64,000 nucleotides of DNA, taken from Thainema sp. Its GTDB lineage: Bacteria; Cyanobacteriota; Cyanobacteriia; Phormidesmidales; Phormidesmidaceae. Positions 1 through 64,000 of this stretch are shown piece by piece. Every line of letters begins with the position of its first letter. Positions within the stretch are counted from its first letter, which is position 1. A model generated the notes under the pieces. It did not search any database. It was not told where the DNA came from and was given only the letters and a program-made list of their open reading frames with translations. The stretch is from contig JBQLZK010000023.1 of the NCBI GenBank assembly GCA_052168235.1, forward strand, positions 1 through 64,000, read 5' to 3'. A program made the position numbers and the translations under genes.

Positions 1-53
1 TTTAGCCCACGATATCCCCCGCCTATTTTCCTTTTTTCAATAAATCAGCCCTG

Positions 54-113
54 CCTTAAAAAGGGGGGGACTGGCTTAAAGTTCCCCCTTTTTAAGGGGG
101 ATTTAGGGGGATC
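54..113. repeat. Cyanobacterial short dispersed palindromic repeat (CCCCCTTTTTAAGGGGGATTTAGGGGGATC type)
   Basis: ccttaaaaaggggggga...ttccccctttttaagggggatttagggggatc; recognisable intergenic repeat type of cyanobacteria. Confidence 0.55.
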
Positions 114-283
114 AGTCCGGGATTTAGAAGGACTATTTAGGATGTGTATAAGCAGTAGGCGACCGTGAGGTATGCATGTGAACTCATACCAGTTTGGGCA
201 AGTAGCGCTCTGGATGAGGCCAGTGCTGAGTGCTGAGTGCTGAGGATCAATTTGTAGCCATAACGGAGAGCAGCGATATTAAC

Positions 284-375
284 CCGTAAGGACGGGTTGT
301 GTTGATCAGCTTCGGGTCAAACCAATTACATTTCGGCTAAACCCGCCCCTACAGTTCAACGTAACCCGCCTCTAC
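284..375. repeat. REP-like element(s) (GTAGGGGCGGGTT...AACCCGCCCCTAC type)
   Basis: gtaaggacgggtt...aaacccgcccctac followed by aacccgcctctac; degenerate. Confidence 0.4.
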
Positions 376-393
376 CATGCAGGCAATATAAAC

Positions 394-1290
394 TTATGCT
401 GAAACCGTCTTGGTCGAAACTGATACAGCCGGATCGGTTTCGGGGCTAATATCGAGTACCATGCCTTCCTTGGCGACAACGCTGTTAGGGAAATGAGCTT
501 GGGTGAGCCGCTCAATTTCATCCATAAACTCATCGCCATGAGCCGGATCGTGATGGAAAATCACCAGTTTTTTTACATTAGCGGCTTTAGCAACTTTGAC
601 GGCTTCTTGCCAGGTTGAGTGTCCCCAACCGACTTTGCTAGTTCGTTCGTCGTAATACTCAGCGTCCGTATAGGTGGCATCGTAGACCATCACATCGGCG
701 TTGCGGCAGAGCCAGAGCACGTTTTCGTCCAGCCGATCATGAAAATGCTCGGTGTCCGTGATGTAGGCCGCCGACTGGCCGCGCCAGCTCACGCGATAGC
801 CAACGGCTTCACCGGGATGGTTGAGCAACGCATTGTCTACCACTACATCGTCGATTTGAACTGACTCACCCACTTCGATATCGCAAAACTTGAGGTCGGC
901 CCCCATAATTTGGAGCGGCACCGGAAAGTTGGGATGGAGCATTTGGTCGTTCAGCCGCTGCTCAATTGTGGAACCGTTCGGTGCGATCGCACCGTAGATC
1001 TTAAAGCGGTTGCCTTTGATGAAGGCGGGGGTAAAGAACGGAAAGCCTTGAATATGATCCCAGTGTGAGTGGGTGAAAAACATATTGGCATCAACGGGCA
1101 TGCGAGAGAGCATCTGCTGCCCCAGAACTCGCAGTCCTGTCCCACCGTCAAAGATTAAATCATGATCGCCTACCCGCATTTCAATGCAGGAGGTGTTGCC
1201 GCCGTAGCGAACGGTATTTTCGCCCGGACAGGCAATGCTGCCCCGGACTCCCCAAAAGTGGATTGTGAACCGATTTTGTGTATCAGCCAT
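394..1290 (-). CDS. MBL-fold metallo-hydrolase (phosphodiesterase/RNase Z-like group)
   Basis: FWGVRGS...YGGNTSC N-terminus, THSHWDHIQG (HxHxDH), GWGHS, FHHDP. Confidence 0.9.
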   Translation of the reverse strand: MADTQNRFTIHFWGVRGSIACPGENTVRYGGNTSCIEMRVGDHDLIFDGGTGLRVLGQQMLSRMPVDANMFFTHSHWDHIQGFPFFTPAFIKGNRFKIYGAIAPNGSTIEQRLNDQMLHPNFPVPLQIMGADLKFCDIEVGESVQIDDVVVDNALLNHPGEAVGYRVSWRGQSAAYITDTEHFHDRLDENVLWLCRNADVMVYDATYTDAEYYDERTSKVGWGHSTWQEAVKVAKAANVKKLVIFHHDPAHGDEFMDEIERLTQAHFPNSVVAKEGMVLDISPETDPAVSVSTKTVSA

Positions 1291-1715
1291 GAGATCGTTT
1301 TACCAGGCTTCACCAAGGTTTTTCCGTTACACCATCTTTCAGCGGTCTAGCGCGTATTCAGCATCAGTTGGTGTGATTGTAAAGTTGGAGAGGCACCACA
1401 AGTCGAGAAATGCTAGCGATGATCGAATCGAGGGTAATGATTCGTAATCGTAGATAAAAATATTTCTCTATTTTAGTACCTCAAGAAAGCGATCGCTGAA
1501 TGCGAATCCAGGTAGCCAAATCTTGCAACAAGTTTGGCTGATTTACAACAGGTTGACAACTAGAGTTTTAGAGTTGCTTGCTGTAGGGAACGAGGCTGGG
1601 ATAGACGTATGTCTAATGCTCATGGTGCCCGCATTTGCAGCTTCTGCGACAGATTTGGCTGGTTGGCCAGAGTAGATGCGATGCGGTGATGCCGCCCCGT
1701 TAACGCATCCGTTGA

Positions 1716-2594
1716 TTAAGAATCTGCTGTAGAACGTAATGTTGCTCCATCAAAAGCAACAAAATGTCTTGTTCCCAATTCGGCAACTCCTCTTAGACAG
1801 GTCAGATTATATTGAAGTGGCGTAATTGTGATGTAATTCTCGCGAATTGCATGTACATCTGCCGCTACCGTATTTTTCTTTATTGAAGCGGCTGACGGCG
1901 AATTCGGCTGTGATCTCAGTTCTGCAGGGCTGGAATTTAGATCATCCTCTGTTTCTTCCAGCAGTTCGCCAGCCAGCCAATAGTAGGTTTTGCCCCGTGG
2001 GTCAGTACGCTTCTCGAATAGATCAAAGTAGCGACGCACGCCCTGCTGCGTGACTTTGACGCCCTGAATGTCTGACGCTTCGATGGGAGGAATATTGACG
2101 TTCAGCAGCATGGGCTGCTCGAGCGGCTGCTGTTCCAGTTGAGCCAGCAGCTTGACTGCAAAATCGGCTGCGGGCTGAAAGTTTTGGTAGGCAAAGCTGG
2201 CTAGGCTAAATGCGATCGCAGGTATGCCTTCAATCAGTCCTTCCATTGCGGCGGAGACGGTACCGGAGTAAAGCACATCGGTGCCTAAGTTACTGCCGTG
2301 GTTAATGCCCGAAAGCACATAGTCAGGCGGCTCCGGCAAAAGAGCACCCAGCGCGAGTTTGACACAGTCTGACGGTGTTCCAGAACAGGCCCAGGCTTTG
2401 ACATCTGGATGAAATACATGATCCACCTGCTCAGCCCGAATTGGGTCATGCAGCGTCAAACCATGTCCCGTTGCTGAGCGTTCTCGGTCTGGACAAACTA
2501 CGGTTACCCGATGTCCGGCTTGGGCTACGGTGTTGGCTAGAGTGCGGATGCCAAGGGCAAAAACACCGTCGTCGTTACTTACGAGAATATTCAT
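1716..2594 (-). CDS. surE: 5'/3'-nucleotidase SurE
   Basis: [39 protein letters not shown] at 2594 preferred over TTG 2597. Confidence 0.95.
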
Positions 2595-2660
2595 CAAACT
2601 GAACTCAAAAGGGAATTGGCTAGTCTGACTGTAACAAGTTTGGGGGGCAGTTCTCAGATC

Positions 2661-2718
2661 GCGACGTTTTGCGATCGCAGGTTGTGAGGCTGGCGACGCT
2701 GCGATCGCAAAACGTCGC
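2661..2718. repeat. 20-bp perfect inverted repeat with a HIP1 site in each arm
   Basis: gcgacgttttgcgatcgcag (2661-2680) / ctgcgatcgcaaaacgtcgc (2699-2718), 18-nt spacer. Confidence 0.8.
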
Positions 2719-2776
2719 AGAACATCACAAACATCGCAGAATGGCGAATGTTCATCAACCTAGCCTACGTTCACGC

Positions 2777-2811
2777 AAAAAGCGTCTGTCCGAGATAGGC
2801 AGACGCTTTTT
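2777..2811 (-). terminator. Intrinsic terminator after ftsH
   Basis: aaaaagcgtctg...cagacgcttttt hairpin with A/T tails just past the ftsH stop. Confidence 0.75.
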
Positions 2812-2819
2812 ACTGAGAC

Positions 2820-4757
2820 TTACTCACTTGCTGCAACGAGCTGCTTTTTTTGCTTTTCAGGCAGTTCCCTGTATTTTTCCACTAGAGTCCGGAATTCTTC
2901 ACCTTCTAGGATTTCACGCTCCAGTAGAGCATCGACAATGGCATCGAGAACCTGGCGATTCTCACGCATGACTTGGCGCGCTCGTTGGTAGCAGTGATTT
3001 GCGATCGCGCGCACTTGATTATCGATCTTGGTGGCCATCTCTTCCGAATATTCAGAGCGAGGCATCAAATCGCGACCTAGAAAGACGGAATCATTACCGC
3101 TTTCTAGAGCAAAAGGCCCCAGCTCTGACATACCGTAGCGGGTTACCATCTCCCGCGCCAGATTTGCCACAACTTGAATGTCGTTACTCGCACCGATGGT
3201 CACTTCATCTTCGCCAAAAACTTCATGCTCTGAGGCTCGACCACCCAGAGCAATAGTGATGCGATCCAAGAGCCAACTGCGGGTATATAAACCGCTATCA
3301 ACCATGTCCTCATCAAAACTCTGCTGAGCGAAACCACCAACGCCACCGGAACGAGGAATAATCGAGACCTTATTGAGTGGGTCAGAATTATCCAGCAGCG
3401 TCATCAAAATGGCGTGGCCAGCTTCGTGATAGGCAATAATGCGCTTTTTCTTGCTGTCGAGTAGGGGCGTTAAGGCCATCCCGGCGGTGATGCGGTCGAT
3501 AGCATCCTCAATTTCCCCCATGCCAATGGCATCTTTCCGCCGCCGAGCAGTCAAAATCGCGGCCTCATTAAGCAAGTTCGCCAAGTCTGCGCCCGAGAAG
3601 CCAGGGGTGCGACGAGCCACTGCCGCCAGCGAAATTCCCTCTTCTAGACGCTTATCACGGGCATGAACTTCCAGAATCCCCAACCGTCCGCTGTAGCCGG
3701 GTAGGTCAACCGTGACCTGACGGTCAAACCGGCCTGGGCGGAGGAGCGCCTGATCCAGGACATCAGGACGGTTAGTGGCGGCGATGATGATCACCCCTGC
3801 ATTGCCCTCAAAGCCGTCCATTTCGGTGAGGAGCTGGTTCAGAGTTTGCTCCCGTTCGTCATTGCCGCCGCCGATGCCAGCTCCCCGCTGACGGCCAACC
3901 GCGTCAATTTCGTCGATAAATACGAGACAGGGAGCGCTCTCCTTGGCTTTGCGGAACAGATCTCGCACCCGCGATGCGCCGACGCCGACAAACATTTCAA
4001 CGAATTCTGAACCGGAAATGCTGAAGAACGGAACGCCCGCTTCACCGGCGATCGCTTTAGCTAAGAGCGTTTTACCTGTTCCCGGCGGGCCAATTAGCAG
4101 CACACCTCGGGGAATTTTGGCTCCTACGGCAGTAAAGCGCTCCGGCTGCTTCAAAAAGGTGACAACCTCTTGCAGTTCTTCCTTGGCTTCCTCAATCCCT
4201 GCTACGTCATCAAACAAAATGCCAGTCTTGGCTTCCATTTGGAAGCGGGCTTTGGATTTGCCGAAGTTGAACGCTTGCCCTGACGCATTGGCCGAACGCC
4301 GGAAGATGAGCACCAAGCCCAAAATGAGCACCAGCGCTAGCAAGGCATTGGTCGCCAGCCAGGTCAATGCGCCGTTATCGGCTGAGGGCGTGACCTGAAA
4401 TTCGATATTGTTTGCTCTGAGGACATCAGACAGCTCACTGTTGTCCGTATCAAAAAGCTGAACTTCTTCGGGCGGTTCCCCTTCTTCTTGAGTCGTCAAG
4501 GTTACCCGCGCTAGATCGCGGTTGGGATCTAGCTCAACCTTTTCGACTTCTCCCGCCTCTACTTTTTCGATGAGTTCACCATAGCTCAATGGTTCTTCTG
4601 TTTCTTGGGTCTGCGCGATCGCAGGTGTGACAGGCAAAAAGCTCTGCAACAAAAACCATCCAATCGTCAGCATACCGGCAGATGCCGCACCTTTAGCTGC
4701 GGAGCGAGAAGTCGCTGATGACTGAGCGTGATTGGTTTGAGAAGAAGGCTGAATCAT
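2820..4757 (-). CDS. ftsH: ATP-dependent zinc metalloprotease FtsH (FtsH1-like paralog)
   Basis: Two TM segments, [14 protein letters not shown], second region of homology [24 protein letters not shown] zinc motif. Confidence 0.97.
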
Positions 4758-5287
4758 CGATAAATGTCTTTCCTCTGATGCCGTGCGGATGAACTCGGTT
4801 GGAACTATCAGGTCAATACACAGTGAGTTGTGTGACTGAGTTGGACTAAACCTGTATTCTCAGAACGCACTTGGTTGAGCCTGAATACCGAGTCAAGTTC
4901 AATACAGTTTACTTCGATCTATTGTCTAGTGTAGCTTCATGGCTCAATCACTGCCTGAGGTGATCGGAAGGGTTTTTTAAGATACAGCAGCAAGATGCAG
5001 TAGTGGTCATAGCCGCATTACGCCTTGGGGCCGTAGCATATCGTGCAAATCCGCAATGGGTTCGAGTGCAACGGAAAAATTTTTCGCCCCGGTGATTTTC
5101 GACATACGTCTACACAATACGTCTACATATAATCTGCACATCATCAACGGTTTCACCAACTGCGATCGCAGTTGTCCCCCATAAATTCACACCATCATGG
5201 TTTTGAGCAATGTGGTACATCTTTTCGCCACATCCCTGCGGCGCACGCATGGTCAGTTGACGTATGAACTTGGAGCAGTATGGATGG

Positions 5288-8200
5288 TTAAACCGCTTGA
5301 CCGTTTAACTGTGACAAAGTCTCTTCCTGCTGTCGGACAGCGGCTAGTAGTTCGGCATTTTGAATAATCACGCCGACTTGGTTATTGAAAATTTGCAGAC
5401 ATTTGCGATCGCTATCGTCAAAGCTGGTTCGCAGCACGTCAGGCACCTTTCCCTGCTGCATCAGAGCGTAATCCGGAATGACATTGGCTAGCTTTTTATT
5501 GACCAGTTGCGTCACGCCGATCAGCTCACCATCCGAGTCCAAAATTGGCATACAGAGCAGGCTACAGGTGCGATAGCCGGACTTCTGATCGGTTCGCTTC
5601 GCCGTGGCCGCGTCGGGATGATCGTACAAGTCAAAGGGAATATTCAGCACGTCACCTGTAGCGGCGACCTGTCCGGCAAAGCCTTGGCCAACATTGACGC
5701 GGATCTCCTGATAATCCTCTGCACCTGTTCCGGTGGGAATTTGCGTCCAAAGCTGCTGCCGTGCGTCATCCAGCAGCCAGAGCGTCCCCCGATCGGCATT
5801 CATCAAGTCTTTGGCCGCATCGATTACTCGATCCAGCAGTTCAGCTGGATTCACTCCATTACCAGACAGGGAACGAGTCGCCGCCATCAGGGCCGCCGCT
5901 ACCCGCTGACCCCGTGCCGTCTTGTGATAGGAGCAAAAACTTTCCAGGATAAGCTGAATGGCGGCAGCATCGTGGGTGATTTTCTCCACATCGGCTTCAT
6001 CGAATCCATTCGGATCAATCCGTTCGGCTAATGGTGCCCAGTGATGCGAGTGGGGCTTGAGCTTGTTGAGCAGTTGCACCACCGCCACCAGCTTGCGCTT
6101 GGGATTAATCATCGGCAGCGCCAGCATGGTGTACGTGCGGTAGCTGTGTTCCTGATCCAGCCGCCGGGCCACGGTCGAGCGCGGATCGTCATAGAAATCG
6201 TATGGGATGTTAATTTGCGATCGCGTTGCCGCTACTTCTCCGACAATGCCCTGATCGGCAGGAACGCGAATTTCGAGATGATTGTGGTCGGCATCGGACT
6301 CGGCGATGATTGTCCAAAACTCGTTCTGTTCCTCATCGAGCAGAAAAATCGACGTGCGATCGGCTCCTACGGCTCGGCCCAGCTTGTTGGTAATTGAACG
6401 CAAGGTGGTGTCTAAAATCTCGTCGAATCCCTGAGCATCCATCACCTGATTCAGTAGCGCTAGAGTCCGACTAACCACGCTTTGGGGATGATTGGCAGCC
6501 TGCTCCTTGAGGGCCGCAAACCGCTTGGCATTTTGAATGGCCACGCCAACTTGAGTATTAAACACCTCTAGGTGCTTTTGGCTATTGCTGTCAAAACTGG
6601 CTTTGAAACAGTCGGGTGCTTCCGGCCACTGAGCGGGGTCATAGTCAGGAAAATCGCCCAAGCGTCGCTTATTCACCAACTGCGTTATGCCCAACAGTTC
6701 AGCGTTGGGGCTAAAGATCGGCATACAGAGCAGGCTGCAGGTGCGATATCCGGTTTGCTCATCAGTCTGGCGGGCCGTGGCGGAGTCGGGATGATCGTAC
6801 AAATCAAAGGGAATATTCAGCGGTTTGCCCGTGGCAGCGGTTTGGCCCACATAGCCCTTGCCGACCGGAATGCGAATTTCCTGCATCACGCCATTGCTGG
6901 TGGGGATTTTTGTCCACAGGTCGTTTTGTTCTAGATCTAGTAGCCAGAGCGTGCTCCGATCGGCGTTCATCAGCTTTTTGGCTGCATCCATCACCCGCTT
7001 GATAATTTCGTCAGAGTCCAGGCTGCTCTGAGAAATCGAGTTGGCCGCTTCATTCAGCGCTTCAGACGCCTGTAACCGCTGGGTGAGGCGATAGCAGTAC
7101 TGACAGCGCTCCAGCACCCGTTGAATCGGCGAGGCATATTCTTCCAGCAGTCGCTGATCGCTGGCGGTAAAGCCCTGGGGATTGAGCTTATCGATCAGCG
7201 GCACCTCGGCACTGCGACCGGGCTGAATTTTGTTGACCAGCTTTACAAAAGCCACAGGCATATTGTTCTGGTCGTACAGCGGCAAAAACAGCTCGTGATA
7301 AATACGGTAGCTGCCTTCCTGGTGCGGTTGAGCTGTAACCTGCTGTTCTTGCCACTCTTTAAACTCGGTAATGCGGCCCTGGGCCTGCTCATTGCTGAGA
7401 ATCCGAATTTCAGGCCGTTGACTGTTGCTTTTGGAGACAATCGACCAGAGATCGTTTTTTTCCGGATCGACAAACACAATGCTGACCCGATCGACGCTGA
7501 GCATTTCCCGCAGCTTGGCGACAATCGAGCTCAAAATCTCATCCAGGATGTAGTCAAATCCCTGCCCCTCCATCAAACTGAGCATGGACAGCAGTTTTTG
7601 CTCCTGCCGCGCCACGGTTTGCATAAAGTCGGCTCGAATACTCAACAGTGCCTGCTGAACCCATACTGAGTTGAACACAACGGCGTAGATCCGGTTGTAC
7701 ACCTGAAGCTGGCCGCCGCGCTTGACGATTAGCCCTGCGATCTGTAGCTCAAGCTGCTCACTGCGACTGCTAGCTGGAACCGCACCCTGCTCCAAAATCT
7801 GCTGATAGAATCGCAGGATTGGCCCCGTCCGATGCGCCACCCGCAAAACGCGATCGCGGATTGTCTTTAAATGCGGCGGTTCATCTTGAGCTTCCCAGTT
7901 ATCGATAATCTTGTCGTAAACTAGCTGATCAACCCACTCAGTCGTGCTGACATGCAGGGGAATACGTGGCTGACTAACCACAAACTGGCAGAGCTTCTGG
8001 GTCAGAAACGGCTGTCCGCCTGTCCAGTCCAGAATGGTTTTCAGCACCTGAAGCGGATGTTCGACCCGCTCCGCTAGTCCAGCGGCTAAGGGAGCTGCTT
8101 CTTCTAGTTGAAATCCGTGCAGATCAATTGGGCGACCCACATTAAACGGCGTGCAGCGGCTGTCCTGAATCAGCTCCGACGGAGTGGTGACACCGAGCAG

Positions 8201-8722
8201 CGCAAACGTTAGCCGATCGTAGTCATCGCAGGCTCGGATAAACACAAAGAAATCATCCAGGTTGAACGGCAAACTGCGGACGCTGTCGATTTCGTCAATA
8301 AACACCACAATGGGCGACTGCACCTCGACTAGCAGCACCTGCTCAATCAGTTCACTCAGCCGCTCAATCGGCGACAGGTAATCTCGCTCACTCAGCCAGG
8401 TGCGTAGCTGGATTGACAGGTGAAAGCTGCTGACCAGCCGCCGCATCACACCCGCATACCACTGGTCGCGAGTAATGTCCTGACTGCCAATCTTGGTCAA
8501 ATCAATCGCGGCACAGGCAACTCCCTCCTGCTTCAGCCGATGCATGGTGCGCACGCGCAAACTGGTTTTGCCCATCTGCCGCGAGTTGAGCACGTAGCAG
8601 AATTCTCCGGCCTTGAGCGCGGTGTACAGCTCTTCGTCAGCTTGGCGGACAACATAGCTAGGCGCATCAAGGGAGAGATGGCCGCCGACTTTGTAGTGAT
8701 AGTTGTAGAGGGAGGGGGGCAT
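5288..8722 (-). CDS. AAA_35-type P-loop ATPase fused to four GAF domains (two CyaB2-like tandem GAF modules)
   Basis: [41 protein letters not shown]; then GAF-A/GAF-B twice (ADR(S/G)[34 protein letters not shown]). Confidence 0.88.
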
Positions 8723-8870
8723 GGTGGGAGGGGTGAGGGAGTGGGAGGGTGAGGGAGTGGATGAGTGGGGGGTGGATGGGTAGATGAGTGGATGGGGAGC
8801 GGGGGAGAGAGGGAGCAGTAGGCGGCTCCGTTGCTCCGTTGCCCCCTTGCCCCCCTGCTCCGTTGCTCCT
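8723..8870. repeat. Degenerate octamer tandem repeats filling the intergenic spacer
   Basis: GGTGGATG/GATGAGTG-like units, then TTGCTCCG/TTGCCCCC-like units. Confidence 0.7.
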
Positions 8871-8872
8871 TA

Positions 8873-10927
8873 TTACGCAGAATCAGGCGGTGGGAGTTGG
8901 ATGCGATCGCAAAAATAGCGGCGGTAGAGTTCAAAGCTAGGAACAGCACCGTTGCCTTGCAGGTGGACGAGGCCCATGCTGTGCAGTTTGAAAATTTGCT
9001 CGGAGTCGAGCGGGACGGGGGCAGAGGCGTGCAGGATGGTGCTGTAGGCGCGGGCTAGATCGGGATACTGCTCGAACTGCCAGAGGTGACGGCGCAGGTG
9101 ATCGCTGTAGATCCCGGCTTCGGTGGGGGCGGTGTCGTGTAGCTCGGCCAAGGTGAGCTGATTTTGGGCAATGTAGTACATAGCCAGCCGCACGAGATAG
9201 GGATGACCACCAACTAGGGTCATTAGGCTGTGTACGTCGCTGTCTGCCCAGTTAAGCTGGTGGCGATGGGCCAAGTCAGCGACCTGTTCGGCTGTAAACT
9301 CTGACAGTTCAATCGGCAAACCCACGTTAAACGGCGACTGATTCACGTCCAGCGGAATGTAAACCTCGGTGGAATGCACAACGACTAGCCGCAGCTTTTC
9401 CCAGAGCTGGCTGTCGTCGCTGCCGTAGCTGGCTTCTTCATACCAAGCGCGCAGCAGGCCAAAAAAATCGTCGGCGATTTGCGGATACTGAAAGACGGCA
9501 TCCACTTCGTCTAGACCGAGGACGAGGGGACTGGCGATTTCCGGCAGCAGGTAATCTTCAAAATACGTTGTGCAGTTGTCCTTACTGCCATAAGTGTCGT
9601 CCCAGTAGGTTTCTAATCGGGGCGGCAGGTGCAGCTTACGGGCAATCTTGGTGCAGAACCAGCGCAGCAGGCTGCCGAGATCCTGAAAAATTTCCCGATC
9701 GGCATGTTGAAAACTGAGCGGAATCGCCTGATAGCCCTTTTGCGTCTGAGCATGGTGAATAATCCGCGCCATCAGCGAGGTTTTTCCCATTTGGCGGGGC
9801 GCTTTGATTCGAATCAGCATTCCCGGTCGGCCAATTTCGTCATAGCAAGCTGGCTCATAGGGCGCACGTTCGACGTAGAAGGCCGAAGCCAGACGCACTT
9901 GGCCCCTGGGAATCTCCGGTTCCGCCGTCGGCAGCGGATAGGACGATAGTGGTGCCGTCTGCGATACGGCCTGTGACTGGTCTAAATTCGACTGATCTAA
10001 ATTCGACTGATCTAAATTCGTAGAATTCTGCCCAATACCATGCTCAACGCCGTATAAACTTCGCTCAGCGCTGGGTTGATCCGCATCAAATGGGACATCA
10101 TCTACATTCAAGCTGAACTGGGTAGGGTGTTGCGTTCGGCTTTGCCGTCTCGAAGAAAATCGCAATCCAGTATCCACCGTTGGCGAATCCAGCAGCGCAT
10201 CGGTTAACCCGGTTAAATTTGACAGGTCACCCTGCTCCAAAAACTGCTGAATTGTTTGAGCAATGGACAGAGTATCGGCGCTTGATGACCACTGCCACTG
10301 AATCGCGCCCTGGAGATAATTCCGCAAATCGTGATGTAGCGCCATCTCGGCATCCGAATCGGTTCGCACTACGACCAGAAGGGGGCGATCGCCATCCTGA
10401 TTGCGCCACTGCCGCAGCCGTCGCAGTTCTTCCATCACCATTTCACTGACCGCCGTTTGCGGCGACAGCAGCAGAATAAAGCAGTCACAGCGCTTCAGCT
10501 CCAGATCCACCTGCGCCAAGCTAGCCGTATTGGACTGGAAAGGTAAAGGTGCGATCGCATCTAAATCACTGGCAAATGGTAAGTAACCAGTGGCCTCAAA
10601 CGACTGGTAAAGCGCCTCGGCCACTACTCGATCCAACTCACAGTTGCGATAGCTAATAAACACTCGCTTCTGTCGCAGGTATAGGCGCTCTAGCGCTCCT
10701 CGGATACGCTTTTTAGAAATCTTTTCACCAAGGGCTTCTGATAGCTTTTGCCATAGCCGATAGCCCACGGTTTTCTCAATATATTCGGGATTGCGTGGGT
10801 AAATCTTTTCATAGGTTTGTCCTTGCCAAGAACCAATGAAAACCCGTCGCTCTAAATCATTAAGGTGCTTGTTGGTTTTGGCATAGAGTAGTCGATCGAC
10901 TAGAGAGAGCGCATCTTGAACGTCCAT
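8873..10927 (-). CDS. HTH-like N-terminus + TIR domain + AAA_35-type P-loop ATPase
   Basis: HLNDLERRVFIGSWQGQTYEKI N-terminus; TIR RVFISY...CDCFILLLSP...[47 protein letters not shown]. Confidence 0.88.
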   Translation of the reverse strand: MDVQDALSLVDRLLYAKTNKHLNDLERRVFIGSWQGQTYEKIYPRNPEYIEKTVGYRLWQKLSEALGEKISKKRIRGALERLYLRQKRVFISYRNCELDRVVAEALYQSFEATGYLPFASDLDAIAPLPFQSNTASLAQVDLELKRCDCFILLLSPQTAVSEMVMEELRRLRQWRNQDGDRPLLVVVRTDSDAEMALHHDLRNYLQGAIQWQWSSSADTLSIAQTIQQFLEQGDLSNLTGLTDALLDSPTVDTGLRFSSRRQSRTQHPTQFSLNVDDVPFDADQPSAERSLYGVEHGIGQNSTNLDQSNLDQSNLDQSQAVSQTAPLSSYPLPTAEPEIPRGQVRLASAFYVERAPYEPACYDEIGRPGMLIRIKAPRQMGKTSLMARIIHHAQTQKGYQAIPLSFQHADREIFQDLGSLLRWFCTKIARKLHLPPRLETYWDDTYGSKDNCTTYFEDYLLPEIASPLVLGLDEVDAVFQYPQIADDFFGLLRAWYEEASYGSDDSQLWEKLRLVVVHSTEVYIPLDVNQSPFNVGLPIELSEFTAEQVADLAHRHQLNWADSDVHSLMTLVGGHPYLVRLAMYYIAQNQLTLAELHDTAPTEAGIYSDHLRRHLWQFEQYPDLARAYSTILHASAPVPLDSEQIFKLHSMGLVHLQGNGAVPSFELYRRYFCDRIQLPPPDSA
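9974..10021. repeat. 3 x 15-bp in-frame tandem repeat (NLDQS) in the TIR-ATPase linker
   Basis: gactg(g/a)tctaaattc x3. Confidence 0.85.
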
Positions 10928-11357
10928 TGCAATTGTTCAACATCCTGATAACCCAATTTGGAGTAATGCACCTGATTAAACTATTTGCAAACAGAGCTGG
11001 GATACATGGCTATAACTGAATTTAATAAACTAAAGTAAACCATCATCTATTAATTGATTTTGATTTATACTCGCTTTTTTGCAAAATAAAACTGTCACTA
11101 AAACTTTTGCGATCGCAGTATCAAATTCAATTTGATCTATGCACTATTACATCTGAAAACTGCCATGAAGCCTGTTTGTTGAATTCTAATAGTTAATGCT
11201 AATCAATCCTTAAAGATATATTGCTTAATATAATTGAAAATCAAATAAAGCATTAAATAGTCGATGGATAAATCATGAAAACAGTTTTTGGCAGAGAAGC
11301 AATAAACTGCTGAAATAGCTCTTTACTAGCTTGATGATAAGCCTATATGCTTAAACT

Positions 11358-11379
11358 AATTGCGATTTAGATCACAAAT
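11358..11379. promoter_or_regulatory. Putative CRP-type (cAMP receptor protein) binding site
   Basis: aat-TGCGA-TTTAGA-TCACA-aat; core matches TGTGATCTAGATCACA at 14/16; lies in an AT-rich divergent promoter region. Confidence 0.6.
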
Positions 11380-11749
11380 GATAACAGGAATGTGTCACAA
11401 CATTGTCAACTGTAAATCACAAGTAGAGATCTGGCGAAAAACTCAACCTAAAAACACATCAGAAAATTGAATAAGTCTGATTAATTAGGGCTAAAGAGAG
11501 GTTTTATGAGGTTTTATGAGTTATGAGATTAAGTCCTGATCTACAGTGGTAGAGGTCTGTATTCGATAGTTAATTGACTGAAATGGGATCAGTTAACATC
11601 TTCTAAATTCATTTTTTATTTTGATGAGGTTTTCTGGTTGTAGTTTCCTAAGGCGCATCACACACTAAGAGCATAGGTAGTGAGAAGCTATCGATCTGGC
11701 TAACAGAACAGATTAGATATTTGCCCCGCCGCATCAGGAGAACACAGTC

Positions 11750-12613
11750 ATGTTTACAGTTCTAGAGATTACGACAATCGACCTATTGGAAAAAATTAAA
11801 GCAACCTATTATCAGCTTTATGGCAACCAATCGACTCAATCAATTGTCTTTTTGATTGAAGCTGCAGAGCGAATTTTAGCTACTTTGGCTCAGGGCAATG
11901 CCCCCTATCACAATGTCGAGCATACGATTTTAGTGACAGCTGTTGGGCAAGAAATTTTACTCGGTAAGCAGCGACTGGACGGACAGGTCACACCCCATAA
12001 CTGGCTACATTACACCTTGGCACTGCTATGTCACGATATTGGATACATCCAGGGCGCTTGTCTGCAAGACGTACCTTGGGAAAGTCAGTATTGGGTCAGT
12101 AGCGATTCTCTTCGAGACGGCAAAGCTGATCACACCATCACGCTCAACTCTGGCGCAACCGATGCTAGCTTAGCGCCCTATCACATTGAGCGCAGCAAGC
12201 ATTATGTACACGAACAGTTCAGCACGTACTCTTTCATCAATGTGGAGCTGATTCAGCGCTACATTGAGCACACTCGCTTTCCCGTCCCGACCCACTGCGG
12301 CCATCAATCCACGTCAGATTACGCAGGGCTGACGCGGGCAGCAGATTTGATTGGTCAGCTCAGCGATCCCCGCTATTTGCAAAAAACGGTGGCGCTATTT
12401 GCTGAGTTTGAAGAAACGGGCGCAAATCGGCGTTTGGGCTATAACAATGCCGATGATTTGTGGCTTGGCTATCCCACGTTTTTCCGCAAGTTGGTTTATC
12501 CCTATTTAGGTGATGCTATTCGCTATCTACATGCAACGTTTGCAGGTAAACAAGTTGTCGCCAGCCTTTACAGCAACGTGGCAACTGCGGAAAAGTGGTC
12601 ACGGCTCAATTAG
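11750..12613 (+). CDS. HD-domain metal-dependent phosphohydrolase (Npun_R2479-like; class I PDE-like motifs)
   Basis: APYHNVEH, LLCHDIGY, YHIERS, RAADLIGQL; AGGAG RBS upstream. Confidence 0.85.
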   Translation: MFTVLEITTIDLLEKIKATYYQLYGNQSTQSIVFLIEAAERILATLAQGNAPYHNVEHTILVTAVGQEILLGKQRLDGQVTPHNWLHYTLALLCHDIGYIQGACLQDVPWESQYWVSSDSLRDGKADHTITLNSGATDASLAPYHIERSKHYVHEQFSTYSFINVELIQRYIEHTRFPVPTHCGHQSTSDYAGLTRAADLIGQLSDPRYLQKTVALFAEFEETGANRRLGYNNADDLWLGYPTFFRKLVYPYLGDAIRYLHATFAGKQVVASLYSNVATAEKWSRLN

Positions 12614-12805
12614 GTTGTCTTGTTGACTCAAGAGGTACTTGCAATTTGGGTCACCTCCATGAATTGGACTCACTCTCTGTGGAGACAGAGACATGCCCTT
12701 TGCACAACGACAGCATCCTCAGTTTTCCTACTTTCGTTAAGCGAACTCATTACGACTTTGTGTTAGCATAAGCTTAACACATGTTCATAAAGGAATCGTT
12801 CAATT

Positions 12806-13381
12806 ATGGTCAAGATTGTTGGTCTAGCCGGAAGCTTACGCCCTGAATCCTATAGCTACAGGGCGCTGCAAGTCGCCGCAGAACGAGCTAAGCACTATGG
12901 CGCAAACGTCGAAATTTTGGACTTGCGCGAAATGAACTTGCCGTTTTGTGACGGGACGGGAGACTATCTCGATTATCCTGATGTGGAGCGGCTCCGTGAG
13001 GCAGTTAAGCAGGCTGATGGTTTAATCTTAGCTACACCGGAATATCACGGTAGCGTCAGTGGAGTGCTGAAAAATGCGCTGGATTTGATGAGCTTTGAGC
13101 ATCTGTCCGGCAAAGTGACGGGCGTAATTAGCGTTTTGGGTGGCCAGTCCAACAGCAATGCGTTGAATGATTTGCGGGTCATCATGCGCTGGGTTCACGC
13201 TTGGGTGATTCCAGAACAGGTTGCGATCGGACAAGCGTGGCAAGCGTTTAACGAGCAGGGTCAACTTAAGGATGAAAAGCTGGCAGAGCGGATGGATGGC
13301 TTTGCGAAGAGCCTGGTGGAAAATACTCAGCGGCTGACAACTCATTCTGTGGCACTCGCTAGCAGCAGCAGCAAAAATTGA
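12806..13381 (+). CDS. NADPH-dependent FMN reductase
   Basis: GSLRPES, ATPEYHGSVSGVLKNALD. Confidence 0.93.
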   Translation: MVKIVGLAGSLRPESYSYRALQVAAERAKHYGANVEILDLREMNLPFCDGTGDYLDYPDVERLREAVKQADGLILATPEYHGSVSGVLKNALDLMSFEHLSGKVTGVISVLGGQSNSNALNDLRVIMRWVHAWVIPEQVAIGQAWQAFNEQGQLKDEKLAERMDGFAKSLVENTQRLTTHSVALASSSSKN

Positions 13382-13433
13382 GGCAATATGATGAGGATAT
13401 TCGTTAAACTTGAGCGATTGTCCACATCAGGTT

Positions 13434-15266
13434 ATGGCAGTATCCGTGGGAACAACCCTCCAGGGCGGCAAGTACACCCTTGACCAAGAACTGGGTCTGG
13501 GTGGATTTGGTGTGACCTATAAGGCGACACACCACTTTTTGAACCAAACCGTCGTAGTTAAAACGCTGAATGAGGCTGGCAGACGCGATCGCAACTTTGA
13601 AGATCTGCGGGACAAGTTCCAGGCCGAGGCACGTCGTCTTGCAATGTGCGTCCATCCCAATATTGTGCGGGTCAGCGACTTCTTCACCGAAGACGAGATG
13701 CCCTACATGGTGATGGACTACATTCCAGGCCAAACCTTGGGGGAGATTGTATTCCCTGACCATCCCATGCCGGAGGCGACCGCAGTTCATTACATCCAGC
13801 AGATCGGCTCTGCTCTGGAGGCCGTTCACCAGAACGGGATGCTGCATCGAGATATCAAACCGCAGAACATCATCTTGCGCCAAGGAACCGATGAAGTCAT
13901 TCTGATTGACTTTGGTATTTCTCGCGAGTTCACCCTAGGCCAAACCCAAACTCACACCAGCTTGATTTCGGTAGGCTACGCGCCCATTGAGCAGTATATG
14001 ACCCAGGCGCAGCGGACGCCCGCCAGTGATGTCTATGGCTTGGCAGCGACGCTGTATGCGCTGGTAACGGCTCAGGTGCCGGTTGCCTCGATCCTGCGAG
14101 ATCGCCAACCACTGGTGCCGCCCAATGAAATTCGCCCAGATCTCAGTCCTGAAATTAGTCGCGCTATTATGCGCGGTATGGCGATGGAAATTGAGCATCG
14201 GCCTCAAAGCGTGACGGAGTGGCTCTCGCTGCTGTCCGCTGTCTATCCCAATGCACCCGCACAGGCCACAGATAATTCCGCTGCTGGCATTCCCCAATTT
14301 CCCAGACCTGCATCAACAACGACTGTGCCGACGATGGCTGTGTCTCCTAAGGCCCGTCCGCCCCGTCGTTCTGCACCCCCGGTCGCGTCTGGTGCAGCGA
14401 TGCCACCTCAATCTCGCAGTGCCGCTCCGGTTGGACAACGCGTTTCGCCCCGCCCCGTTCGACGGCAACAAACCCAGCAGCAAACGCCTTGGCGATTGTG
14501 GTTAGGTTTAATTGCAACAGCGTTAATTGTGGGCAGCTTGGCCGCACTCCTCTTCCGGCCTCAGCCGGAATCGACCACACCGGATGAAACTCAACCATCG
14601 CCTACACCAACAGAGCCGGAGTCTCGCCCTTCTGCGCCTGTGGATGAACAGGAGGTAGAACCCGTCCCTGAGACTGAAGAAGAGACTGAAGCTGAGCCGA
14701 CTCCGGAAGAAACTGCCCCAGTCGATGAAACCGATACTGAATCGGTTGAAGAACCATTTGAGCCGCCGCCTGAGGACACAGTTCCTCCCGGATCGGGATC
14801 GGATAATAATACTGCTCCTGAGTCAGATACTAACGGCAATACCGATAGCAATAATACTGACGCTGTCCCTGGATTTCCGCCCGGTACTTCGGAGGAGAAA
14901 ATCAAAGATGAATTGGGGGAGCCCCAGGCCAGTAGCCCATCGGGATACTGGCCCAATACACGCTCAGTTCGCTACGAAGTCGTACCGGACGAAATTACGC
15001 TCGGCTATATTTACGATCGCGATACCGCAAAACTGCGTCAAACAGAGGTTTCTTTTGCCCAGTCCGTTGCGACATCGACGATGCTCTCAACGTTAGACGG
15101 AATGATGGCTGGACAAACGCCGCGAAATGTACAAACCGCGCTCGCACAAATTAAAGACCGCCAGCGGCAAGAATACCCCTTTGATGCCGGAGGCTTAAAG
15201 GGCGTGATTCAGCGCAATGCTCAAGACCGGATTTACATTGGCGTTTGGGATCGAGATTTGCATTAA
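13434..15266 (+). CDS. Membrane Ser/Thr protein kinase (Hanks type) with acidic extracytoplasmic domain
   Basis: [38 protein letters not shown] helix; ATG 13434 preferred. Confidence 0.93.
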
Positions 15267-15350
15267 AAACCGGAGAAGGGGACTTTGTCGCCGGTTTGGA
15301 TCTTGAAGATGGCGATAGGATAGAAACCCATACTATTGCTGACTGTTGTC

Positions 15351-16250
15351 ATGACGGCTGATTTGTCTGCGGATACACCGAATACGCCTGAGTTTAAGCA
15401 CGTTCCCGTTTTGAGCCGTGAGGTGCTGGCTGGGTTGGCACCGCAGGCAGGCAGTGTATATTTGGATGCCACGGTGGGTGGCGGCGGTCACAGTCGATTA
15501 CTCCTAGAAGCTCATCCCGATCTCCGTATCGTCGCTATCGATCAGGACGATCAGGCGATTGCCGCTGCGCAGGCGAATTTGGCTGAATTTTGCGATCGCA
15601 TTCAGTTTTTCCACAGCAATTTTGCGCAGTATCAACCAGGAGAGCAAAAGTTCAACGGAATTCTCGCAGATTTAGGTGTTAGCTCAGCTCAGTTCGATAT
15701 TCCTGAACGTGGCTTCAGCTTTCGCCATGAAGCAGAGTTGGACATGCGGATGAACCGCAGCCAAACTACCACCGCCGCCGAGATCGTGAATCACTGGGAT
15801 GAAAAAGAACTGGCGGACTTGATCTACACCTACGGCGAAGAACGACTATCGCGCCGTATCGCCCGCCGCATTGTTGAGAAGCGCCCGTTTACCACCACGA
15901 CAGAACTGGCTGACGCCATTTTTTATTCCGTGCCGCCCAAGTATCGGCATGGTCGCATTCATCCGGCGACGCGCACGTTCCAAGCGCTCCGTATTGCCGT
16001 GAATCAAGAACTAGAGGTCTTGGAAACGCTGCTGAAGCGGGCACCCGACTGGCTCAATCTTGGTGGACGACTGGCGATTATTAGCTTTCATAGTTTGGAA
16101 GACCGCATCGTTAAATATGCCTTTCGGGAAGACGAGCGGCTCAAGATTATTACCAAAAAACCGATTACCGCTGAGGCAGATGAGGTGGAGGAAAATGTGC
16201 GATCGCGTTCGGCCAAATTGCGAATCGCCGAACGAATTGAAACCGAGTAA
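15351..16250 (+). CDS. rsmH: 16S rRNA m4C1402 methyltransferase RsmH (MraW)
   Basis: [52 protein letters not shown]. Confidence 0.97.
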
Positions 16251-16350
16251 TTCCATCTTGCGGTAGACGAATCGCACGTTCGGATGATAGACGCGCATCT
16301 GTTTATTCTTCAATAAGCTAGAGCCGATGCAGCAGACGAGGTATTGGCGC

Positions 16351-17205
16351 ATGAGCTTTGAAACTAGCCCAAAGGATCGCAAGCGGTATTGGCTGCGGGG
16401 CTTATTAGCCATTGTGATGCTAACGGGCATGGCGGCCTGTAATACGCCTGAGACTGAGGTTGAGGTTGAGCAATCAGAATTTGATGTTGAAACTCAAACT
16501 GAAGACCTGAGTGCAGCGGCACGGGACGATGCTCCAGGTGGTTTTGATGATGATCAGCTAGAAGAGTTTATCCAAACCCAGATGTCAACCGTGCCAGAGG
16601 TTGATCTAAGTGAAGTGACTGTTGAAGTGACAAACGGCAGCGCGATTCTGTCAGGTAGCGTCAATTCCCTAGCTGGCCGGATCGAAGCAGAAGAAATCGC
16701 CCAGCAGACGGAAGGAATTACAGCAGTCACCAACAACGTTGAGGTCGTGGCGGCGAATTTAGCTGATGGAGAAGTGACGGCATCCGTCTTGGAAGCGCTG
16801 GAAACGGAACCGCTGCTGGAACGCTACGAGATTTCGGCTGAAACCACCAACGGCAACGTTGAACTGATTGGTCTGGTGGATAACTATCTTGAGAAACAGC
16901 AGGCAACCCAAATTGCTAGCCGCGTTACTGGCGTGAGAAATATTGAAAACGAGATTTTGATTGACAGCGACAACAGTCAGTCTGATGCCGAAATCGAAGA
17001 GCAGATTGATGCGCTACTACAAGAGGTTGAGGACGTTGACCTGAGCCAAATCGATGTTGCGGTAGACAATGGCGTCGTTACGCTAGCGGGTAGCGTACCC
17101 ACCCTCTACGCTCAAAATACGGCAATTGGATCAGCCCTGGTTGAAGGAGTAGAAGCGGTTGATGCTGAGAATCTCACGGTTGAACCCAGTGGATCGGTTG
17201 AATAA
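16351..17205 (+). CDS. BON-domain lipoprotein (about 3 BON domains)
   Basis: Lipobox-like MAAC; repeats of V.V.NG.V.L.G.V...EGITAVTNNVEV type; start may be 16327. Confidence 0.85.
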   Translation: MSFETSPKDRKRYWLRGLLAIVMLTGMAACNTPETEVEVEQSEFDVETQTEDLSAAARDDAPGGFDDDQLEEFIQTQMSTVPEVDLSEVTVEVTNGSAILSGSVNSLAGRIEAEEIAQQTEGITAVTNNVEVVAANLADGEVTASVLEALETEPLLERYEISAETTNGNVELIGLVDNYLEKQQATQIASRVTGVRNIENEILIDSDNSQSDAEIEEQIDALLQEVEDVDLSQIDVAVDNGVVTLAGSVPTLYAQNTAIGSALVEGVEAVDAENLTVEPSGSVE

Positions 17206-17286
17206 AGTTGAACAGGTTGAGTGAGTTCAGTTGTCAACTCTGCTTTAAACACTCAATAGCCACTTGATCGCAACGGCCACTCGATA

Positions 17287-18762
17287 TCAACTGCCGCCTG
17301 ATATCATCAGGCCGCCTGTAACCGCCAGCGGTAGTCGAACTGAGAAGCAAGTGCCTTGACCTACTGTGCTGGTGACTGAAATTCTGCCATTGTGGCGTTG
17401 AGTAATGGCTTTCACAATGGCAAGTCCTAATCCTGTACCGCCTTCTTGGCGCGATCGCGCTTTGTCAGCTCGCCAAAAGCGATCAAAAATGTGGGGTAGC
17501 TGGTCTTCTGCAATGCCGATACCTGTATCTTGCACTTGCACTAGGGCAATGCGTCCTTGCCGCGTGGCCTTGATATGAACGGTACCGCCATCCGGCGTGT
17601 ATTGAATGGCGTTGTGCACCAAATTGGAAAATAAGCGGCTCAACTGCATCCGGTCGCCAATCACGGGCAGAGTGGTGTTGCAGCTAAACTTGAGGCCAAT
17701 ATCCTTCATTTCCGCTGAAGGGCCTAGCAGCTCAATCACCTCTTGCAGCAAATGCTCTAGATTGACCATCGCCTGCTCATGCGGAGAGCTTTCTAACGGT
17801 GCATCCATGCGGGCTAGCAACAGCAAATCCTGCGCTAGACGGCTCATCTGCGTTGTGGCGCTGGAAATCGCAGCTAGCTTTTTGGCATCCTTGGGATGAA
17901 TCCGTTCTGGATGGTTTAGGATTACGTCAATTGAGGTTTGAATTGCCGTCAGCGGACTACGCAGTTCATGCGAAGCATCGGCAGTGAACTGCCGCAGTTG
18001 GCGGAAGCTCTGCTCGATGGGCTGAACGGATTTGCGCGTCAGCCAGAGACCACCGAGTCCGACAAAGCCAAGTGCGATCGCACCTCCTGCCCCCAGTCCC
18101 AACAGCATTTGGCTCTGAGCTGTCGCAATATCTTCAGTAGACTGGCTAGCCCGAATGTAGCCCACCAAATTAGGTTCTTCGTTGTCAGATTGGTCTTTAA
18201 ATACCGAAATTGTGACGCTGCGAATCGACTCAAAATCATTGCTGCTTAACGAGTCCGCTTCATCTGGCGACTGGGCCGTTACATCCGATGCGCCTTCGTT
18301 CGGGGGCTCGTTGACCACATCAAGATTGGCACCGTCTACATCCTCATCTACGGCGACTAATATGGGCTGCCGGATTGTCGCTGGGCCTAAGCTGGGCCGT
18401 GAGTGGATTTCTAGCGTTCCACGTCGCGCAAGCTGATTGCCTTCAGCATCAAACCACTCTAAGCTTTGCCGATCGCGGTTGAAAATATCGCGCCAAGGCA
18501 CTTCATCAACCTGCTCCAAGTAAGCATCACCATCGGACTTCACAGCCGAAAACGACGGTGTAGCCGACTGGGCCAGCGTCAGCAGTTTTTTATCAAGCTG
18601 TTGATAAAGATTACGGCTGACAAACATATAGACACCGACCCCAAACACACCCAAAATTGAGGCCATGACTAGCAGTTGGTAAACCAGCAGCCGCCATCGC
18701 AGGTTTCGAAACATTGCACTTTGTCTCGGTGATGGATTGGACTTGGGGGAAAAATTCAGCAA
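17287..18762 (-). CDS. Membrane sensor histidine kinase
   Basis: 2 TM, ADASHELRSPL H-box, NLVHNAIQY, DTGIGI, GGTGLGL; alternative ATG at 18714. Confidence 0.93.
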   Translation of the reverse strand: MLNFSPKSNPSPRQSAMFRNLRWRLLVYQLLVMASILGVFGVGVYMFVSRNLYQQLDKKLLTLAQSATPSFSAVKSDGDAYLEQVDEVPWRDIFNRDRQSLEWFDAEGNQLARRGTLEIHSRPSLGPATIRQPILVAVDEDVDGANLDVVNEPPNEGASDVTAQSPDEADSLSSNDFESIRSVTISVFKDQSDNEEPNLVGYIRASQSTEDIATAQSQMLLGLGAGGAIALGFVGLGGLWLTRKSVQPIEQSFRQLRQFTADASHELRSPLTAIQTSIDVILNHPERIHPKDAKKLAAISSATTQMSRLAQDLLLLARMDAPLESSPHEQAMVNLEHLLQEVIELLGPSAEMKDIGLKFSCNTTLPVIGDRMQLSRLFSNLVHNAIQYTPDGGTVHIKATRQGRIALVQVQDTGIGIAEDQLPHIFDRFWRADKARSRQEGGTGLGLAIVKAITQRHNGRISVTSTVGQGTCFSVRLPLAVTGGLMISGGS

Positions 18763-18775
18763 TTTTAGCGATCAC

Positions 18776-19483
18776 CTAATGATTAACGTCAGCTGTTTCT
18801 TCAGCAGCAACATCCTGCTTGAGACGATACCCCAACCCGTAGACTGTTTCAATTAAGTCGGCGGGGGCACCTGCTGATTTTAGCTTTTGGCGCAACCCAC
18901 GAATATGGGCTTTGACCGTTGCCTCGCCTGGTGTGCTTTCGAATGACCACAGCTGGTCAATAATCTGGGATCGGCTAAAGACACGCCGTTCATTCCGCAA
19001 AAATAGCTCTAAGAGGCTGTACTCTTTAGGGCTGAGGGGCAGCAGTTCCCCGTTGTAGGTGACTTCACACAAATTGGGATCAAGCTTGATTCCTTGCCAC
19101 TCTAGGACAGGTGGCAGCATAGAATCGCCCCGTCGCAGTAGCGCTCGAAGTCGGGCTGACAGTTCCTGCAGATGAAAGGGCTTGACTAAGTAATCATCGG
19201 CTCCAGCATCTAAACCTAGAACGCGATCGCTAATCGTATCGCGAGCCGTCAACATCAGAACGGGAATGGTATAGCCTGCCGAGCGCAACTTGCGGCACAG
19301 GGTAATCCCATCCATCTTCGGCAACATGACATCGAGCAGGATCAGATCATAGGTAAAGCTTTCAATGCATTCCCATGCCATTTCGCCATCGCCGATAATT
19401 TCAACCACATGGTGCTGGTCTGTTAAGTCTTCGGCCAGGGCATCTGCAATTCGTTCGTCATCTTCAACCAACAAAATTCTCAT
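18776..19483 (-). CDS. OmpR-family response regulator
   Basis: RILLVEDD, LLDVMLP, GADDYLVKPF, winged helix IETVYGLGYRL. Confidence 0.95.
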   Translation of the reverse strand: MRILLVEDDERIADALAEDLTDQHHVVEIIGDGEMAWECIESFTYDLILLDVMLPKMDGITLCRKLRSAGYTIPVLMLTARDTISDRVLGLDAGADDYLVKPFHLQELSARLRALLRRGDSMLPPVLEWQGIKLDPNLCEVTYNGELLPLSPKEYSLLELFLRNERRVFSRSQIIDQLWSFESTPGEATVKAHIRGLRQKLKSAGAPADLIETVYGLGYRLKQDVAAEETADVNH

Positions 19484-19756
19484 ACTCAAACTCAGCAGCG
19501 CTACGCACGAACACGGATAACCACGATTCTAGAAATGCGATGGCTATCACCTGCTCTGTTATGTATCTCAAAGCGGGATACTTGACATCCGCATGAGGTT
19601 AGAGGTTGGGCTAATCCGGTTGAGCTTTGGGCAATACACAAACCCTAGCTACCTAAATACTAGATATACCAATGCAATATCCAAATTAGCCAAATCTAAA
19701 TTAGCCGACTCTAGCAACTATAGCTATTCTGACATCTGGCTTCAAAACCTAGAAGG

Positions 19757-19793
19757 GCCATTCTGCCACCGCAGGGCAGCGGCAAAATGGCCG
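19757..19793 (-). terminator. Hairpin downstream of small lipoprotein gene
   Basis: ggccattctgcc...ggcaaaatggcc. Confidence 0.45.
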
Positions 19794-19874
19794 TTTCGAA
19801 TTCTAGATTGACCAAATGCAAGCTATCAGGTTGTTACCTAGAGAGCAAATGCTAAGCACGAGCAGAGAGCAGAA

Positions 19875-20186
19875 TTAGTTGGCAGGAACGCCAGTGCTGT
19901 CTTCGGGAACAGCCGTTGGGTCAGTCGCACTGTCATCCATTGGCTCTTCCATCGATTCGCTAGTCGGGTCAGCCGGATCAACTGGATCAGTGATGCTGGA
20001 ATCTGGAGCGGTGCCAGGAGCTTCCTCGTAGGATTTGGTCGGATCCTCAGCAGCGGGCTCGGTATTTTCGATAGCCGGATCAGTGCCTTGAGCCGGATCG
20101 GTGGGCTCGTTCTCTGCACTACATGCACCAATTACGGCAGTAGTTCCTAAAACAAGAGCGAGAGTGGCCAATTTGCGGTTAAACAT
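19875..20186 (-). CDS. Small acidic, probably disordered lipoprotein
   Basis: Signal peptide ending IGA-C; D/E/P/T-rich tail; AGGAGG RBS. Confidence 0.8.
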   Translation of the reverse strand: MFNRKLATLALVLGTTAVIGACSAENEPTDPAQGTDPAIENTEPAAEDPTKSYEEAPGTAPDSSITDPVDPADPTSESMEEPMDDSATDPTAVPEDSTGVPAN

Positions 20187-20445
20187 GAGCGTCCTCCTAA
20201 CGGATTGATGTTGATAGTTGATTTATCGTTTTTTTCGTTATCGCAGCTGATTGCAATGTGCGATCGCAGATTGAACCAACTGGGACGTAAACTCTTAACG
20301 ATGTATATAACTTGAGAATAGAAGTAAAAAGTAAAGAAATCGATTATTTTTGAGTAAATCTAATTCTAATCAGCGACTTTCAGCAGTTAGAGATATATCC
20401 AACGGGATAATCGCGAAATATGCTTGAATTGGCTTCAATATAGCC

Positions 20446-20475
20446 AAAAAAAGGGTGCTGAATATCAGCACCCTT
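20446..20475 (-). terminator. Intrinsic terminator after 20525-20860
   Basis: aagggtgctga-N3-tcagcaccctt with a U-tract on the minus strand. Confidence 0.75.
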
Positions 20476-20524
20476 GATGTGTCATCCTTGAGAGCGTCGG
20501 GTATAGTGTAATACCGTCTTAAAA

Positions 20525-20860
20525 CTAAGGAGTTCCCGTTGGAGCTTCTGCTTCCTCAACCGATTCAGCAGCCGGATCAACGGCTTCCATTTCTTCGGTT
20601 GCCTCAGGTGCTTCTACCTCTTCAACAGATTCAGTTGCGTCTGTCTCAGTTTCAACTTCGGCAGCATCCTTGGTGGCATCGGTTGGATCGGTTTCGGCGG
20701 GTGCCGCTTCTGGCTCGGTGCCGGGTTCAACTTCAGTCGCAGGTTCAACATCCTCTACGGGCTGTTCTCCCTGAGTTGCATCGGTTGGGTCTGCACTGCA
20801 AGCACCAACCAGAGTCGTCATTCCAAACACGAGCAGTAGTGCAATAAATTTCGTTGACAT
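20525..20860 (-). CDS. Small acidic, probably disordered lipoprotein (paralog of 19875-20186)
   Basis: Signal peptide ending VGA-C; E/A/P/T-rich tail; GAGGAGG RBS. Confidence 0.8.
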   Translation of the reverse strand: MSTKFIALLLVFGMTTLVGACSADPTDATQGEQPVEDVEPATEVEPGTEPEAAPAETDPTDATKDAAEVETETDATESVEEVEAPEATEEMEAVDPAAESVEEAEAPTGTP

Positions 20861-21045
20861 GGCTGTATTTCCTCCTCACAAATTGAGATTTGACATCACA
20901 CTTGGCATCACCATTCTTGACCTGGACTACTGATCCAGAGGTCGGGTTGATGTGATGATTAAAACCCCGATTGAATTCGAGAATACAGACAAAAAGTAAA
21001 AAATCCGGTAAAAGCAAACTAGTAGAATCAGTCTGGAACAACTGG

Positions 21046-22278
21046 CTAATCTTCAAACCAGCTAGAGCGCCAAGCCGACTCTGCTTCTGCGATCGCAAGC
21101 TGCTGCTGCTTCCGTTTATACTTACGCGATAGTCCCTCAAGCTGCTTCACGCTGCCGCGAATTTTAGTGCGCCAAACCGATAGCGTCGCGGTGGTAAATT
21201 CGATTTCAGATAGCCGCAGATGAATTGCCACGAGTGGAGTAACAGGCAGGCGGAGCGGCTCATCCTCATCCTCGTCCTCATCCTCATTTTCATCATCGGC
21301 TTCATCCAGATCGCTAGTTGGGCTAGCGGTTTCCGCAACCTCGACTAAAAGACGCAGCAGGTTCGGTGGCCCGGAAGACGGCCCTTCCGCCGCTTCCCCA
21401 GCTTTGGCCGCTGCCGCAAAGACGGGTTCCGGAAGCTGCCTTGGCAAAATATCCGCTTTTTGCAACAACCGATTAGCCGCTTGAGACGCCCCCTGCAAAA
21501 TCTCAGCAATAAAATACTCTAGTTTCTCTAAAATATCCACCAACTGCATTGGACTCAGTGGCTCGCCAGGCTTAACAGCAGATGAGAACGGAGAATCCTG
21601 GCGACCTGCGATCGCAAAATCTAAGCTCAACGCACTCGACAGCGGCAAAATTCGCGCACTCAATCCCGCATCCTTTGCCAAAGCCGGATTTTTCTCGATC
21701 TCCTGTACAATCCGAGCCAACGCCTCCGGTGTAATCGTCTCTAGCAGCTCAGAATCTGGAGAATTTTCCTCCTCATCCTTCCCATCACCCTCGACACCCT
21801 CAGCTTCTGTCCCCTCGCTCCCCTGCTCCCCTACTCCCTGACTCCCCTGTTCCCCTGCTCCCAACTCCCGATCACCTAAAGCCTCGGCCTCAAGCTCCTC
21901 TAACTCCTCACTCCTCTCGCCTAACTCTTCACTCTCCCCCAAATCCGCATCCATTTCTTCTTCCACAGGTTCATCGGCTAACCCCAACACCTGCTGAAGC
22001 ACATCAGTTTGCTCAATCAACTGCTGTTCAGCCTGCTTGCCCAAGCCCTTGATTGCCTGCTGCAGTTTCTGTCGCTGGCTAAAGGAGAGGCGCAAAAATC
22101 GCTCTGGATAATTCTGAGTGCAGAGATGATAGCAAGCCAGAATTAACTGCTGCCGCACACTCTGACCTAACGTCGTCAAATAGCGAGCATACAGTTCTGA
22201 AACCTCATCCGCGATCGCAGATGTTGTGTTTTCTAATGCTTTGATTTCTCGTTTGATTTGCTCCGTGGATGCAACCAT
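21046..22278 (-). CDS. Conserved cyanobacterial hypothetical protein with acidic low-complexity insertions
   Basis: 410-aa ORF; QQLILACYHLCTQNYPERFL and AEAESAWRSSW blocks flank E/D-rich segments. Confidence 0.75.
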   Translation of the reverse strand: MVASTEQIKREIKALENTTSAIADEVSELYARYLTTLGQSVRQQLILACYHLCTQNYPERFLRLSFSQRQKLQQAIKGLGKQAEQQLIEQTDVLQQVLGLADEPVEEEMDADLGESEELGERSEELEELEAEALGDRELGAGEQGSQGVGEQGSEGTEAEGVEGDGKDEEENSPDSELLETITPEALARIVQEIEKNPALAKDAGLSARILPLSSALSLDFAIAGRQDSPFSSAVKPGEPLSPMQLVDILEKLEYFIAEILQGASQAANRLLQKADILPRQLPEPVFAAAAKAGEAAEGPSSGPPNLLRLLVEVAETASPTSDLDEADDENEDEDEDEDEPLRLPVTPLVAIHLRLSEIEFTTATLSVWRTKIRGSVKQLEGLSRKYKRKQQQLAIAEAESAWRSSWFED

Positions 22279-22341
22279 CGGCAGATCGGTTGGGAATGGG
22301 TGGACAGGTTAATTATGCGTTGCGCTGTAGCAGTTTTAATA

Positions 22342-22427
22342 GACTTTATCGGAAATTGTTTTGTAGCGCGGCGAAGCCGCGCTACAAAACAATTTCCAAC
22401 TCCAAAAACTTTATTTCCAATAAAGTC
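22342..22427. mobile_element. 86-bp MITE-like element, family A copy 1
   Basis: TIRs GACTTTATCGGAAAT / ATTTCCAATAAAGTC; flanking 5-bp direct repeat TAATA; internal 22-bp-arm hairpin; near-identical copy at 27136-27221. Confidence 0.85.
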
Positions 22428-22454
22428 TAATAAATAGTGCTGAGTAAAGGGGGA

Positions 22455-22632
22455 AATGGGTGGATGGGTGAAAGGGTGGATGGGTAGATCAGTGATGATA
22501 TGACAAAGCTATCTAACCCTGTCATCTATTACCCTATTGCTCTGTTACCCATCTACCCATCCACCCATCCACTCCCTTTACAGCCCTTACTCCTTGCTCC
22601 TCACGCCTTACTCATCACTTCCTCATCACTCA
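22455..22632. repeat. Short tandem repeats (8-mer ACCCATCC type and 7-mer types)
   Basis: gggtggatgggtg..., acccatct-acccatcc-acccatcc, cttactc/ctcatca units. Confidence 0.65.
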
Positions 22633-22638
22633 CCACTT

Positions 22639-22866
22639 CTACTGGGGCGTGCGCTGTAAACTCGGCTGTTCCTCTGGCAAAATCGCACCCTCGACGGGGC
22701 AGACTTGCAGACAGATGCCGCAGTCAATGCAGGTGGCAAAATCAATCCAGTACCAGTCCGTTCCTTTTTGATTTTTGCCAGGGCCTTCATGAATGCACGC
22801 CACTGGACAAGCATCTACGCAATCTGCAACCCCTTCACAGGTGTCGGTCACAATCGTATGCGGCAC
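22639..22866 (-). CDS. Bacterial-type 4Fe-4S dicluster ferredoxin
   Basis: CEGVADCVDACP and CIDCGICLQVCP. Confidence 0.93.
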   Translation of the reverse strand: MPHTIVTDTCEGVADCVDACPVACIHEGPGKNQKGTDWYWIDFATCIDCGICLQVCPVEGAILPEEQPSLQRTPQ

Positions 22867-22983
22867 AGTATTTTTCCTCTCTCAATCGGTATTGAATCAC
22901 GCTTTTCTAAGCTAACTCAATTCCTATGTAGTTTGAAGCGTCGATCACGCCATCAATCCAGCTTCTGTCAATTTCTACCCGTT

Positions 22984-24225
22984 TTATACGGTCAGGCTTT
23001 CAACCTCTGGAGGAGTTTCGGCTGAGATCCAGGCAATTTGGCCAATATTGCGATCGCGGGCATACTGCCGCACGTCGTCCATCTCTATTGATTCATCTAA
23101 GAACAGTTCGACGCGCGCCTCTACCGCTGACCGACGCAGTTTCTGGGCATAGGTAAACGCCTTTGCCTGGGCTTGAGGCTCTTGAGCGACAACTAACCAA
23201 TCGCTGCGCGGCGTTTGGCTGGGTAACAGACCCATCGGCAGCAAGGTTTGATGAATATCTTCGATGTTGAGACAGAAGCCGATCCCTGGAATCTCAGTCT
23301 CTTCATCGGGATGATACAGTCCCAGCAGTTTGTCATAGCGTCCGCCCTGACCCAGCACCCGCTGACCGCTCAGCGTGGGGCTAACCACTTCAAAAGTGAG
23401 ACCCGTATAGTAGCTGAAGTTACGAATCAGGCTCAAATCCAAGACAAACTTGGGAATGGTGGGTGATTCGCTGCTGGCGAGGTTCTCATGCAGCAAATCC
23501 ACTAGCGACTTGAGCTGGTTGACGGCTGTTCGCTGCGGCTCGTTCAGGTCAAGTGCCGATACCTGCTGCAGGACATCGGCAGGCTGTCCCCGCAAATCCA
23601 TTAAGAACAGCGCTCGTTCTTGGAGTTCAGGCGACAGGGGTAACTGTTCTAGTCGCAGCCGATCGAGATTTGCGATCGCAGCCTGCACCCGATCTCGAAT
23701 CTCTTCCGGAAAAGGCGACAGCAACGACTGGGTCAGGCTGGCTTCACCCAAAATCAGCGACCAGTGCTGCAAACCAACCCGGTTTAGGCTATCGGTTAAT
23801 AGCAGCAGGATCTCCGCGTCAGCCAAGACGCCACCGCTACCCAGCAGCTCAACCCCTGTCTGGTAAAACTCATACTGACTGCTGTGACTGCCTTTAGCCG
23901 CTTGGCGAAAGATATTTGCGCTGTAGTAGAGCCGTTGAGGAAACGGTGATCCGGCCATGCGGGTGACTGCCGCACGGGCAATTGACGCCGTCAGCTCTGG
24001 CCGCAGCCCCAGCCGATCGTCATCCAGGCTTTGCAGTTGGATGACGGTGGCGCTGTCGATTGCTCCACCCGCCATCAACGTACTCAGCCGCTCTACGGTT
24101 GAGGTAATAATCCGGTGATAGCCCCAACTGTGAAACCCTTCTTGCAGGCGCTTCTCAATCCAGCGTTTCTGGGCAACGTCGATAGGAAGCAGATCGCGTG
24201 CTCCCGTTGGAGGCTGATAAACCAT
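22984..24225 (-). CDS. hisZ: ATP phosphoribosyltransferase regulatory subunit HisZ
   Basis: PPTGARDLLP, LRPELTASIAR, EFYQTGVELLG, YYTGLTFE, GGRYD. Confidence 0.93.
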   Translation of the reverse strand: MVYQPPTGARDLLPIDVAQKRWIEKRLQEGFHSWGYHRIITSTVERLSTLMAGGAIDSATVIQLQSLDDDRLGLRPELTASIARAAVTRMAGSPFPQRLYYSANIFRQAAKGSHSSQYEFYQTGVELLGSGGVLADAEILLLLTDSLNRVGLQHWSLILGEASLTQSLLSPFPEEIRDRVQAAIANLDRLRLEQLPLSPELQERALFLMDLRGQPADVLQQVSALDLNEPQRTAVNQLKSLVDLLHENLASSESPTIPKFVLDLSLIRNFSYYTGLTFEVVSPTLSGQRVLGQGGRYDKLLGLYHPDEETEIPGIGFCLNIEDIHQTLLPMGLLPSQTPRSDWLVVAQEPQAQAKAFTYAQKLRRSAVEARVELFLDESIEMDDVRQYARDRNIGQIAWISAETPPEVESLTV

Positions 24226-25187
24226 TATTTCTTCTTACCGCCAAACAATCCGAATAAACCACCTTTGGATTTTTCTTGAGCGCTAGATTTTTGAGCCGTA
24301 GCTTGGCTCTGCTTCTTACTAGCCTGCTCAAGCAATTTCTTCCCTTCCAAGGCTAGCTGATTTTGGGGGTCATACTCTAGTGCTTTGCCGAAATGAATTT
24401 TAGCCATTGTGCCCTGCTTGGATTTTAGATAGACCTGGCCCAGGCGAGCATGACAATCGGCGCTGCGAGGATTCGTTTGTAAGGCTTCACGCAGTTCTCG
24501 AACGGCGCTTGTGTAGTCTTTACGCAGCTCAAAGTCTTCAGCTCGCCGAACATATTGCTCCAGCAGCGTCACAGAGCGAATCGGTTCCGATGGTTGACCC
24601 GCTTGAGGTTTATACGCTTTGGCTTTTTCACCTTTGGTCGCCTTGGCACTAGCAGCAGGTTTGGCAGACGGAGCGCTTTCAGGCTGATTTGCCTTAGCCT
24701 CCATCTTGCCGCCTGCAGTCCGCATTAGGTAGACCAGATTTAATTCGCTAATTTGGCCTGTGATTTCGAGGACGCGGTCTAATGACTCGTACTGAGCGGC
24801 GGATAGAGCCTTCAGCTCAGTTTGGTAAATGTGATCAACATTGGCAGCGGAGGCTAACTTTCGTGCGGCATCGGTGGCAAGCTGAACGGTTTCCCCCTGA
24901 CGCTGAAGCTGTTGGCCTTTGAGCTTCAGTAATACCGAATATTCTGCGACTTCTTTCTCGTTGGACAACATTTCGTAGGCGGGATTGACCAATTTAGAAA
25001 GCAGTTCACTGGCCTTTTGTTTGGCCTCGTCCCCTTCTGAGGCATAGCTATCGGGGTGTAACCGACGCACAATTTTGAGATAGGGTTTGCGCACCTGCTT
25101 GGCATCGCTATTTAAGGGAATGCCCAAAATAGCATGGTGGTCAATCATATCGAGCCTGAACAGTCCTTGATCGATCTGTAGAGTCAT
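24225..25187 (-). CDS. J-domain (DnaJ-like) protein with C-terminal TPR
   Basis: DHHAILGI...RRLHPD...VNPAYEMLS; TPR-like helices; stop overlaps the hisZ start. Confidence 0.88.
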   Translation of the reverse strand: MTLQIDQGLFRLDMIDHHAILGIPLNSDAKQVRKPYLKIVRRLHPDSYASEGDEAKQKASELLSKLVNPAYEMLSNEKEVAEYSVLLKLKGQQLQRQGETVQLATDAARKLASAANVDHIYQTELKALSAAQYESLDRVLEITGQISELNLVYLMRTAGGKMEAKANQPESAPSAKPAASAKATKGEKAKAYKPQAGQPSEPIRSVTLLEQYVRRAEDFELRKDYTSAVRELREALQTNPRSADCHARLGQVYLKSKQGTMAKIHFGKALEYDPQNQLALEGKKLLEQASKKQSQATAQKSSAQEKSKGGLFGLFGGKKK

Positions 25188-25981
25188 GCTGTGCCATCAC
25201 CTCCGAGCCGTTTACGTTTTAGAGCCTTGGTCGGGCCTGCCGGGAATACTCAAACAGTATGCCGTGAGCGTGAGCTTTTCTCTACTATCCAAAGCAACCA
25301 AGGGCTGGCTATCAGTCTTCGCTGTTGAAGATGAACGCTGTAAATCGTGCCTCATGCAACATTCAGCCGGAAGTTCAGCGGCTTTGATAACTGGCGCTGC
25401 CGAGCCGAATATTCCCTAATTGATTTGAGATTTTGGATTTTAGCTGAACGGCTTGCTGGATTTGAGAGGTATAAAAGCTTCATTGGCAACCACTGGTTCG
25501 GACTCATGCACCAGCACTAGCATGGTGTGATGGTGTGAATCTGAAAGACCCAATAGCTGTGCTGAATGGGTTTCCCTGGGGTGACAAGGCTTCTCCTACT
25601 CTAATTTGCCCGAACCGATTTGCGGATTAACAGAGTTTGTTCGCGATATTTCAGTAACAAATCGCAACTGAAGCTGTCGATGAACTGCGATCGCAACACT
25701 GTTCAGATTCTACTGCACAGTTTTCGAGAATGCTCAGAAGTGATATTAAACGCGTGCTACATGATTTCTACGCTGATTGTCAGGCAGTTTAACAAGCGAA
25801 TTACGATAAATTCGGTAGGAGCCGCAGAGCGTTTGTTGCTAAACTCTGATCGATTTGATTGATTGCTGTATCGTTCGCCGTTTAGGGTCAAGACCCTCTA
25901 GAATCACATACAGTGCAGCTTTCTGACTGCACTGGCAAGGTGACTAGATGGCGCTGTAATCATTGCCTTAATCATTGCCCT

Positions 25982-27055
25982 ATGGTCGGAAAACAGATGG
26001 ACACGTCCGAACCCTCCAACTCGTCAAATAACCCTTTAGACGACGAATTAGCACCGCCTGCCGATCCGTCAACACCATCGGTCGATGATGATATCCCGAC
26101 GGCTAAGCGCGAGAGCGCCAGTCCGACAGCGAAGCGTTCAATCGGCTGGCCGTTAATGATCGGGGGGCTAGGTGCGATCGCAATCGGCGGTTTGGCTATT
26201 TTTGGCTTCCAGTCTATCACCGCCTCCAACGGCACTCCCGATCCCGACATGGCCACGAGTGGAGACAGATCAGACGATACAACCGATACAACGGCCTCAG
26301 GGACATCTTCAGATCCCGCGCAGGAAAATAATGTAGATTCCGGTTCCGGCAGCACAACTGAAACCCCCAATCCATCGGCTACGGAAGACACAATTCTGGG
26401 CCACAAAGCCTATGATGAAGCGTCTCAAGCCGACTTGGTGCCGCTGCGATCCAATGGCGGGGTGCTGGTGCATCAGGCGGCGGCTGAGAAATTAGATCAA
26501 ATGATTGCAGCGGCTAATGTAGACGGCGTGAATCTGATGGTCATTTCAGGATTTCGCACCTTTGAAGATCAGCGCTATCTGTTTTTTGATGTTAAGGCGG
26601 AACGCGGCCAAACTTCCCAAGATCGGGCCGAGGTCAGCGCTCCACCGGGCTATAGTGAACATCACACAGGCTATGCGGTTGACTTCGCAGATGGCTATTA
26701 TCCTGACACCGATTTACAAATCGATTTTGAAGATACGCCCGCTTTCCGCTGGTTAGAAGATAATGCTGCCTATTATGGGTTTGAATTATCGTTTCCCCGC
26801 GACAATGAGCAAGGAATTAGTTACGAACCTTGGCACTGGCGCTTTGTGGGTGATCCAGACAGTCTAGAAACCTTCTATAAAGAAACGGTACCTGCGGAGT
26901 CCTCTGGTAATCCGCCCGGCAGCACTGCACCCGAACGTCAGTCTGCACCCTCCGAAGATAGCGAGGCAGATCAGGCAAATGACGACGATCGGGCAGACAG
27001 AGGAACCAACCAGGCTCTGATTCATTTTGGCGATCGCAACTCCCAATCCAACTGA
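25982..27055 (+). CDS. D-alanyl-D-alanine carboxypeptidase (M15B/VanY family), membrane-anchored
   Basis: SGFRT, SAPPGYSEHHTGYAVD, YEPWHWRFVG; TM helix; start uncertain (25913/25982/25997). Confidence 0.9.
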   Translation: MVGKQMDTSEPSNSSNNPLDDELAPPADPSTPSVDDDIPTAKRESASPTAKRSIGWPLMIGGLGAIAIGGLAIFGFQSITASNGTPDPDMATSGDRSDDTTDTTASGTSSDPAQENNVDSGSGSTTETPNPSATEDTILGHKAYDEASQADLVPLRSNGGVLVHQAAAEKLDQMIAAANVDGVNLMVISGFRTFEDQRYLFFDVKAERGQTSQDRAEVSAPPGYSEHHTGYAVDFADGYYPDTDLQIDFEDTPAFRWLEDNAAYYGFELSFPRDNEQGISYEPWHWRFVGDPDSLETFYKETVPAESSGNPPGSTAPERQSAPSEDSEADQANDDDRADRGTNQALIHFGDRNSQSN

Positions 27056-27135
27056 TATAGCGGTTCTAGATAAGAATGAGAGAGGAGAGTGCCTCATTCT
27101 GAGGCACTCTCCTCTCTCGTTTTCTGGAATCACTA
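27056..27135. mobile_element. MITE-like hairpin element, family B copy 1
   Basis: tatagcggttcta...gagagaggagagtgcctca/tgaggcactctcctctctc...ctggaatcacta; inverted homolog at 57380-57472. Confidence 0.75.
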
Positions 27136-27221
27136 GACTTTATCGGAAATTGTTTTGTAGCGCGGCGGAGCCGCGCTACAAAACAATTTCCAACCCCAAA
27201 AACTTTATTGGAAATAAAGTC
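27136..27221. mobile_element. 86-bp MITE-like element, family A copy 2, inserted in the end of the family B element
   Basis: Same sequence as 22342-22427 apart from a few changes; 5-bp direct repeat CACTA at 27131-27135 and 27222-27226. Confidence 0.85.
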
Positions 27222-27275
27222 CACTATAAAACTTATGTTTACCTATCATCGTGCAAGGGCGTTTAACCAGGACGT

Positions 27276-28154
27276 TTAAAGCTGCTGGGCAATTTGCACA
27301 AATCGCTGCACGACGGGAGACGGATCGTGGTGTCGCCAAACCAGTAGAATAGAAGCCTGGGGCGTCTGGGTGTTAATGGAGCGATACTCAACGCCTGTCC
27401 GCTGCAAATTTTGAATCGATGCAGGGACAATCGCGATGCCCATTTCGGCTGCAACTAGGCTGATAATGGTCTGCATCTGGACGGCTTCTTGGGCAACGAC
27501 GGGACTAAAGTTGGCCGTCTGGCACAGGCTAATAATTTGGTCATATAACCCCGGAGCTAGCGGGCGAGGAAAGAGAATGAACGGCTCGGTAGCTAGCGCA
27601 TTGAGAGACACCGTGGTTTGTTTGACAAGCGGATGAGCGGCTGGTAAAGCAACAACGAGGGATTCTTGCAGCAGCAGTAGAGTTTCAAACTGGGCGTTAT
27701 CGACGGGGGGACGCATGAGGCCAACGTCGATTTCACCGTCGCTGAGCTGCTGGATCTGCTGGTCGGTGGTTAATTCCGCCAGGGTCAGCGTGACGCCTGG
27801 GACTTGATTGCGAAAGGTTTGCAAAATCCGGGGCAGTACGTTGTACATGGATGAACTAACGAATCCAATCACTAGCTGCCCAACTTCTCCCCGACTAGCC
27901 AACTGGCCTCGCTGAATGGCCCGATCCAACTGCCGGAAAAGGGGGCGAATTTCATCTAGAAAAATCTGTCCCGCCTCGGTCAGTTGTACAACCCGCTTTG
28001 TGCGATAAAACAGAGCAAATCCTAATTCATCCTCAAGTTGCCGGATTTGCTGACTCAGGGGTGGCTGCGCCATGTGGAGACGTTCGGCAGCCCGGCCAAA
28101 GTGCAGTTCTTCCGCAACGGCAATAAAGTAGCGCAAATGTCGCAGCTCAATCAA
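27276..28154 (-). CDS. LysR-family transcriptional regulator (BenM/CatM/AlsR-like)
   Basis: ELRHLRYFIAVAEELHFGRAAERLHMAQPPLSQQIRQLE. Confidence 0.93.
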   Translation of the reverse strand: MIELRHLRYFIAVAEELHFGRAAERLHMAQPPLSQQIRQLEDELGFALFYRTKRVVQLTEAGQIFLDEIRPLFRQLDRAIQRGQLASRGEVGQLVIGFVSSSMYNVLPRILQTFRNQVPGVTLTLAELTTDQQIQQLSDGEIDVGLMRPPVDNAQFETLLLLQESLVVALPAAHPLVKQTTVSLNALATEPFILFPRPLAPGLYDQIISLCQTANFSPVVAQEAVQMQTIISLVAAEMGIAIVPASIQNLQRTGVEYRSINTQTPQASILLVWRHHDPSPVVQRFVQIAQQL

Positions 28155-28296
28155 AGTTAGTGGTTTAAACCTCCTTCATTTCTCTAATTTCTATCTTTTG
28201 TTAGTGGCGTTAATTGGACGTTTTGAGGTTAGATGCGATCGCACTTGCTCGCTCTCAATGCAGCTTACAAATTAAACCTTCATTCCACAACGATCT

Positions 28297-29097
28297 ATGA
28301 AACCCTTGGATGGACAAATTGCCCTCGTTACAGGCGCTAGCTCTGGTATTGGTATGGCGGTGGCCGTAGCACTAGCGGAAGCAGGTGCAAAAGTTGGCGT
28401 CAACTATTACAAAGGTGAGGAGAGCGCCAATCAGGTCGTACAGCAAATTCAAAACCAGGCCGGTGATGCGATCGCGATTCAAGGAGATGTCAGCCAGGAA
28501 GAAGACGTCCTACGCATCTTTCAAACTATGAAAGATCAGTATGGCACAATTGACATCTTGGTCAACAATGCTGGCATCCAAAAAGATAAACCATTCATCG
28601 AGATGACTATTGATGATTGGAACAAGGTAATTGGCATTAATTTGACGGGGCAATTTTTGTGCGCTCGCGAGGCGATCAAAGAGTTTCTACAGCGGGGCGT
28701 TGTGCCCGAACGTTCCTGTGCGGCGGGCAAAATTATTTGCATGAGTTCGGTGCATGAGGAAATCCCCTGGGCGGGACACGTTAACTATGCCGCATCCAAG
28801 GGCGGCATCAAAATGATGATGGAAAGTATTGCGCAGGAATACGCGGCTCAGAAAATTCGCGTTAATAGCATTGCGCCAGGTGCCATTAAAACTCCAATTA
28901 ATCAGGATGCTTGGGATACACCGGCAGCGAAAGAGAAACTACTACAGGTGATTCCTTATCAGCGGATCGGGGCTCCAGAAGATATTGGCCAAGCAACCGT
29001 TTGGCTGGCATCTGATGCATCAGACTACGTCACTGGCACAACGCTTTATGTTGACGGTGGTATGACGCTTTATCCCGGTTTCACTACGAACGGTTAA
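28297..29097 (+). CDS. SDR oxidoreductase, glucose 1-dehydrogenase-like
   Basis: TGASSGIG, NNAG, SSVHEEIPW, YAASK, DGGMTLYP. Confidence 0.9.
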   Translation: MKPLDGQIALVTGASSGIGMAVAVALAEAGAKVGVNYYKGEESANQVVQQIQNQAGDAIAIQGDVSQEEDVLRIFQTMKDQYGTIDILVNNAGIQKDKPFIEMTIDDWNKVIGINLTGQFLCAREAIKEFLQRGVVPERSCAAGKIICMSSVHEEIPWAGHVNYAASKGGIKMMMESIAQEYAAQKIRVNSIAPGAIKTPINQDAWDTPAAKEKLLQVIPYQRIGAPEDIGQATVWLASDASDYVTGTTLYVDGGMTLYPGFTTNG

Positions 29098-29256
29098 TCG
29101 GACATACAGTTTTGATCTATCCCGATTTGATCAATACCGAAAATAGTGCCTTGTCCCTACGAAAACCGTTCCTTACATGTGCAATGCCCAATCCTCAGTA
29201 CTGACCTCATCTGTAGCGCTCAATCTGTAGCGCTAACTTTGAGAACTGGTATTTTG

Positions 29257-30573
29257 CTACCACTCCCGAAGTGCGATCGCAACTCCCTGACCCAGCGCGC
29301 TGTTCTCATCCAACTGCTGCTGAAGTTCCTGCAATCGTGTAAAAGCGGCATTGGGATTGAGCTGCTTTAAAGCTGCGATCGCATGAAAGCGCACGGCTGA
29401 ATTGGTATCGGCCAGAAGCTGAATCAGTGGTTCCAGTGCTGTATCTTGGTCAAGCTGTCCTAAACCCAGAGCTGCCGCCTGCCGCACCGTATCGGAAAAA
29501 GACGGGTGAGTCATGGCGTGGGCTAGCAGTGGAGCGGCCTGCGATCGCAGGTCAGTATCCTGAATTTGACTCAGCCCCCGCACGATTTCGACCTGTACGT
29601 CGTCCTGCTCTAGCTTCAAGCCCTCAGCTAGCCCGTCTAGTGCCGTCTGCGATTCAATCCAGCTCAAGGTACGGGCCGCATTCACCCGCAGCGGCATCGG
29701 CGTATTGGGTGAATGCAGCACCTGCTGGAGAGCTTTTGCTGCCGCATCTGTGCCTAAGCGTCCCAGCGCAACCATCGCCTGACCGCACACGTCCAGGTTC
29801 AGATCCAGCAAGCAGGGCTGAATGTGAGCCACCAAGTCAATCTCGTTCAGCAAATCGCGTCGCCGACTCAGTCCAACCAGCGCTTCTCGCCGCACGGTGG
29901 ATGCCGTATCCGCCAGCCCCTTCAGCAACACGGGTGTCACCGCCGGATGGTGGAAACTGCCCAGTGCTTCAACTGTGATCGCACGAATTTGGGGCTGAGG
30001 TGAGTCCACAACCCGCAGCAGCGGCTCAATTGTTTCCACGGTGCGGATTTGTGACAGTGCCTGTACGGCTGACAACTGCACGTCAGGATGATCCAGTAGA
30101 TCCGCTAACGACTGAATGGCCGTGGAGCCGAGATTCGCTAAAGCCGAAGCAGCGATGGCCTGAAGTTCGTCATCCTCCGCTGTTTGTAGCAGTTCCGCCA
30201 GCACAAGAACGACTTCTGGCGCGTTGAAGTCACCCAGCAATCGCGCGGCAAACCAGCGCACTTCATCATCACAGTCTTCGTCTTGCACCAGGTCAATTAA
30301 AGGTGCGATCGCAGCGTTACCAAACTTCGGCACTAGTTTGGCGGCATCCCATCGGGACTGAAAATCCCCGTCAACTAAGCTTTGGATGGCTAAATCTAAC
30401 GCGGTTTGGGTGTCGGCATCTTCGGCAGTCTCGCTATCGGGATTGGTGGGTTCAGGGGATGCAGACTCTCGCCCCGACCGATCGGGAGCGATGAAGCGTT
30501 CTAAATACTGATTGACCAACGACCAGTCCTGCTGCTGAGCCGCGGCTTGAGCCTGCTGCAATCCATCAACCAT
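29257..30573 (-). CDS. HEAT-repeat (PBS lyase-like) protein
   Basis: Multiple repeats such as VRWFAARLLG, IRAITVEALG, VRQAAALGLG, VRFHAIAALK. Confidence 0.88.
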   Translation of the reverse strand: MVDGLQQAQAAAQQQDWSLVNQYLERFIAPDRSGRESASPEPTNPDSETAEDADTQTALDLAIQSLVDGDFQSRWDAAKLVPKFGNAAIAPLIDLVQDEDCDDEVRWFAARLLGDFNAPEVVLVLAELLQTAEDDELQAIAASALANLGSTAIQSLADLLDHPDVQLSAVQALSQIRTVETIEPLLRVVDSPQPQIRAITVEALGSFHHPAVTPVLLKGLADTASTVRREALVGLSRRRDLLNEIDLVAHIQPCLLDLNLDVCGQAMVALGRLGTDAAAKALQQVLHSPNTPMPLRVNAARTLSWIESQTALDGLAEGLKLEQDDVQVEIVRGLSQIQDTDLRSQAAPLLAHAMTHPSFSDTVRQAAALGLGQLDQDTALEPLIQLLADTNSAVRFHAIAALKQLNPNAAFTRLQELQQQLDENSALGQGVAIALREW

Positions 30574-30918
30574 GCAAGATTCACCTAAACCAAGAGCGCT
30601 CTTTATTTAATCCTATGACATTTGACTGGTACTTGATGTAAAAACTGCATAAAAGTAATGTTTTTAGTGCAACTAAATTGACCAGATTGCGAAATTTAAT
30701 CGAAATCATATTTCAGTTTTTTGTGCAGTTGAAATTTTGATTCCATAACAACGAATTTCAGGATAATCACTAACTCAGCGAGGGTGAATACTATTTGCTA
30801 GAAGGAAATCTTGGTGGAGATACTTCTCATTTAGGATTTAGGTTTCGCAGTAGCTTGTTTGCAATGATTAGTCCAATCATTGCTTTTATTTCCCCCAAAA
30901 TCGGTTGTTTGTAAAACG

Positions 30919-30950
30919 AATTATTTTGTATATAGAGCTACAAAATAATT
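30919..30950. promoter_or_regulatory. NtcA-type site GTA-N8-TAC within a 12-bp perfect inverted repeat
   Basis: aattattttGTA-tatagagc-TACaaaataatt, between the divergent HEAT and globin genes; no canonical -10 seen 22 bp away. Confidence 0.65.
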
Positions 30951-31321
30951 TGCGATCGCGAATTTTATGCGATACCTGCATGAAGAATGTGCATTTTTTG
31001 CAAAACCCTATTTTTTTTGTACTTAACTATACGAAAGGTACTGAATTACTTTTATAACCTTATTGGTGTAATAACTCCCAAGAGCTACTAAACAGATAGT
31101 GTGAGCAGTTGGCGCATTCGCCAGTTGCAGCTACTTTCAGTTGGCGGCGCAATTTGACGTGGGAATTTTACTTGAAAATCAAGAGGTAGTATGAGTGCCT
31201 TCCTGTGTTCTTAGTGTCAGCTAACACTGTATCTATTCAAGGCAAAATCAGAACTGCGAAATAGAAATAATTGCTTTTTGCAGATTTCCGTTGTTAATGA
31301 TTAAGGGGAGCGGTCTCACTG

Positions 31322-32389
31322 ATGACTACAAAAACGGGGTTACAGATAGAGCTGCTAGAGCAGAGTTTCGAAAAAATTAAGCCTCAAGCGAACGATTTTG
31401 TGACTAGTTTCTACGATAATCTCTTCACGGATTATCCAGCCGCAAAGCCGCTATTTGCTCATACAAATATGTCTGAGCAAGGTAATAAATTGCTGATGTC
31501 TTTGGTGCTAGTCGTTGAAAATTTGCGTAAGCCAGAAGTACTGAGCAATACCCTAAAAGGTTTGGGCGCACGCCATGTTAAATATGGTGCGCTGCCAGAA
31601 CATTATCCGTTAGTTGGCAACACGTTGCTAAAAACGTTCGAACAGTATCTGAGTGAGGATTGGACACCTGAAACCAAGCAGGCTTGGGTGGATGCCTACG
31701 GTGCCATCACCGAAATCATGCTGGATGGAGCTGATTATTCCCAAGTTGAGGTGGATTTGGCCTCTGCGCCTGCACCTGCTGTGCCCGCAACGGATACTGA
31801 AACGGGACTGAAGGTGGAACTGCTAGAACAGAGCTTTGAGAAAGTGAAGCCGCAAGCTAATGCGTTTATTACTAGCTTCTACGACAATCTGTTCATCGAC
31901 TATCCAGCCGCGAAGCCGTTGTTCGCCCATACCAACATGGCGGAGCAGGGCAATAAGCTCTTGGCCTCTTTAGTTCTAGTTGTAGAAAACTTGCGCAAGC
32001 CGGACGTACTGAGTGGCAGCCTGAGAGGTTTGGGTGCTCGTCATGTCAAATATGGCGCACTGCCAGAGCACTACCCGCTCGTCGGCAATACGCTGCTGAA
32101 AACTTTTGAGCAGTATCTGGGTGAAGACTGGACACCTGCTACCAAGCAGGCTTGGACAGATGCCTATGGAGCGATTACCGAAATTATGCTTGATGGTGCC
32201 GATTACTCTCAGGCGGATGTCCAGCTTGATTCGGTTGATCCTGCTTCTGTTGCAGCGGCAATGCCGACTGTTCCAGACGCATCACCAGCCGAACCAGCCA
32301 GCGAAGCTGCACCGATGAGTAGCAAAAAACTGGCTGCCTTTGGTGCCGGAGCACTGGGCATTATCGTTCTACTCATTCTCTTTTTGTAG
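31322..32389 (+). CDS. Tandem two-domain globin (flavohaemoglobin/Vgb-type) with C-terminal membrane anchor
   Basis: Two near-identical domains: SFY (B10 Tyr), PLF (CD1), EQ (E7), GARH (F8 His), HYPLVG, AW..AY; hydrophobic C-terminal tail; no reductase domain. Confidence 0.92.
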   Translation: MTTKTGLQIELLEQSFEKIKPQANDFVTSFYDNLFTDYPAAKPLFAHTNMSEQGNKLLMSLVLVVENLRKPEVLSNTLKGLGARHVKYGALPEHYPLVGNTLLKTFEQYLSEDWTPETKQAWVDAYGAITEIMLDGADYSQVEVDLASAPAPAVPATDTETGLKVELLEQSFEKVKPQANAFITSFYDNLFIDYPAAKPLFAHTNMAEQGNKLLASLVLVVENLRKPDVLSGSLRGLGARHVKYGALPEHYPLVGNTLLKTFEQYLGEDWTPATKQAWTDAYGAITEIMLDGADYSQADVQLDSVDPASVAAAMPTVPDASPAEPASEAAPMSSKKLAAFGAGALGIIVLLILFL

Positions 32390-32407
32390 ACATCTTGGGG
32401 AGCTGTC

Positions 32408-33058
32408 ATGGCTGACCAGCGCCGCCGAAGATCCAGTTTGCGATCGCTACTTACCGTCAAGACCGCCATTATTTTCATCTGCATCGTGCTGATCGGCTGG
32501 GTTGGAACCGCCTTTGCGCTAGATAAAAAGACCATTTTTTTGCCAGGCGAAACGTCCGAAGGTCATTTTTTATTTGAAGCCTCCTGTTCCTCTTGCCACG
32601 AGGGATTTAAGCCCGTCAGTAACGACACCTGTATGCGCTGTCATGAAGCTGAAATGGCGGAGGATGCCCACGGCCCCAAGAAGTTTCGCGATCCGCGCTG
32701 GGCGGCTGAACTTGAAAAGTTGGAGGTACTAACTTGTACGACCTGCCACAACGAGCATGTTCACATGTTTGGTCGGGGTGTACATCTGCAGCCCGATCTC
32801 TGTATGACCTGCCACGAGGGCATTATCAGCGGCGATCTAAAAAGTCACGACGGCTTTACCGCCGATGGCTGCTGGACAGCTGGTTGTCACAACTATCACG
32901 ATCACCGCTCGATTTCCACCGGATTCATCCGCCAGAATCTCGATCAGCCGATGATGTTGCCAACCCCGACTATGCCGGAACGCTTAGTAGAAGCTGAGTT
33001 AAAGACTGCACCAAACCCGGATCTGAGTCGTGAGTTCTTGGCGGGAGGTGCACCATGA
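32408..33058 (+). CDS. Membrane-anchored/exported multiheme cytochrome c (4 CxxCH + 1 CX4CH)
   Basis: CSSCH, CMRCH, CTTCH, CMTCH, CWTAGCH; N-terminal hydrophobic helix. Confidence 0.9.
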   Translation: MADQRRRRSSLRSLLTVKTAIIFICIVLIGWVGTAFALDKKTIFLPGETSEGHFLFEASCSSCHEGFKPVSNDTCMRCHEAEMAEDAHGPKKFRDPRWAAELEKLEVLTCTTCHNEHVHMFGRGVHLQPDLCMTCHEGIISGDLKSHDGFTADGCWTAGCHNYHDHRSISTGFIRQNLDQPMMLPTPTMPERLVEAELKTAPNPDLSREFLAGGAP

Positions 33059-33975
33059 TGCACTCTCCAAGAAGCTTAATATCCCGTCTGATTGCAACCC
33101 TGGCAGCGGCTCCCACCCACCTACTCACCTACCCTTCCACGTTCACTACCTTAGCGAGAAACAGTCTAATCCTCTCCCTCGCAGTCTTAACTCTCGTCTT
33201 CAGCCCTGCCGTCCCAGCCGCTGCCGATATTACCGATGCTGAATTGGAGGAGATTACTCAGCTTTGGCAAGATAGTGCCCACGCTTTAGCCGATGTCAAC
33301 TGTTCGAGCTGTCACTTGGCCGACGAAACGAACGCGCTGATTGCTCAGCCGACTCACGAGAGCTGCCAGTCGTGTCACGAGCAAGCGGTGGAAACCTTTC
33401 TGCTCGGCAAACACGGCATTCGGCTGCTGGAAGGACAGTCGCCGCTGACTCCGGCAATGGCTCGCCTTCCGATGCAGCCAGCCGCACACGGCAAGCAGAT
33501 GAACTGCAACGCCTGCCACAACGTGCACTCAGTTGATACCTACCAGGCGTCGGTTGATTCCTGTCTCACCTGCCACAACGACACCCACTCGTTGAACTAC
33601 AAAAATTCCAAGCACGCCCAGCTCCTTCTGGCTGAAGGCGAGCTGCCCCGCCCGTCATCTGCATCTGTTACCTGTGCCACCTGTCACCTCCCTCGCCATG
33701 AATCGGCATCGGGCACGGTGCTCGTGAACCACAACAACACCTTCACGCTGCTACCCCGCGATCGCATGGTGAAAGAGGTCTGTCTGAACTGTCACGGCAT
33801 GGAATATGGCTACAACAGCATCTTTGATGACGAACTGGTGGAATCCAATTTTGCCCGTCCCCCTGATCAAACCCTCCAGACTCTGGAGATGGTGCGCGCA
33901 CTGGAGGAAACCCGGTCGGGCAGCGCATCAGCCTCGGATTCTCAATCAGAATCTACTCCAGAATCAGGCTCATGA
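33055..33975 (+). CDS. Exported hexaheme cytochrome c
   Basis: CSSCH, CQSCH, CNACH, CLTCH, CATCH, CLNCH; signal peptide ...SPAVPAAA; ATGA overlap with the upstream gene. Confidence 0.9.
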   Translation: MMHSPRSLISRLIATLAAAPTHLLTYPSTFTTLARNSLILSLAVLTLVFSPAVPAAADITDAELEEITQLWQDSAHALADVNCSSCHLADETNALIAQPTHESCQSCHEQAVETFLLGKHGIRLLEGQSPLTPAMARLPMQPAAHGKQMNCNACHNVHSVDTYQASVDSCLTCHNDTHSLNYKNSKHAQLLLAEGELPRPSSASVTCATCHLPRHESASGTVLVNHNNTFTLLPRDRMVKEVCLNCHGMEYGYNSIFDDELVESNFARPPDQTLQTLEMVRALEETRSGSASASDSQSESTPESGS

Positions 33976-34082
33976 GGTGCCAAACCTCATGACCTAACTA
34001 GCGGATGCTCGCTCCCACACTCAAACACCATATTCAAACCGATTTTAGTCCTGAGGCTAAAAACATTAGGAAGGAGAACGAC

Positions 34083-34745
34083 ATGATTGCAAATCACTAT
34101 TTAAGCGGCTGGACGAGATGGCTACGCACCAAGACCGTTGCGTTTATTGCCATTATCCTCAGCGTTTGCGTTATTGCTGTGGGCTGTAGCAACAGCACCG
34201 CACAGCAGGATTCAGCGGATGGAGTTGCCCCAGAGTTGGTGGCGGATTATATTCACACCGCACTGGCGGCAGACCGCACGGCCTACACCAAGCACGTCGT
34301 CAACCGGGCTAAAACCCTAGAGGGCAAAGTCAAAGATGATGGTGTCCTCGCAGTTGAAGCGACTGAAGGCTGGCAGCAAACCAATGGTATTCCCCTGCCT
34401 GCTCAGATGTTCCGTCTGGGTTCTGAGATCGCCTCAGAGGATGGCACCTTTACCTATAACCTGATTTCGCCTTGGAATATTAATGACAGCCAAGCTCCTA
34501 AAAATGAGTTTGAGCAAACAGCGATGCAGCAGGTTTTGGACACCGGAGAACCGTATAAGGACTATCAGGAAGTAGGTGGAATGCGCTATTTCTCGGCGCT
34601 GTATCCCGACATCGCGGTCGCGGAAGCCTGCGTCACTTGCCACAATACTCACCCGGTTCACCTCGAACGCTATCCCGATAAAGTGTTCGAGATGGGCGAC
34701 GTGATGGGCGGCGTCATGATTAATATTCCTCTAGAAGGGGCTTAA
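34083..34745 (+). CDS. DUF3365 (Tll0287-like) c-type heme lipoprotein
   Basis: Lipobox AVG-C, PLPAQMFR, PKNEFE, ACVTCH, GDVMGG; AGGAG RBS before ATG 34083. Confidence 0.85.
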   Translation: MIANHYLSGWTRWLRTKTVAFIAIILSVCVIAVGCSNSTAQQDSADGVAPELVADYIHTALAADRTAYTKHVVNRAKTLEGKVKDDGVLAVEATEGWQQTNGIPLPAQMFRLGSEIASEDGTFTYNLISPWNINDSQAPKNEFEQTAMQQVLDTGEPYKDYQEVGGMRYFSALYPDIAVAEACVTCHNTHPVHLERYPDKVFEMGDVMGGVMINIPLEGA

Positions 34746-34749
34746 AGTT

Positions 34750-34787
34750 TTCCACAGAGGAGAAGGCTAGCCTTCTCCTCTGTGGAA
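34750..34787. repeat. 38-bp perfect palindrome inside the globin-cytochrome operon
   Basis: ttccacagaggagaaggct|agccttctcctctgtggaa. Confidence 0.85.
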
Positions 34788-34891
34788 TCACAGCAAAATT
34801 AGTGCGATCGCACCTTTTCAATCTTTCAACTTTCTGACTTTTCAACTTTCCAACCTTTCACGACGGTGCTTCAATAGGCTTGACCCACGCC

Positions 34892-35497
34892 ATGAAACCC
34901 AGATTTGCTACGCTGATCATTTTGACGCTGGTGACGGCAGCTTTACTCCTGCCGTTTGCGTTTAGTGCAGGCTATTTAGATGTGCTGAGAAATCGTTCGG
35001 TCGATCTGCATCAGGTGTTGAGAGGTGAACTCTATAAGCAGGCTACGGGTTATTTATCGTTGACCTTCGTTGGGCTAGAAATGGCGTTAACGGTACGCAA
35101 ACGCAGCCTCGGCTGGAAGTTCAAAATTCGCATTCCTGGCTCGATGCAGTTTTGGCGCAGTTTGCACATTTTTGCCGGAGTGGGCCTCGTTGCCTTAACG
35201 CTGGTGCACACGATTGGCTCGACGGGCGCTAATTTCAACTCCGTTTTTCTCTGGGTCTTTTGGGGCGTAACGCTATCTGCATTAATCGGCGCAGTGGCTG
35301 AAACGGGCATTTTGGAATCCCCCCGCAAATACTTCGGCTTGGCATCATCCAAAGTCGGCAATCTAGCGCTCGGTACCACCAAAGGCCCCCTCATCCGAGG
35401 TTTACGCGCTTTCTGGTTATCGACGCACATTATCCTCGTCACCGTCTTCTGCCTCATGCTCGGCGTTCATATTTTTCTGGCCTACTACTACCAGTAA
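34892..35497 (+). CDS. Multi-pass membrane protein with two pairs of intramembrane His (possible di-heme b, ferric-reductase-like)
   Basis: About 5 hydrophobic helices; WRSLHIF...LVHT and WLSTHII...GVHIF. Confidence 0.7.
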   Translation: MKPRFATLIILTLVTAALLLPFAFSAGYLDVLRNRSVDLHQVLRGELYKQATGYLSLTFVGLEMALTVRKRSLGWKFKIRIPGSMQFWRSLHIFAGVGLVALTLVHTIGSTGANFNSVFLWVFWGVTLSALIGAVAETGILESPRKYFGLASSKVGNLALGTTKGPLIRGLRAFWLSTHIILVTVFCLMLGVHIFLAYYYQ

Positions 35498-35511
35498 ACA
35501 GCAGTAACGTT

Positions 35512-35982
35512 ATGCCAAATCGACTCAACACTCGCCTAACCTGGGCCGTCGGCTTAGTGGTTGTGTTCATTGTGGGTACTCTATTCCTGACGCGCCCTTC
35601 CGTGTCAACCAGCAGCCTGTCGCCGGTTTCGGGTCTGATGTCGCTGCGGCAGATGGCGCAGAGTTCGATGCTGTATGACGATGCGATCGCAAATCAGAAA
35701 CCGACGCTCGTCGAGTTTTATGCTGACTGGTGTACCACCTGCCAGTCTCTTGCGCCGACGCTGCATGAGCTAGAGCAGGATTACGCTAACCAAGTTAATT
35801 TTGTCATGCTCAATATCGACGATCCGCGCTGGGCTGAGCAAGTCGATCAGTATGAGGTTACTGGAGTCCCCAAAATTGTCCTGCTCACGACCGATCAGCA
35901 GGTTTCAGACACCTTTATTGGCAGACTGCCCCGCTCTGTTCTAGCCGAAGCCATTGGGCAACTGCTGCCGTCAAATTCCTAA
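35512..35982 (+). CDS. Membrane-anchored thioredoxin-like thiol:disulfide protein (TxlA-like)
   Basis: N-terminal TM, EFYADWCTTC, GVP. Confidence 0.88.
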   Translation: MPNRLNTRLTWAVGLVVVFIVGTLFLTRPSVSTSSLSPVSGLMSLRQMAQSSMLYDDAIANQKPTLVEFYADWCTTCQSLAPTLHELEQDYANQVNFVMLNIDDPRWAEQVDQYEVTGVPKIVLLTTDQQVSDTFIGRLPRSVLAEAIGQLLPSNS

Positions 35983-36891
35983 TGCGCCATTCTCCTGTAG
36001 CCAGCCAATTTGAGCCAGCGTCAGTCCAGTGACACCACCAAACACCGCACCATTCACCTGGGCATCTGATAAATCGACGCCTTCCAAGACGGCATTTTCT
36101 AAATTGGCATGTTGCAAATTCGCGCCCGTCAAATTCGCATAGGACAAATTGGCATCTTCCAAACAGGTGCCAAACAGGCTGGCGTTGGTCAAATCGGTAT
36201 AGCTTAGATTGGCATCGCTTAAGTTCGCCCAGTCAAATTGAGTTTCCGTCAAAATCGCGTGGGTCAAATCGGCATCCGAAAGGTTTGCACCCAGCAAATC
36301 CGCATCAGTCAGATTAGCGCTGATCAGACAGGCTGCCGCTAAATTGGCTCGCTCCAAATCAGCTCCATAAAAGGATGCTCCGGCCAAGTTGGCGTTGCAC
36401 CACTGGCTGCGGCGTAGAGTGGCTCCGCCAAAACTAGCCTGACTAAAATCGCTGCCGCATAGATTGACTTCAATCAAGCTGGCATTTTTAAAGATGGCAT
36501 TGCGTCCTATCGCCTGACTCAAATCGGCTCGATCTAAGTCAGCAAATAGGGCGTGGACACCATCCAAAACCGCACTGTGCAAATTTGCTTGTGCGGCTGT
36601 GATACCCTCCAGATTGCTTTGCTCTAGGCGAGCCCGCGTCAAATTGGCTTTCTTGAAAATGGCGTGTTTGGCATCTACTCGGCTCAGATTCGCCAGGATG
36701 AGCGTGGCGCGGCTGAAGTCGGCCTTTTGGCAAGACGCGTAGGACAAGTTGGCAAATCGCAGATATGCCTTTGTAAACTGGCCGCGATCCAACTGCTTCC
36801 CGCATAAATCAATACGACTCAGTTCAGCCCGACGCAGCGATTTGCCATCGTGAACGCGAGTTAAGACTTCATCTAGGGTGAGTTGAGCCAT
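35971..36891 (-). CDS. Pentapeptide repeat protein
   Basis: Continuous A(D/N)LXX repeats. Confidence 0.92.
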   Translation of the reverse strand: MAQLTLDEVLTRVHDGKSLRRAELSRIDLCGKQLDRGQFTKAYLRFANLSYASCQKADFSRATLILANLSRVDAKHAIFKKANLTRARLEQSNLEGITAAQANLHSAVLDGVHALFADLDRADLSQAIGRNAIFKNASLIEVNLCGSDFSQASFGGATLRRSQWCNANLAGASFYGADLERANLAAACLISANLTDADLLGANLSDADLTHAILTETQFDWANLSDANLSYTDLTNASLFGTCLEDANLSYANLTGANLQHANLENAVLEGVDLSDAQVNGAVFGGVTGLTLAQIGWLQENGALGI

Positions 36892-37072
36892 AGCCAGTTC
36901 CAATTCAGTGTTCTAATTAACAGTTTAAGAAAATAATTTGTGTAATCCATTACAGAATATCGGCTCTTGCCGGTTTGAGCTGTCTTCTGTCAAGAAATCG
37001 CCACATAAGATGAGATTTGCTTAACAAAACGAAAAGTAATTCATATGGCTGTAGTCAGCTCTGTTAGGACAC

Positions 37073-37197
37073 GGACATTTTTGTGGCGCGGCTTAGCCGC
37101 GCCACAAAAATGTCCTAAACCAGGTGCAATATCTATGGAATTTAGAAACCATGAAGGGCGGTCAAATTCGCGCCGCGAATTTGACCGCCCTTCATGG
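37073..37197. repeat. Two adjacent long hairpins (20-bp arms, 3-nt loop; 24-bp arms, 1-nt loop)
   Basis: 37073-37115 ggacatttttgtggcgcggc-tta-...; 37149-37197 ccatgaagggcggtcaaattcgcg-c-... Confidence 0.85.
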
Positions 37198-37213
37198 CTT
37201 TTAATGAGCTGTT

Positions 37214-37591
37214 CTATGCGTCTTCTAAATCAGAGTCGAATAGCGAATCTGCGTCAGTTGTAGAAACATCGCCAGCAGCGACGAGTGCTTGCTCGAACTG
37301 CAGCCGCTGTTCTGCGCCACGGAGGAAATAGCCGCTCATCATGGCGGAGGCGAGTAGACGACCGAGTTGCTCGCGGTTAGTGGTAATGGTTACATCAAAA
37401 TGCTCTGGGGGCAGTCCTCCCAATAGGCCAATAATGTTGCGCTCCATCATTTGGAACGTTTCGGAGGATGCAGGTTTGGACAACTTGGCAATCGTTTCGG
37501 GTGCCATTGACTGCACGTATTGCATCAGTGAGCTATCGGAGGCTGCATCACCATTGAAAAAATTAGAAGTTTGCTTGGATGCGTCTTTCAC
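37214..37591 (-). CDS. DUF760 family protein
   Basis: LMQYVQSMAPE, NIIGLLGGLP, REQLGRLLASAMMSGYFLR. Confidence 0.88.
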   Translation of the reverse strand: MKDASKQTSNFFNGDAASDSSLMQYVQSMAPETIAKLSKPASSETFQMMERNIIGLLGGLPPEHFDVTITTNREQLGRLLASAMMSGYFLRGAEQRLQFEQALVAAGDVSTTDADSLFDSDLEDA

Positions 37592-37691
37592 GGGATACCT
37601 CGTTGCGAACCGTTGAGTTAATCACTTGCTTATTCACTTACTTAGAGTGTAACGAGAGAAAAGCGGTCTGACAGTCGGTAGAACCGAACTC

Positions 37692-40601
37692 TTAATAGAC
37701 GGCACTCCGGATAGAGTCATGGCTGAGTTGAAGATTGGGTGCAATCGGTAGGGTGACGGTAAAGGCAGTTTTGCGATCGCAACTTTCCACCTGAATCTCA
37801 CCGCCCAGATGATGCACCAGTTCTCGCACCAGGGCTAAGCCTAAGCCTGTGCCGCCCTGCTGCCATCGGTCTGTGCTGGGCACCCGATAAAACTTTTCAA
37901 AAATATGGGGCAGTTCTTGGGTTGGAATGCTGGCTCCCGTGTTGCAGACGGTGATCTGGAGCTGATCGAGCTGATTGCTGTGCTGCGGCAGGATAGCTAC
38001 TAGTTGAATCTGTTCATGGGGCGGCGTGTACTTACAGGCATTGTGCAGCAGTTCACCAACAATGCGGCTGATGCCATCCTGATTCGATTCAATCATGGGC
38101 AGCGGTTGCGGAATTGCGACCTCAAGCCGAAGCTGACGGGCATTGATATGGCCCTGGAAGGAATCGGCCAGCGTGGGCAAGAGCAGATTCAGATCAACCT
38201 CTGCTAGTTCTAGCGGTTGGCGATTGGCTTCCAAGCGCTGCAAATCCAGCAGGTCATTCACCAAGTTAATTTCTTGCTGACATTCTGCATTAAGGATTTT
38301 GAGATACTGAGCAATGCGCCGCACCAGCGATTCTGGATGAGCCGATAAATCTAGGTCGAGGGCTGACTCTGGGTGAGAATTGACATGAGAATGAGCTGGT
38401 GTCGCTGTGTGGGATTTGCCATTAGTAGGATTGGGGGCATCGACTCGCGTGGAATCGATGGCGTCTTGCGGCGACAGATGGGTCATGACCAGTTGGCGGA
38501 GCGTCAGATTCAGCATTTGCAGCGCCATTTTCATATTGGTAATCGGCGATCGCAACTCATGGGACACCGTACTGAGGAAGTCATCTTTGAGCTGATTAAG
38601 TTGCTCAAGCGCTTCCACCTGCATTTGGGCAGCGGCAAACAGGCGGGCCTGCCGAATTGCGATCGCACATTGATTGGCCACCTGCTGCGCGAGCTGAATC
38701 TCGGGCTGGGTGAAAATTTGGTTTTTGGGGCGAGTTAACCACAAATCGCCGAGGATGCCCTGATCGTCAAAAATCGGACAGGCCAGGAACGTAATTTCTC
38801 CCCGCACGGGATGAAAGTCCACAAACTGCACCCATTGCCGCTGCAGCAGTTGAGCATAGACGTCTTTGCGGCCCGACATCGGCCAAATCTGGTTGACTCC
38901 AGTGGGGACTTCAACCGTCGCGTATTCGTAGCGCACCCGTGACTCTTGGCGCTCCAGGTCGTAAAATGCCGTATCGCAGGTTTGAGCGTCTAAGCCAATC
39001 GCTAGATCTTTGACCACGGCCTGCATAATCTGCTGCTCATCTAGGCTGTCTCGCACGTTGTCGGTAATCCGCTTGAGCAGCGCGTCAAACTGGCGGGCTT
39101 GCTGCAGTTGGGCCGTTCGCTCCTGTACCTGCTGCTCCAGCTTTTGATTAAATTCCTGCACGTGACCATAAAGCTGGGACTGCTGAATTGCGATCGCAAC
39201 TTGGCTGGCTAGCTGTTTCAACAATTCGATTTCCATCTCCGGCCAGGGACGCGGCTCAGAACACTGATTGGCCAAGAGTAGCCCCCACAGTTGCTGATCA
39301 AACACAATCGGCACCACTAAATTGGCCCGCACGCCGAACGATTCCAGCAGTTCGACATGGCAGGGGGTGAGATTCGCTTGATAAACATCCTGAATCGACT
39401 GAATTCGCCCCTGCTGATACTGCTCGACATACCGCTGGGCAAAACAGTGGTCGGTAATCGTGCGGCCCAAAGCGCTGAATTGCGACTGCATCACCGATTC
39501 CACAATTACCGTACCGCTCCAGTCAGCATGAAAGCGGTAGATCAGCACCCGCTCAATCTGCAAAAACTGACGAATTTCCGTGACCGTGGTCTGCAAAATG
39601 GTCTCGAGGTCCAGCGATTGACGGATGCGCTGACCAATATCAGCCACGAGTTTCGTCTGTTTGGCCTGCTGTCGCAGCAGTTGTTCCGCCTGGATATGGA
39701 CGGTGATGTCCTGCACCACACCATCACGCCGGAGCGGATTGCCGTCTACATCGCAAATGAGATAACCGCGATCGCGCAGCCAGCGGATCGTGCCATCCGG
39801 ACGAATGATCCGATAAATGGCTTCGCCACAGGGATTCTCGACCCCGATTTGGGCAAAGATCTGCTTTGTGCGAACCTGATCGTCGGGATGAATCACCTCA
39901 AACCAAAGATTAGGATTGTCAAAAAATGCCTCAACTGGATAGCCATATACGGCTTCAGCGACCGGATTCAGATAAATCATGTACGATTTATCGACGGCAG
40001 TTGACCAGACCACTTCTTCCAGCGAGTTTAAGATACTGCTCAGGCGAGCTTCACTATCCTGTAGCGTTTGCTCAACCGCTTGGCGAACCCGGATCTCATG
40101 CAATAGCGCCTGATTCGCAGCCGTGAGGGCGGCTGTGCGTTCCTCCACCCGCTGTTCAAGGGTTTGATTGAGCTGTTCAATTTCGGCTTTAGCGGCCTGT
40201 AGCGCCAGTTGATTTTGAACGCGGAGGACGACCTCTTGCGGGTCAAAGGGCTTGGTAATGTAGTCAACTCCGCCCACCTCGAAGGCCTTAGCCTTGTCGC
40301 CAATGCTATCTAAGGCGCTGAGGAAAATAATGGGAATATGGCAGGTTTCGGGTGCAGCTTTGAGCTGTTGACAGAAACTGTAGCCGCTAATGTCGGGTAA
40401 TCGAATATCGAGCAGGATTAAATCGGGCGGAGCGGCTTGAATTCCCATCAGCGCCATTGAGCCACTGATGGCCTTGCGGATGTCATAGCCTTGGTCGCTG
40501 AGGGTTTTCGCGAGGAGCGACAGGTTCTCCAGCGAATCATCCACAATTAAAATATGCGGTTGGGATTGGCAATCGGACGAATATCCAGTCTGCCCTGTCA
40601 T
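37692..40601 (-). CDS. Sensor kinase REC-PAS-GAF(DXCF cyanobacteriochrome)-GAF-HisKA-HATPase
   Basis: N-terminal REC; PAS (IHPDD); GAF with ERVLIYRF, DHCF, PCHVELL, VRANLVVPI; VSHELRSP; GGTGLGL. Confidence 0.9.
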   Translation of the reverse strand: MTGQTGYSSDCQSQPHILIVDDSLENLSLLAKTLSDQGYDIRKAISGSMALMGIQAAPPDLILLDIRLPDISGYSFCQQLKAAPETCHIPIIFLSALDSIGDKAKAFEVGGVDYITKPFDPQEVVLRVQNQLALQAAKAEIEQLNQTLEQRVEERTAALTAANQALLHEIRVRQAVEQTLQDSEARLSSILNSLEEVVWSTAVDKSYMIYLNPVAEAVYGYPVEAFFDNPNLWFEVIHPDDQVRTKQIFAQIGVENPCGEAIYRIIRPDGTIRWLRDRGYLICDVDGNPLRRDGVVQDITVHIQAEQLLRQQAKQTKLVADIGQRIRQSLDLETILQTTVTEIRQFLQIERVLIYRFHADWSGTVIVESVMQSQFSALGRTITDHCFAQRYVEQYQQGRIQSIQDVYQANLTPCHVELLESFGVRANLVVPIVFDQQLWGLLLANQCSEPRPWPEMEIELLKQLASQVAIAIQQSQLYGHVQEFNQKLEQQVQERTAQLQQARQFDALLKRITDNVRDSLDEQQIMQAVVKDLAIGLDAQTCDTAFYDLERQESRVRYEYATVEVPTGVNQIWPMSGRKDVYAQLLQRQWVQFVDFHPVRGEITFLACPIFDDQGILGDLWLTRPKNQIFTQPEIQLAQQVANQCAIAIRQARLFAAAQMQVEALEQLNQLKDDFLSTVSHELRSPITNMKMALQMLNLTLRQLVMTHLSPQDAIDSTRVDAPNPTNGKSHTATPAHSHVNSHPESALDLDLSAHPESLVRRIAQYLKILNAECQQEINLVNDLLDLQRLEANRQPLELAEVDLNLLLPTLADSFQGHINARQLRLEVAIPQPLPMIESNQDGISRIVGELLHNACKYTPPHEQIQLVAILPQHSNQLDQLQITVCNTGASIPTQELPHIFEKFYRVPSTDRWQQGGTGLGLALVRELVHHLGGEIQVESCDRKTAFTVTLPIAPNLQLSHDSIRSAVY

Positions 40602-40620
40602 GTCAAATCTCCCTGCTCGC

Positions 40621-43600
40621 TCAAGTTCGTTCCTGAGTCAGTTCCACAATTCGATCAAATCGCACCTGTAAAACCAAGTCTGTGAGTGCGATCGCAAGTT
40701 CTACCTGCTCTGTTGGCATGGCGTTAATCAGCGCAAAGACGCGATTCTCGTCAAGTTGAGTAGCAGCCTCATATAGTTGGTGCACCCAAGCAGATGGCAT
40801 ATTGGCAAGCTGACTGGTAACTTCTTCGAATTGCTCAGGCGAACGGAGGCTATTGCATGAGCTTGGATTAAGAGAAGACGGTAAGCTTAGCGAATGAGCT
40901 GGGGGTGACGCTAAGTTGCCATTGGTGCCCGTACTTGTAACATCAAGATTTTTGATATCAAGATTATAGACGTGTTGATCATAGACGTATTGAACATCTA
41001 AATGTTTGGCTAATATGTTGAAGATTGCATGAGCTAAAACAGGCTTTCGTAAAAAGTCATCACAACCCGCTGCTAGCACCACGGCTCGCTCTTCTTCAAA
41101 CGCGCTAGCGGTCACTGCAATGATAACGGGTGGTGTCAGATTCATCTGCTTTGCCCGAGCTTTAATCTGACGAGTGGCCTCATAGCCATCCAGCTCCGGC
41201 ATATGCATATCCATCCAGATCAGGTGTGGTTGCCAATCCTGCCACTGTGCGATCGCATCATTGCCATTGCTAGCCTCGCGCACCTCAAACCCCACAGGCT
41301 CAAGACATCGTCGCAGAACGAGGCGGTTGGTTGACCGATCATCCACTACCAACAATCGATAGGTGGGCTGTTCCGCCGCTAAGCCAATCACGTTGCGCTG
41401 CGCTTTGGGGGAGTCCTGAGGGCTGCAAAGATCTGGCACCGCTGCAATTGTGAACGTTACAATCGTGCCTTCTCCCAGCGTACTGTGAATTGCAATGTCT
41501 CCCTGCAGCAGCTGCACAAACTTTTTACTGATAGCCAGCCCCAACCCAGTACCCTGCTGAGACCGCCGACCGGCTTCCGTTTGCATAAACGGCTCAAATA
41601 AACCACCAATGTCGGTGGCTGCAATCCCAATTCCTGTATCAATTACCTGGAAGCGAAGCATGATGGGCTCGCCTGTAGGGATGTCTGGTGGGATCGGTAC
41701 AGCAGCGATTGTCGTTGGCTCGGATATAGCAGACGGTTCCACATCAACCCGCAGCGTTACACTACCCTTCTGAGTAAACTTAACAGCGTTGCTGATCAAA
41801 TTCAGCAGGATTTGACGTAGTTTACGTTCATCGGTATAGATAAACTGCGGTACATCTGGCGCATACTGAACGACGAATTGTAGTTCTTTGGATGCAGCCC
41901 GGAGCTCCATCATGTCTTCGATGGTGCCGAGCAAGCTATACAAGTTAAAGCTTGATGCTTCAACGTCAATGCGACCGGCTTCAATCTTCGACATCTCCAG
42001 CACATCATTAATTAGCTCTAGCAGATGTTCGCCGCTGCGGCTAATCACATCCAGGTCTGACTTGTGGGGGGCTAACGCAGGCTTATGGCTGAGCAGTTGT
42101 GAAAATCCCAAAATGGCGTTCAGCGGCGTCCGGAGTTCATGGCTCATACTAGCCAAAAACGCGCTCTTGGCCTGGTTGGCGGCATCGGCTGATTCTTTGG
42201 CCTGCTGTAGGGCTTGAAACTGCTGAACCAGGCTAGCTGCCATCAGTTTCACGTTATTGATTAAAGAGGCAATTTCTGTGATGTGGCTAGCTGGCCACTG
42301 CACAGGGCGCTGATCCGATAGATGTTTGGGCAGATTGGTGGTGACATGAGCCAGCTGAGCGACCGGACGAACCAGTTGGCGGCTGAGCAGAAACGCTAGA
42401 CCTAGTGCGCCAGTGGTGAACAGTAAGAGAATGGCCAGATTTTTGATGTTGATTTCTTGAATCGCAGTGACGTAGGGGGCGGCTGGTAGTTCGATAATCA
42501 GCGTCCAGGGAATGCCTTCAGCCAGCGGCGTTTCTTGGACAAACATGGATTGGGTCCACCGCTGCATAAACAGTCCTGCTGGTGGCAACCACTGATAGGC
42601 GATCGCTGAATCTGCAATGGGAATAACTGTTCCCGTTTGCTTTAAATCAAAGGGGTGTCCTAAGTTGCGATCGCGATGGCTACTGGTCACAATCTGCTGA
42701 TTCGCATCAACCAGCGTGGCAAAACTATCAATCCCTTGATTTTCGTTCTCAATCAGACTCTGTAACTGCTGTAAGCCAACGATACCTATGGCAAATCCTT
42801 GTAGCTGATTGGTTTGAATCGGCGCAGCAAAGACAAGCTCGGTTGGTTCTGCCAGTGTCAGTAACGCCGCGTGAGGTGCATCCGAGCGTAACTGAGAACG
42901 AATCTGATCGAGGTCACTGGTCGCTAATGGGGAGAAGGTGGCTGATCTAGATACTTGGGAGCCAGATGCTGCTGAATTCGGTTGCGGGTCAAGCTGTGAA
43001 CGAGCCAATACGCTGGCTGATGCAATGGGGGCATCAGCCACGATCTCTCCGTTATCGGTCAAAATCAACAGCCGATGAAAGCTGGGAAATAACCGCTGCA
43101 CAGCTCCCAATTCGAGCTGAAGCAGATTCTCTTCTGTTATCAAACTGGTTGAGGACGGCTTGTTCTCGGCGATCCGAACCAGTTCAGTAATGGCCACTTG
43201 ATGCTGCTGTTGCCATGCTTCTAGCTCGTGCTGGAGATGATTCGAGATATTTTGCAATTCAACTTGCTTATCGGCCACAATATCGCTGACAACCTGGCGA
43301 CTATCAATTGCAACGAGGAGCAGCGTTGGAAAAAAAACAAAGGCAACGAGTAGGTTAAACAACGTTTGCTGAAGCGAAAGCGCCTCAATGGCTTTGGGCC
43401 GCTGCACCCAGCGGTGGATGGGAGAATAGATTAACAGTAGGTTGGCAATCAGAGCATTAAAAATGCCGTTGGCTGATTGCTTCAGCATGATGATTTGGGT
43501 TTGTACCAGGTCTACCCCCATCGCCCCCCGATAAAACAGCCAAATCAACGGCATGCCGATACACAGCCAATACACCATATCGAGCAGGACTAGATTTTGC

Positions 43601-43875
43601 CGATAGTGCCAGTAAAACCAGCCGACGAAGATGGCCTCAGCCGCAAAGATTAGAATTGAATAAGGGTGTCCCCACAGAAAAAACGTGCAGCTAGCGGCAA
43701 AAATGGCTGCCGTAATTCCCCAGCGGTAGCCATAGAGACACAGCACTAGCCAAACTGCGATCGCACCGAACAAAAAGTCAATGTGAAAGAACAGCGACCA
43801 GCGGAAATAGTTACCGAGGAAGCCAGCCGCCACCAGGAACGCTAATCCGACAGTCGACTGATGATGTCGTGTCAC
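40621..43875 (-). CDS. Multi-TM hybrid histidine kinase (membrane sensor, Cache-like, HAMP-like, HisKA, HATPase, REC)
   Basis: Hydrophobic N-terminus, [38 protein letters not shown] start. Confidence 0.92.
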
Positions 43876-44191
43876 TAATAAGACCTTGCTCCATCAATAC
43901 GGGGAAACTCAGCCACACGCCTTGATCTTAGTGTTTAACGTCTTCTACCTTTGGGTAGAACTGTCATTCCTGGTACAAATCTAAATACTTTTTAATCGGC
44001 TTAAGCAAACTGCAACTGGCTTAGGATGATAATCACGCTCAAGAGGTCAGTCTGGTAGGGATGAAATGCCTATGGCATGGGCTTTTGAGCTTATAGCTGT
44101 TTTGGGATGTTAGGATGCCTTCTGTATAATTAGTAACATTTGCGGTGCTAGTCATAGAGGTTGTCGCCAGCGTGATGAGTTGAGTGAACCG

Positions 44192-46984
44192 CTAGTCGCG
44201 TGCGATCGCAAGAATCACCTGACTCAAGATCCGACCATCTTCAAGCTGATAGAGATTAAATTCACCGCCAATTTCCTGCGTCAGCCTTTGGCAGATCGCG
44301 AGGTGCAGGCCGGGTGGCTCATTCAACGGTGATGGTGCCAGCAAATCATGGGGCTTGCCCTGCTGAAGCTCAGCCAGCAGTGTGTCATCAACAAAGCCGT
44401 TATCGGTAATAGACAACTCCAGCCAGCGCTGATCAACCAAACGACACCAGATATCAATCCGGCCACCGGAGAGCGATCGCAAACAGGCCGATTCCATCAT
44501 TTCATGCAGAATAAACTCAATTTTGGCCACATCGCCCGCCACATCTAAATTGAGTTCATTATGCACCTGCGTCCAAAGCTGGCGCTGATGCACCAACGTT
44601 TCAACCCGCTCCATCATCCGCTTCAGCAAACTAGCAATCGGCACCGTCTCATCCTGGGGCTGGAGCTGCCATTCTTCCGTTTCAATCGGACGTGCGATCG
44701 CATCCAGTGTCCCCTCAGCCTGGCGCAAAATTTGCTGCAGCCGCATCACATTCATCGTGGCGCTTTGGGGTTTCGTAATCTGCTGGCTAACCTCGGTCAG
44801 TCGTCGGACAACTCCACTCAAATTCCGCTGCAACTCCTCTAAGAAATGCTGCTTATACCAGTTCAACTGCTGGAGATGCTGCCGCTGTCCCGACAGCTGA
44901 TTGACCAACATGATGTAGCGGCGGCACCAAGCATACTGTCCAGCCAGCGTACTGATCAGATCCAGGTGGCGCTCTGACCAAACCCGATCCGCTCGATCTG
45001 CCACTAGCAGAATTCCCGCCGGATGATGCATCGGTGCAGTGCGTAGCGCTGTCAAGATAACGGTGCCAATGCCTGCACCAATCAGCCACTGACGAGAAGC
45101 GGATGGTAAATCGGTGGCCATCAGTGGCAAAATCCCCTCTGCCTGGATCGCCCATTGAATCACGGCTTCCTGCCCGACAAACAGCGTTGCCTCAGCATCA
45201 ATCTGGTAAGCTTTTTCCTTCAACACAACCGCTTCAATCTGAGCCGTTTCCGATCCCTTCGCCCAGGTAATCAAAGCCGCTAACGGCGCTTGAACGGCTT
45301 GTAGAATCTGCTCTAGGGCCTGTTGATCGAGCTGATCTAAATGGTGAATCCGCTGTAGAGTTTTGGTGCCCCACTGAAGATTTTGCTGGAGGGCTTGCTG
45401 TTGAGCAATATCCCGCTGAAGCTGCCACTGGTGTAAGATTACCCCAATTTGCTGAGCTACCGTTTTCACCAGATCGCGCTCAACTCGAATCCAACTGCGC
45501 GTGGCGTCATGAGCGACGATAATCATGCCCTCTAGCGGTTTGCCAATGGCAGTGTTGCAGGTCAGCAAAGACTTGACGCCAATATCCAGCAGCGGCTGCC
45601 GCCAAGCCATTAACTTGAGATCATCGTCTAGATTCTCGATGCCAATCGGTTCCGCCGACTTCTCTAGCATCTTCCGATCAACGTCATTCAGTACGCTAAA
45701 TGGTTGGCGAATATGCTGGCGATGGTTGGGATGATACTGATAGCTCACCTCATAGCAGTGCTGATCCGGATCGTAAATCAACACAAAGACATGAGTAATC
45801 TTGAGTCGGCGACACAGTTGCTCAGCACAGGTATTCAGCGCTACTTGCCAATCGTTATCACTACAAATGGCCCGTGAAATTTCCGCCGTTAACCCCTGAT
45901 CTAGCTTAATTTGATCAATGGTTTCTTCCATTTCCGAGAGGGGAGCTGCTAGAGCGACGAGCTGAGCAACTCCTTGGACATATTGTTTTTCTTCCTCTGT
46001 CCAAATCCGTGCTTCTTTGCCCTCGACAGCCAGAAAACCCAGCAGCTCATCTTGAAATAAGATCGGAGCCGCAATTAGCGATCGCGCATTGATCTGCTGC
46101 ATTAAGCGAGTGGTGGTGTCGGCTTTGAGGGAGCTTTGGGCTTCACCAATCGCCACCAACTGATCTGCCGCCAGGGCTTTATAGAACGTACTCACTTCCT
46201 GGACTGGAATATGCAATTCGGGCAGGGGGTCTCGTGGTGTGGTGAGTGATTTATTGGGATTACGCGAACCAACGCGCCGCCAGAAATAGCGTTGCTCACG
46301 GGCAAACCAGTAGATGTTGGTGCGATCGGGCTGCACAAAACAGTGGGTTTCCGCCACAATCGCTTCCAACCGCTCATCCAAGTGATTGAGATTCCGCAAC
46401 TTACCCAGGAGTTTAAACAGCGGCTGTTCCGGGCGCTTGGTTTGCCGGCGCTGCTGCTCTATTTCAGACTGATAAAGCGCTTCTGCTAGCGAACCGAGTA
46501 AAACGGACAGGCGAGCCTTTTCGCCAGAATGCGGTGAAACCCCCCAAAAGCGTGACCCCAGCAGTGCTAAACCAAAACAACGATCGCGATGCCGAATTGG
46601 AAAGATCATCGTGCCCTGAATTTGGTAGGTCTGAGCCGCTTTCCGCCATTCTCCTGCCCGTGATTCTTCTCGCAAATCCGGAATGCCAAGCGGTCGCTGC
46701 TGAATTACCACCTGTTCTAAAATATCGCCAGGATTGAGCGAGAAGCGCTGTCGTAAAAAATTCGATTCCCCATTGGGTGTAAATCCCCCTTGCCCGATAA
46801 TCCGATGGGACATCCGGTCGTACAGCCCAATCCAAACCAAGGCATAATCAAACCCTTCCTGCATGTAGCGGATCGCTGTCTCAACAAGCACAGCAACGTC
46901 CTCCTCCTCACGCAGGGTTTGGAGGACGCGCCCTAATGCTACAAGCTGCTGCTCGTAAGCCGTTGAATCATTCGGCAGGGACAT
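44192..46984 (-). CDS. Multi-GAF protein with degenerate histidine-kinase-like C-terminus
   Basis: About 4 GAF-like repeats; C-terminal ITDNG and GLHLAIC; no canonical H- or N-box. Confidence 0.8.
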   Translation of the reverse strand: MSLPNDSTAYEQQLVALGRVLQTLREEEDVAVLVETAIRYMQEGFDYALVWIGLYDRMSHRIIGQGGFTPNGESNFLRQRFSLNPGDILEQVVIQQRPLGIPDLREESRAGEWRKAAQTYQIQGTMIFPIRHRDRCFGLALLGSRFWGVSPHSGEKARLSVLLGSLAEALYQSEIEQQRRQTKRPEQPLFKLLGKLRNLNHLDERLEAIVAETHCFVQPDRTNIYWFAREQRYFWRRVGSRNPNKSLTTPRDPLPELHIPVQEVSTFYKALAADQLVAIGEAQSSLKADTTTRLMQQINARSLIAAPILFQDELLGFLAVEGKEARIWTEEEKQYVQGVAQLVALAAPLSEMEETIDQIKLDQGLTAEISRAICSDNDWQVALNTCAEQLCRRLKITHVFVLIYDPDQHCYEVSYQYHPNHRQHIRQPFSVLNDVDRKMLEKSAEPIGIENLDDDLKLMAWRQPLLDIGVKSLLTCNTAIGKPLEGMIIVAHDATRSWIRVERDLVKTVAQQIGVILHQWQLQRDIAQQQALQQNLQWGTKTLQRIHHLDQLDQQALEQILQAVQAPLAALITWAKGSETAQIEAVVLKEKAYQIDAEATLFVGQEAVIQWAIQAEGILPLMATDLPSASRQWLIGAGIGTVILTALRTAPMHHPAGILLVADRADRVWSERHLDLISTLAGQYAWCRRYIMLVNQLSGQRQHLQQLNWYKQHFLEELQRNLSGVVRRLTEVSQQITKPQSATMNVMRLQQILRQAEGTLDAIARPIETEEWQLQPQDETVPIASLLKRMMERVETLVHQRQLWTQVHNELNLDVAGDVAKIEFILHEMMESACLRSLSGGRIDIWCRLVDQRWLELSITDNGFVDDTLLAELQQGKPHDLLAPSPLNEPPGLHLAICQRLTQEIGGEFNLYQLEDGRILSQVILAIARD

Positions 46985-47428
46985 GCGATTGTAAAATCAG
47001 TAAATTCAGACTAGATGGAACTTAACCGTAAATCAAGTTGCGACCTGTAGATGCAAATCCCCAACAATTCAGTCAAAAAATTAAACTAACCTCATATAGC
47101 GCGAGCTTGTTGGAGATAGGGCAAGATGAAACCCTGCTAAAACCTAGATTTTTGGTTGGATTGCTGGTGAAATATGTGCACGATGTACAGTCTGGTTAAT
47201 TAACTTGCCAATTAAAAAATGGAATGACATAACAGATTCAAAGAGCTCCTGTACGTTATATTTCACAGGAGCAGCATGAAATGCGCATATTAGGAGCAAT
47301 TCTGCTCTGTGCCTTATTGTATCGGTGGCAAGTTAGGTTGTGTGGAGATAGTAAAGATTTGCGCTGCTGGCCTTTTGCGGATTCAATATTTTAGATGTTC
47401 AATCCAATGTTCATCAACGTAGAATGCA

Positions 47429-48601
47429 GTGGAACGTATCTTGGTAAACGCTGACCTTTATCGGCTATTGGTTCCTTCCATCTTATTCGCCTGGCTCAAG
47501 GCCGATCCAGAGTGGTTACACCAGAAAACGATGCAAAGTTTGCACTGGTTGACCCAGGCGAGCGCGGCTGATAACCAGACTCAGGCCGCGATCGCAACCG
47601 GAATTCTGACTAGATTACAGCAGTCTTTGGTTTGCCAAGACGATCGGCTTCAGCAAAATCACTGGGGATTGACGTTTCCCAATCCAGTTGGTTTGGCAGC
47701 AGGATTTGATAAAGATGGTGTAGCGGCTCCTCTATGGGCTAATTTCGGCTTTGGCTTTGCGGAACTAGGCACTGTCACCTATCACGCTCAGCCTGGCAAT
47801 CCTCAACCGCGCCTGTTTCGCCTCTTAGCCGATTACGCAGCTTTGAACCGTATGGGGTTCAACAATCGGGGAGCAGCCGATTTGGCGGAACGGCTCACGC
47901 AGCAGTGGCAGCAGCATCAGCGGCAGATTCCCATTGGCATTAACTTAGGCAAGTCCAAAGTGACACCGCTAGAATCCGCTGTGGATGACTATGTCGGTAG
48001 CTTTCGGCTGCTGGAAGAACTGGGGGATTACTTTGTGGTCAATGTTTCTTCACCTAACACACCCGGTTTGCGATCGCTCCAGGCCATCGAGCAGCTTAAA
48101 CCCATTCTGACGACGCTCCAGCAGGAAAACACAGCGCAGAAACCATTGTTTGTCAAAATTGCACCCGATTTAGCTTGGGATGATATTGCCGCTGTCGTAG
48201 ATTTAGCGCGAGATTGTGATCTAACGGGCGTAATTGCCACCAACACCACGATTCAAAAAGAGGGACTGAAGACCCAAATTCTACGAGAAACGGGCAATCC
48301 CATTACTGCAGAAGCAGGGGGGATCAGCGGTGCGCCACTGCGCGATCGCGCAACGGACGTGATTCGCTTTATCTGGCAGCACACTCAAGGGCAATTTCCC
48401 ATCATTGGCGTGGGCGGCATTTTTACGGCTGATGATGCTTGGGACAAAATCACGGCAGGGGCGACTCTCGTGCAACTCTATACGGGCTGGATTTACGAAG
48501 GGCCAGGCGCATTGCGCCGCATCAACCAAGGATTACTGGCCCATTTACAGGCCAATGGCTTTTCTAATATTTCTGAAGCCGTTGGCTCCGCACATTCTTG
48601 A
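47429..48601 (+). CDS. pyrD: Quinone-dependent dihydroorotate dehydrogenase
   Basis: NPVGLAAGFDK, NRMGFNN, NVSSPNTPGLR, VKIAPD, GGISG; exact start uncertain. Confidence 0.96.
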   Translation: MERILVNADLYRLLVPSILFAWLKADPEWLHQKTMQSLHWLTQASAADNQTQAAIATGILTRLQQSLVCQDDRLQQNHWGLTFPNPVGLAAGFDKDGVAAPLWANFGFGFAELGTVTYHAQPGNPQPRLFRLLADYAALNRMGFNNRGAADLAERLTQQWQQHQRQIPIGINLGKSKVTPLESAVDDYVGSFRLLEELGDYFVVNVSSPNTPGLRSLQAIEQLKPILTTLQQENTAQKPLFVKIAPDLAWDDIAAVVDLARDCDLTGVIATNTTIQKEGLKTQILRETGNPITAEAGGISGAPLRDRATDVIRFIWQHTQGQFPIIGVGGIFTADDAWDKITAGATLVQLYTGWIYEGPGALRRINQGLLAHLQANGFSNISEAVGSAHS

Positions 48602-49037
48602 TTCGACCCTTAATTCTTATTCTCAACCCTGGTTCTCAAGCTCGGATCGGATTTCCTGATCGGATGCTTGGTTCTACTTGAGCGGACTGATACCGATTCA
48701 ACTTCTAGCGATAGAGCGATAGCCATATTGGCTAGGACATTTACGAAATTCAACGTTTAAACGTTTGGATGGTTTCAGAATTTTCTAACGTCTTAACCAA
48801 TGTGACTACTGCTATATATATTCAGTGTATATCAGTATTTATTTTGGTGAAAATCTACGAGATATAAGTGAAATCACGCAGAATTATTTTTGCTGTCATC
48901 CTGATTGACAAGATTGATTTAAGCTCGCCAGCCAAAGATTTAAGATTGCTCTTATAAGTATAAAAAACCGCAATATCACTGAAAGCCGCTGCTCTCAAAG
49001 GAGTTACTTTTAATACATATGACTCCTAGAGGCTAAC

Positions 49038-50039
49038 ATGATTTTCCAACGATCTATTCGCAAAACTCCCTGGGTGGCTCTACCGCTGGCCATTGCGATC
49101 GCATCTGGTGTTTCAGGCCGTGCAGATGCGGCATCTTTTGGGGTTGCCGATGACTACAATGTGTTTGTCTTTGGCGACATGAATCAAAGCTCTGATGCCG
49201 AAGGACGCGTCGCAGTTGGCGGCAATGCTACGTTTTCCAATTTTGGCATCGGTGACCGCTTAAGCAACTCCAATGGAGCAGATACGCGTTTAGTTGTCGG
49301 CGGTGATTTGACGTATAACGGGGGCCAAATCTTCGGTGGTGGCGCTGTTGTCGGTGGTCAGGTTAAAACCAACATCAACTTCAACTGCACCCCTAACTGT
49401 GGCGTTACAAGCGGTAAACCAATTGATTTTGATGCCGCCAAAACCTATTTCACAGGTTTTTCTGATCAGCTGAGCGACTTAGGCGCAACGGGCAATACCG
49501 AATACAAATGGGGTGGTATCTGGCTCCAGGGCAACAGCTCCGCCGACTTGAATGTATTCACCATTGACGGCTATAAATTTAATGGTTCCAGCTACCTTAA
49601 CCTAAATGGCATTGGCAGCAGTTCTACCGTTGTATTTAACATCCTGGGGAATGCGGTTAGCATTGCCAACTTTGGGATGAATTTGGGTGGGCTTGATCCG
49701 TCGAAGGTATTGTTCAACTTTGTGGACGCTACTCAGGTTCAAACCACGGGCTTTTCATTTGCGGGTAGCGTACTGGCACCGAACGCCAACTTTACGTTCA
49801 ACAACGGTAATGTTGAAGGTCAGTTCGTTGCAAACTCTGTATCCGGTAGTGGTGAGTTCCACAACATCAGCTTTGAGGGACAAGTGCCAGACTATATCCC
49901 CCCCGATCTACCTCCGGAGCCTGAAGAGCCCGGTAATGGTGGCCCAACCGAAATTCCTGAACCATCAGCGATGGTGGGGCTAGCGCTAGTGGGCGCTGCG
50001 TTGAGCCTGCGTCGTCGCGCACAGAATCTTCCAAACTAG
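49038..50039 (+). CDS. Choice-of-anchor A-like surface protein with PEP-CTERM sorting signal
   Basis: Signal peptide; SDAEGRVAVGGN, GSVLAPNA; C-terminal IPEPS-TM-RRR. Confidence 0.85.
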   Translation: MIFQRSIRKTPWVALPLAIAIASGVSGRADAASFGVADDYNVFVFGDMNQSSDAEGRVAVGGNATFSNFGIGDRLSNSNGADTRLVVGGDLTYNGGQIFGGGAVVGGQVKTNINFNCTPNCGVTSGKPIDFDAAKTYFTGFSDQLSDLGATGNTEYKWGGIWLQGNSSADLNVFTIDGYKFNGSSYLNLNGIGSSSTVVFNILGNAVSIANFGMNLGGLDPSKVLFNFVDATQVQTTGFSFAGSVLAPNANFTFNNGNVEGQFVANSVSGSGEFHNISFEGQVPDYIPPDLPPEPEEPGNGGPTEIPEPSAMVGLALVGAALSLRRRAQNLPN

Positions 50040-50106
50040 GCTGCTAGCGTTCAATTCACTGTAGAGCCTCAGCGCTCACATGAGTCTCGAATATCAGAAA
50101 TTGAAC

Positions 50107-50144
50107 TTAAAAGGGAGCTGCGGCATGCCGCAGCTCCCTTTTAA
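50107..50144. terminator. 38-bp perfect palindrome, probable bidirectional terminator
   Basis: ttaaaagggagctgcggca|tgccgcagctcccttttaa between convergent genes. Confidence 0.75.
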
Positions 50145-50178
50145 CGCTGAAGTTTAACGCTGAACTAGCTGATCCGCT

Positions 50179-50319
50179 TTAGAGATCGCCGCCTCGTGCA
50201 GCCAACAAGAAAATGACTACTGGGCCAGCAACCACAACCAGCGCCAACATTGTCAGCTGGGCGATCAGCTCAAAATTGATACTCGACAGAGCTCCAGTGA
50301 TACCTGATAGAAATTCCAT
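50179..50319 (-). CDS. psb30: Photosystem II protein Psb30 (Ycf12), 46 aa
   Basis: Own translation: [54 protein letters not shown]; not in the ORF track. Confidence 0.95.
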
Positions 50320-50766
50320 TAATCCTCCCAAGCAAAGCAGGCAAAACAGTCAGAAAACACTTGTATAGTCGGTTAGTATTTTATCCGGTATCTGGCCTGA
50401 AATTTTAAGTAAGTTTACAAAAATCCAATTAACTATATCAGCTTGGCTGTCTTTCTCATATTCCGGATATGCAGGCCCGTATTGAGCAAGCTGCTTAACA
50501 GGTGAAGGCTACGTTGGGCAACATGCATTAGCCAACAAAACTCGGCTTGGTACAGCATTTCATTAGACCTGATGCACTGACACGACCCGTTTGACTAGTG
50601 TGCTTAGGCTAATGGTGGGCGAATGACAACGGCTCAAACTATTTATGCTTGTTGAATAGAAGTCAAAGCTTGCCCACCATCTCAAAATCCTGCTATTCCC
50701 AAACAGATCAACAAGGGATCTGCACCCGGTCGTCCTTGACAGCCTATAGCCTCTGACAGCCTTTTC

Positions 50767-51249
50767 TTACCACCAGCGCAGTTCCAAATATCCTCGCTCC
50801 GGCTGATTCTGCTCTTCCTCCGTCAGCCAATCCACGGCCTTGTAGGTACCAAATATATGATCCCACCAATCTACGCCGAGGCCAAAGTTATGATGCCACA
50901 TGCCGTACTTGTGGTGAACATAGTGGACAGGCATCTTCATCCAAAAGCACTTCTTGGGGTTTTCGTGCTGGAGCTGATGAGCATAGGCGGAAAACGCTGC
51001 GTAGATGATTGCGCCAATGGCCCAACCAATACCAGCCTCAAGCGAAACGAAAAATGGGATCACCATCAGGACTAAACTACCAACAATGTAGTCTCGGAAT
51101 TCCCAAATCACACCTTGGCCTTCATTTCGGCGATGGTGATCGCGGTGTCGCTGCCCCACCCGCTCGGAGGCATGCATGAGACGGTGTATCCAATATTCGA
51201 CTAAACTTGCGAGCACAAATGCGATCGCACAACAAATCACTGCAACCAT
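50767..51249 (-). CDS. Sterol desaturase / fatty acid hydroxylase family protein
   Basis: EYWIHRLMH, HRDHH, HQLQH, HYVHH, NFG. Confidence 0.88.
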   Translation of the reverse strand: MVAVICCAIAFVLASLVEYWIHRLMHASERVGQRHRDHHRRNEGQGVIWEFRDYIVGSLVLMVIPFFVSLEAGIGWAIGAIIYAAFSAYAHQLQHENPKKCFWMKMPVHYVHHKYGMWHHNFGLGVDWWDHIFGTYKAVDWLTEEEQNQPERGYLELRWW

Positions 51250-51388
51250 ATGGCTCTCCTCACAGAAGACGAAACGGGACGCATCCCAATTCTGTACCCT
51301 ATTACAAATCGTAAAGTACTAATGCTCCCATTGTGCCACTGACTCCAACTGGATGCAGTCGAACAATAGCCAGATCTTTGAGTGAACA

Positions 51389-52780
51389 CTAATCTCCCGC
51401 TACACCATCAGCCCGCGCCGCATGTTGAACCGCAGCCGATACCGTTGCCGCCACTCGATCATCAAATACCGATGGAATAATATGCTCCGGCGTTAAGTCC
51501 GAGGGTTTAACTAGAGATGCGATCGCTTCTGCGGCATCTAGATACATGGTGGTAGTCATGGCCTTGGCGCGACAGTCAATCGCACCGCGCAGAATGCCGG
51601 GGAAGGCCAGCACGTTATTGATTTGGTTGGGATAGTCGCTGCGTCCGGTGGCCATTACGGCCACGTCCCCAACGACGAGTTCCGGCTGAATTTCGGGAAT
51701 TGGGTTGGCCATCGCAAAGACAATTGGATCGCGCGCCATTGACCGCACCATTTCTGGGGTCACAACACCGGGAACGCTAACGCCCATGAACACATCGGCC
51801 CCTTTCATCGCGTCCGCCAGCGAACCGGATTCTTCCACGGCAAACTCTTTTTTCTGATTGTTTAAATCCGTACGGCTATGGCAAATCACGCCTTTGGAGT
51901 CGCACATCAGAATAGTTTGAGTCCCGGCCTTGCGTAATAGACGTGCGATCGCAACTCCGGCAGCACCCGCCCCGTTAATCACGACCCGAATCGAGTCGAT
52001 CGACTTGTCCACCAGCTTGAGCGCGTTCATCAGCGCCGCCAGGGACACAATTGCCGTACCGTGTTGGTCATCGTGGAAGACTGGAATATCCAACTCGCGC
52101 TGTAGCCGCTCTTCAATCTCAAAACAGCGGGGAGCGCTGATATCTTCCAGATTTACGCCGCCAAAGACCGGAGCAATATACTTCACAGCCTTGACGATTT
52201 CGTCTACATCCTGGGTGTCTAAACAAATCGGGAAGGCATCGAGTCCAGCAAATTCTTTGAACAGCATCGCTTTGCCTTCCATCACGGGCAGCGCTCCGGC
52301 TGGGCCTAGATTCCCCAGTCCTAAAACCGCACTGCCGTCGGTGACAATGGCCACTGTGTTGCTCTTGATTGTCAAGCTATAAACCTGATCGGGATCTTCT
52401 GCGATCGCAGTGCAAATTCGGCCCACACCGGGCGTATAGGCCATCGCCAGATCAGACTGGCTCTGCAGCGGAATTTTGGACTCAATGCTGATCTTGCCAC
52501 CCCGGTGCAGGTTAAACGTGCGGTCGTAAACGCTGAGCAGCTTTACATCCGGCAGCGCTTTGACCTGGGTGACAATTTGCTCGGCATGTTCGGCGCTGAA
52601 CGCATCCACCGTCAGGTCGCGCACCACCAGCTTGAGATTGCGCTCGACAAGACTAATCTGCCCCAGGTTGCCACCCGCTTCTGCGATCGCAGTTGTAATG
52701 GTGGCCAACATGCCGGTGCGATTGGGAATTTGCAGCCGCAGGGTGAGGCTAAAACTAGAGTTGGGAGTCAGATTCGTCAT
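51389..52780 (-). CDS. NAD(P)-dependent malic enzyme with N-terminal ACT domain
   Basis: AYTPGV, DGSAVLGLG, VMEGKA, NLEDI, FHDDQHGTA, GAGAAG, NQINN; ATG 52780. Confidence 0.95.
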   Translation of the reverse strand: MTNLTPNSSFSLTLRLQIPNRTGMLATITTAIAEAGGNLGQISLVERNLKLVVRDLTVDAFSAEHAEQIVTQVKALPDVKLLSVYDRTFNLHRGGKISIESKIPLQSQSDLAMAYTPGVGRICTAIAEDPDQVYSLTIKSNTVAIVTDGSAVLGLGNLGPAGALPVMEGKAMLFKEFAGLDAFPICLDTQDVDEIVKAVKYIAPVFGGVNLEDISAPRCFEIEERLQRELDIPVFHDDQHGTAIVSLAALMNALKLVDKSIDSIRVVINGAGAAGVAIARLLRKAGTQTILMCDSKGVICHSRTDLNNQKKEFAVEESGSLADAMKGADVFMGVSVPGVVTPEMVRSMARDPIVFAMANPIPEIQPELVVGDVAVMATGRSDYPNQINNVLAFPGILRGAIDCRAKAMTTTMYLDAAEAIASLVKPSDLTPEHIIPSVFDDRVAATVSAAVQHAARADGVAGD

Positions 52781-52919
52781 TGTTAATTTTGTGTAAATGA
52801 TAAGTAGGATACATGGACAGCCCACACCAGCAATCCGGGAATCCTGTGAAATTGCTTAACAGCATAGGGGAATCCTAAGTAGAAAAGTGTACTGAGTCAC
52901 ACCGACAATCACCAAGCCC

Positions 52920-53378
52920 ATGCCCAGCTTTTACACTGAAATCGAAATCAACGCTCCTATCGACCGCGTCTGGGATGCCCTTGTGCACAAAGAAGACTGG
53001 CGGTGGTGGAACACCTTTCTGTTTGACTGCAATGCCAAGCTGCCCTTTGAGCCGCAGCAGGAAGTTTGGCTGGCCATTTGCCGCTTGCCAGGGGATGAGG
53101 AAATCGAGTTTTGGCCGACGGTAACGGTGGTGGAACCCGGCATCTGTCTCCAATGGCGCTCTCAAATCCCTGGACTGCACAACGAACACAGCTTTGAGCT
53201 ACTCAGCAGTAGTCGAGATCGCACGAAATACGTCCACCGCGAAACCTTCTCCGGCTGGCTGGCCAAGCTCTTTCTGCCCCTCATCCGCCAAGACGAACAA
53301 GTCGGCATGCGCCGCATGGCCACCGAACTCAAACAATACCTAGAACAACTTCCCCCTTCTCCCCTCCTAATGCCCTAG
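52920..53378 (+). CDS. SRPBCC (polyketide cyclase-like) protein
   Basis: TEIEINAPIDRVWDAL...WWN, ETFSG. Confidence 0.85.
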   Translation: MPSFYTEIEINAPIDRVWDALVHKEDWRWWNTFLFDCNAKLPFEPQQEVWLAICRLPGDEEIEFWPTVTVVEPGICLQWRSQIPGLHNEHSFELLSSSRDRTKYVHRETFSGWLAKLFLPLIRQDEQVGMRRMATELKQYLEQLPPSPLLMP

Positions 53379-53465
53379 AGTTTCCGGTAAAGTGGAGGGA
53401 GAAAAGACACGCTAATCAGCATAAGCTGTAGGTTTCCACATTCGTAGACGGCCACACGGTTCAGT

Positions 53466-54185
53466 ATGACTAGTTCCACCACCGATCCCGCTTCCGCAAC
53501 TGATGCGATCGCAGAATTGAAGACACAGTTCCAGTCTGCTACACCCAAAGTGCAGTTGGAGCTTGTAGAGACTTTGGTCGAACAGGGCGATCAGGGGCTG
53601 CAAGCGCTGATGGATCTGTTGCTGGATCGAGCCAGCGATGACGCTGATCCAGTGGACGGCAAAATATACCAAATTCTCTGGAGTACAGAGCAGTCCTCCT
53701 TTCAGTCCCTGTTAGAAGCCAATTGGCCCTCTGGCCTGATCTCGCTTGATTCAGAACAGGGCGTAGACTATCAGCCACTGCATGATCAGCTCGTTGAGCA
53801 GGACTATGAACTGGCCGATCGCACCACCCTCCAGCTTATGTGTGAACTGGCAGGTGCGGCTGCCGCTCGGCGCAAGTGGCTCTATTTTTCCGAAGTCAAT
53901 AATTTTCCGCCTACTGACCTGCAAACGATCGATCGACTCTGGCGAGTTTTCTCCGTTGGCAAGTTTGGCTTTTCGGTGCAGCGAGAGCTGTGGCTCGGCG
54001 TGGGCAAAGATTGGGACAAGCTCTGGCCCAAAATTAATTGGAAAACCGGCAATCGCTGGACGCGCTATCCCAATGAATTCACCTGGGATCTTTCGGCACC
54101 ACGGGGACACCTGCCGCTATCGAATCAGCTACGCGGTGTGCGAGTTATGGAATCCTTGCTAACCCATCCAGCTTGGACTGAGTGA
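53466..54185 (+). CDS. gun4: GUN4 (Ycf53) porphyrin-binding Mg-chelatase activator
   Basis: DLQTIDRLW...GKFGFSVQ, WTRYPNEFTWDLSAPRGHLPLSNQLRG. Confidence 0.93.
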   Translation: MTSSTTDPASATDAIAELKTQFQSATPKVQLELVETLVEQGDQGLQALMDLLLDRASDDADPVDGKIYQILWSTEQSSFQSLLEANWPSGLISLDSEQGVDYQPLHDQLVEQDYELADRTTLQLMCELAGAAAARRKWLYFSEVNNFPPTDLQTIDRLWRVFSVGKFGFSVQRELWLGVGKDWDKLWPKINWKTGNRWTRYPNEFTWDLSAPRGHLPLSNQLRGVRVMESLLTHPAWTE

Positions 54186-54204
54186 CATCACGTTCGCGTA
54201 TCAG

Positions 54205-54267
54205 AAACCCAATTTAACTTTTTGAGCGGCTGGCTCAGCCAGCCGCTCAAAAAGTTAAATTGGGTTT
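54205..54267. repeat. Perfect hairpin with 31-bp arms (1-nt loop) between convergent genes
   Basis: aaacccaatttaactttttgagcggctggct-c-agccagccgctcaaaaagttaaattgggttt. Confidence 0.85.
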
Positions 54268-54293
54268 TAAACAGACTTCGTATGAGAGCGCGA

Positions 54294-55871
54294 TTAGCAG
54301 TTTTCAATGAAGCGCAGAATTTCGTTCAGATTGGGTGGCTTGGTGGCCGTGTCAGCCGAGGGAGCTGAGCTGGTAGAAGATTTGCGATCGCTGACTGCGG
54401 AGCGACGCGAGCGGCGGCCAAATTCAGGATGTTGATACAGCTCAATGGCTTGATTGCTGGAATTGGTGACTCGCACATGAGTGGGAGCCTGAAACAGCGG
54501 TGACTTTTGAACAAATTTCGTCACCATCTGAGAAAACTCAACTGCCTGAGCCGCTTCCAAGCCCTGTCGCGCAATCAGTGCCACATGATGAGCACGAATG
54601 GACTCCACTTCAGATAAGTCCACATTACTCTTGGCGTGGCTTTCGAGCTGTTCTACGATACTTTGAATGATACTCAAGACAACATCGCGAGATTGAAACG
54701 GTAGCGTCACGATGGCAGCAATGGGGAGTAATTGCTGATCGTCCTTGACGCGGAAAATCAGCCGCGTGCGCCGATTATCAAACTGAATTTCGGGCGCACG
54801 ATTCAAAATATCGCTTTTTTGGGCAATTTGCTGGTAAGTGGCTGCCAACGCAAGATGAGACTCTGGATCAAGCTCAAAATCAATATCTAGGCACATGGTC
54901 GGCGGTGTTTCGTTGAAAAAGCGCTGTACCTCTTCCTCGGTAAACCGGACAATTTTGGAATGATCGCCACCTGGACTTAAATCCAACCAGCCACACACTA
55001 AACCCTCTGTCTCTAAATCAAACCGGGAAACGCCATAGAGTTTGGCTCCAGTTAGCTTGGCCCCAGTCAGATCAGCGCCGCGCCATTCCGCTTCGATTAA
55101 ATTGGCGCGAGATAAATCGGCATGAACTAGTGTGGCTCCGCTCAAATCGGCTTGGCTCAAATCAACACCGCTTAGGGTCGCGCCACTCAGCTTAGCCCCG
55201 CGCAAATTGGCTCCACAAAGTTTGGCCCCGCTGAAATCGGCCCAGCGCAGATTGGCTCCGCTCAAATTCGCATCTGTGAAATTACCGCCCCGAAAATCTG
55301 CGTGGCGCAGCTCTGCTCCCCGCAGATCGGCCCCCTGCATATTCGTCCGCACCAAACTGGCTCGGGACAGATTGGCATCAGTTAGATTGGCATCAACCAA
55401 GTTGGCTTCCGTTAAATCAGCCCGACTCAGATTCGCCCCACTGAGATTGGTCTGCCGCAGTTTGGCTTCACGTAGAGTCGCCTCACTCAGGTTGGCCTCA
55501 ATCAGTTCGGCCTCACTCAGATCGGCCCGCATCAGTTCGCCCCGAATCAGCGATGCGCGATTCAAGATGGCGTGATTTAAATCGGCCAAACTGAGATTGG
55601 CCACGTTTAGATCGGCTCCTGACAGATTGACGTGGCTGAGGTTGGCGCTACCGAGACGAGCTACATTGAGCTTTGCGCCTTGAAGATTCGCATGGCTCAG
55701 ATTCGCCCCACTAAAATTGACCAGACTCAGGCTGGACTGACTGAGATCGATTTCACTCAGATTTGCGCCGCTCAGATTCGCTTCAGTGAGACGGATAGCG
55801 GTAAACCCTTTTTCCCCTGAAGCGCGGCGCTGGATAAGTTCCTTGGCGGTGATTGAGGCAATCTGCGGCAT
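54294..55871 (-). CDS. Pentapeptide repeat protein with C-terminal non-repeat domain
   Basis: About 270 aa of A(D/N)LXX repeats then a globular region; ATG 55871. Confidence 0.9.
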   Translation of the reverse strand: MPQIASITAKELIQRRASGEKGFTAIRLTEANLSGANLSEIDLSQSSLSLVNFSGANLSHANLQGAKLNVARLGSANLSHVNLSGADLNVANLSLADLNHAILNRASLIRGELMRADLSEAELIEANLSEATLREAKLRQTNLSGANLSRADLTEANLVDANLTDANLSRASLVRTNMQGADLRGAELRHADFRGGNFTDANLSGANLRWADFSGAKLCGANLRGAKLSGATLSGVDLSQADLSGATLVHADLSRANLIEAEWRGADLTGAKLTGAKLYGVSRFDLETEGLVCGWLDLSPGGDHSKIVRFTEEEVQRFFNETPPTMCLDIDFELDPESHLALAATYQQIAQKSDILNRAPEIQFDNRRTRLIFRVKDDQQLLPIAAIVTLPFQSRDVVLSIIQSIVEQLESHAKSNVDLSEVESIRAHHVALIARQGLEAAQAVEFSQMVTKFVQKSPLFQAPTHVRVTNSSNQAIELYQHPEFGRRSRRSAVSDRKSSTSSAPSADTATKPPNLNEILRFIENC

Positions 55872-56409
55872 AAATTTCAGCGATAACGGCAAGATGCAAC
55901 AACCCAAACATCCCCAGGTTAGAAATCTGCAGCGATCAGAGATCTGAGGATTTCTAACGTGACCGGGGCTGAGGTACAGGATGTGATTTACTCTTTTGCT
56001 TTAGTAGTTTTCCCGAATTGACCCAACTGCGATCGCAATTTGTCATTCTGGCTAACTCAGCATTCGAGCGAATCGGCTAGCAGAGTTAGGACTTACAGGA
56101 TTGTTCTGATTATGTCAGCAAGCTTCACCAACCAAACTCAGTAAGATGACCCAATTCACCTATCTTCTAGGCAGAATTCCCAGAAGAAGATTGAAAGAGC
56201 GGCAGTGAGGTAATCCTCCATATTTCATAGGATGCCCCAGTTCGGATAAAAATCAGCGTTACTTCATGCAAAGCGATACAATCCTGACGGCTTAAACAAA
56301 TTTTTGCAGCATCAATGTTGACCATTACAAAGCCTGTATGAAGAAGCGCTGCGGAGCTTTACGAAGCATAAACGCAGGTTTGGAGGTCGTTTGAAGGGGA
56401 GATTGAATC

Positions 56410-57249
56410 ATGAAGATTGGGATTGTTGGGCTGGGATTGATTGGGGGGTCGCTGGGGCTCGACTGGTCGGCCTATGGTTATACGGTGCTAGGCGTCAGCC
56501 GGAAACAATCAACCTGCGAAACTGCGATCGCACGTCGGGCTGTCGCCGATGCCAGTCCCAATTTCGCCATTTTGGCTGAAGTAGATGTGGTGTTTATCTG
56601 CACGCCGATTGGGTCAATTTTACCGACGATCAAGGCCATTGCACCTCATCTCAAGTCAACGGCGATTGTGACCGATGTCGGATCGGTCAAAGGGGCAATT
56701 GTGCAACCTGCCACGGAACTGTGGCCCAACTTCTTGGGTGGACACCCAATGGCGGGCACGGCAGAAGTGGGTATTGATGCTGCACTGTCCAACCTCTTCG
56801 TCGATCGGCCCTATGTGCTGACGCCCACGCCCCAGACTCCCAGCGATACCGTAGAGCAGGTTAGCCAGCTGGTGAAAGCGCTGAACGCTTGCTTAATCCA
56901 TTGCGATCCGGCGGAGCATGATCAAGCGGTGGCCTGGATTTCTCACTTACCTGTCATGATCAGTTCAAGCCTGATTCAGTCCTGCTTGAACGAGACGGAT
57001 AAGAATGTGTTGAAACTAGCCCAACAGCTAGCCAGCTCTGGCTTTTGCGATACCAGTCGGGTCGGTGGCGGCAACCCAGAATTGGGTCTAATGATGGCGC
57101 AGTATAACCAGGAGGCACTGTTGCGATCGCTGTTTGCTTATCGCGATCAACTCGATCAGGTGATTCAGCAGATTGAAGCTCAAGACTGGTCGGCGCTCCA
57201 GCAACAGCTGATTCAAACGCAGCAGGAACGACCATTTTTTGTAGAGTAA
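56410..57249 (+). CDS. tyrA: Prephenate/arogenate dehydrogenase
   Basis: IGIVGLGLIGGSL, DVGSVK, GGHPMAG, HDQAVAWISHLP, DTSRVGGG. Confidence 0.93.
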   Translation: MKIGIVGLGLIGGSLGLDWSAYGYTVLGVSRKQSTCETAIARRAVADASPNFAILAEVDVVFICTPIGSILPTIKAIAPHLKSTAIVTDVGSVKGAIVQPATELWPNFLGGHPMAGTAEVGIDAALSNLFVDRPYVLTPTPQTPSDTVEQVSQLVKALNACLIHCDPAEHDQAVAWISHLPVMISSSLIQSCLNETDKNVLKLAQQLASSGFCDTSRVGGGNPELGLMMAQYNQEALLRSLFAYRDQLDQVIQQIEAQDWSALQQQLIQTQQERPFFVE

Positions 57250-57320
57250 TGCGCAATCCGATTAAAACCCAGTAATTTATTGGGTTCTGATACACGAACT
57301 TGATATCAGCAACTGGCAGA

Positions 57321-57357
57321 AACCTAAAGATGACAGTTCAGCCGTCATCTTTAGGTT
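57321..57357. terminator. Hairpin between convergent tyrA and DUF212 genes
   Basis: aacctaaagatgac...gtcatctttaggtt. Confidence 0.55.
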
Positions 57358-57379
57358 GAACTGAATTCGACTTAATTTA

Positions 57380-57472
57380 TATAGTGATTCCAGTTAAGAG
57401 TGAGAAAGCGAGAGAGGAGAGTGCCTCAGGATTAGGCACTCTCCTCTCTCGCTCTTATGTAGAACCGCTATA
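57380..57472. mobile_element. MITE-like hairpin element, family B copy 2 (inverted)
   Basis: tatagtgattccag...gagagaggagagtgcct/aggcactctcctctctc...agaaccgctata. Confidence 0.75.
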
Positions 57473-57480
57473 GCAACAAT

Positions 57481-57945
57481 TTACAGCAACGGATGGGCTG
57501 AACCCGCCAACCAAGCAATAACGCCGCCCAAGAGTGCGCCAGCAATCACCTGCACGGGCGTGTGTCCCAGTAGTTCCTTCAGGCGATCTTCGTTGAAATC
57601 TTTATGCTCGTAGAACAGCTCATCAATGATTTGATTCAGAATGCGAGCCTGTTTACCCGCCGCTTGGCGCACACCAGCCGCGTCATACATTACAATCCCT
57701 GCGAAGATAGCCGCCAAGGCGAAGTCAGCCGTTTCCCAACCTTGAGTTTGGCCCACTCCCACGGCTAATGATGTCACCAGTGCAGAGTGAGAACTGGGCA
57801 TACCTCCCGTTTCGACTAAAACCCGGACATTGAATTTGCCGTCTTTAGCTAGCTCAAAAATGAGCTTGAGCGCTTGGGCAATCAAGCAAGACAAGAGCGC
57901 TACAAGCAAGACATAGTTATTGATCACTTCGCTGAAGTCGTGCAT
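57481..57945 (-). CDS. Divergent PAP2 family protein (DUF212)
   Basis: TGGMPSSHSA, VMYDAAGVR, LKELLGHTP. Confidence 0.92.
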   Translation of the reverse strand: MHDFSEVINNYVLLVALLSCLIAQALKLIFELAKDGKFNVRVLVETGGMPSSHSALVTSLAVGVGQTQGWETADFALAAIFAGIVMYDAAGVRQAAGKQARILNQIIDELFYEHKDFNEDRLKELLGHTPVQVIAGALLGGVIAWLAGSAHPLL

Positions 57946-58072
57946 GGATTTGGATACAGAAAAACGAAAGCTTTGAGCAGATGTCAACCACAATGCTTAG
58001 AGTTAGGGCTAGGGGAGCAATCGTCAAGCAACCTGAAGATAAACTTGGCGCATTCCAGCTTAGCGCAACGAT

Positions 58073-58996
58073 CTAATGCTTTCGGGCTGTAATGTAATCT
58101 GAGATCGCAATCAGCGGTTGAGCCGCTTCTCCATAAGGAGCCAACTCTGCCTTGGCGGATTGGATTAGTTCTTGGGCACGACGCTGAGATTCTTCGATAC
58201 CCAAAAAGCTGGGATAGGTCGCTTTTTGAGCCTCTACATCTTTACCAGCGGTTTTGCCCAACTCTTCTGCCGTAGCCGTGATATCGAGCACATCATCAAT
58301 AATTTGAAACGCTAGACCAATGTTTTGGGCATAGCGAGTTAAGCGCTCCACATCAGTTTGGTTCGCACCTGCTAGCACGGCCCCGGATACAACCGAAACT
58401 TCTAGTAGCGCTGCCGTTTTATGCTGATGGATGAAATTTAGGGTTTCTATGGTGACATCGGGATTGCCTTCTGACTCCAGATCTACCACTTGGCCACCTA
58501 CTAATCCGGCTGCACCGACAGCCCGACCTAACCGCGCAATCACGTCCAGCACTCGGTCGGCAGCAACCCCTTTCGTTTGGGTGGCAATCCATTCAAAGGC
58601 CAGAGTTAATAAGCCATCACCTGCCAGAATCGCGATGTCTTCACCGTAAACTTTGTGATTGGTTAACTTGCCCCGCCGATAATCATCGTTATCCATTGCG
58701 GGCAAATCATCGTGGATCAGCGACATGGTATGCACCATTTCCATCGCACAGGCTGTTGGCATCGCCGCCTCAATTGATCCTTCCATCAGCTCGCAAGCGG
58801 CTAGACAGAGAATGGGGCGCAGTCGCTTTCCTCCCGCCATCAGGGAGTAGCGCATTGAGTTGTAAATGGTTTCGGGATAGACAACGGCAATCGACTGATC
58901 CAGAGCAGTTTCAACTTGGATACGCCGTTCTTCTAAGTAAGCTGCCAGGTCAAAAGACGCTTGCGGGGCAGAACTACGATTATCTGTGGATACCAT
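58073..58996 (-). CDS. crtE: Geranylgeranyl diphosphate synthase
   Basis: [33 protein letters not shown]. Confidence 0.95.
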
Positions 58997-59138
58997 GATT
59001 GATCTCTATGAGCGCTGTTTAACTGGAACTGAGTGGGGAAAGCAATTGGCTAATCTGGCCTGTGTTTGTGCTTGTGTTTTGTGCCTATGATTTATGTCTG
59101 TGATTTGTACTGCAAAAAACACTGGGTAACGCCCAACG

Positions 59139-60005
59139 TCATGATGATAAACGTTGACGGTAACTCCATACCGTATTGTGCAACAGCATGGTTACGGTCA
59201 TGGGGCCAACTCCACCCGGAACGGGAGTTATCGAGCCTGCTACCGGTTCAACGGAGTCAAAATCAACGTCGCCGACCAGCCTCGATTTACCGTTAGTGTT
59301 GGTCACCCGGTTGATCCCCACATCGATCACGACAGCGCCTGGTTTAACCATCTCCGCTGTGATCATCTGGGGGCGTCCCACTGCCGCTACTAAAATATCA
59401 GCGCTGCGGGCAATCTCCGCTAAATTTTGCGATCGCGAATGGGCGATCGTCACCGTCGCATTTTGCTCCAGCAGCATCATCGCCAGCGGTTTGCCTACTA
59501 AAATACTGCGGCCTATTACCACGGCCTGTTTGCCCTGGCAGTCGATATCGTAAGCCTTGAGCATTTCCATCACGCCTGCTGGAGTGCAGCTCCGCAGACC
59601 CGGTTCACCGCGCAGCAGCCGCCCCAAATTCATTGGGTGTAGGCCGTCTGCGTCTTTATCAGGCGCAATTTGGTTGAGCAATGCCACGGAATCCAAATGA
59701 TCGGGCAGCGGCAACTGGATCAAAATGCCATCGACTTGATCATCCTGATTCAGGTCGTCAATCAAACGGCTGAGGGCTGCCTGATCGGTATCTCCAGGCA
59801 AGTGTTTACCAAATGAGGCAATGCCGACGCGATCGCAAGCTCGCTCTTTATTGCGCACATAGGCGGCGCTGGCCGGATTATCTCCCACCATCACTACGGC
59901 CAAACCGGGTGGACGCCCACCTTGTTGAGTTAGACTTGTGACTTGCTGAGTTAGATCAGTCTGGATTTGCTGAGCTAGAGTTTTGCCATCGAGAATCTGA
60001 GCCAT
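59139..60005 (-). CDS. folD: Methylenetetrahydrofolate dehydrogenase/cyclohydrolase FolD
   Basis: [47 protein letters not shown]. Confidence 0.97.
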
Positions 60006-60435
60006 AATGACAGAAAAAATTGATTGATCAGATGGGCGTCGTAGTTGAACATGTCAGTCAGAATTGGCATGATTCGGATCTCAATCTGCGATCGCAGCTG
60101 AGTCACCAATATGCTCTAACCAGTGTCTCAGAAAATTTGTCCCCTACCGACCGTCGTGTTGCATTCTGATATGGAATCGACTATGAAATCTCAGCCCAAT
60201 CCCGACTTGATTGTGAACGAGAGGCTGATACCATTGGCGTTCCATTCAGCAAAGTTGATTTGCCAAATTGATTTTCAATGGATTTTCACTGACGGCTTCG
60301 ATACAACATTCACTTGTGACTAGGATCTTGATCATGCTTCAGCCCCTTATCCGATCCCTACGATCCCACCCTTTTATCGCTGCCCCAAACCGATTAACTC
60401 TACCTGCGGATCCGGATCAGTCTTGCTTTCGGTTC

Positions 60436-60906
60436 ATGAAACATTCAACTCCTGGTGGGTTAATAAGAAGTGGATTGATCAGCCTGTTCACCGGCCTGCT
60501 AGTCACAGCAAACCTCAGCTGCAGTTCATCGCCAACCCTAAGCACTGAGCAGACCGATGCAGACAACACCATCACTGCCAGTTCATCCGAAGTCGCAGTG
60601 GCTCGGCCTCACCGCAGCAATATCCAGCCCATTGCCCAACTCCTCGCCGCCGATCCCACTACTATAGTGGATACAACGGTTCATCTCAGCGGCAAGATTG
60701 TGCAGCAGATCCCCTTAGTCGATGGACGGATCTACGAGCTACAGGACGAAACGGGCAGCATTTGGGTCATGGCTGCATCCGAATCTGAAGCGCTCATTAC
60801 GGGCAACAACATCCAAATTCAAGGCATCGTTGCTTATGAAAATATTGCGATCGCAGGTCAAGAACAGGGTGAGTTATATATCCAAGAGCAACAAATCTTT
60901 GACTGA
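60436..60906 (+). CDS. Putative exported/lipoprotein OB-fold protein
   Basis: Lipobox-like NLS-C; VHLSGKIV...YELQDETGSIWV; start uncertain. Confidence 0.65.
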   Translation: MKHSTPGGLIRSGLISLFTGLLVTANLSCSSSPTLSTEQTDADNTITASSSEVAVARPHRSNIQPIAQLLAADPTTIVDTTVHLSGKIVQQIPLVDGRIYELQDETGSIWVMAASESEALITGNNIQIQGIVAYENIAIAGQEQGELYIQEQQIFD

Positions 60907-61016
60907 TTTCGGCCAGAACATGATTTGATAAGAATACAGAGTTAACAATCAGCCAGTCCCTACGTTTACTCAATTGATTCACCAGTTTTTTGCATCGTTA
61001 CAGCCACGAAACTTCA

Positions 61017-61457
61017 ATGACATCGACTCCAGTAGAAGTCGCCATTGCCATCCTTTATCGAGCTGATCAGTTCTTGATGCAGTTGCGAGATGATATTCCG
61101 GGCATCGCGTATCCCGGCCACTGGGGTCTATTTGGTGGACATTTAGAGCCAGGAGAAACACCGGAAGTTAGCATGAAGCGAGAGTTAATTGAAGAAATCG
61201 GTCATACTCCTAACCATCTATCTCTTTTTTCTAGCTACCCAACTCCCACTGTGATTCGACATGTATTTTGTAGCCCATTAACGGTTGATCCAGCAGATCT
61301 AACTTTAAATGAGGGGTGGGACTTGGGTTTACTATCATGTAGTGATATTCATCAAGGATATGCTTATTCTCAGCAGGCCGGAAAGATCTGCCCCATCGGT
61401 CAGCCCCATCAGCAGATTTTGATTGATTTTATGACCCAACAATATTCACTGTCTTAG
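61017..61457 (+). CDS. NUDIX hydrolase
   Basis: GGHLEPGETPEVSMKRELIEEIG Nudix box. Confidence 0.92.
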   Translation: MTSTPVEVAIAILYRADQFLMQLRDDIPGIAYPGHWGLFGGHLEPGETPEVSMKRELIEEIGHTPNHLSLFSSYPTPTVIRHVFCSPLTVDPADLTLNEGWDLGLLSCSDIHQGYAYSQQAGKICPIGQPHQQILIDFMTQQYSLS

Positions 61458-61489
61458 TTCGTAAATTTGGTCATCAATTTGACAATCTG

Positions 61490-62248
61490 ATGGTAAGTCA
61501 ACCCAACGTTCTGAACTATCGAGTCCGCGAAAGCCGCCGGGCCAAGCATGTCAGCATCCGCATTTCGCTGCTGGGCGAAGTAGAGGTTGTTGTGCCCAAA
61601 GGGTTTGATCAAAGCTGCATCCCCGACTTGGTACAAGAGCGGCGCACCTGGATCACCCGCACCGTCCAGCAGCTCAGAACCGAGCGACAGTCCGTCACCC
61701 CGGAAGCCGATGCTCCACTGCCGGATGAAATTATTTTGCGATCGCCACCTGAACGGTGGCAAGTGGTTTATCAACCGACTGGTCAATCAACTGGCTATCA
61801 ACCGACAAATACGCAAAAGATTAAGGTGTCGATCCTCCCTTCTCATCATGTTTTAGTGACTGGGGACTTAAGCGACCAGCGAGCTTGTCGGCAAGCGCTC
61901 CAGCATTGGCTACGGCAATATGCCAAAGCCAAACTAGTTCCCTGGCTAGAACAGGTGAGCCAAGAGGTACAGCTTCCATTTCAGCGCGCCTCCGTTCGAG
62001 GACAGCGCACTCGTTGGGCTAGCTGTTCTAACCAGCAAACCATTAGCCTCAACTACAAGCTGCTGTTTCTGCCACCAGATCTAGTGCGCTACGTTTTTAT
62101 TCACGAACTTTGCCACACACAGCAGATGAATCATTCATCTGCCTTCTGGTCGTTAGTTGAAGCTAAAGAAGCAAACTATCGAGACTTGGATGCAAATTTG
62201 CGCAAAGCATGGCGTTATGTACCTGCTTGGGCTGAGCGCAAACCCTAG
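61490..62248 (+). CDS. YgjP/DUF45-type (SprT/M48-like) zinc metalloprotein
   Basis: RWASCS, YVFIHELCH, MNHSSAFW. Confidence 0.9.
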   Translation: MVSQPNVLNYRVRESRRAKHVSIRISLLGEVEVVVPKGFDQSCIPDLVQERRTWITRTVQQLRTERQSVTPEADAPLPDEIILRSPPERWQVVYQPTGQSTGYQPTNTQKIKVSILPSHHVLVTGDLSDQRACRQALQHWLRQYAKAKLVPWLEQVSQEVQLPFQRASVRGQRTRWASCSNQQTISLNYKLLFLPPDLVRYVFIHELCHTQQMNHSSAFWSLVEAKEANYRDLDANLRKAWRYVPAWAERKP

Positions 62249-63170
62249 CTTGAATAGCTACTGCACATATTGTTACCTATGGCAGATGATTAGCTCTGTC
62301 GAATTCCTTATAATTTGAAATCGCATCTTGTCATCAGGAGCTAGCTACCGTTGCCTGCACAGTTTATTGATCTCAGTATTTACCTCAATATAAATAATCA
62401 ATCGTGACTTGGTTGGCTTCTTTGAGGTAACCATTCGAGATATCAAGCTGCTCTTCTCAAAGAGGACTTTAAATTTAGGCAGTAGATATCAAAGCATTAT
62501 AAATTTTGCTAATAGCTAGATGAATTTGATTGTTGATGTGTTAGTTGTTGTACAGAATATGCCAGTTCAAAATAAACAATTTCCAGTTTTTGTAGATTCG
62601 ATTTAGTCGTTATTAACTCATATAAGTATTTTTAGCTAAGAAATAGGAGCCAATTTCAGATTATTCACTGAACGTTCAGTTGCACAGGGTTTTACCCATA
62701 CGAAGTTTCATTTGCTTTTAAGTGGTTACACGTAATTGAAATGTAATTAAAATCTAAGAAGGCAAGCAAATTACTAATGGTTATTCGATAGGTATTTTGC
62801 TTTTCCAGCGTTTTTACTTAATCAAGTCAGGTGACTTGAAAACAATAAAAAACTTCCTTGTATTTAAAAAATACTTTTTATTCTAATAGCTTTAATTTTC
62901 ACCTAACATTAACTTGACAAAGTAAGCTTAAATTTCGTTTAGACTATAAGACAAGCCTGGCAGTTTGACACCAGTAGTAACTTACACTTCTAAATTCTTT
63001 ATTCATTTTAGTTTAATTAAATGAATCGCAATCCGTTAGTCAGTTAATGATGTTAAGTCATCAATGCTGAGAGCGATTTGTTTATAACTCATTGTTTTTT
63101 CTGTTAGCACTTCGTTTGATGAAGGTATATGTTGTTGTTAGCACCAACTGATCGGGATGTCCTAGGCTCT

Positions 63171-64000
63171 ATGACTCTTGACTGTAGTCCCAGCACAAAA
63201 CCAGCCAAAATTTTGGTGGTTGATGACACCCCGGCTAATGTGCGGTTATTGGCTGAGATTCTGTTGAGTGAGGGCTACCAGGTTCTGGAAGCCTACAATG
63301 GTGAAACTGTACTTGTGATGCTAGAGGAGTATCAGCCTGATCTGATTTTGCTAGACATTATGATGCCGGGGCTAAGCGGCTTTGATGTCTGTGAGCGACT
63401 AAAGCAAAATCCTCAGAGCGCCCAGATCCCGATTATTTTTATCAGTGCGCTGCATGAAGTTTTCGATAAAGTAAAAGCATTTAATGCGGGTGGTGCAGAT
63501 TACATCACGAAGCCCTTCGAAATTCCAGAGGTACTGACTCGAATTGAGCATCAGCTGGCGCTGTATGAGGCACGGCAGCAGATTCAACAGCTCAATGCTG
63601 AGTTAGAAAGTCGAGTTGAAGAGCGTACTCAGCAGCTTCAGCAGGCTGTCGTGCGCTTGGAGACGGAGATTGAAGAGCGCCAGCGCATTCAAGACCAGCT
63701 GAAAGCGATGACGCTGCAAGATGCTCTAACGGGTCTGCCCAACCGAAATCAGCTGATGCAGCGATTGCAGGAAGTACTGAATCAGCGAAAACCACGGGTC
63801 GATGCGGAATTAGAAACATTTGCAGTTTTATTCTTGGATTGCGATCGCTTTAAAGTGGTCAATGATTCACTGGGGCATTTGGTGGGAGATGAACTGCTCG
63901 TCCATCTCTCTCGTCGTTTGACTCAAACCGTGCCTGCGCCTAATTTGGTTGCTAGATTGGGCGGTGATGAATTTGCGGTTTTATTGACTGATTTGTCAAT
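63171..64000 (+). CDS. REC-GGDEF diguanylate cyclase-type protein (truncated by window end)
   Basis: Own translation from ATG 63171: KILVVDDTPAN, LLDIMMP, DYITKPF, DALTGLPNR, LDCDRFKVVNDSLGH, ARLGGDEF; not in the ORF track. Confidence 0.92.
   Translation, partial: MTLDCSPSTKPAKILVVDDTPANVRLLAEILLSEGYQVLEAYNGETVLVMLEEYQPDLILLDIMMPGLSGFDVCERLKQNPQSAQIPIIFISALHEVFDKVKAFNAGGADYITKPFEIPEVLTRIEHQLALYEARQQIQQLNAELESRVEERTQQLQQAVVRLETEIEERQRIQDQLKAMTLQDALTGLPNRNQLMQRLQEVLNQRKPRVDAELETFAVLFLDCDRFKVVNDSLGHLVGDELLVHLSRRLTQTVPAPNLVARLGGDEFAVLLTDLS

Follow-up and report, generated by a model that had tools for sequence, protein, structure and literature searches.

The locus described here lies in a 64,000-nucleotide stretch of the genome of the cyanobacterium Thainema sp. 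(hereafter, the window) and consists of three genes: P1 (P0001; 5288-8722, minus strand; 1144 aa), a sensor subunit with an AAA_35 NOD and two CyaB2-like tandem GAF units; P2 (P0002; 8873-10927, minus strand; 684 aa), an output subunit with an HTH-like domain, a TIR domain, a disordered linker, and an AAA_35 NOD; and a gene on the plus strand (P0003; 11750..12613; 287 aa) that encodes an HD protein of the Npun_R2479 family with a class I phosphodiesterase (PDE) fold. All three open reading frames (ORFs) were confirmed in the ORF list at the positions that a sequence-only reading of this DNA had given them. P2 and P1 are separated by a 150-nt gap of low-complexity short repeats (8723..8872; seen in the sequence and by TRF), and in several orthologous loci the two ORFs, as called automatically, abut or overlap.

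The domains of P1 are all encoded on the minus strand. Its AAA_35 domain (residues 14-350; 7673..8683), placed by Pfam (82.4 bits, cut-off 27) and by alignment of orthologues, carries the motifs RQMGKTS (residues 48-54) and VFIDEID, and 22 orthologues show no variation in either Walker A or the Walker B FIDEID. The remainder of the protein holds four GAF domains, as had been proposed, which are recognized by Pfam (GAF/GAF_2/GAF_3) and by alignment to the tandem GAF of Anabaena CyaB2 (1YKD); at E 2.8e-147 for the GAF region, the match to CyaB2 goes far beyond the resemblance that had been claimed. GAF1 (about residues 375-515; 7178..7600) is a degenerate domain of GAFa type (E 6e-19 to 1YKD GAFa), in which the NIPFDFY..DPRS pocket segment has been replaced, and the orthologue consensus is degenerate at the same segment. 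GAF2 (GAFb type, residues 516-742; 6497..7177; 303 bits), GAF3 (GAFa type, residues 751-953; 5864..6472; 198.6 bits), and GAF4 (GAFb type, residues 954-1135; 5318..5863; 218 bits to GAFb) align to CyaB2 GAFb, GAFa, and GAFb, respectively. Of the five cAMP-contact residues that PMC4411481 names, four are kept both in GAF2 (R589, T591, the I of WTKI, and D654, with T in place of N359) and in GAF4 (R978, T980, the I of WTQI, and D1045, with S in place of N359). We infer from the sequence that GAF2, GAF3, and GAF4 bind cAMP in the manner of the CyaB2 tandem GAF. The GAFs of P1 are about 70% identical to this housekeeping cAMP receptor domain, and GAF2, GAF3, and GAF4 are close homologues of those of the CyaB1/CyaB2 adenylate cyclases, from which P1 differs in lacking a cyclase or PAS output, in placing two tandem units after an AAA_35 domain, and in the degeneracy of its first GAF.

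P2, whose domains likewise lie on the minus strand, begins with a helical HTH-like domain (residues 1-85; 10673..10927). The helices are predicted with a pLDDT of 80-90, precomputed PF26355 assignments are found on the best 120 P2 homologues, and an ESM Atlas match labelled HTH_VMAP-M9 (score 0.82) provides a lead only; the HTH-like label rests on these three lines, whereas the local Pfam search gave no HTH match for this N-terminus. The TIR domain that follows (residues 88-232; 10232..10666) agrees with the earlier assignment, with 38.8 bits to TIR_2 (cut-off 28), and its SEMVMEEL segment aligns with SRWCLDEL of RUN1 and SDWCWDEL of Cat1, which places the canonical catalytic Glu at E167 (codon 10427-10429). 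A linker predicted to be disordered (residues 239-342; 9902..10213; pLDDT below 50) contains NLDQS three times, encoded by a 15-nt tandem repeat (9975-10020, TRF), and leads into the AAA_35 domain (residues 340-673; 8909..9910; 489.3 bits in Pfam), with RQMGKTS at residues 378-384 and LGLDEVD; all 121 sequences compared share Walker A K382 and Walker B D473/E474. The sharing of an AAA_35-type ATPase by the two co-directional genes is thus upheld by the Pfam matches, by RQMGKTS in both proteins, and by the hhhDEhD-type motifs. Foldseek finds STAND and ORC-like folds for P2, with the plant TIR-NLR RPP1 as the best match (E 3.9e-9), followed by ORC/Cdc6, NB-ARC, Avs3/4, and CED-4.

The pairing of the two ATPases can be traced in their phylogeny. 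In a tree of 114 AAA_35 domains, P1 and P2 form separate clades (support 100) and identical subclades recur in the two halves; in 24 of 32 paralogous loci the same layout is found, with an effector plus a P2-type domain followed by a P1-type domain plus a sensor. Complex prediction for the two AAA_35 domains gave 0.62 (runs of 0.62, 0.62, and 0.64, with at least 75% of contacts in agreement and a partner pLDDT of at least 83), while the best control reached 0.02; 116 of 157 solved complexes attain that mark, as do 2 of 215 mismatched pairs. The AAA_35 domains of P1 and P2 are therefore predicted to bind each other, in line with the heteromer proposed earlier, and a putative P1-P2 hetero-oligomer is supported by the conserved pairing, the matching trees, and the predicted interface. 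The pass in this prediction may reflect likeness to solved AAA+/STAND oligomers.

The HD protein matches NCBIfam NF045583 ("Npun_R2479 family HD domain-containing metalloprotein") at E 3.9e-100 and 334.6 bits, below the 400-bit cut-off, and belongs to a family (NF045583/PF28239) that comprises 2057 representative clusters when E values up to 0.001 are admitted; a C-terminal GAF is present in 6 of the 12 long relatives scanned. The translation contains YHNVEH, CHDIGY, and RAADLIG, and H54, H58, H95, D96, H145, and D199 are invariant in 20 orthologues. For the predicted model (pLDDT 92.9), the matches listed in the fold search, to rank 50, are all class I PDE catalytic domains, the best having E 3e-4, a TM score of about 0.55, and an rmsd above 7 A. 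At the level of fold and motif, the protein may thus be described as an enzyme resembling class I PDEs, with cAMP as its putative substrate. Of the earlier PDE assignment, the fold and the H..H/HD/D set hold up, but P0003 has no Pfam match at all, PDEase_I included. The YHNxxH/HD/AD-L set and the fold are common to class I PDEs such as PDE10A, PDE6, PDE1B, and PDE2, several of which are GAF-regulated, as some HD-family members are GAF-fused; the HD protein differs from them in its length of only 287 aa and in forming a cyanobacterial family of its own.

The spacer between P2 and the HD gene contains two kinds of candidate regulatory elements. A CRP-like box, TGCGATTTAGATCACA (11361..11376), was located by consensus scan with one mismatch, as had been noted before; within the window such boxes do not exceed chance (26 matches with up to two mismatches where 28.09 are expected, and at least as many in 69 of 100 shuffles), but boxes with up to one mismatch recur in 8 of 22 orthologous spacers, about 8-fold over background, for which ORF-free DNA from elsewhere gives 6 in 90.6 kb (Poisson P 8.5e-6, a count that includes three related Planktothrix loci as independent). 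The box draws its support from this recurrence in related loci and not from the window alone. The second kind of element, absent from the sequence-only reading, is an array of direct repeats in the HD promoter, on the plus strand. A distal array with a 10-bp period, AGAGGTTTT, TGAGGTTTT, and TGAGTTAT (11497..11524; TRF, 100% matches), is accompanied by a proximal box, TGAGGTTTTCTGG (11625..11637), 125 nt upstream of the HD ATG, which was found by a 15-mer match and in orthologous spacers; it is followed by TTGTAG and, 24 nt past the box, by the -10-like element ACACTAA. Within the 64 kb, TGAGSTTTTCTGGTT has a single exact match, the 15-mer TGAGGTTTTCTGGTT (11625-11639), of which the proximal box is a part. 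Across the orthologous spacers, TGAGSTTTTCTGG occurs with up to two mismatches on the HD-sense strand in 21 of 22 (exactly in 11) and on the antisense strand in none of 22, against a background of 8 weak matches in 90.6 kb on both strands. Of the occurrences of the core TGAGGTTT, 73 lie on the sense strand and 10 on the antisense strand, with neighbour spacings of exactly 10 bp in 23 of 51 cases. In the flanking consensus, a TT(G/A)nnn element and a conserved aAACTAa element adjoin the proximal box. Direct repeats of this kind could also be bound by some other regulator, such as a response regulator.

P1, P2, and the HD gene co-occur as a unit across cyanobacteria, as the neighbourhood check showed. 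Among 31 evaluable GAF-type loci, 24 have P2 upstream of P1 and in the same orientation, and the other 7 lack P2 within 4.7-10 kb of P1; the HD gene is divergent and upstream, beside P2, in 21 of 22 evaluable loci; one locus keeps P2-P1 with no HD gene within 3 kb. The HD gene was found at none of the 7 loci without P2 and at none of 32 paralogous loci. The trio's neighbours are housekeeping genes, and signs of mobile elements were not found; of the 7 genes that flank it in the window, none adjoins the trio in other loci, the sole flank-gene match elsewhere being SurE (39% identical), at a locus without P2 or HD. Orthologues of P1 (at least 120) are full-length and 58-94% identical across orders, and the trio is vertically inherited in cyanobacteria. 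Our literature searches found no description of it in print, and the sequence-only reading likewise knew of none for this combination.

The best reading of these data, which we hold tentatively and at somewhat less than an even chance, is that of a cAMP-gated split STAND (NLR-like) switch with an HTH output to the PDE-like gene and optional TIR catalysis. P1 would act as the sensor, binding cAMP through GAF2, GAF3, and GAF4, and would join P2 via the AAA_35 domains in an ATP-dependent hetero-oligomer, the assembly of which would bring together the HTH-TIR modules at the N-terminus of P2; once clustered, the HTHs would recognize both the TGAGGTTT boxes, phased at 10 bp, and the proximal TGAGSTTTTCTGG box and would activate the divergent HD gene, whose product would degrade cAMP and would therefore close a negative feedback loop. 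In roughly one third of lineages, the Thainema copy included, the CRP-type box nearer P2 might in addition place the P2-P1 operon under CRP-cAMP control. The conserved box array points to a transcriptional output through the P2 HTH, which is the only HTH-like domain in the conserved unit, and this domain probably drives the PDE-like gene as feedback, the HTH-box link being one of guilt by association inferred from the cis-element alone.

Known STAND systems offer two parallels for such a switch. MalT is a STAND activator that forms an ATP- and inducer-dependent oligomer and carries a LuxR-type HTH, and its boxes are asymmetric direct repeats with the proximal site beside the -35. The STAND NTPase, the HTH, the small-ligand sensor, and the direct-repeat boxes with a proximal one abutting the promoter are all paralleled here, but the functions are split across the P1 and P2 polypeptides, the P2 HTH is N-terminal and of another family (PF26355), a TIR domain lies between HTH and NOD, and box binding is only putative. 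Sensor/executor NLR pairs are known among paired plant NLRs and in NAIP-NLRC4, and these, too, consist of a sensor-bearing and an effector-bearing NOD protein encoded adjacently. Plant TIR-NLRs (RPP1, ROQ1) resemble P2 in the order of TIR and STAND nucleotide-binding domain; P1 and P2, in contrast, have no LRR, place the sensor on a separate protein as a cAMP-type GAF array, include the extra HTH-like domain, lack a family-wide catalytic Glu, and are bacterial, chromosomal, and vertically inherited.

The output may alternatively lie in the TIR domain itself, as the sequence-only reading had it: cAMP on P1 would drive oligomerization of P2 and activate a TIR NADase or signal-nucleotide synthase, with cell death, developmental lysis, or immunity as the outcome, the HD protein removing cAMP and CRP providing feedback. 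We regard this as doubtful, though deserving of weight. The TIR-NOD architecture of P2 and its RPP1 match speak for it, as do the typical killing effectors (trypsin, CHAT, TIR) of the paralogous pairs, and because the canonical Glu E167 is kept in this copy, its TIR may also cleave NAD+ on assembly. Against it, only 70 of 121 P2 family members (23 have Q) and 10 of 23 syntenic orthologues carry E at the canonical position, so that a cAMP-driven TIR NADase does not fit the family; all 15 paralogous TIRs compared keep this Glu. The TIR is also the least conserved part of P2 (30-47% identity, compared with 54-77% in the N-terminal domain and 63-74% in AAA_35), the messenger sensed is endogenous, the inheritance is vertical, and no PADLOC system is matched. 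Across the P2 family, it is more likely that TIR catalysis is dispensable and that the TIR serves as an assembly scaffold.

Improbable, in our estimation, is that the HD protein acts on a TIR product (such as an isomer of cyclic ADP-ribose or a different nucleotide derived from NAD) or on a cyclic nucleotide other than cAMP, with the TGAGGTTT boxes bound by an unlinked regulator. The missing PDEase_I match would agree with this, and in P0362 and P0363 HD domains occur in fusion with AAA_35 and with a caspase domain, P0362 being a natural fusion of a P1-type AAA_35 (48% identical to P0001) with three HD copies; one preprint lists Npun_R2479 as a putative cGMP-specific PDE. The fold matches listed are, however, cAMP/cGMP PDEs throughout, and the HD gene accompanies only the GAF (cAMP) pair and none of the 32 TIR-bearing or other paralogous loci.

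Slightly more improbable again is a STAND-type anti-phage conflict system (cf. Avs, Kaur et al.), in which the GAFs would respond to a cyclic nucleotide arising from infection and the HD protein would serve either as an effector or as an enzyme that resets immunity. Sister AAA_35 pairs combine trypsin/CHAT/TIR/kinase effectors with WD40/TPR sensors and resemble the NTP-dependent conflict systems of multicellular bacteria (Kaur et al. 2020, PMC7159879); PF26355 takes its name from vWA-MoxR associated proteins, Avs3 and Avs4 are among the P2 fold matches, and the TIR has weak ThsB matches (E 0.0018 in PADLOC, 6.4e-5 in NCBIfam). The text and two supplement files of PMC7159879 that were searched contain no mention of AAA_35 or the GAF/HD trio, and, unlike the systems set out there, the GAF version is conserved and not diversifying. 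P1 and the HD protein are without any PADLOC match, the neighbours are housekeeping genes free of mobile-element signs, sequence conservation across orders is high, the GAFs are close to a housekeeping receptor domain, and the conserved promoter architecture suggests ordinary regulation. The immune or cell-death role proposed earlier is thus not favoured and, with the cAMP-driven TIR NADase, is the part of that interpretation that is weakened, while the domains, the CyaB2 likeness, the PDE fold, the trio, the predicted binding of the two ATPases, and the recurrence of CRP-like boxes support it. That the three genes adjoin by chance, without common function, is very unlikely and close to negligible: 7 of 31 P1 loci do lack P2 nearby, but the recurrence of the trio without its flanking genes, the matching trees, the natural AAA_35-HD fusion, and the predicted interface all speak against it.

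Within the TIR, E162 (121 of 121 family sequences) and E166 (120 of 121) are strictly conserved, so a non-canonical catalytic arrangement is possible, which, if true, would restore the TIR-output model. Under the split-switch reading that we prefer, the three linked cyanobacterial genes appear to constitute a putative, uncharacterised cAMP signalling module composed of a sensor ATPase, an HTH-like/TIR ATPase, and a PDE-like enzyme.

The P1, P2 and HD genes of the window very probably form a dedicated three-gene module built around a P1-P2 heteromer, and the arrangement of the genes and its recurrence in other genomes are the evidence to consider at the outset. P1 (P0001; 5288-8722, minus strand) is an ORF of 1144 aa that encodes an AAA_35-type ATPase with four GAF domains, P2 (P0002; 8873-10927, minus strand) is an ORF of 684 aa that encodes an HTH-like domain, a TIR domain and an AAA_35 ATPase, and the HD gene (P0003; 11750-12613, plus strand), an ORF of 287 aa, is divergent from P2 across an AT-rich spacer of 822 nt with a GC content of about 0.35. 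ORF calling returned all three genes at exactly the coordinates proposed in the sequence-only reading, and the motifs named there (RQMGKTS, hhhDEhD, YHN..H, HD and AD) were each found in the translations. The longest ORF within the 822-nt spacer is at most 36 aa, so that a hidden gene there is unlikely. Rfam and tRNA scans of the window gave zero matches, and a scan of 5000-12900 for sigma-70 promoters and terminators gave fewer sites than were found in shuffles and was therefore uninformative. The 150-nt gap between P2 and P1 (8723-8872) is composed of short repeats, some G/A-rich and others C/T-rich, whose periods are 8-23 nt; the P2 and P1 ORFs abut or overlap in several orthologous loci, as delimited by automatic ORF calls.

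A scan of species-representative genomes yielded 65 loci, Planktothrix and Leptolyngbya-like strains among them, which were analysed by tblastn; 33 of them contain a GAF-type P1, and since two of these have too little upstream sequence, 31 were judged. An orthologue of P2 lies upstream of P1 on the same strand in 24 of the 31, and it consists of the N-terminal domain, the TIR domain and AAA_35 wherever the contig reaches the N-terminus, while the remaining seven loci (L004, L008, L009, L015, L018, L028 and L030) have no P2 within 4.7-10 kb of P1. HD could be judged in 22 of the 24 P2-bearing loci and is divergently upstream of P2 in 21, the exception being L001; it was found in none of the seven loci that lack P2 and in none of 32 paralogous loci. 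By tblastn, none of the seven genes flanking the trio in the window adjoins it in any other locus, the sole match being a SurE protein, 39% identical, in L008, a locus with neither P2 nor HD. In L001, where HD is absent within 3 kb, the region upstream of P2 retains two boxes (L001:2114 and L001:2307), one CRP-like and the other a degenerate TGAG box in HD-sense orientation. P2 and P1 are separated in L012, L024, L031 and L032; the inserts of L012 and L032 were considered as extra components of the system and rejected, being small accessory cassettes (PIN, XisH/XisI, DUF4058, RusA and similar).

Complex prediction with the AAA_35 domains of P1 and P2 gave a score of 0.62 (runs of 0.62, 0.62 and 0.64) against 0.02 for the best control. 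Of 157 solved complexes 116 attain this mark, as do 2 of 215 mismatched pairs, and the score may partly reflect likeness to solved AAA+ assemblies. The runs share at least 75% of their contacts, with partner pLDDT of at least 83, and the predicted 1:1 interface is formed by residues 76-94 of P1 and 443-454 of P2, which are clade-specific invariant motifs; the prediction supports binding of the two AAA_35 domains to each other.

The pairing extends beyond the GAF-type proteins. In the 32 paralogous loci (L026 and L035-L065), P1-type AAA_35 domains are fused to other C-terminal modules, namely WD40, TPR, histidine kinase, a periplasmic-binding-protein domain, NACHT, GUN4, CHASE2, TRADD-like_N, trypsin or nothing recognised, and 24 of the 32 have a P2-type AAA_35 gene as neighbour, whose N-terminus carries trypsin plus TIR, CHAT (alone or joined to TIR), a cyclase domain plus TIR, TIR alone, Sigma70_r4 plus TIR, or a protein kinase. 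When 114 AAA_35 domains are placed in a tree, a P1 clade (70 domains) separates from a P2 clade (44 domains) with support 100; the P2s partnered with GAF proteins form one group of 24-25 rows, and the 39 rows of non-GAF P1s fall in a single clade (support 100). The identical subclades in the two halves of the tree indicate that the P1-P2 pair is ancient and has been inherited together. The paralogous arrays are ordered with the effector-bearing P2-type gene upstream, followed by one to three P1-type genes (examples are L037:8867-13596, L039:1084-9822 and L053:4077-15252). One of these loci, L058, from a record titled as an Actinomycetota MAG, has a cyclase-TIR-AAA_35 gene and two P1-type genes; in the tree these fall among cyanobacterial sequences, a placement that could stem from a binning error or gene transfer.

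In P1, AAA_35 (PF14516) scores 82.4 bits against a Pfam cut-off of 27, GAF families are also present, and the Walker residues G51, K52, D143 and E144 are invariant in 22 sequences. The protein matches 1YKD, the tandem GAF of the Anabaena adenylate cyclase CyaB2 solved in its cAMP-bound form, with E 2.8e-147: GAF2 (residues 516-742) corresponds to CyaB2 GAFb (303 bits), GAF3 (residues 751-953) to GAFa (198.6 bits) and GAF4 to GAFb (218 bits), and GAF1 is a relative of GAFa without the pocket segment matching NIPFDFYHDPRS, degenerate also in the consensus of 22 orthologues. According to PMC4411481, the cAMP contacts of GAFb are R291, T293, I308, D356 and N359, the fifth being water-mediated; at these five positions GAF2 has R, T, I, D and T, and GAF4 has R, T, I, D and S, each identical in four of five. 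The alignments and the kept contacts define P1 as an AAA_35 ATPase to which two CyaB2-type (a-b) units are appended, which bears out the earlier description of a GAF protein devoid of enzymatic output. By homology, the GAF array is very probably a cAMP receptor whose GAFs bind the nucleotide. More than 120 full-length relatives of P1, with 58-94% identity, are spread over many cyanobacterial families.

P2 has the complementary domains. Its Pfam matches are AAA_35 at 489.3 bits (E 5.6e-147; cut-off 27) and TIR_2 at 38.8 bits (E 1.5e-9; cut-off 28), and each of 121 sequences has K382, D473 and E474, so that Walker A and Walker B are kept throughout. The AlphaFold model (mean pLDDT 72.6) comprises a helical N-terminal domain (residues 1-85, pLDDT 80-90), an alpha/beta TIR domain (88-232), a disordered linker (239-342) and, C-terminal to the linker, a nucleotide-binding domain, a helical domain and a winged-helix module. 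A PDB sequence search with P0002 gave no matches; Foldseek matches the model best to the plant NLR RPP1 (its TIR-NB-ARC core, E 3.9e-9), and the next are archaeal ORC2/Cdc6, PAB2304, the NRC1 NB-ARC, Avs3/4, a STAND-TPR protein and CED-4, so that across E values of 3.9e-9 to 1e-4 the model has the nucleotide-binding, helical and winged-helix fold of the STAND and ORC/Cdc6-like proteins. Fold and domains together suggest that P2 is TIR-NLR-like and lacks its own sensor, and that the sensor belongs to P1, a NOD protein with no effector. The N-terminal domain of P2 has no significant match in local Pfam, in which that of one homologue has a weak Sigma70_r4_2 match (E 0.018). The same HTH-like domain occurs at the N-terminus of an NB-ARC STAND ATPase, L063:1113-2552(-), the gene of which adjoins a paralogous AAA_35 pair, and in a further copy at L041:11-259(-). 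The linker differs greatly in length among orthologues, and in the window it includes a 15-nt tandem repeat (9975-10020; 3.1 copies, 96% matches) that encodes NLDQS three times.

What the TIR domain contributes is the point at which the alternatives have to be weighed. A profile of 26 TIR regions, aligned to the motifs of solved TIR domains, sets SEMVxEEL of P2 against SRWCLDEL of RUN1 and SDWCWDEL of Cat1, an alignment that makes E167 of P2 the canonical catalytic Glu, and this residue is present in the window copy. We take the Glu of RUN1 at the equivalent position to be catalytic; the deposited RUN1 variant 7S2Z reads LDAL there, with the E of RUN1 changed to A. The paralogous TIRs keep the EE in 15 of 15. 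Across the P2 family, the TIR is the least conserved portion of the protein, the W of the S-x-W-C-x-x-E-L motif is an M in P2, and the E167 column holds E in 10 of 23 syntenic orthologues and in 70 of 121 family members, being otherwise Q (23), I (7), M (6), L (5), K (3), A (2), V (2) or one of three others. From these alignments the TIR is probably not the conserved output, and we consider a putative TIR NADase doubtful as the main conserved output. E162 is kept in 121 of 121 members and E166 in 120 of 121, and a non-canonical TIR active site that uses E166 or E162 is possible.

An anti-phage role, to which the weak TIR-like ThsB match of P0002 (E 0.0018) might be thought to point, we regard as highly improbable, since that match stands alone in PADLOC (PADLOC-DB 2.0), which recognised no system in the window and had no match for P0001 or P0003. 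The window is ordinary cyanobacterial chromosome, its genes including ftsH, surE, rsmH, GUN4, folD and a pyrD-like gene. It also contains three large co-directional signalling genes at 37692-46984 (a REC-PAS-GAF-HATPase protein of 969 aa, a hybrid histidine kinase of 1084 aa and a multi-GAF protein of 930 aa) and a co-directional cluster at 31322-35982 (a 355-aa protein with two globin stretches, an unassigned ORF, a cytochrome c3-like gene, a Tll0287-like gene, a second unassigned ORF and thioredoxin), which may be a redox or haem sensing unit.

The preferred reading, that the ATPase pair acts on transcription, comes from the promoter of the HD gene. In a k-mer survey of 20 non-redundant HD-P2 spacers, TGAGGTTTT and TTTTCTGGT occurred in 13-15 of the 20, against a shuffle maximum of 7-9. 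With up to two mismatches, TGAGSTTTTCTGG is found on the HD-sense strand of 21 of 22 spacers (exactly in 11) and on the antisense strand of none; both strands of the other ORF-free DNA (90.6 kb) give a background of 8 two-mismatch matches. When one mismatch is allowed, the core TGAGGTTT occurs 73 times in sense and 10 times in antisense, and 23 of 51 spacings between neighbouring cores measure exactly 10 bp. Most spacers have a single proximal box with doublets or triplets of the box 43-118 bp upstream of it. After the proximal box come TT(G/A)nnn and, at a distance of about 24 nt from the box, a conserved aAACTAa, a possible -10 element. In the window, the distal array occupies 11497-11524 (TRF period 10, 100% matches) and the proximal box 11625-11637, 125 nt upstream of the HD ATG and within the sole exact match to the 15-mer pattern in 64 kb. 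A reading of the boxes as RNA structure was set aside, because the repeats are direct and not inverted and the proximal box lies upstream of the -10-like element. Such a layout would be expected if an oligomeric activator worked at the HD promoter, and it resembles that of MalT boxes. P2 has the only HTH-like domain of the conserved unit, and the boxes are found only where the HTH-bearing P2 occurs; by this association the HTH of P2 may be what binds them, an assignment that we advance tentatively and place a little short of probable. In two Coleofasciculus loci with P1 and no P2 nearby (L028:5855 and L029:1261), a box-like ATAGGTTTTCTGG lies on the sense strand about 180-200 nt upstream of P1.

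The sequence-only reading had noted a CRP box in this spacer and had missed the conserved box array in the HD promoter. The CRP-like box TGCGATTTAGATCACA (11361-11376) has one mismatch to TGTGA-N6-TCACA, the cyanobacterial CRP/SyCRP1 consensus according to PMC2633013. From the window alone its significance was rejected, as 26 matches with at most two mismatches compare with 28.09 expected. With at most one mismatch, boxes occur in 8 of 22 spacers (the window, L002, L016, L019, L021, L025, L027 and L034), that of L019 being a perfect match, and 6 occur in 90.6 kb of other ORF-free DNA (0.066 per kb), one of these "background" sites lying upstream of P2 in L001; the enrichment has a Poisson P of 8.5e-6, uncorrected for relatedness, and three of the eight are related Planktothrix loci. 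The boxes are nearer to P2 than the TGAGGTTT array is, and five of the eight box-bearing spacers place them 117-164 nt upstream of the P2 ATG. The CRP box is recurrent and not universal; no CRP gene was present among the ORFs scanned in the window.

The gene that this promoter serves encodes a protein that matches no Pfam family at E up to 0.01, the PDEase_I HMM included, and nothing in a PDB sequence search at E up to 10. It is by sequence clearly a relative of NCBIfam NF045583, the Npun_R2479 family HD domain-containing metalloprotein (E 3.9e-100), with a score of 334.6 bits that is under the NCBI curated cut-off of 400; in a precomputed domain column, P0003 and the homologues listed with it are all assigned to PF28239. 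H54, H58, H95, D96, H145 and D199 are invariant across 20 orthologues, and we take H54, H58, H95, D96 and D199 to be equivalent to the metal-binding and acid residues (H-x3-H, HD and D) of class I phosphodiesterases. The model is of high confidence (pLDDT 92.9), and the fold matches listed, to rank 50, are without exception catalytic domains of class I cAMP/cGMP phosphodiesterases (PDE10A, PDE6 and PDE1B), with a best E of 3e-4, probability 1.00, TMq of 0.52-0.58 (about 0.55) and about 320 aligned columns. Despite this fold match, the protein is not filed as a PDEase_I member, as it has no match to that HMM; the model inclines us slightly towards the view that it hydrolyses a cyclic nucleotide. 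A profile search found 2057 representative clusters at E up to 0.001, and the named relatives among the matches listed are all cyanobacterial. Of 12 longer relatives scanned for domains among 150 listed, six have a C-terminal GAF (P0370, P0393, P0412, P0430, P0443 and P0449). P0363 (929 aa) has a caspase domain followed by two HD copies, and P0362 (1373 aa) has a P1-clade AAA_35, 48% identical to P0001 and 25% to P0002, followed by three HD copies, some with altered His/Asp motifs, which makes it a Rosetta-stone link between the ATPase and the HD family.

No description of the AAA_35/TIR/GAF/HD combination was found in the literature, preprint supplements being outside the search. PF14516 appeared in no paper, nor did AAA_35 together with TIR, and a query on TIR domain, GAF domain, cAMP, cyanobacteria and STAND gave no "TIR domain" among the matches listed. 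AAA_35 is unmentioned in the passages searched in the main texts of PMC7159879, PMC8195603 and PMC13581612, conflict-system papers among them, and neither two supplement files of PMC7159879 nor one of PMC2633013 yielded relevant material. Npun_R2479 was found in one proteomics preprint only, which tabulates it as a putative cGMP-specific phosphodiesterase. We read the trio as a candidate STAND/NLR-like switch combined with cAMP-GAF sensing and a phosphodiesterase-like enzyme.

Put together, the trio would be a bipartite, cAMP-gated, NLR-like transcription switch, in which the TIR is a mostly non-catalytic scaffold that places the HTHs on the 10-bp phased TGAGGTTT boxes and thereby induces a class I cAMP phosphodiesterase-like enzyme, forming a self-contained cAMP homeostat; the diversified AAA_35 effector/sensor pairs found in filamentous cyanobacteria would have in this conserved version their housekeeping relative and possibly their ancestor. 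As a joint claim this is speculative, and we think it unlikely to hold in every part. The conserved box array is an immediately testable regulon motif. If the reading is true, it bears on how TIR domains shift between catalytic and scaffolding roles, and it would supply a bacterial NLR-like sensor/executor ATPase pair with a known small-molecule ligand, so that STAND activation would be directly testable in vitro. To our knowledge, the cyanobacterial cAMP phosphodiesterase is poorly defined, and a bacterial enzyme family resembling the class I phosphodiesterases would be identified; for the cyanobacteria themselves, the module would represent a third class of cAMP receptor and output, besides CRP and the GAF-cyclases.
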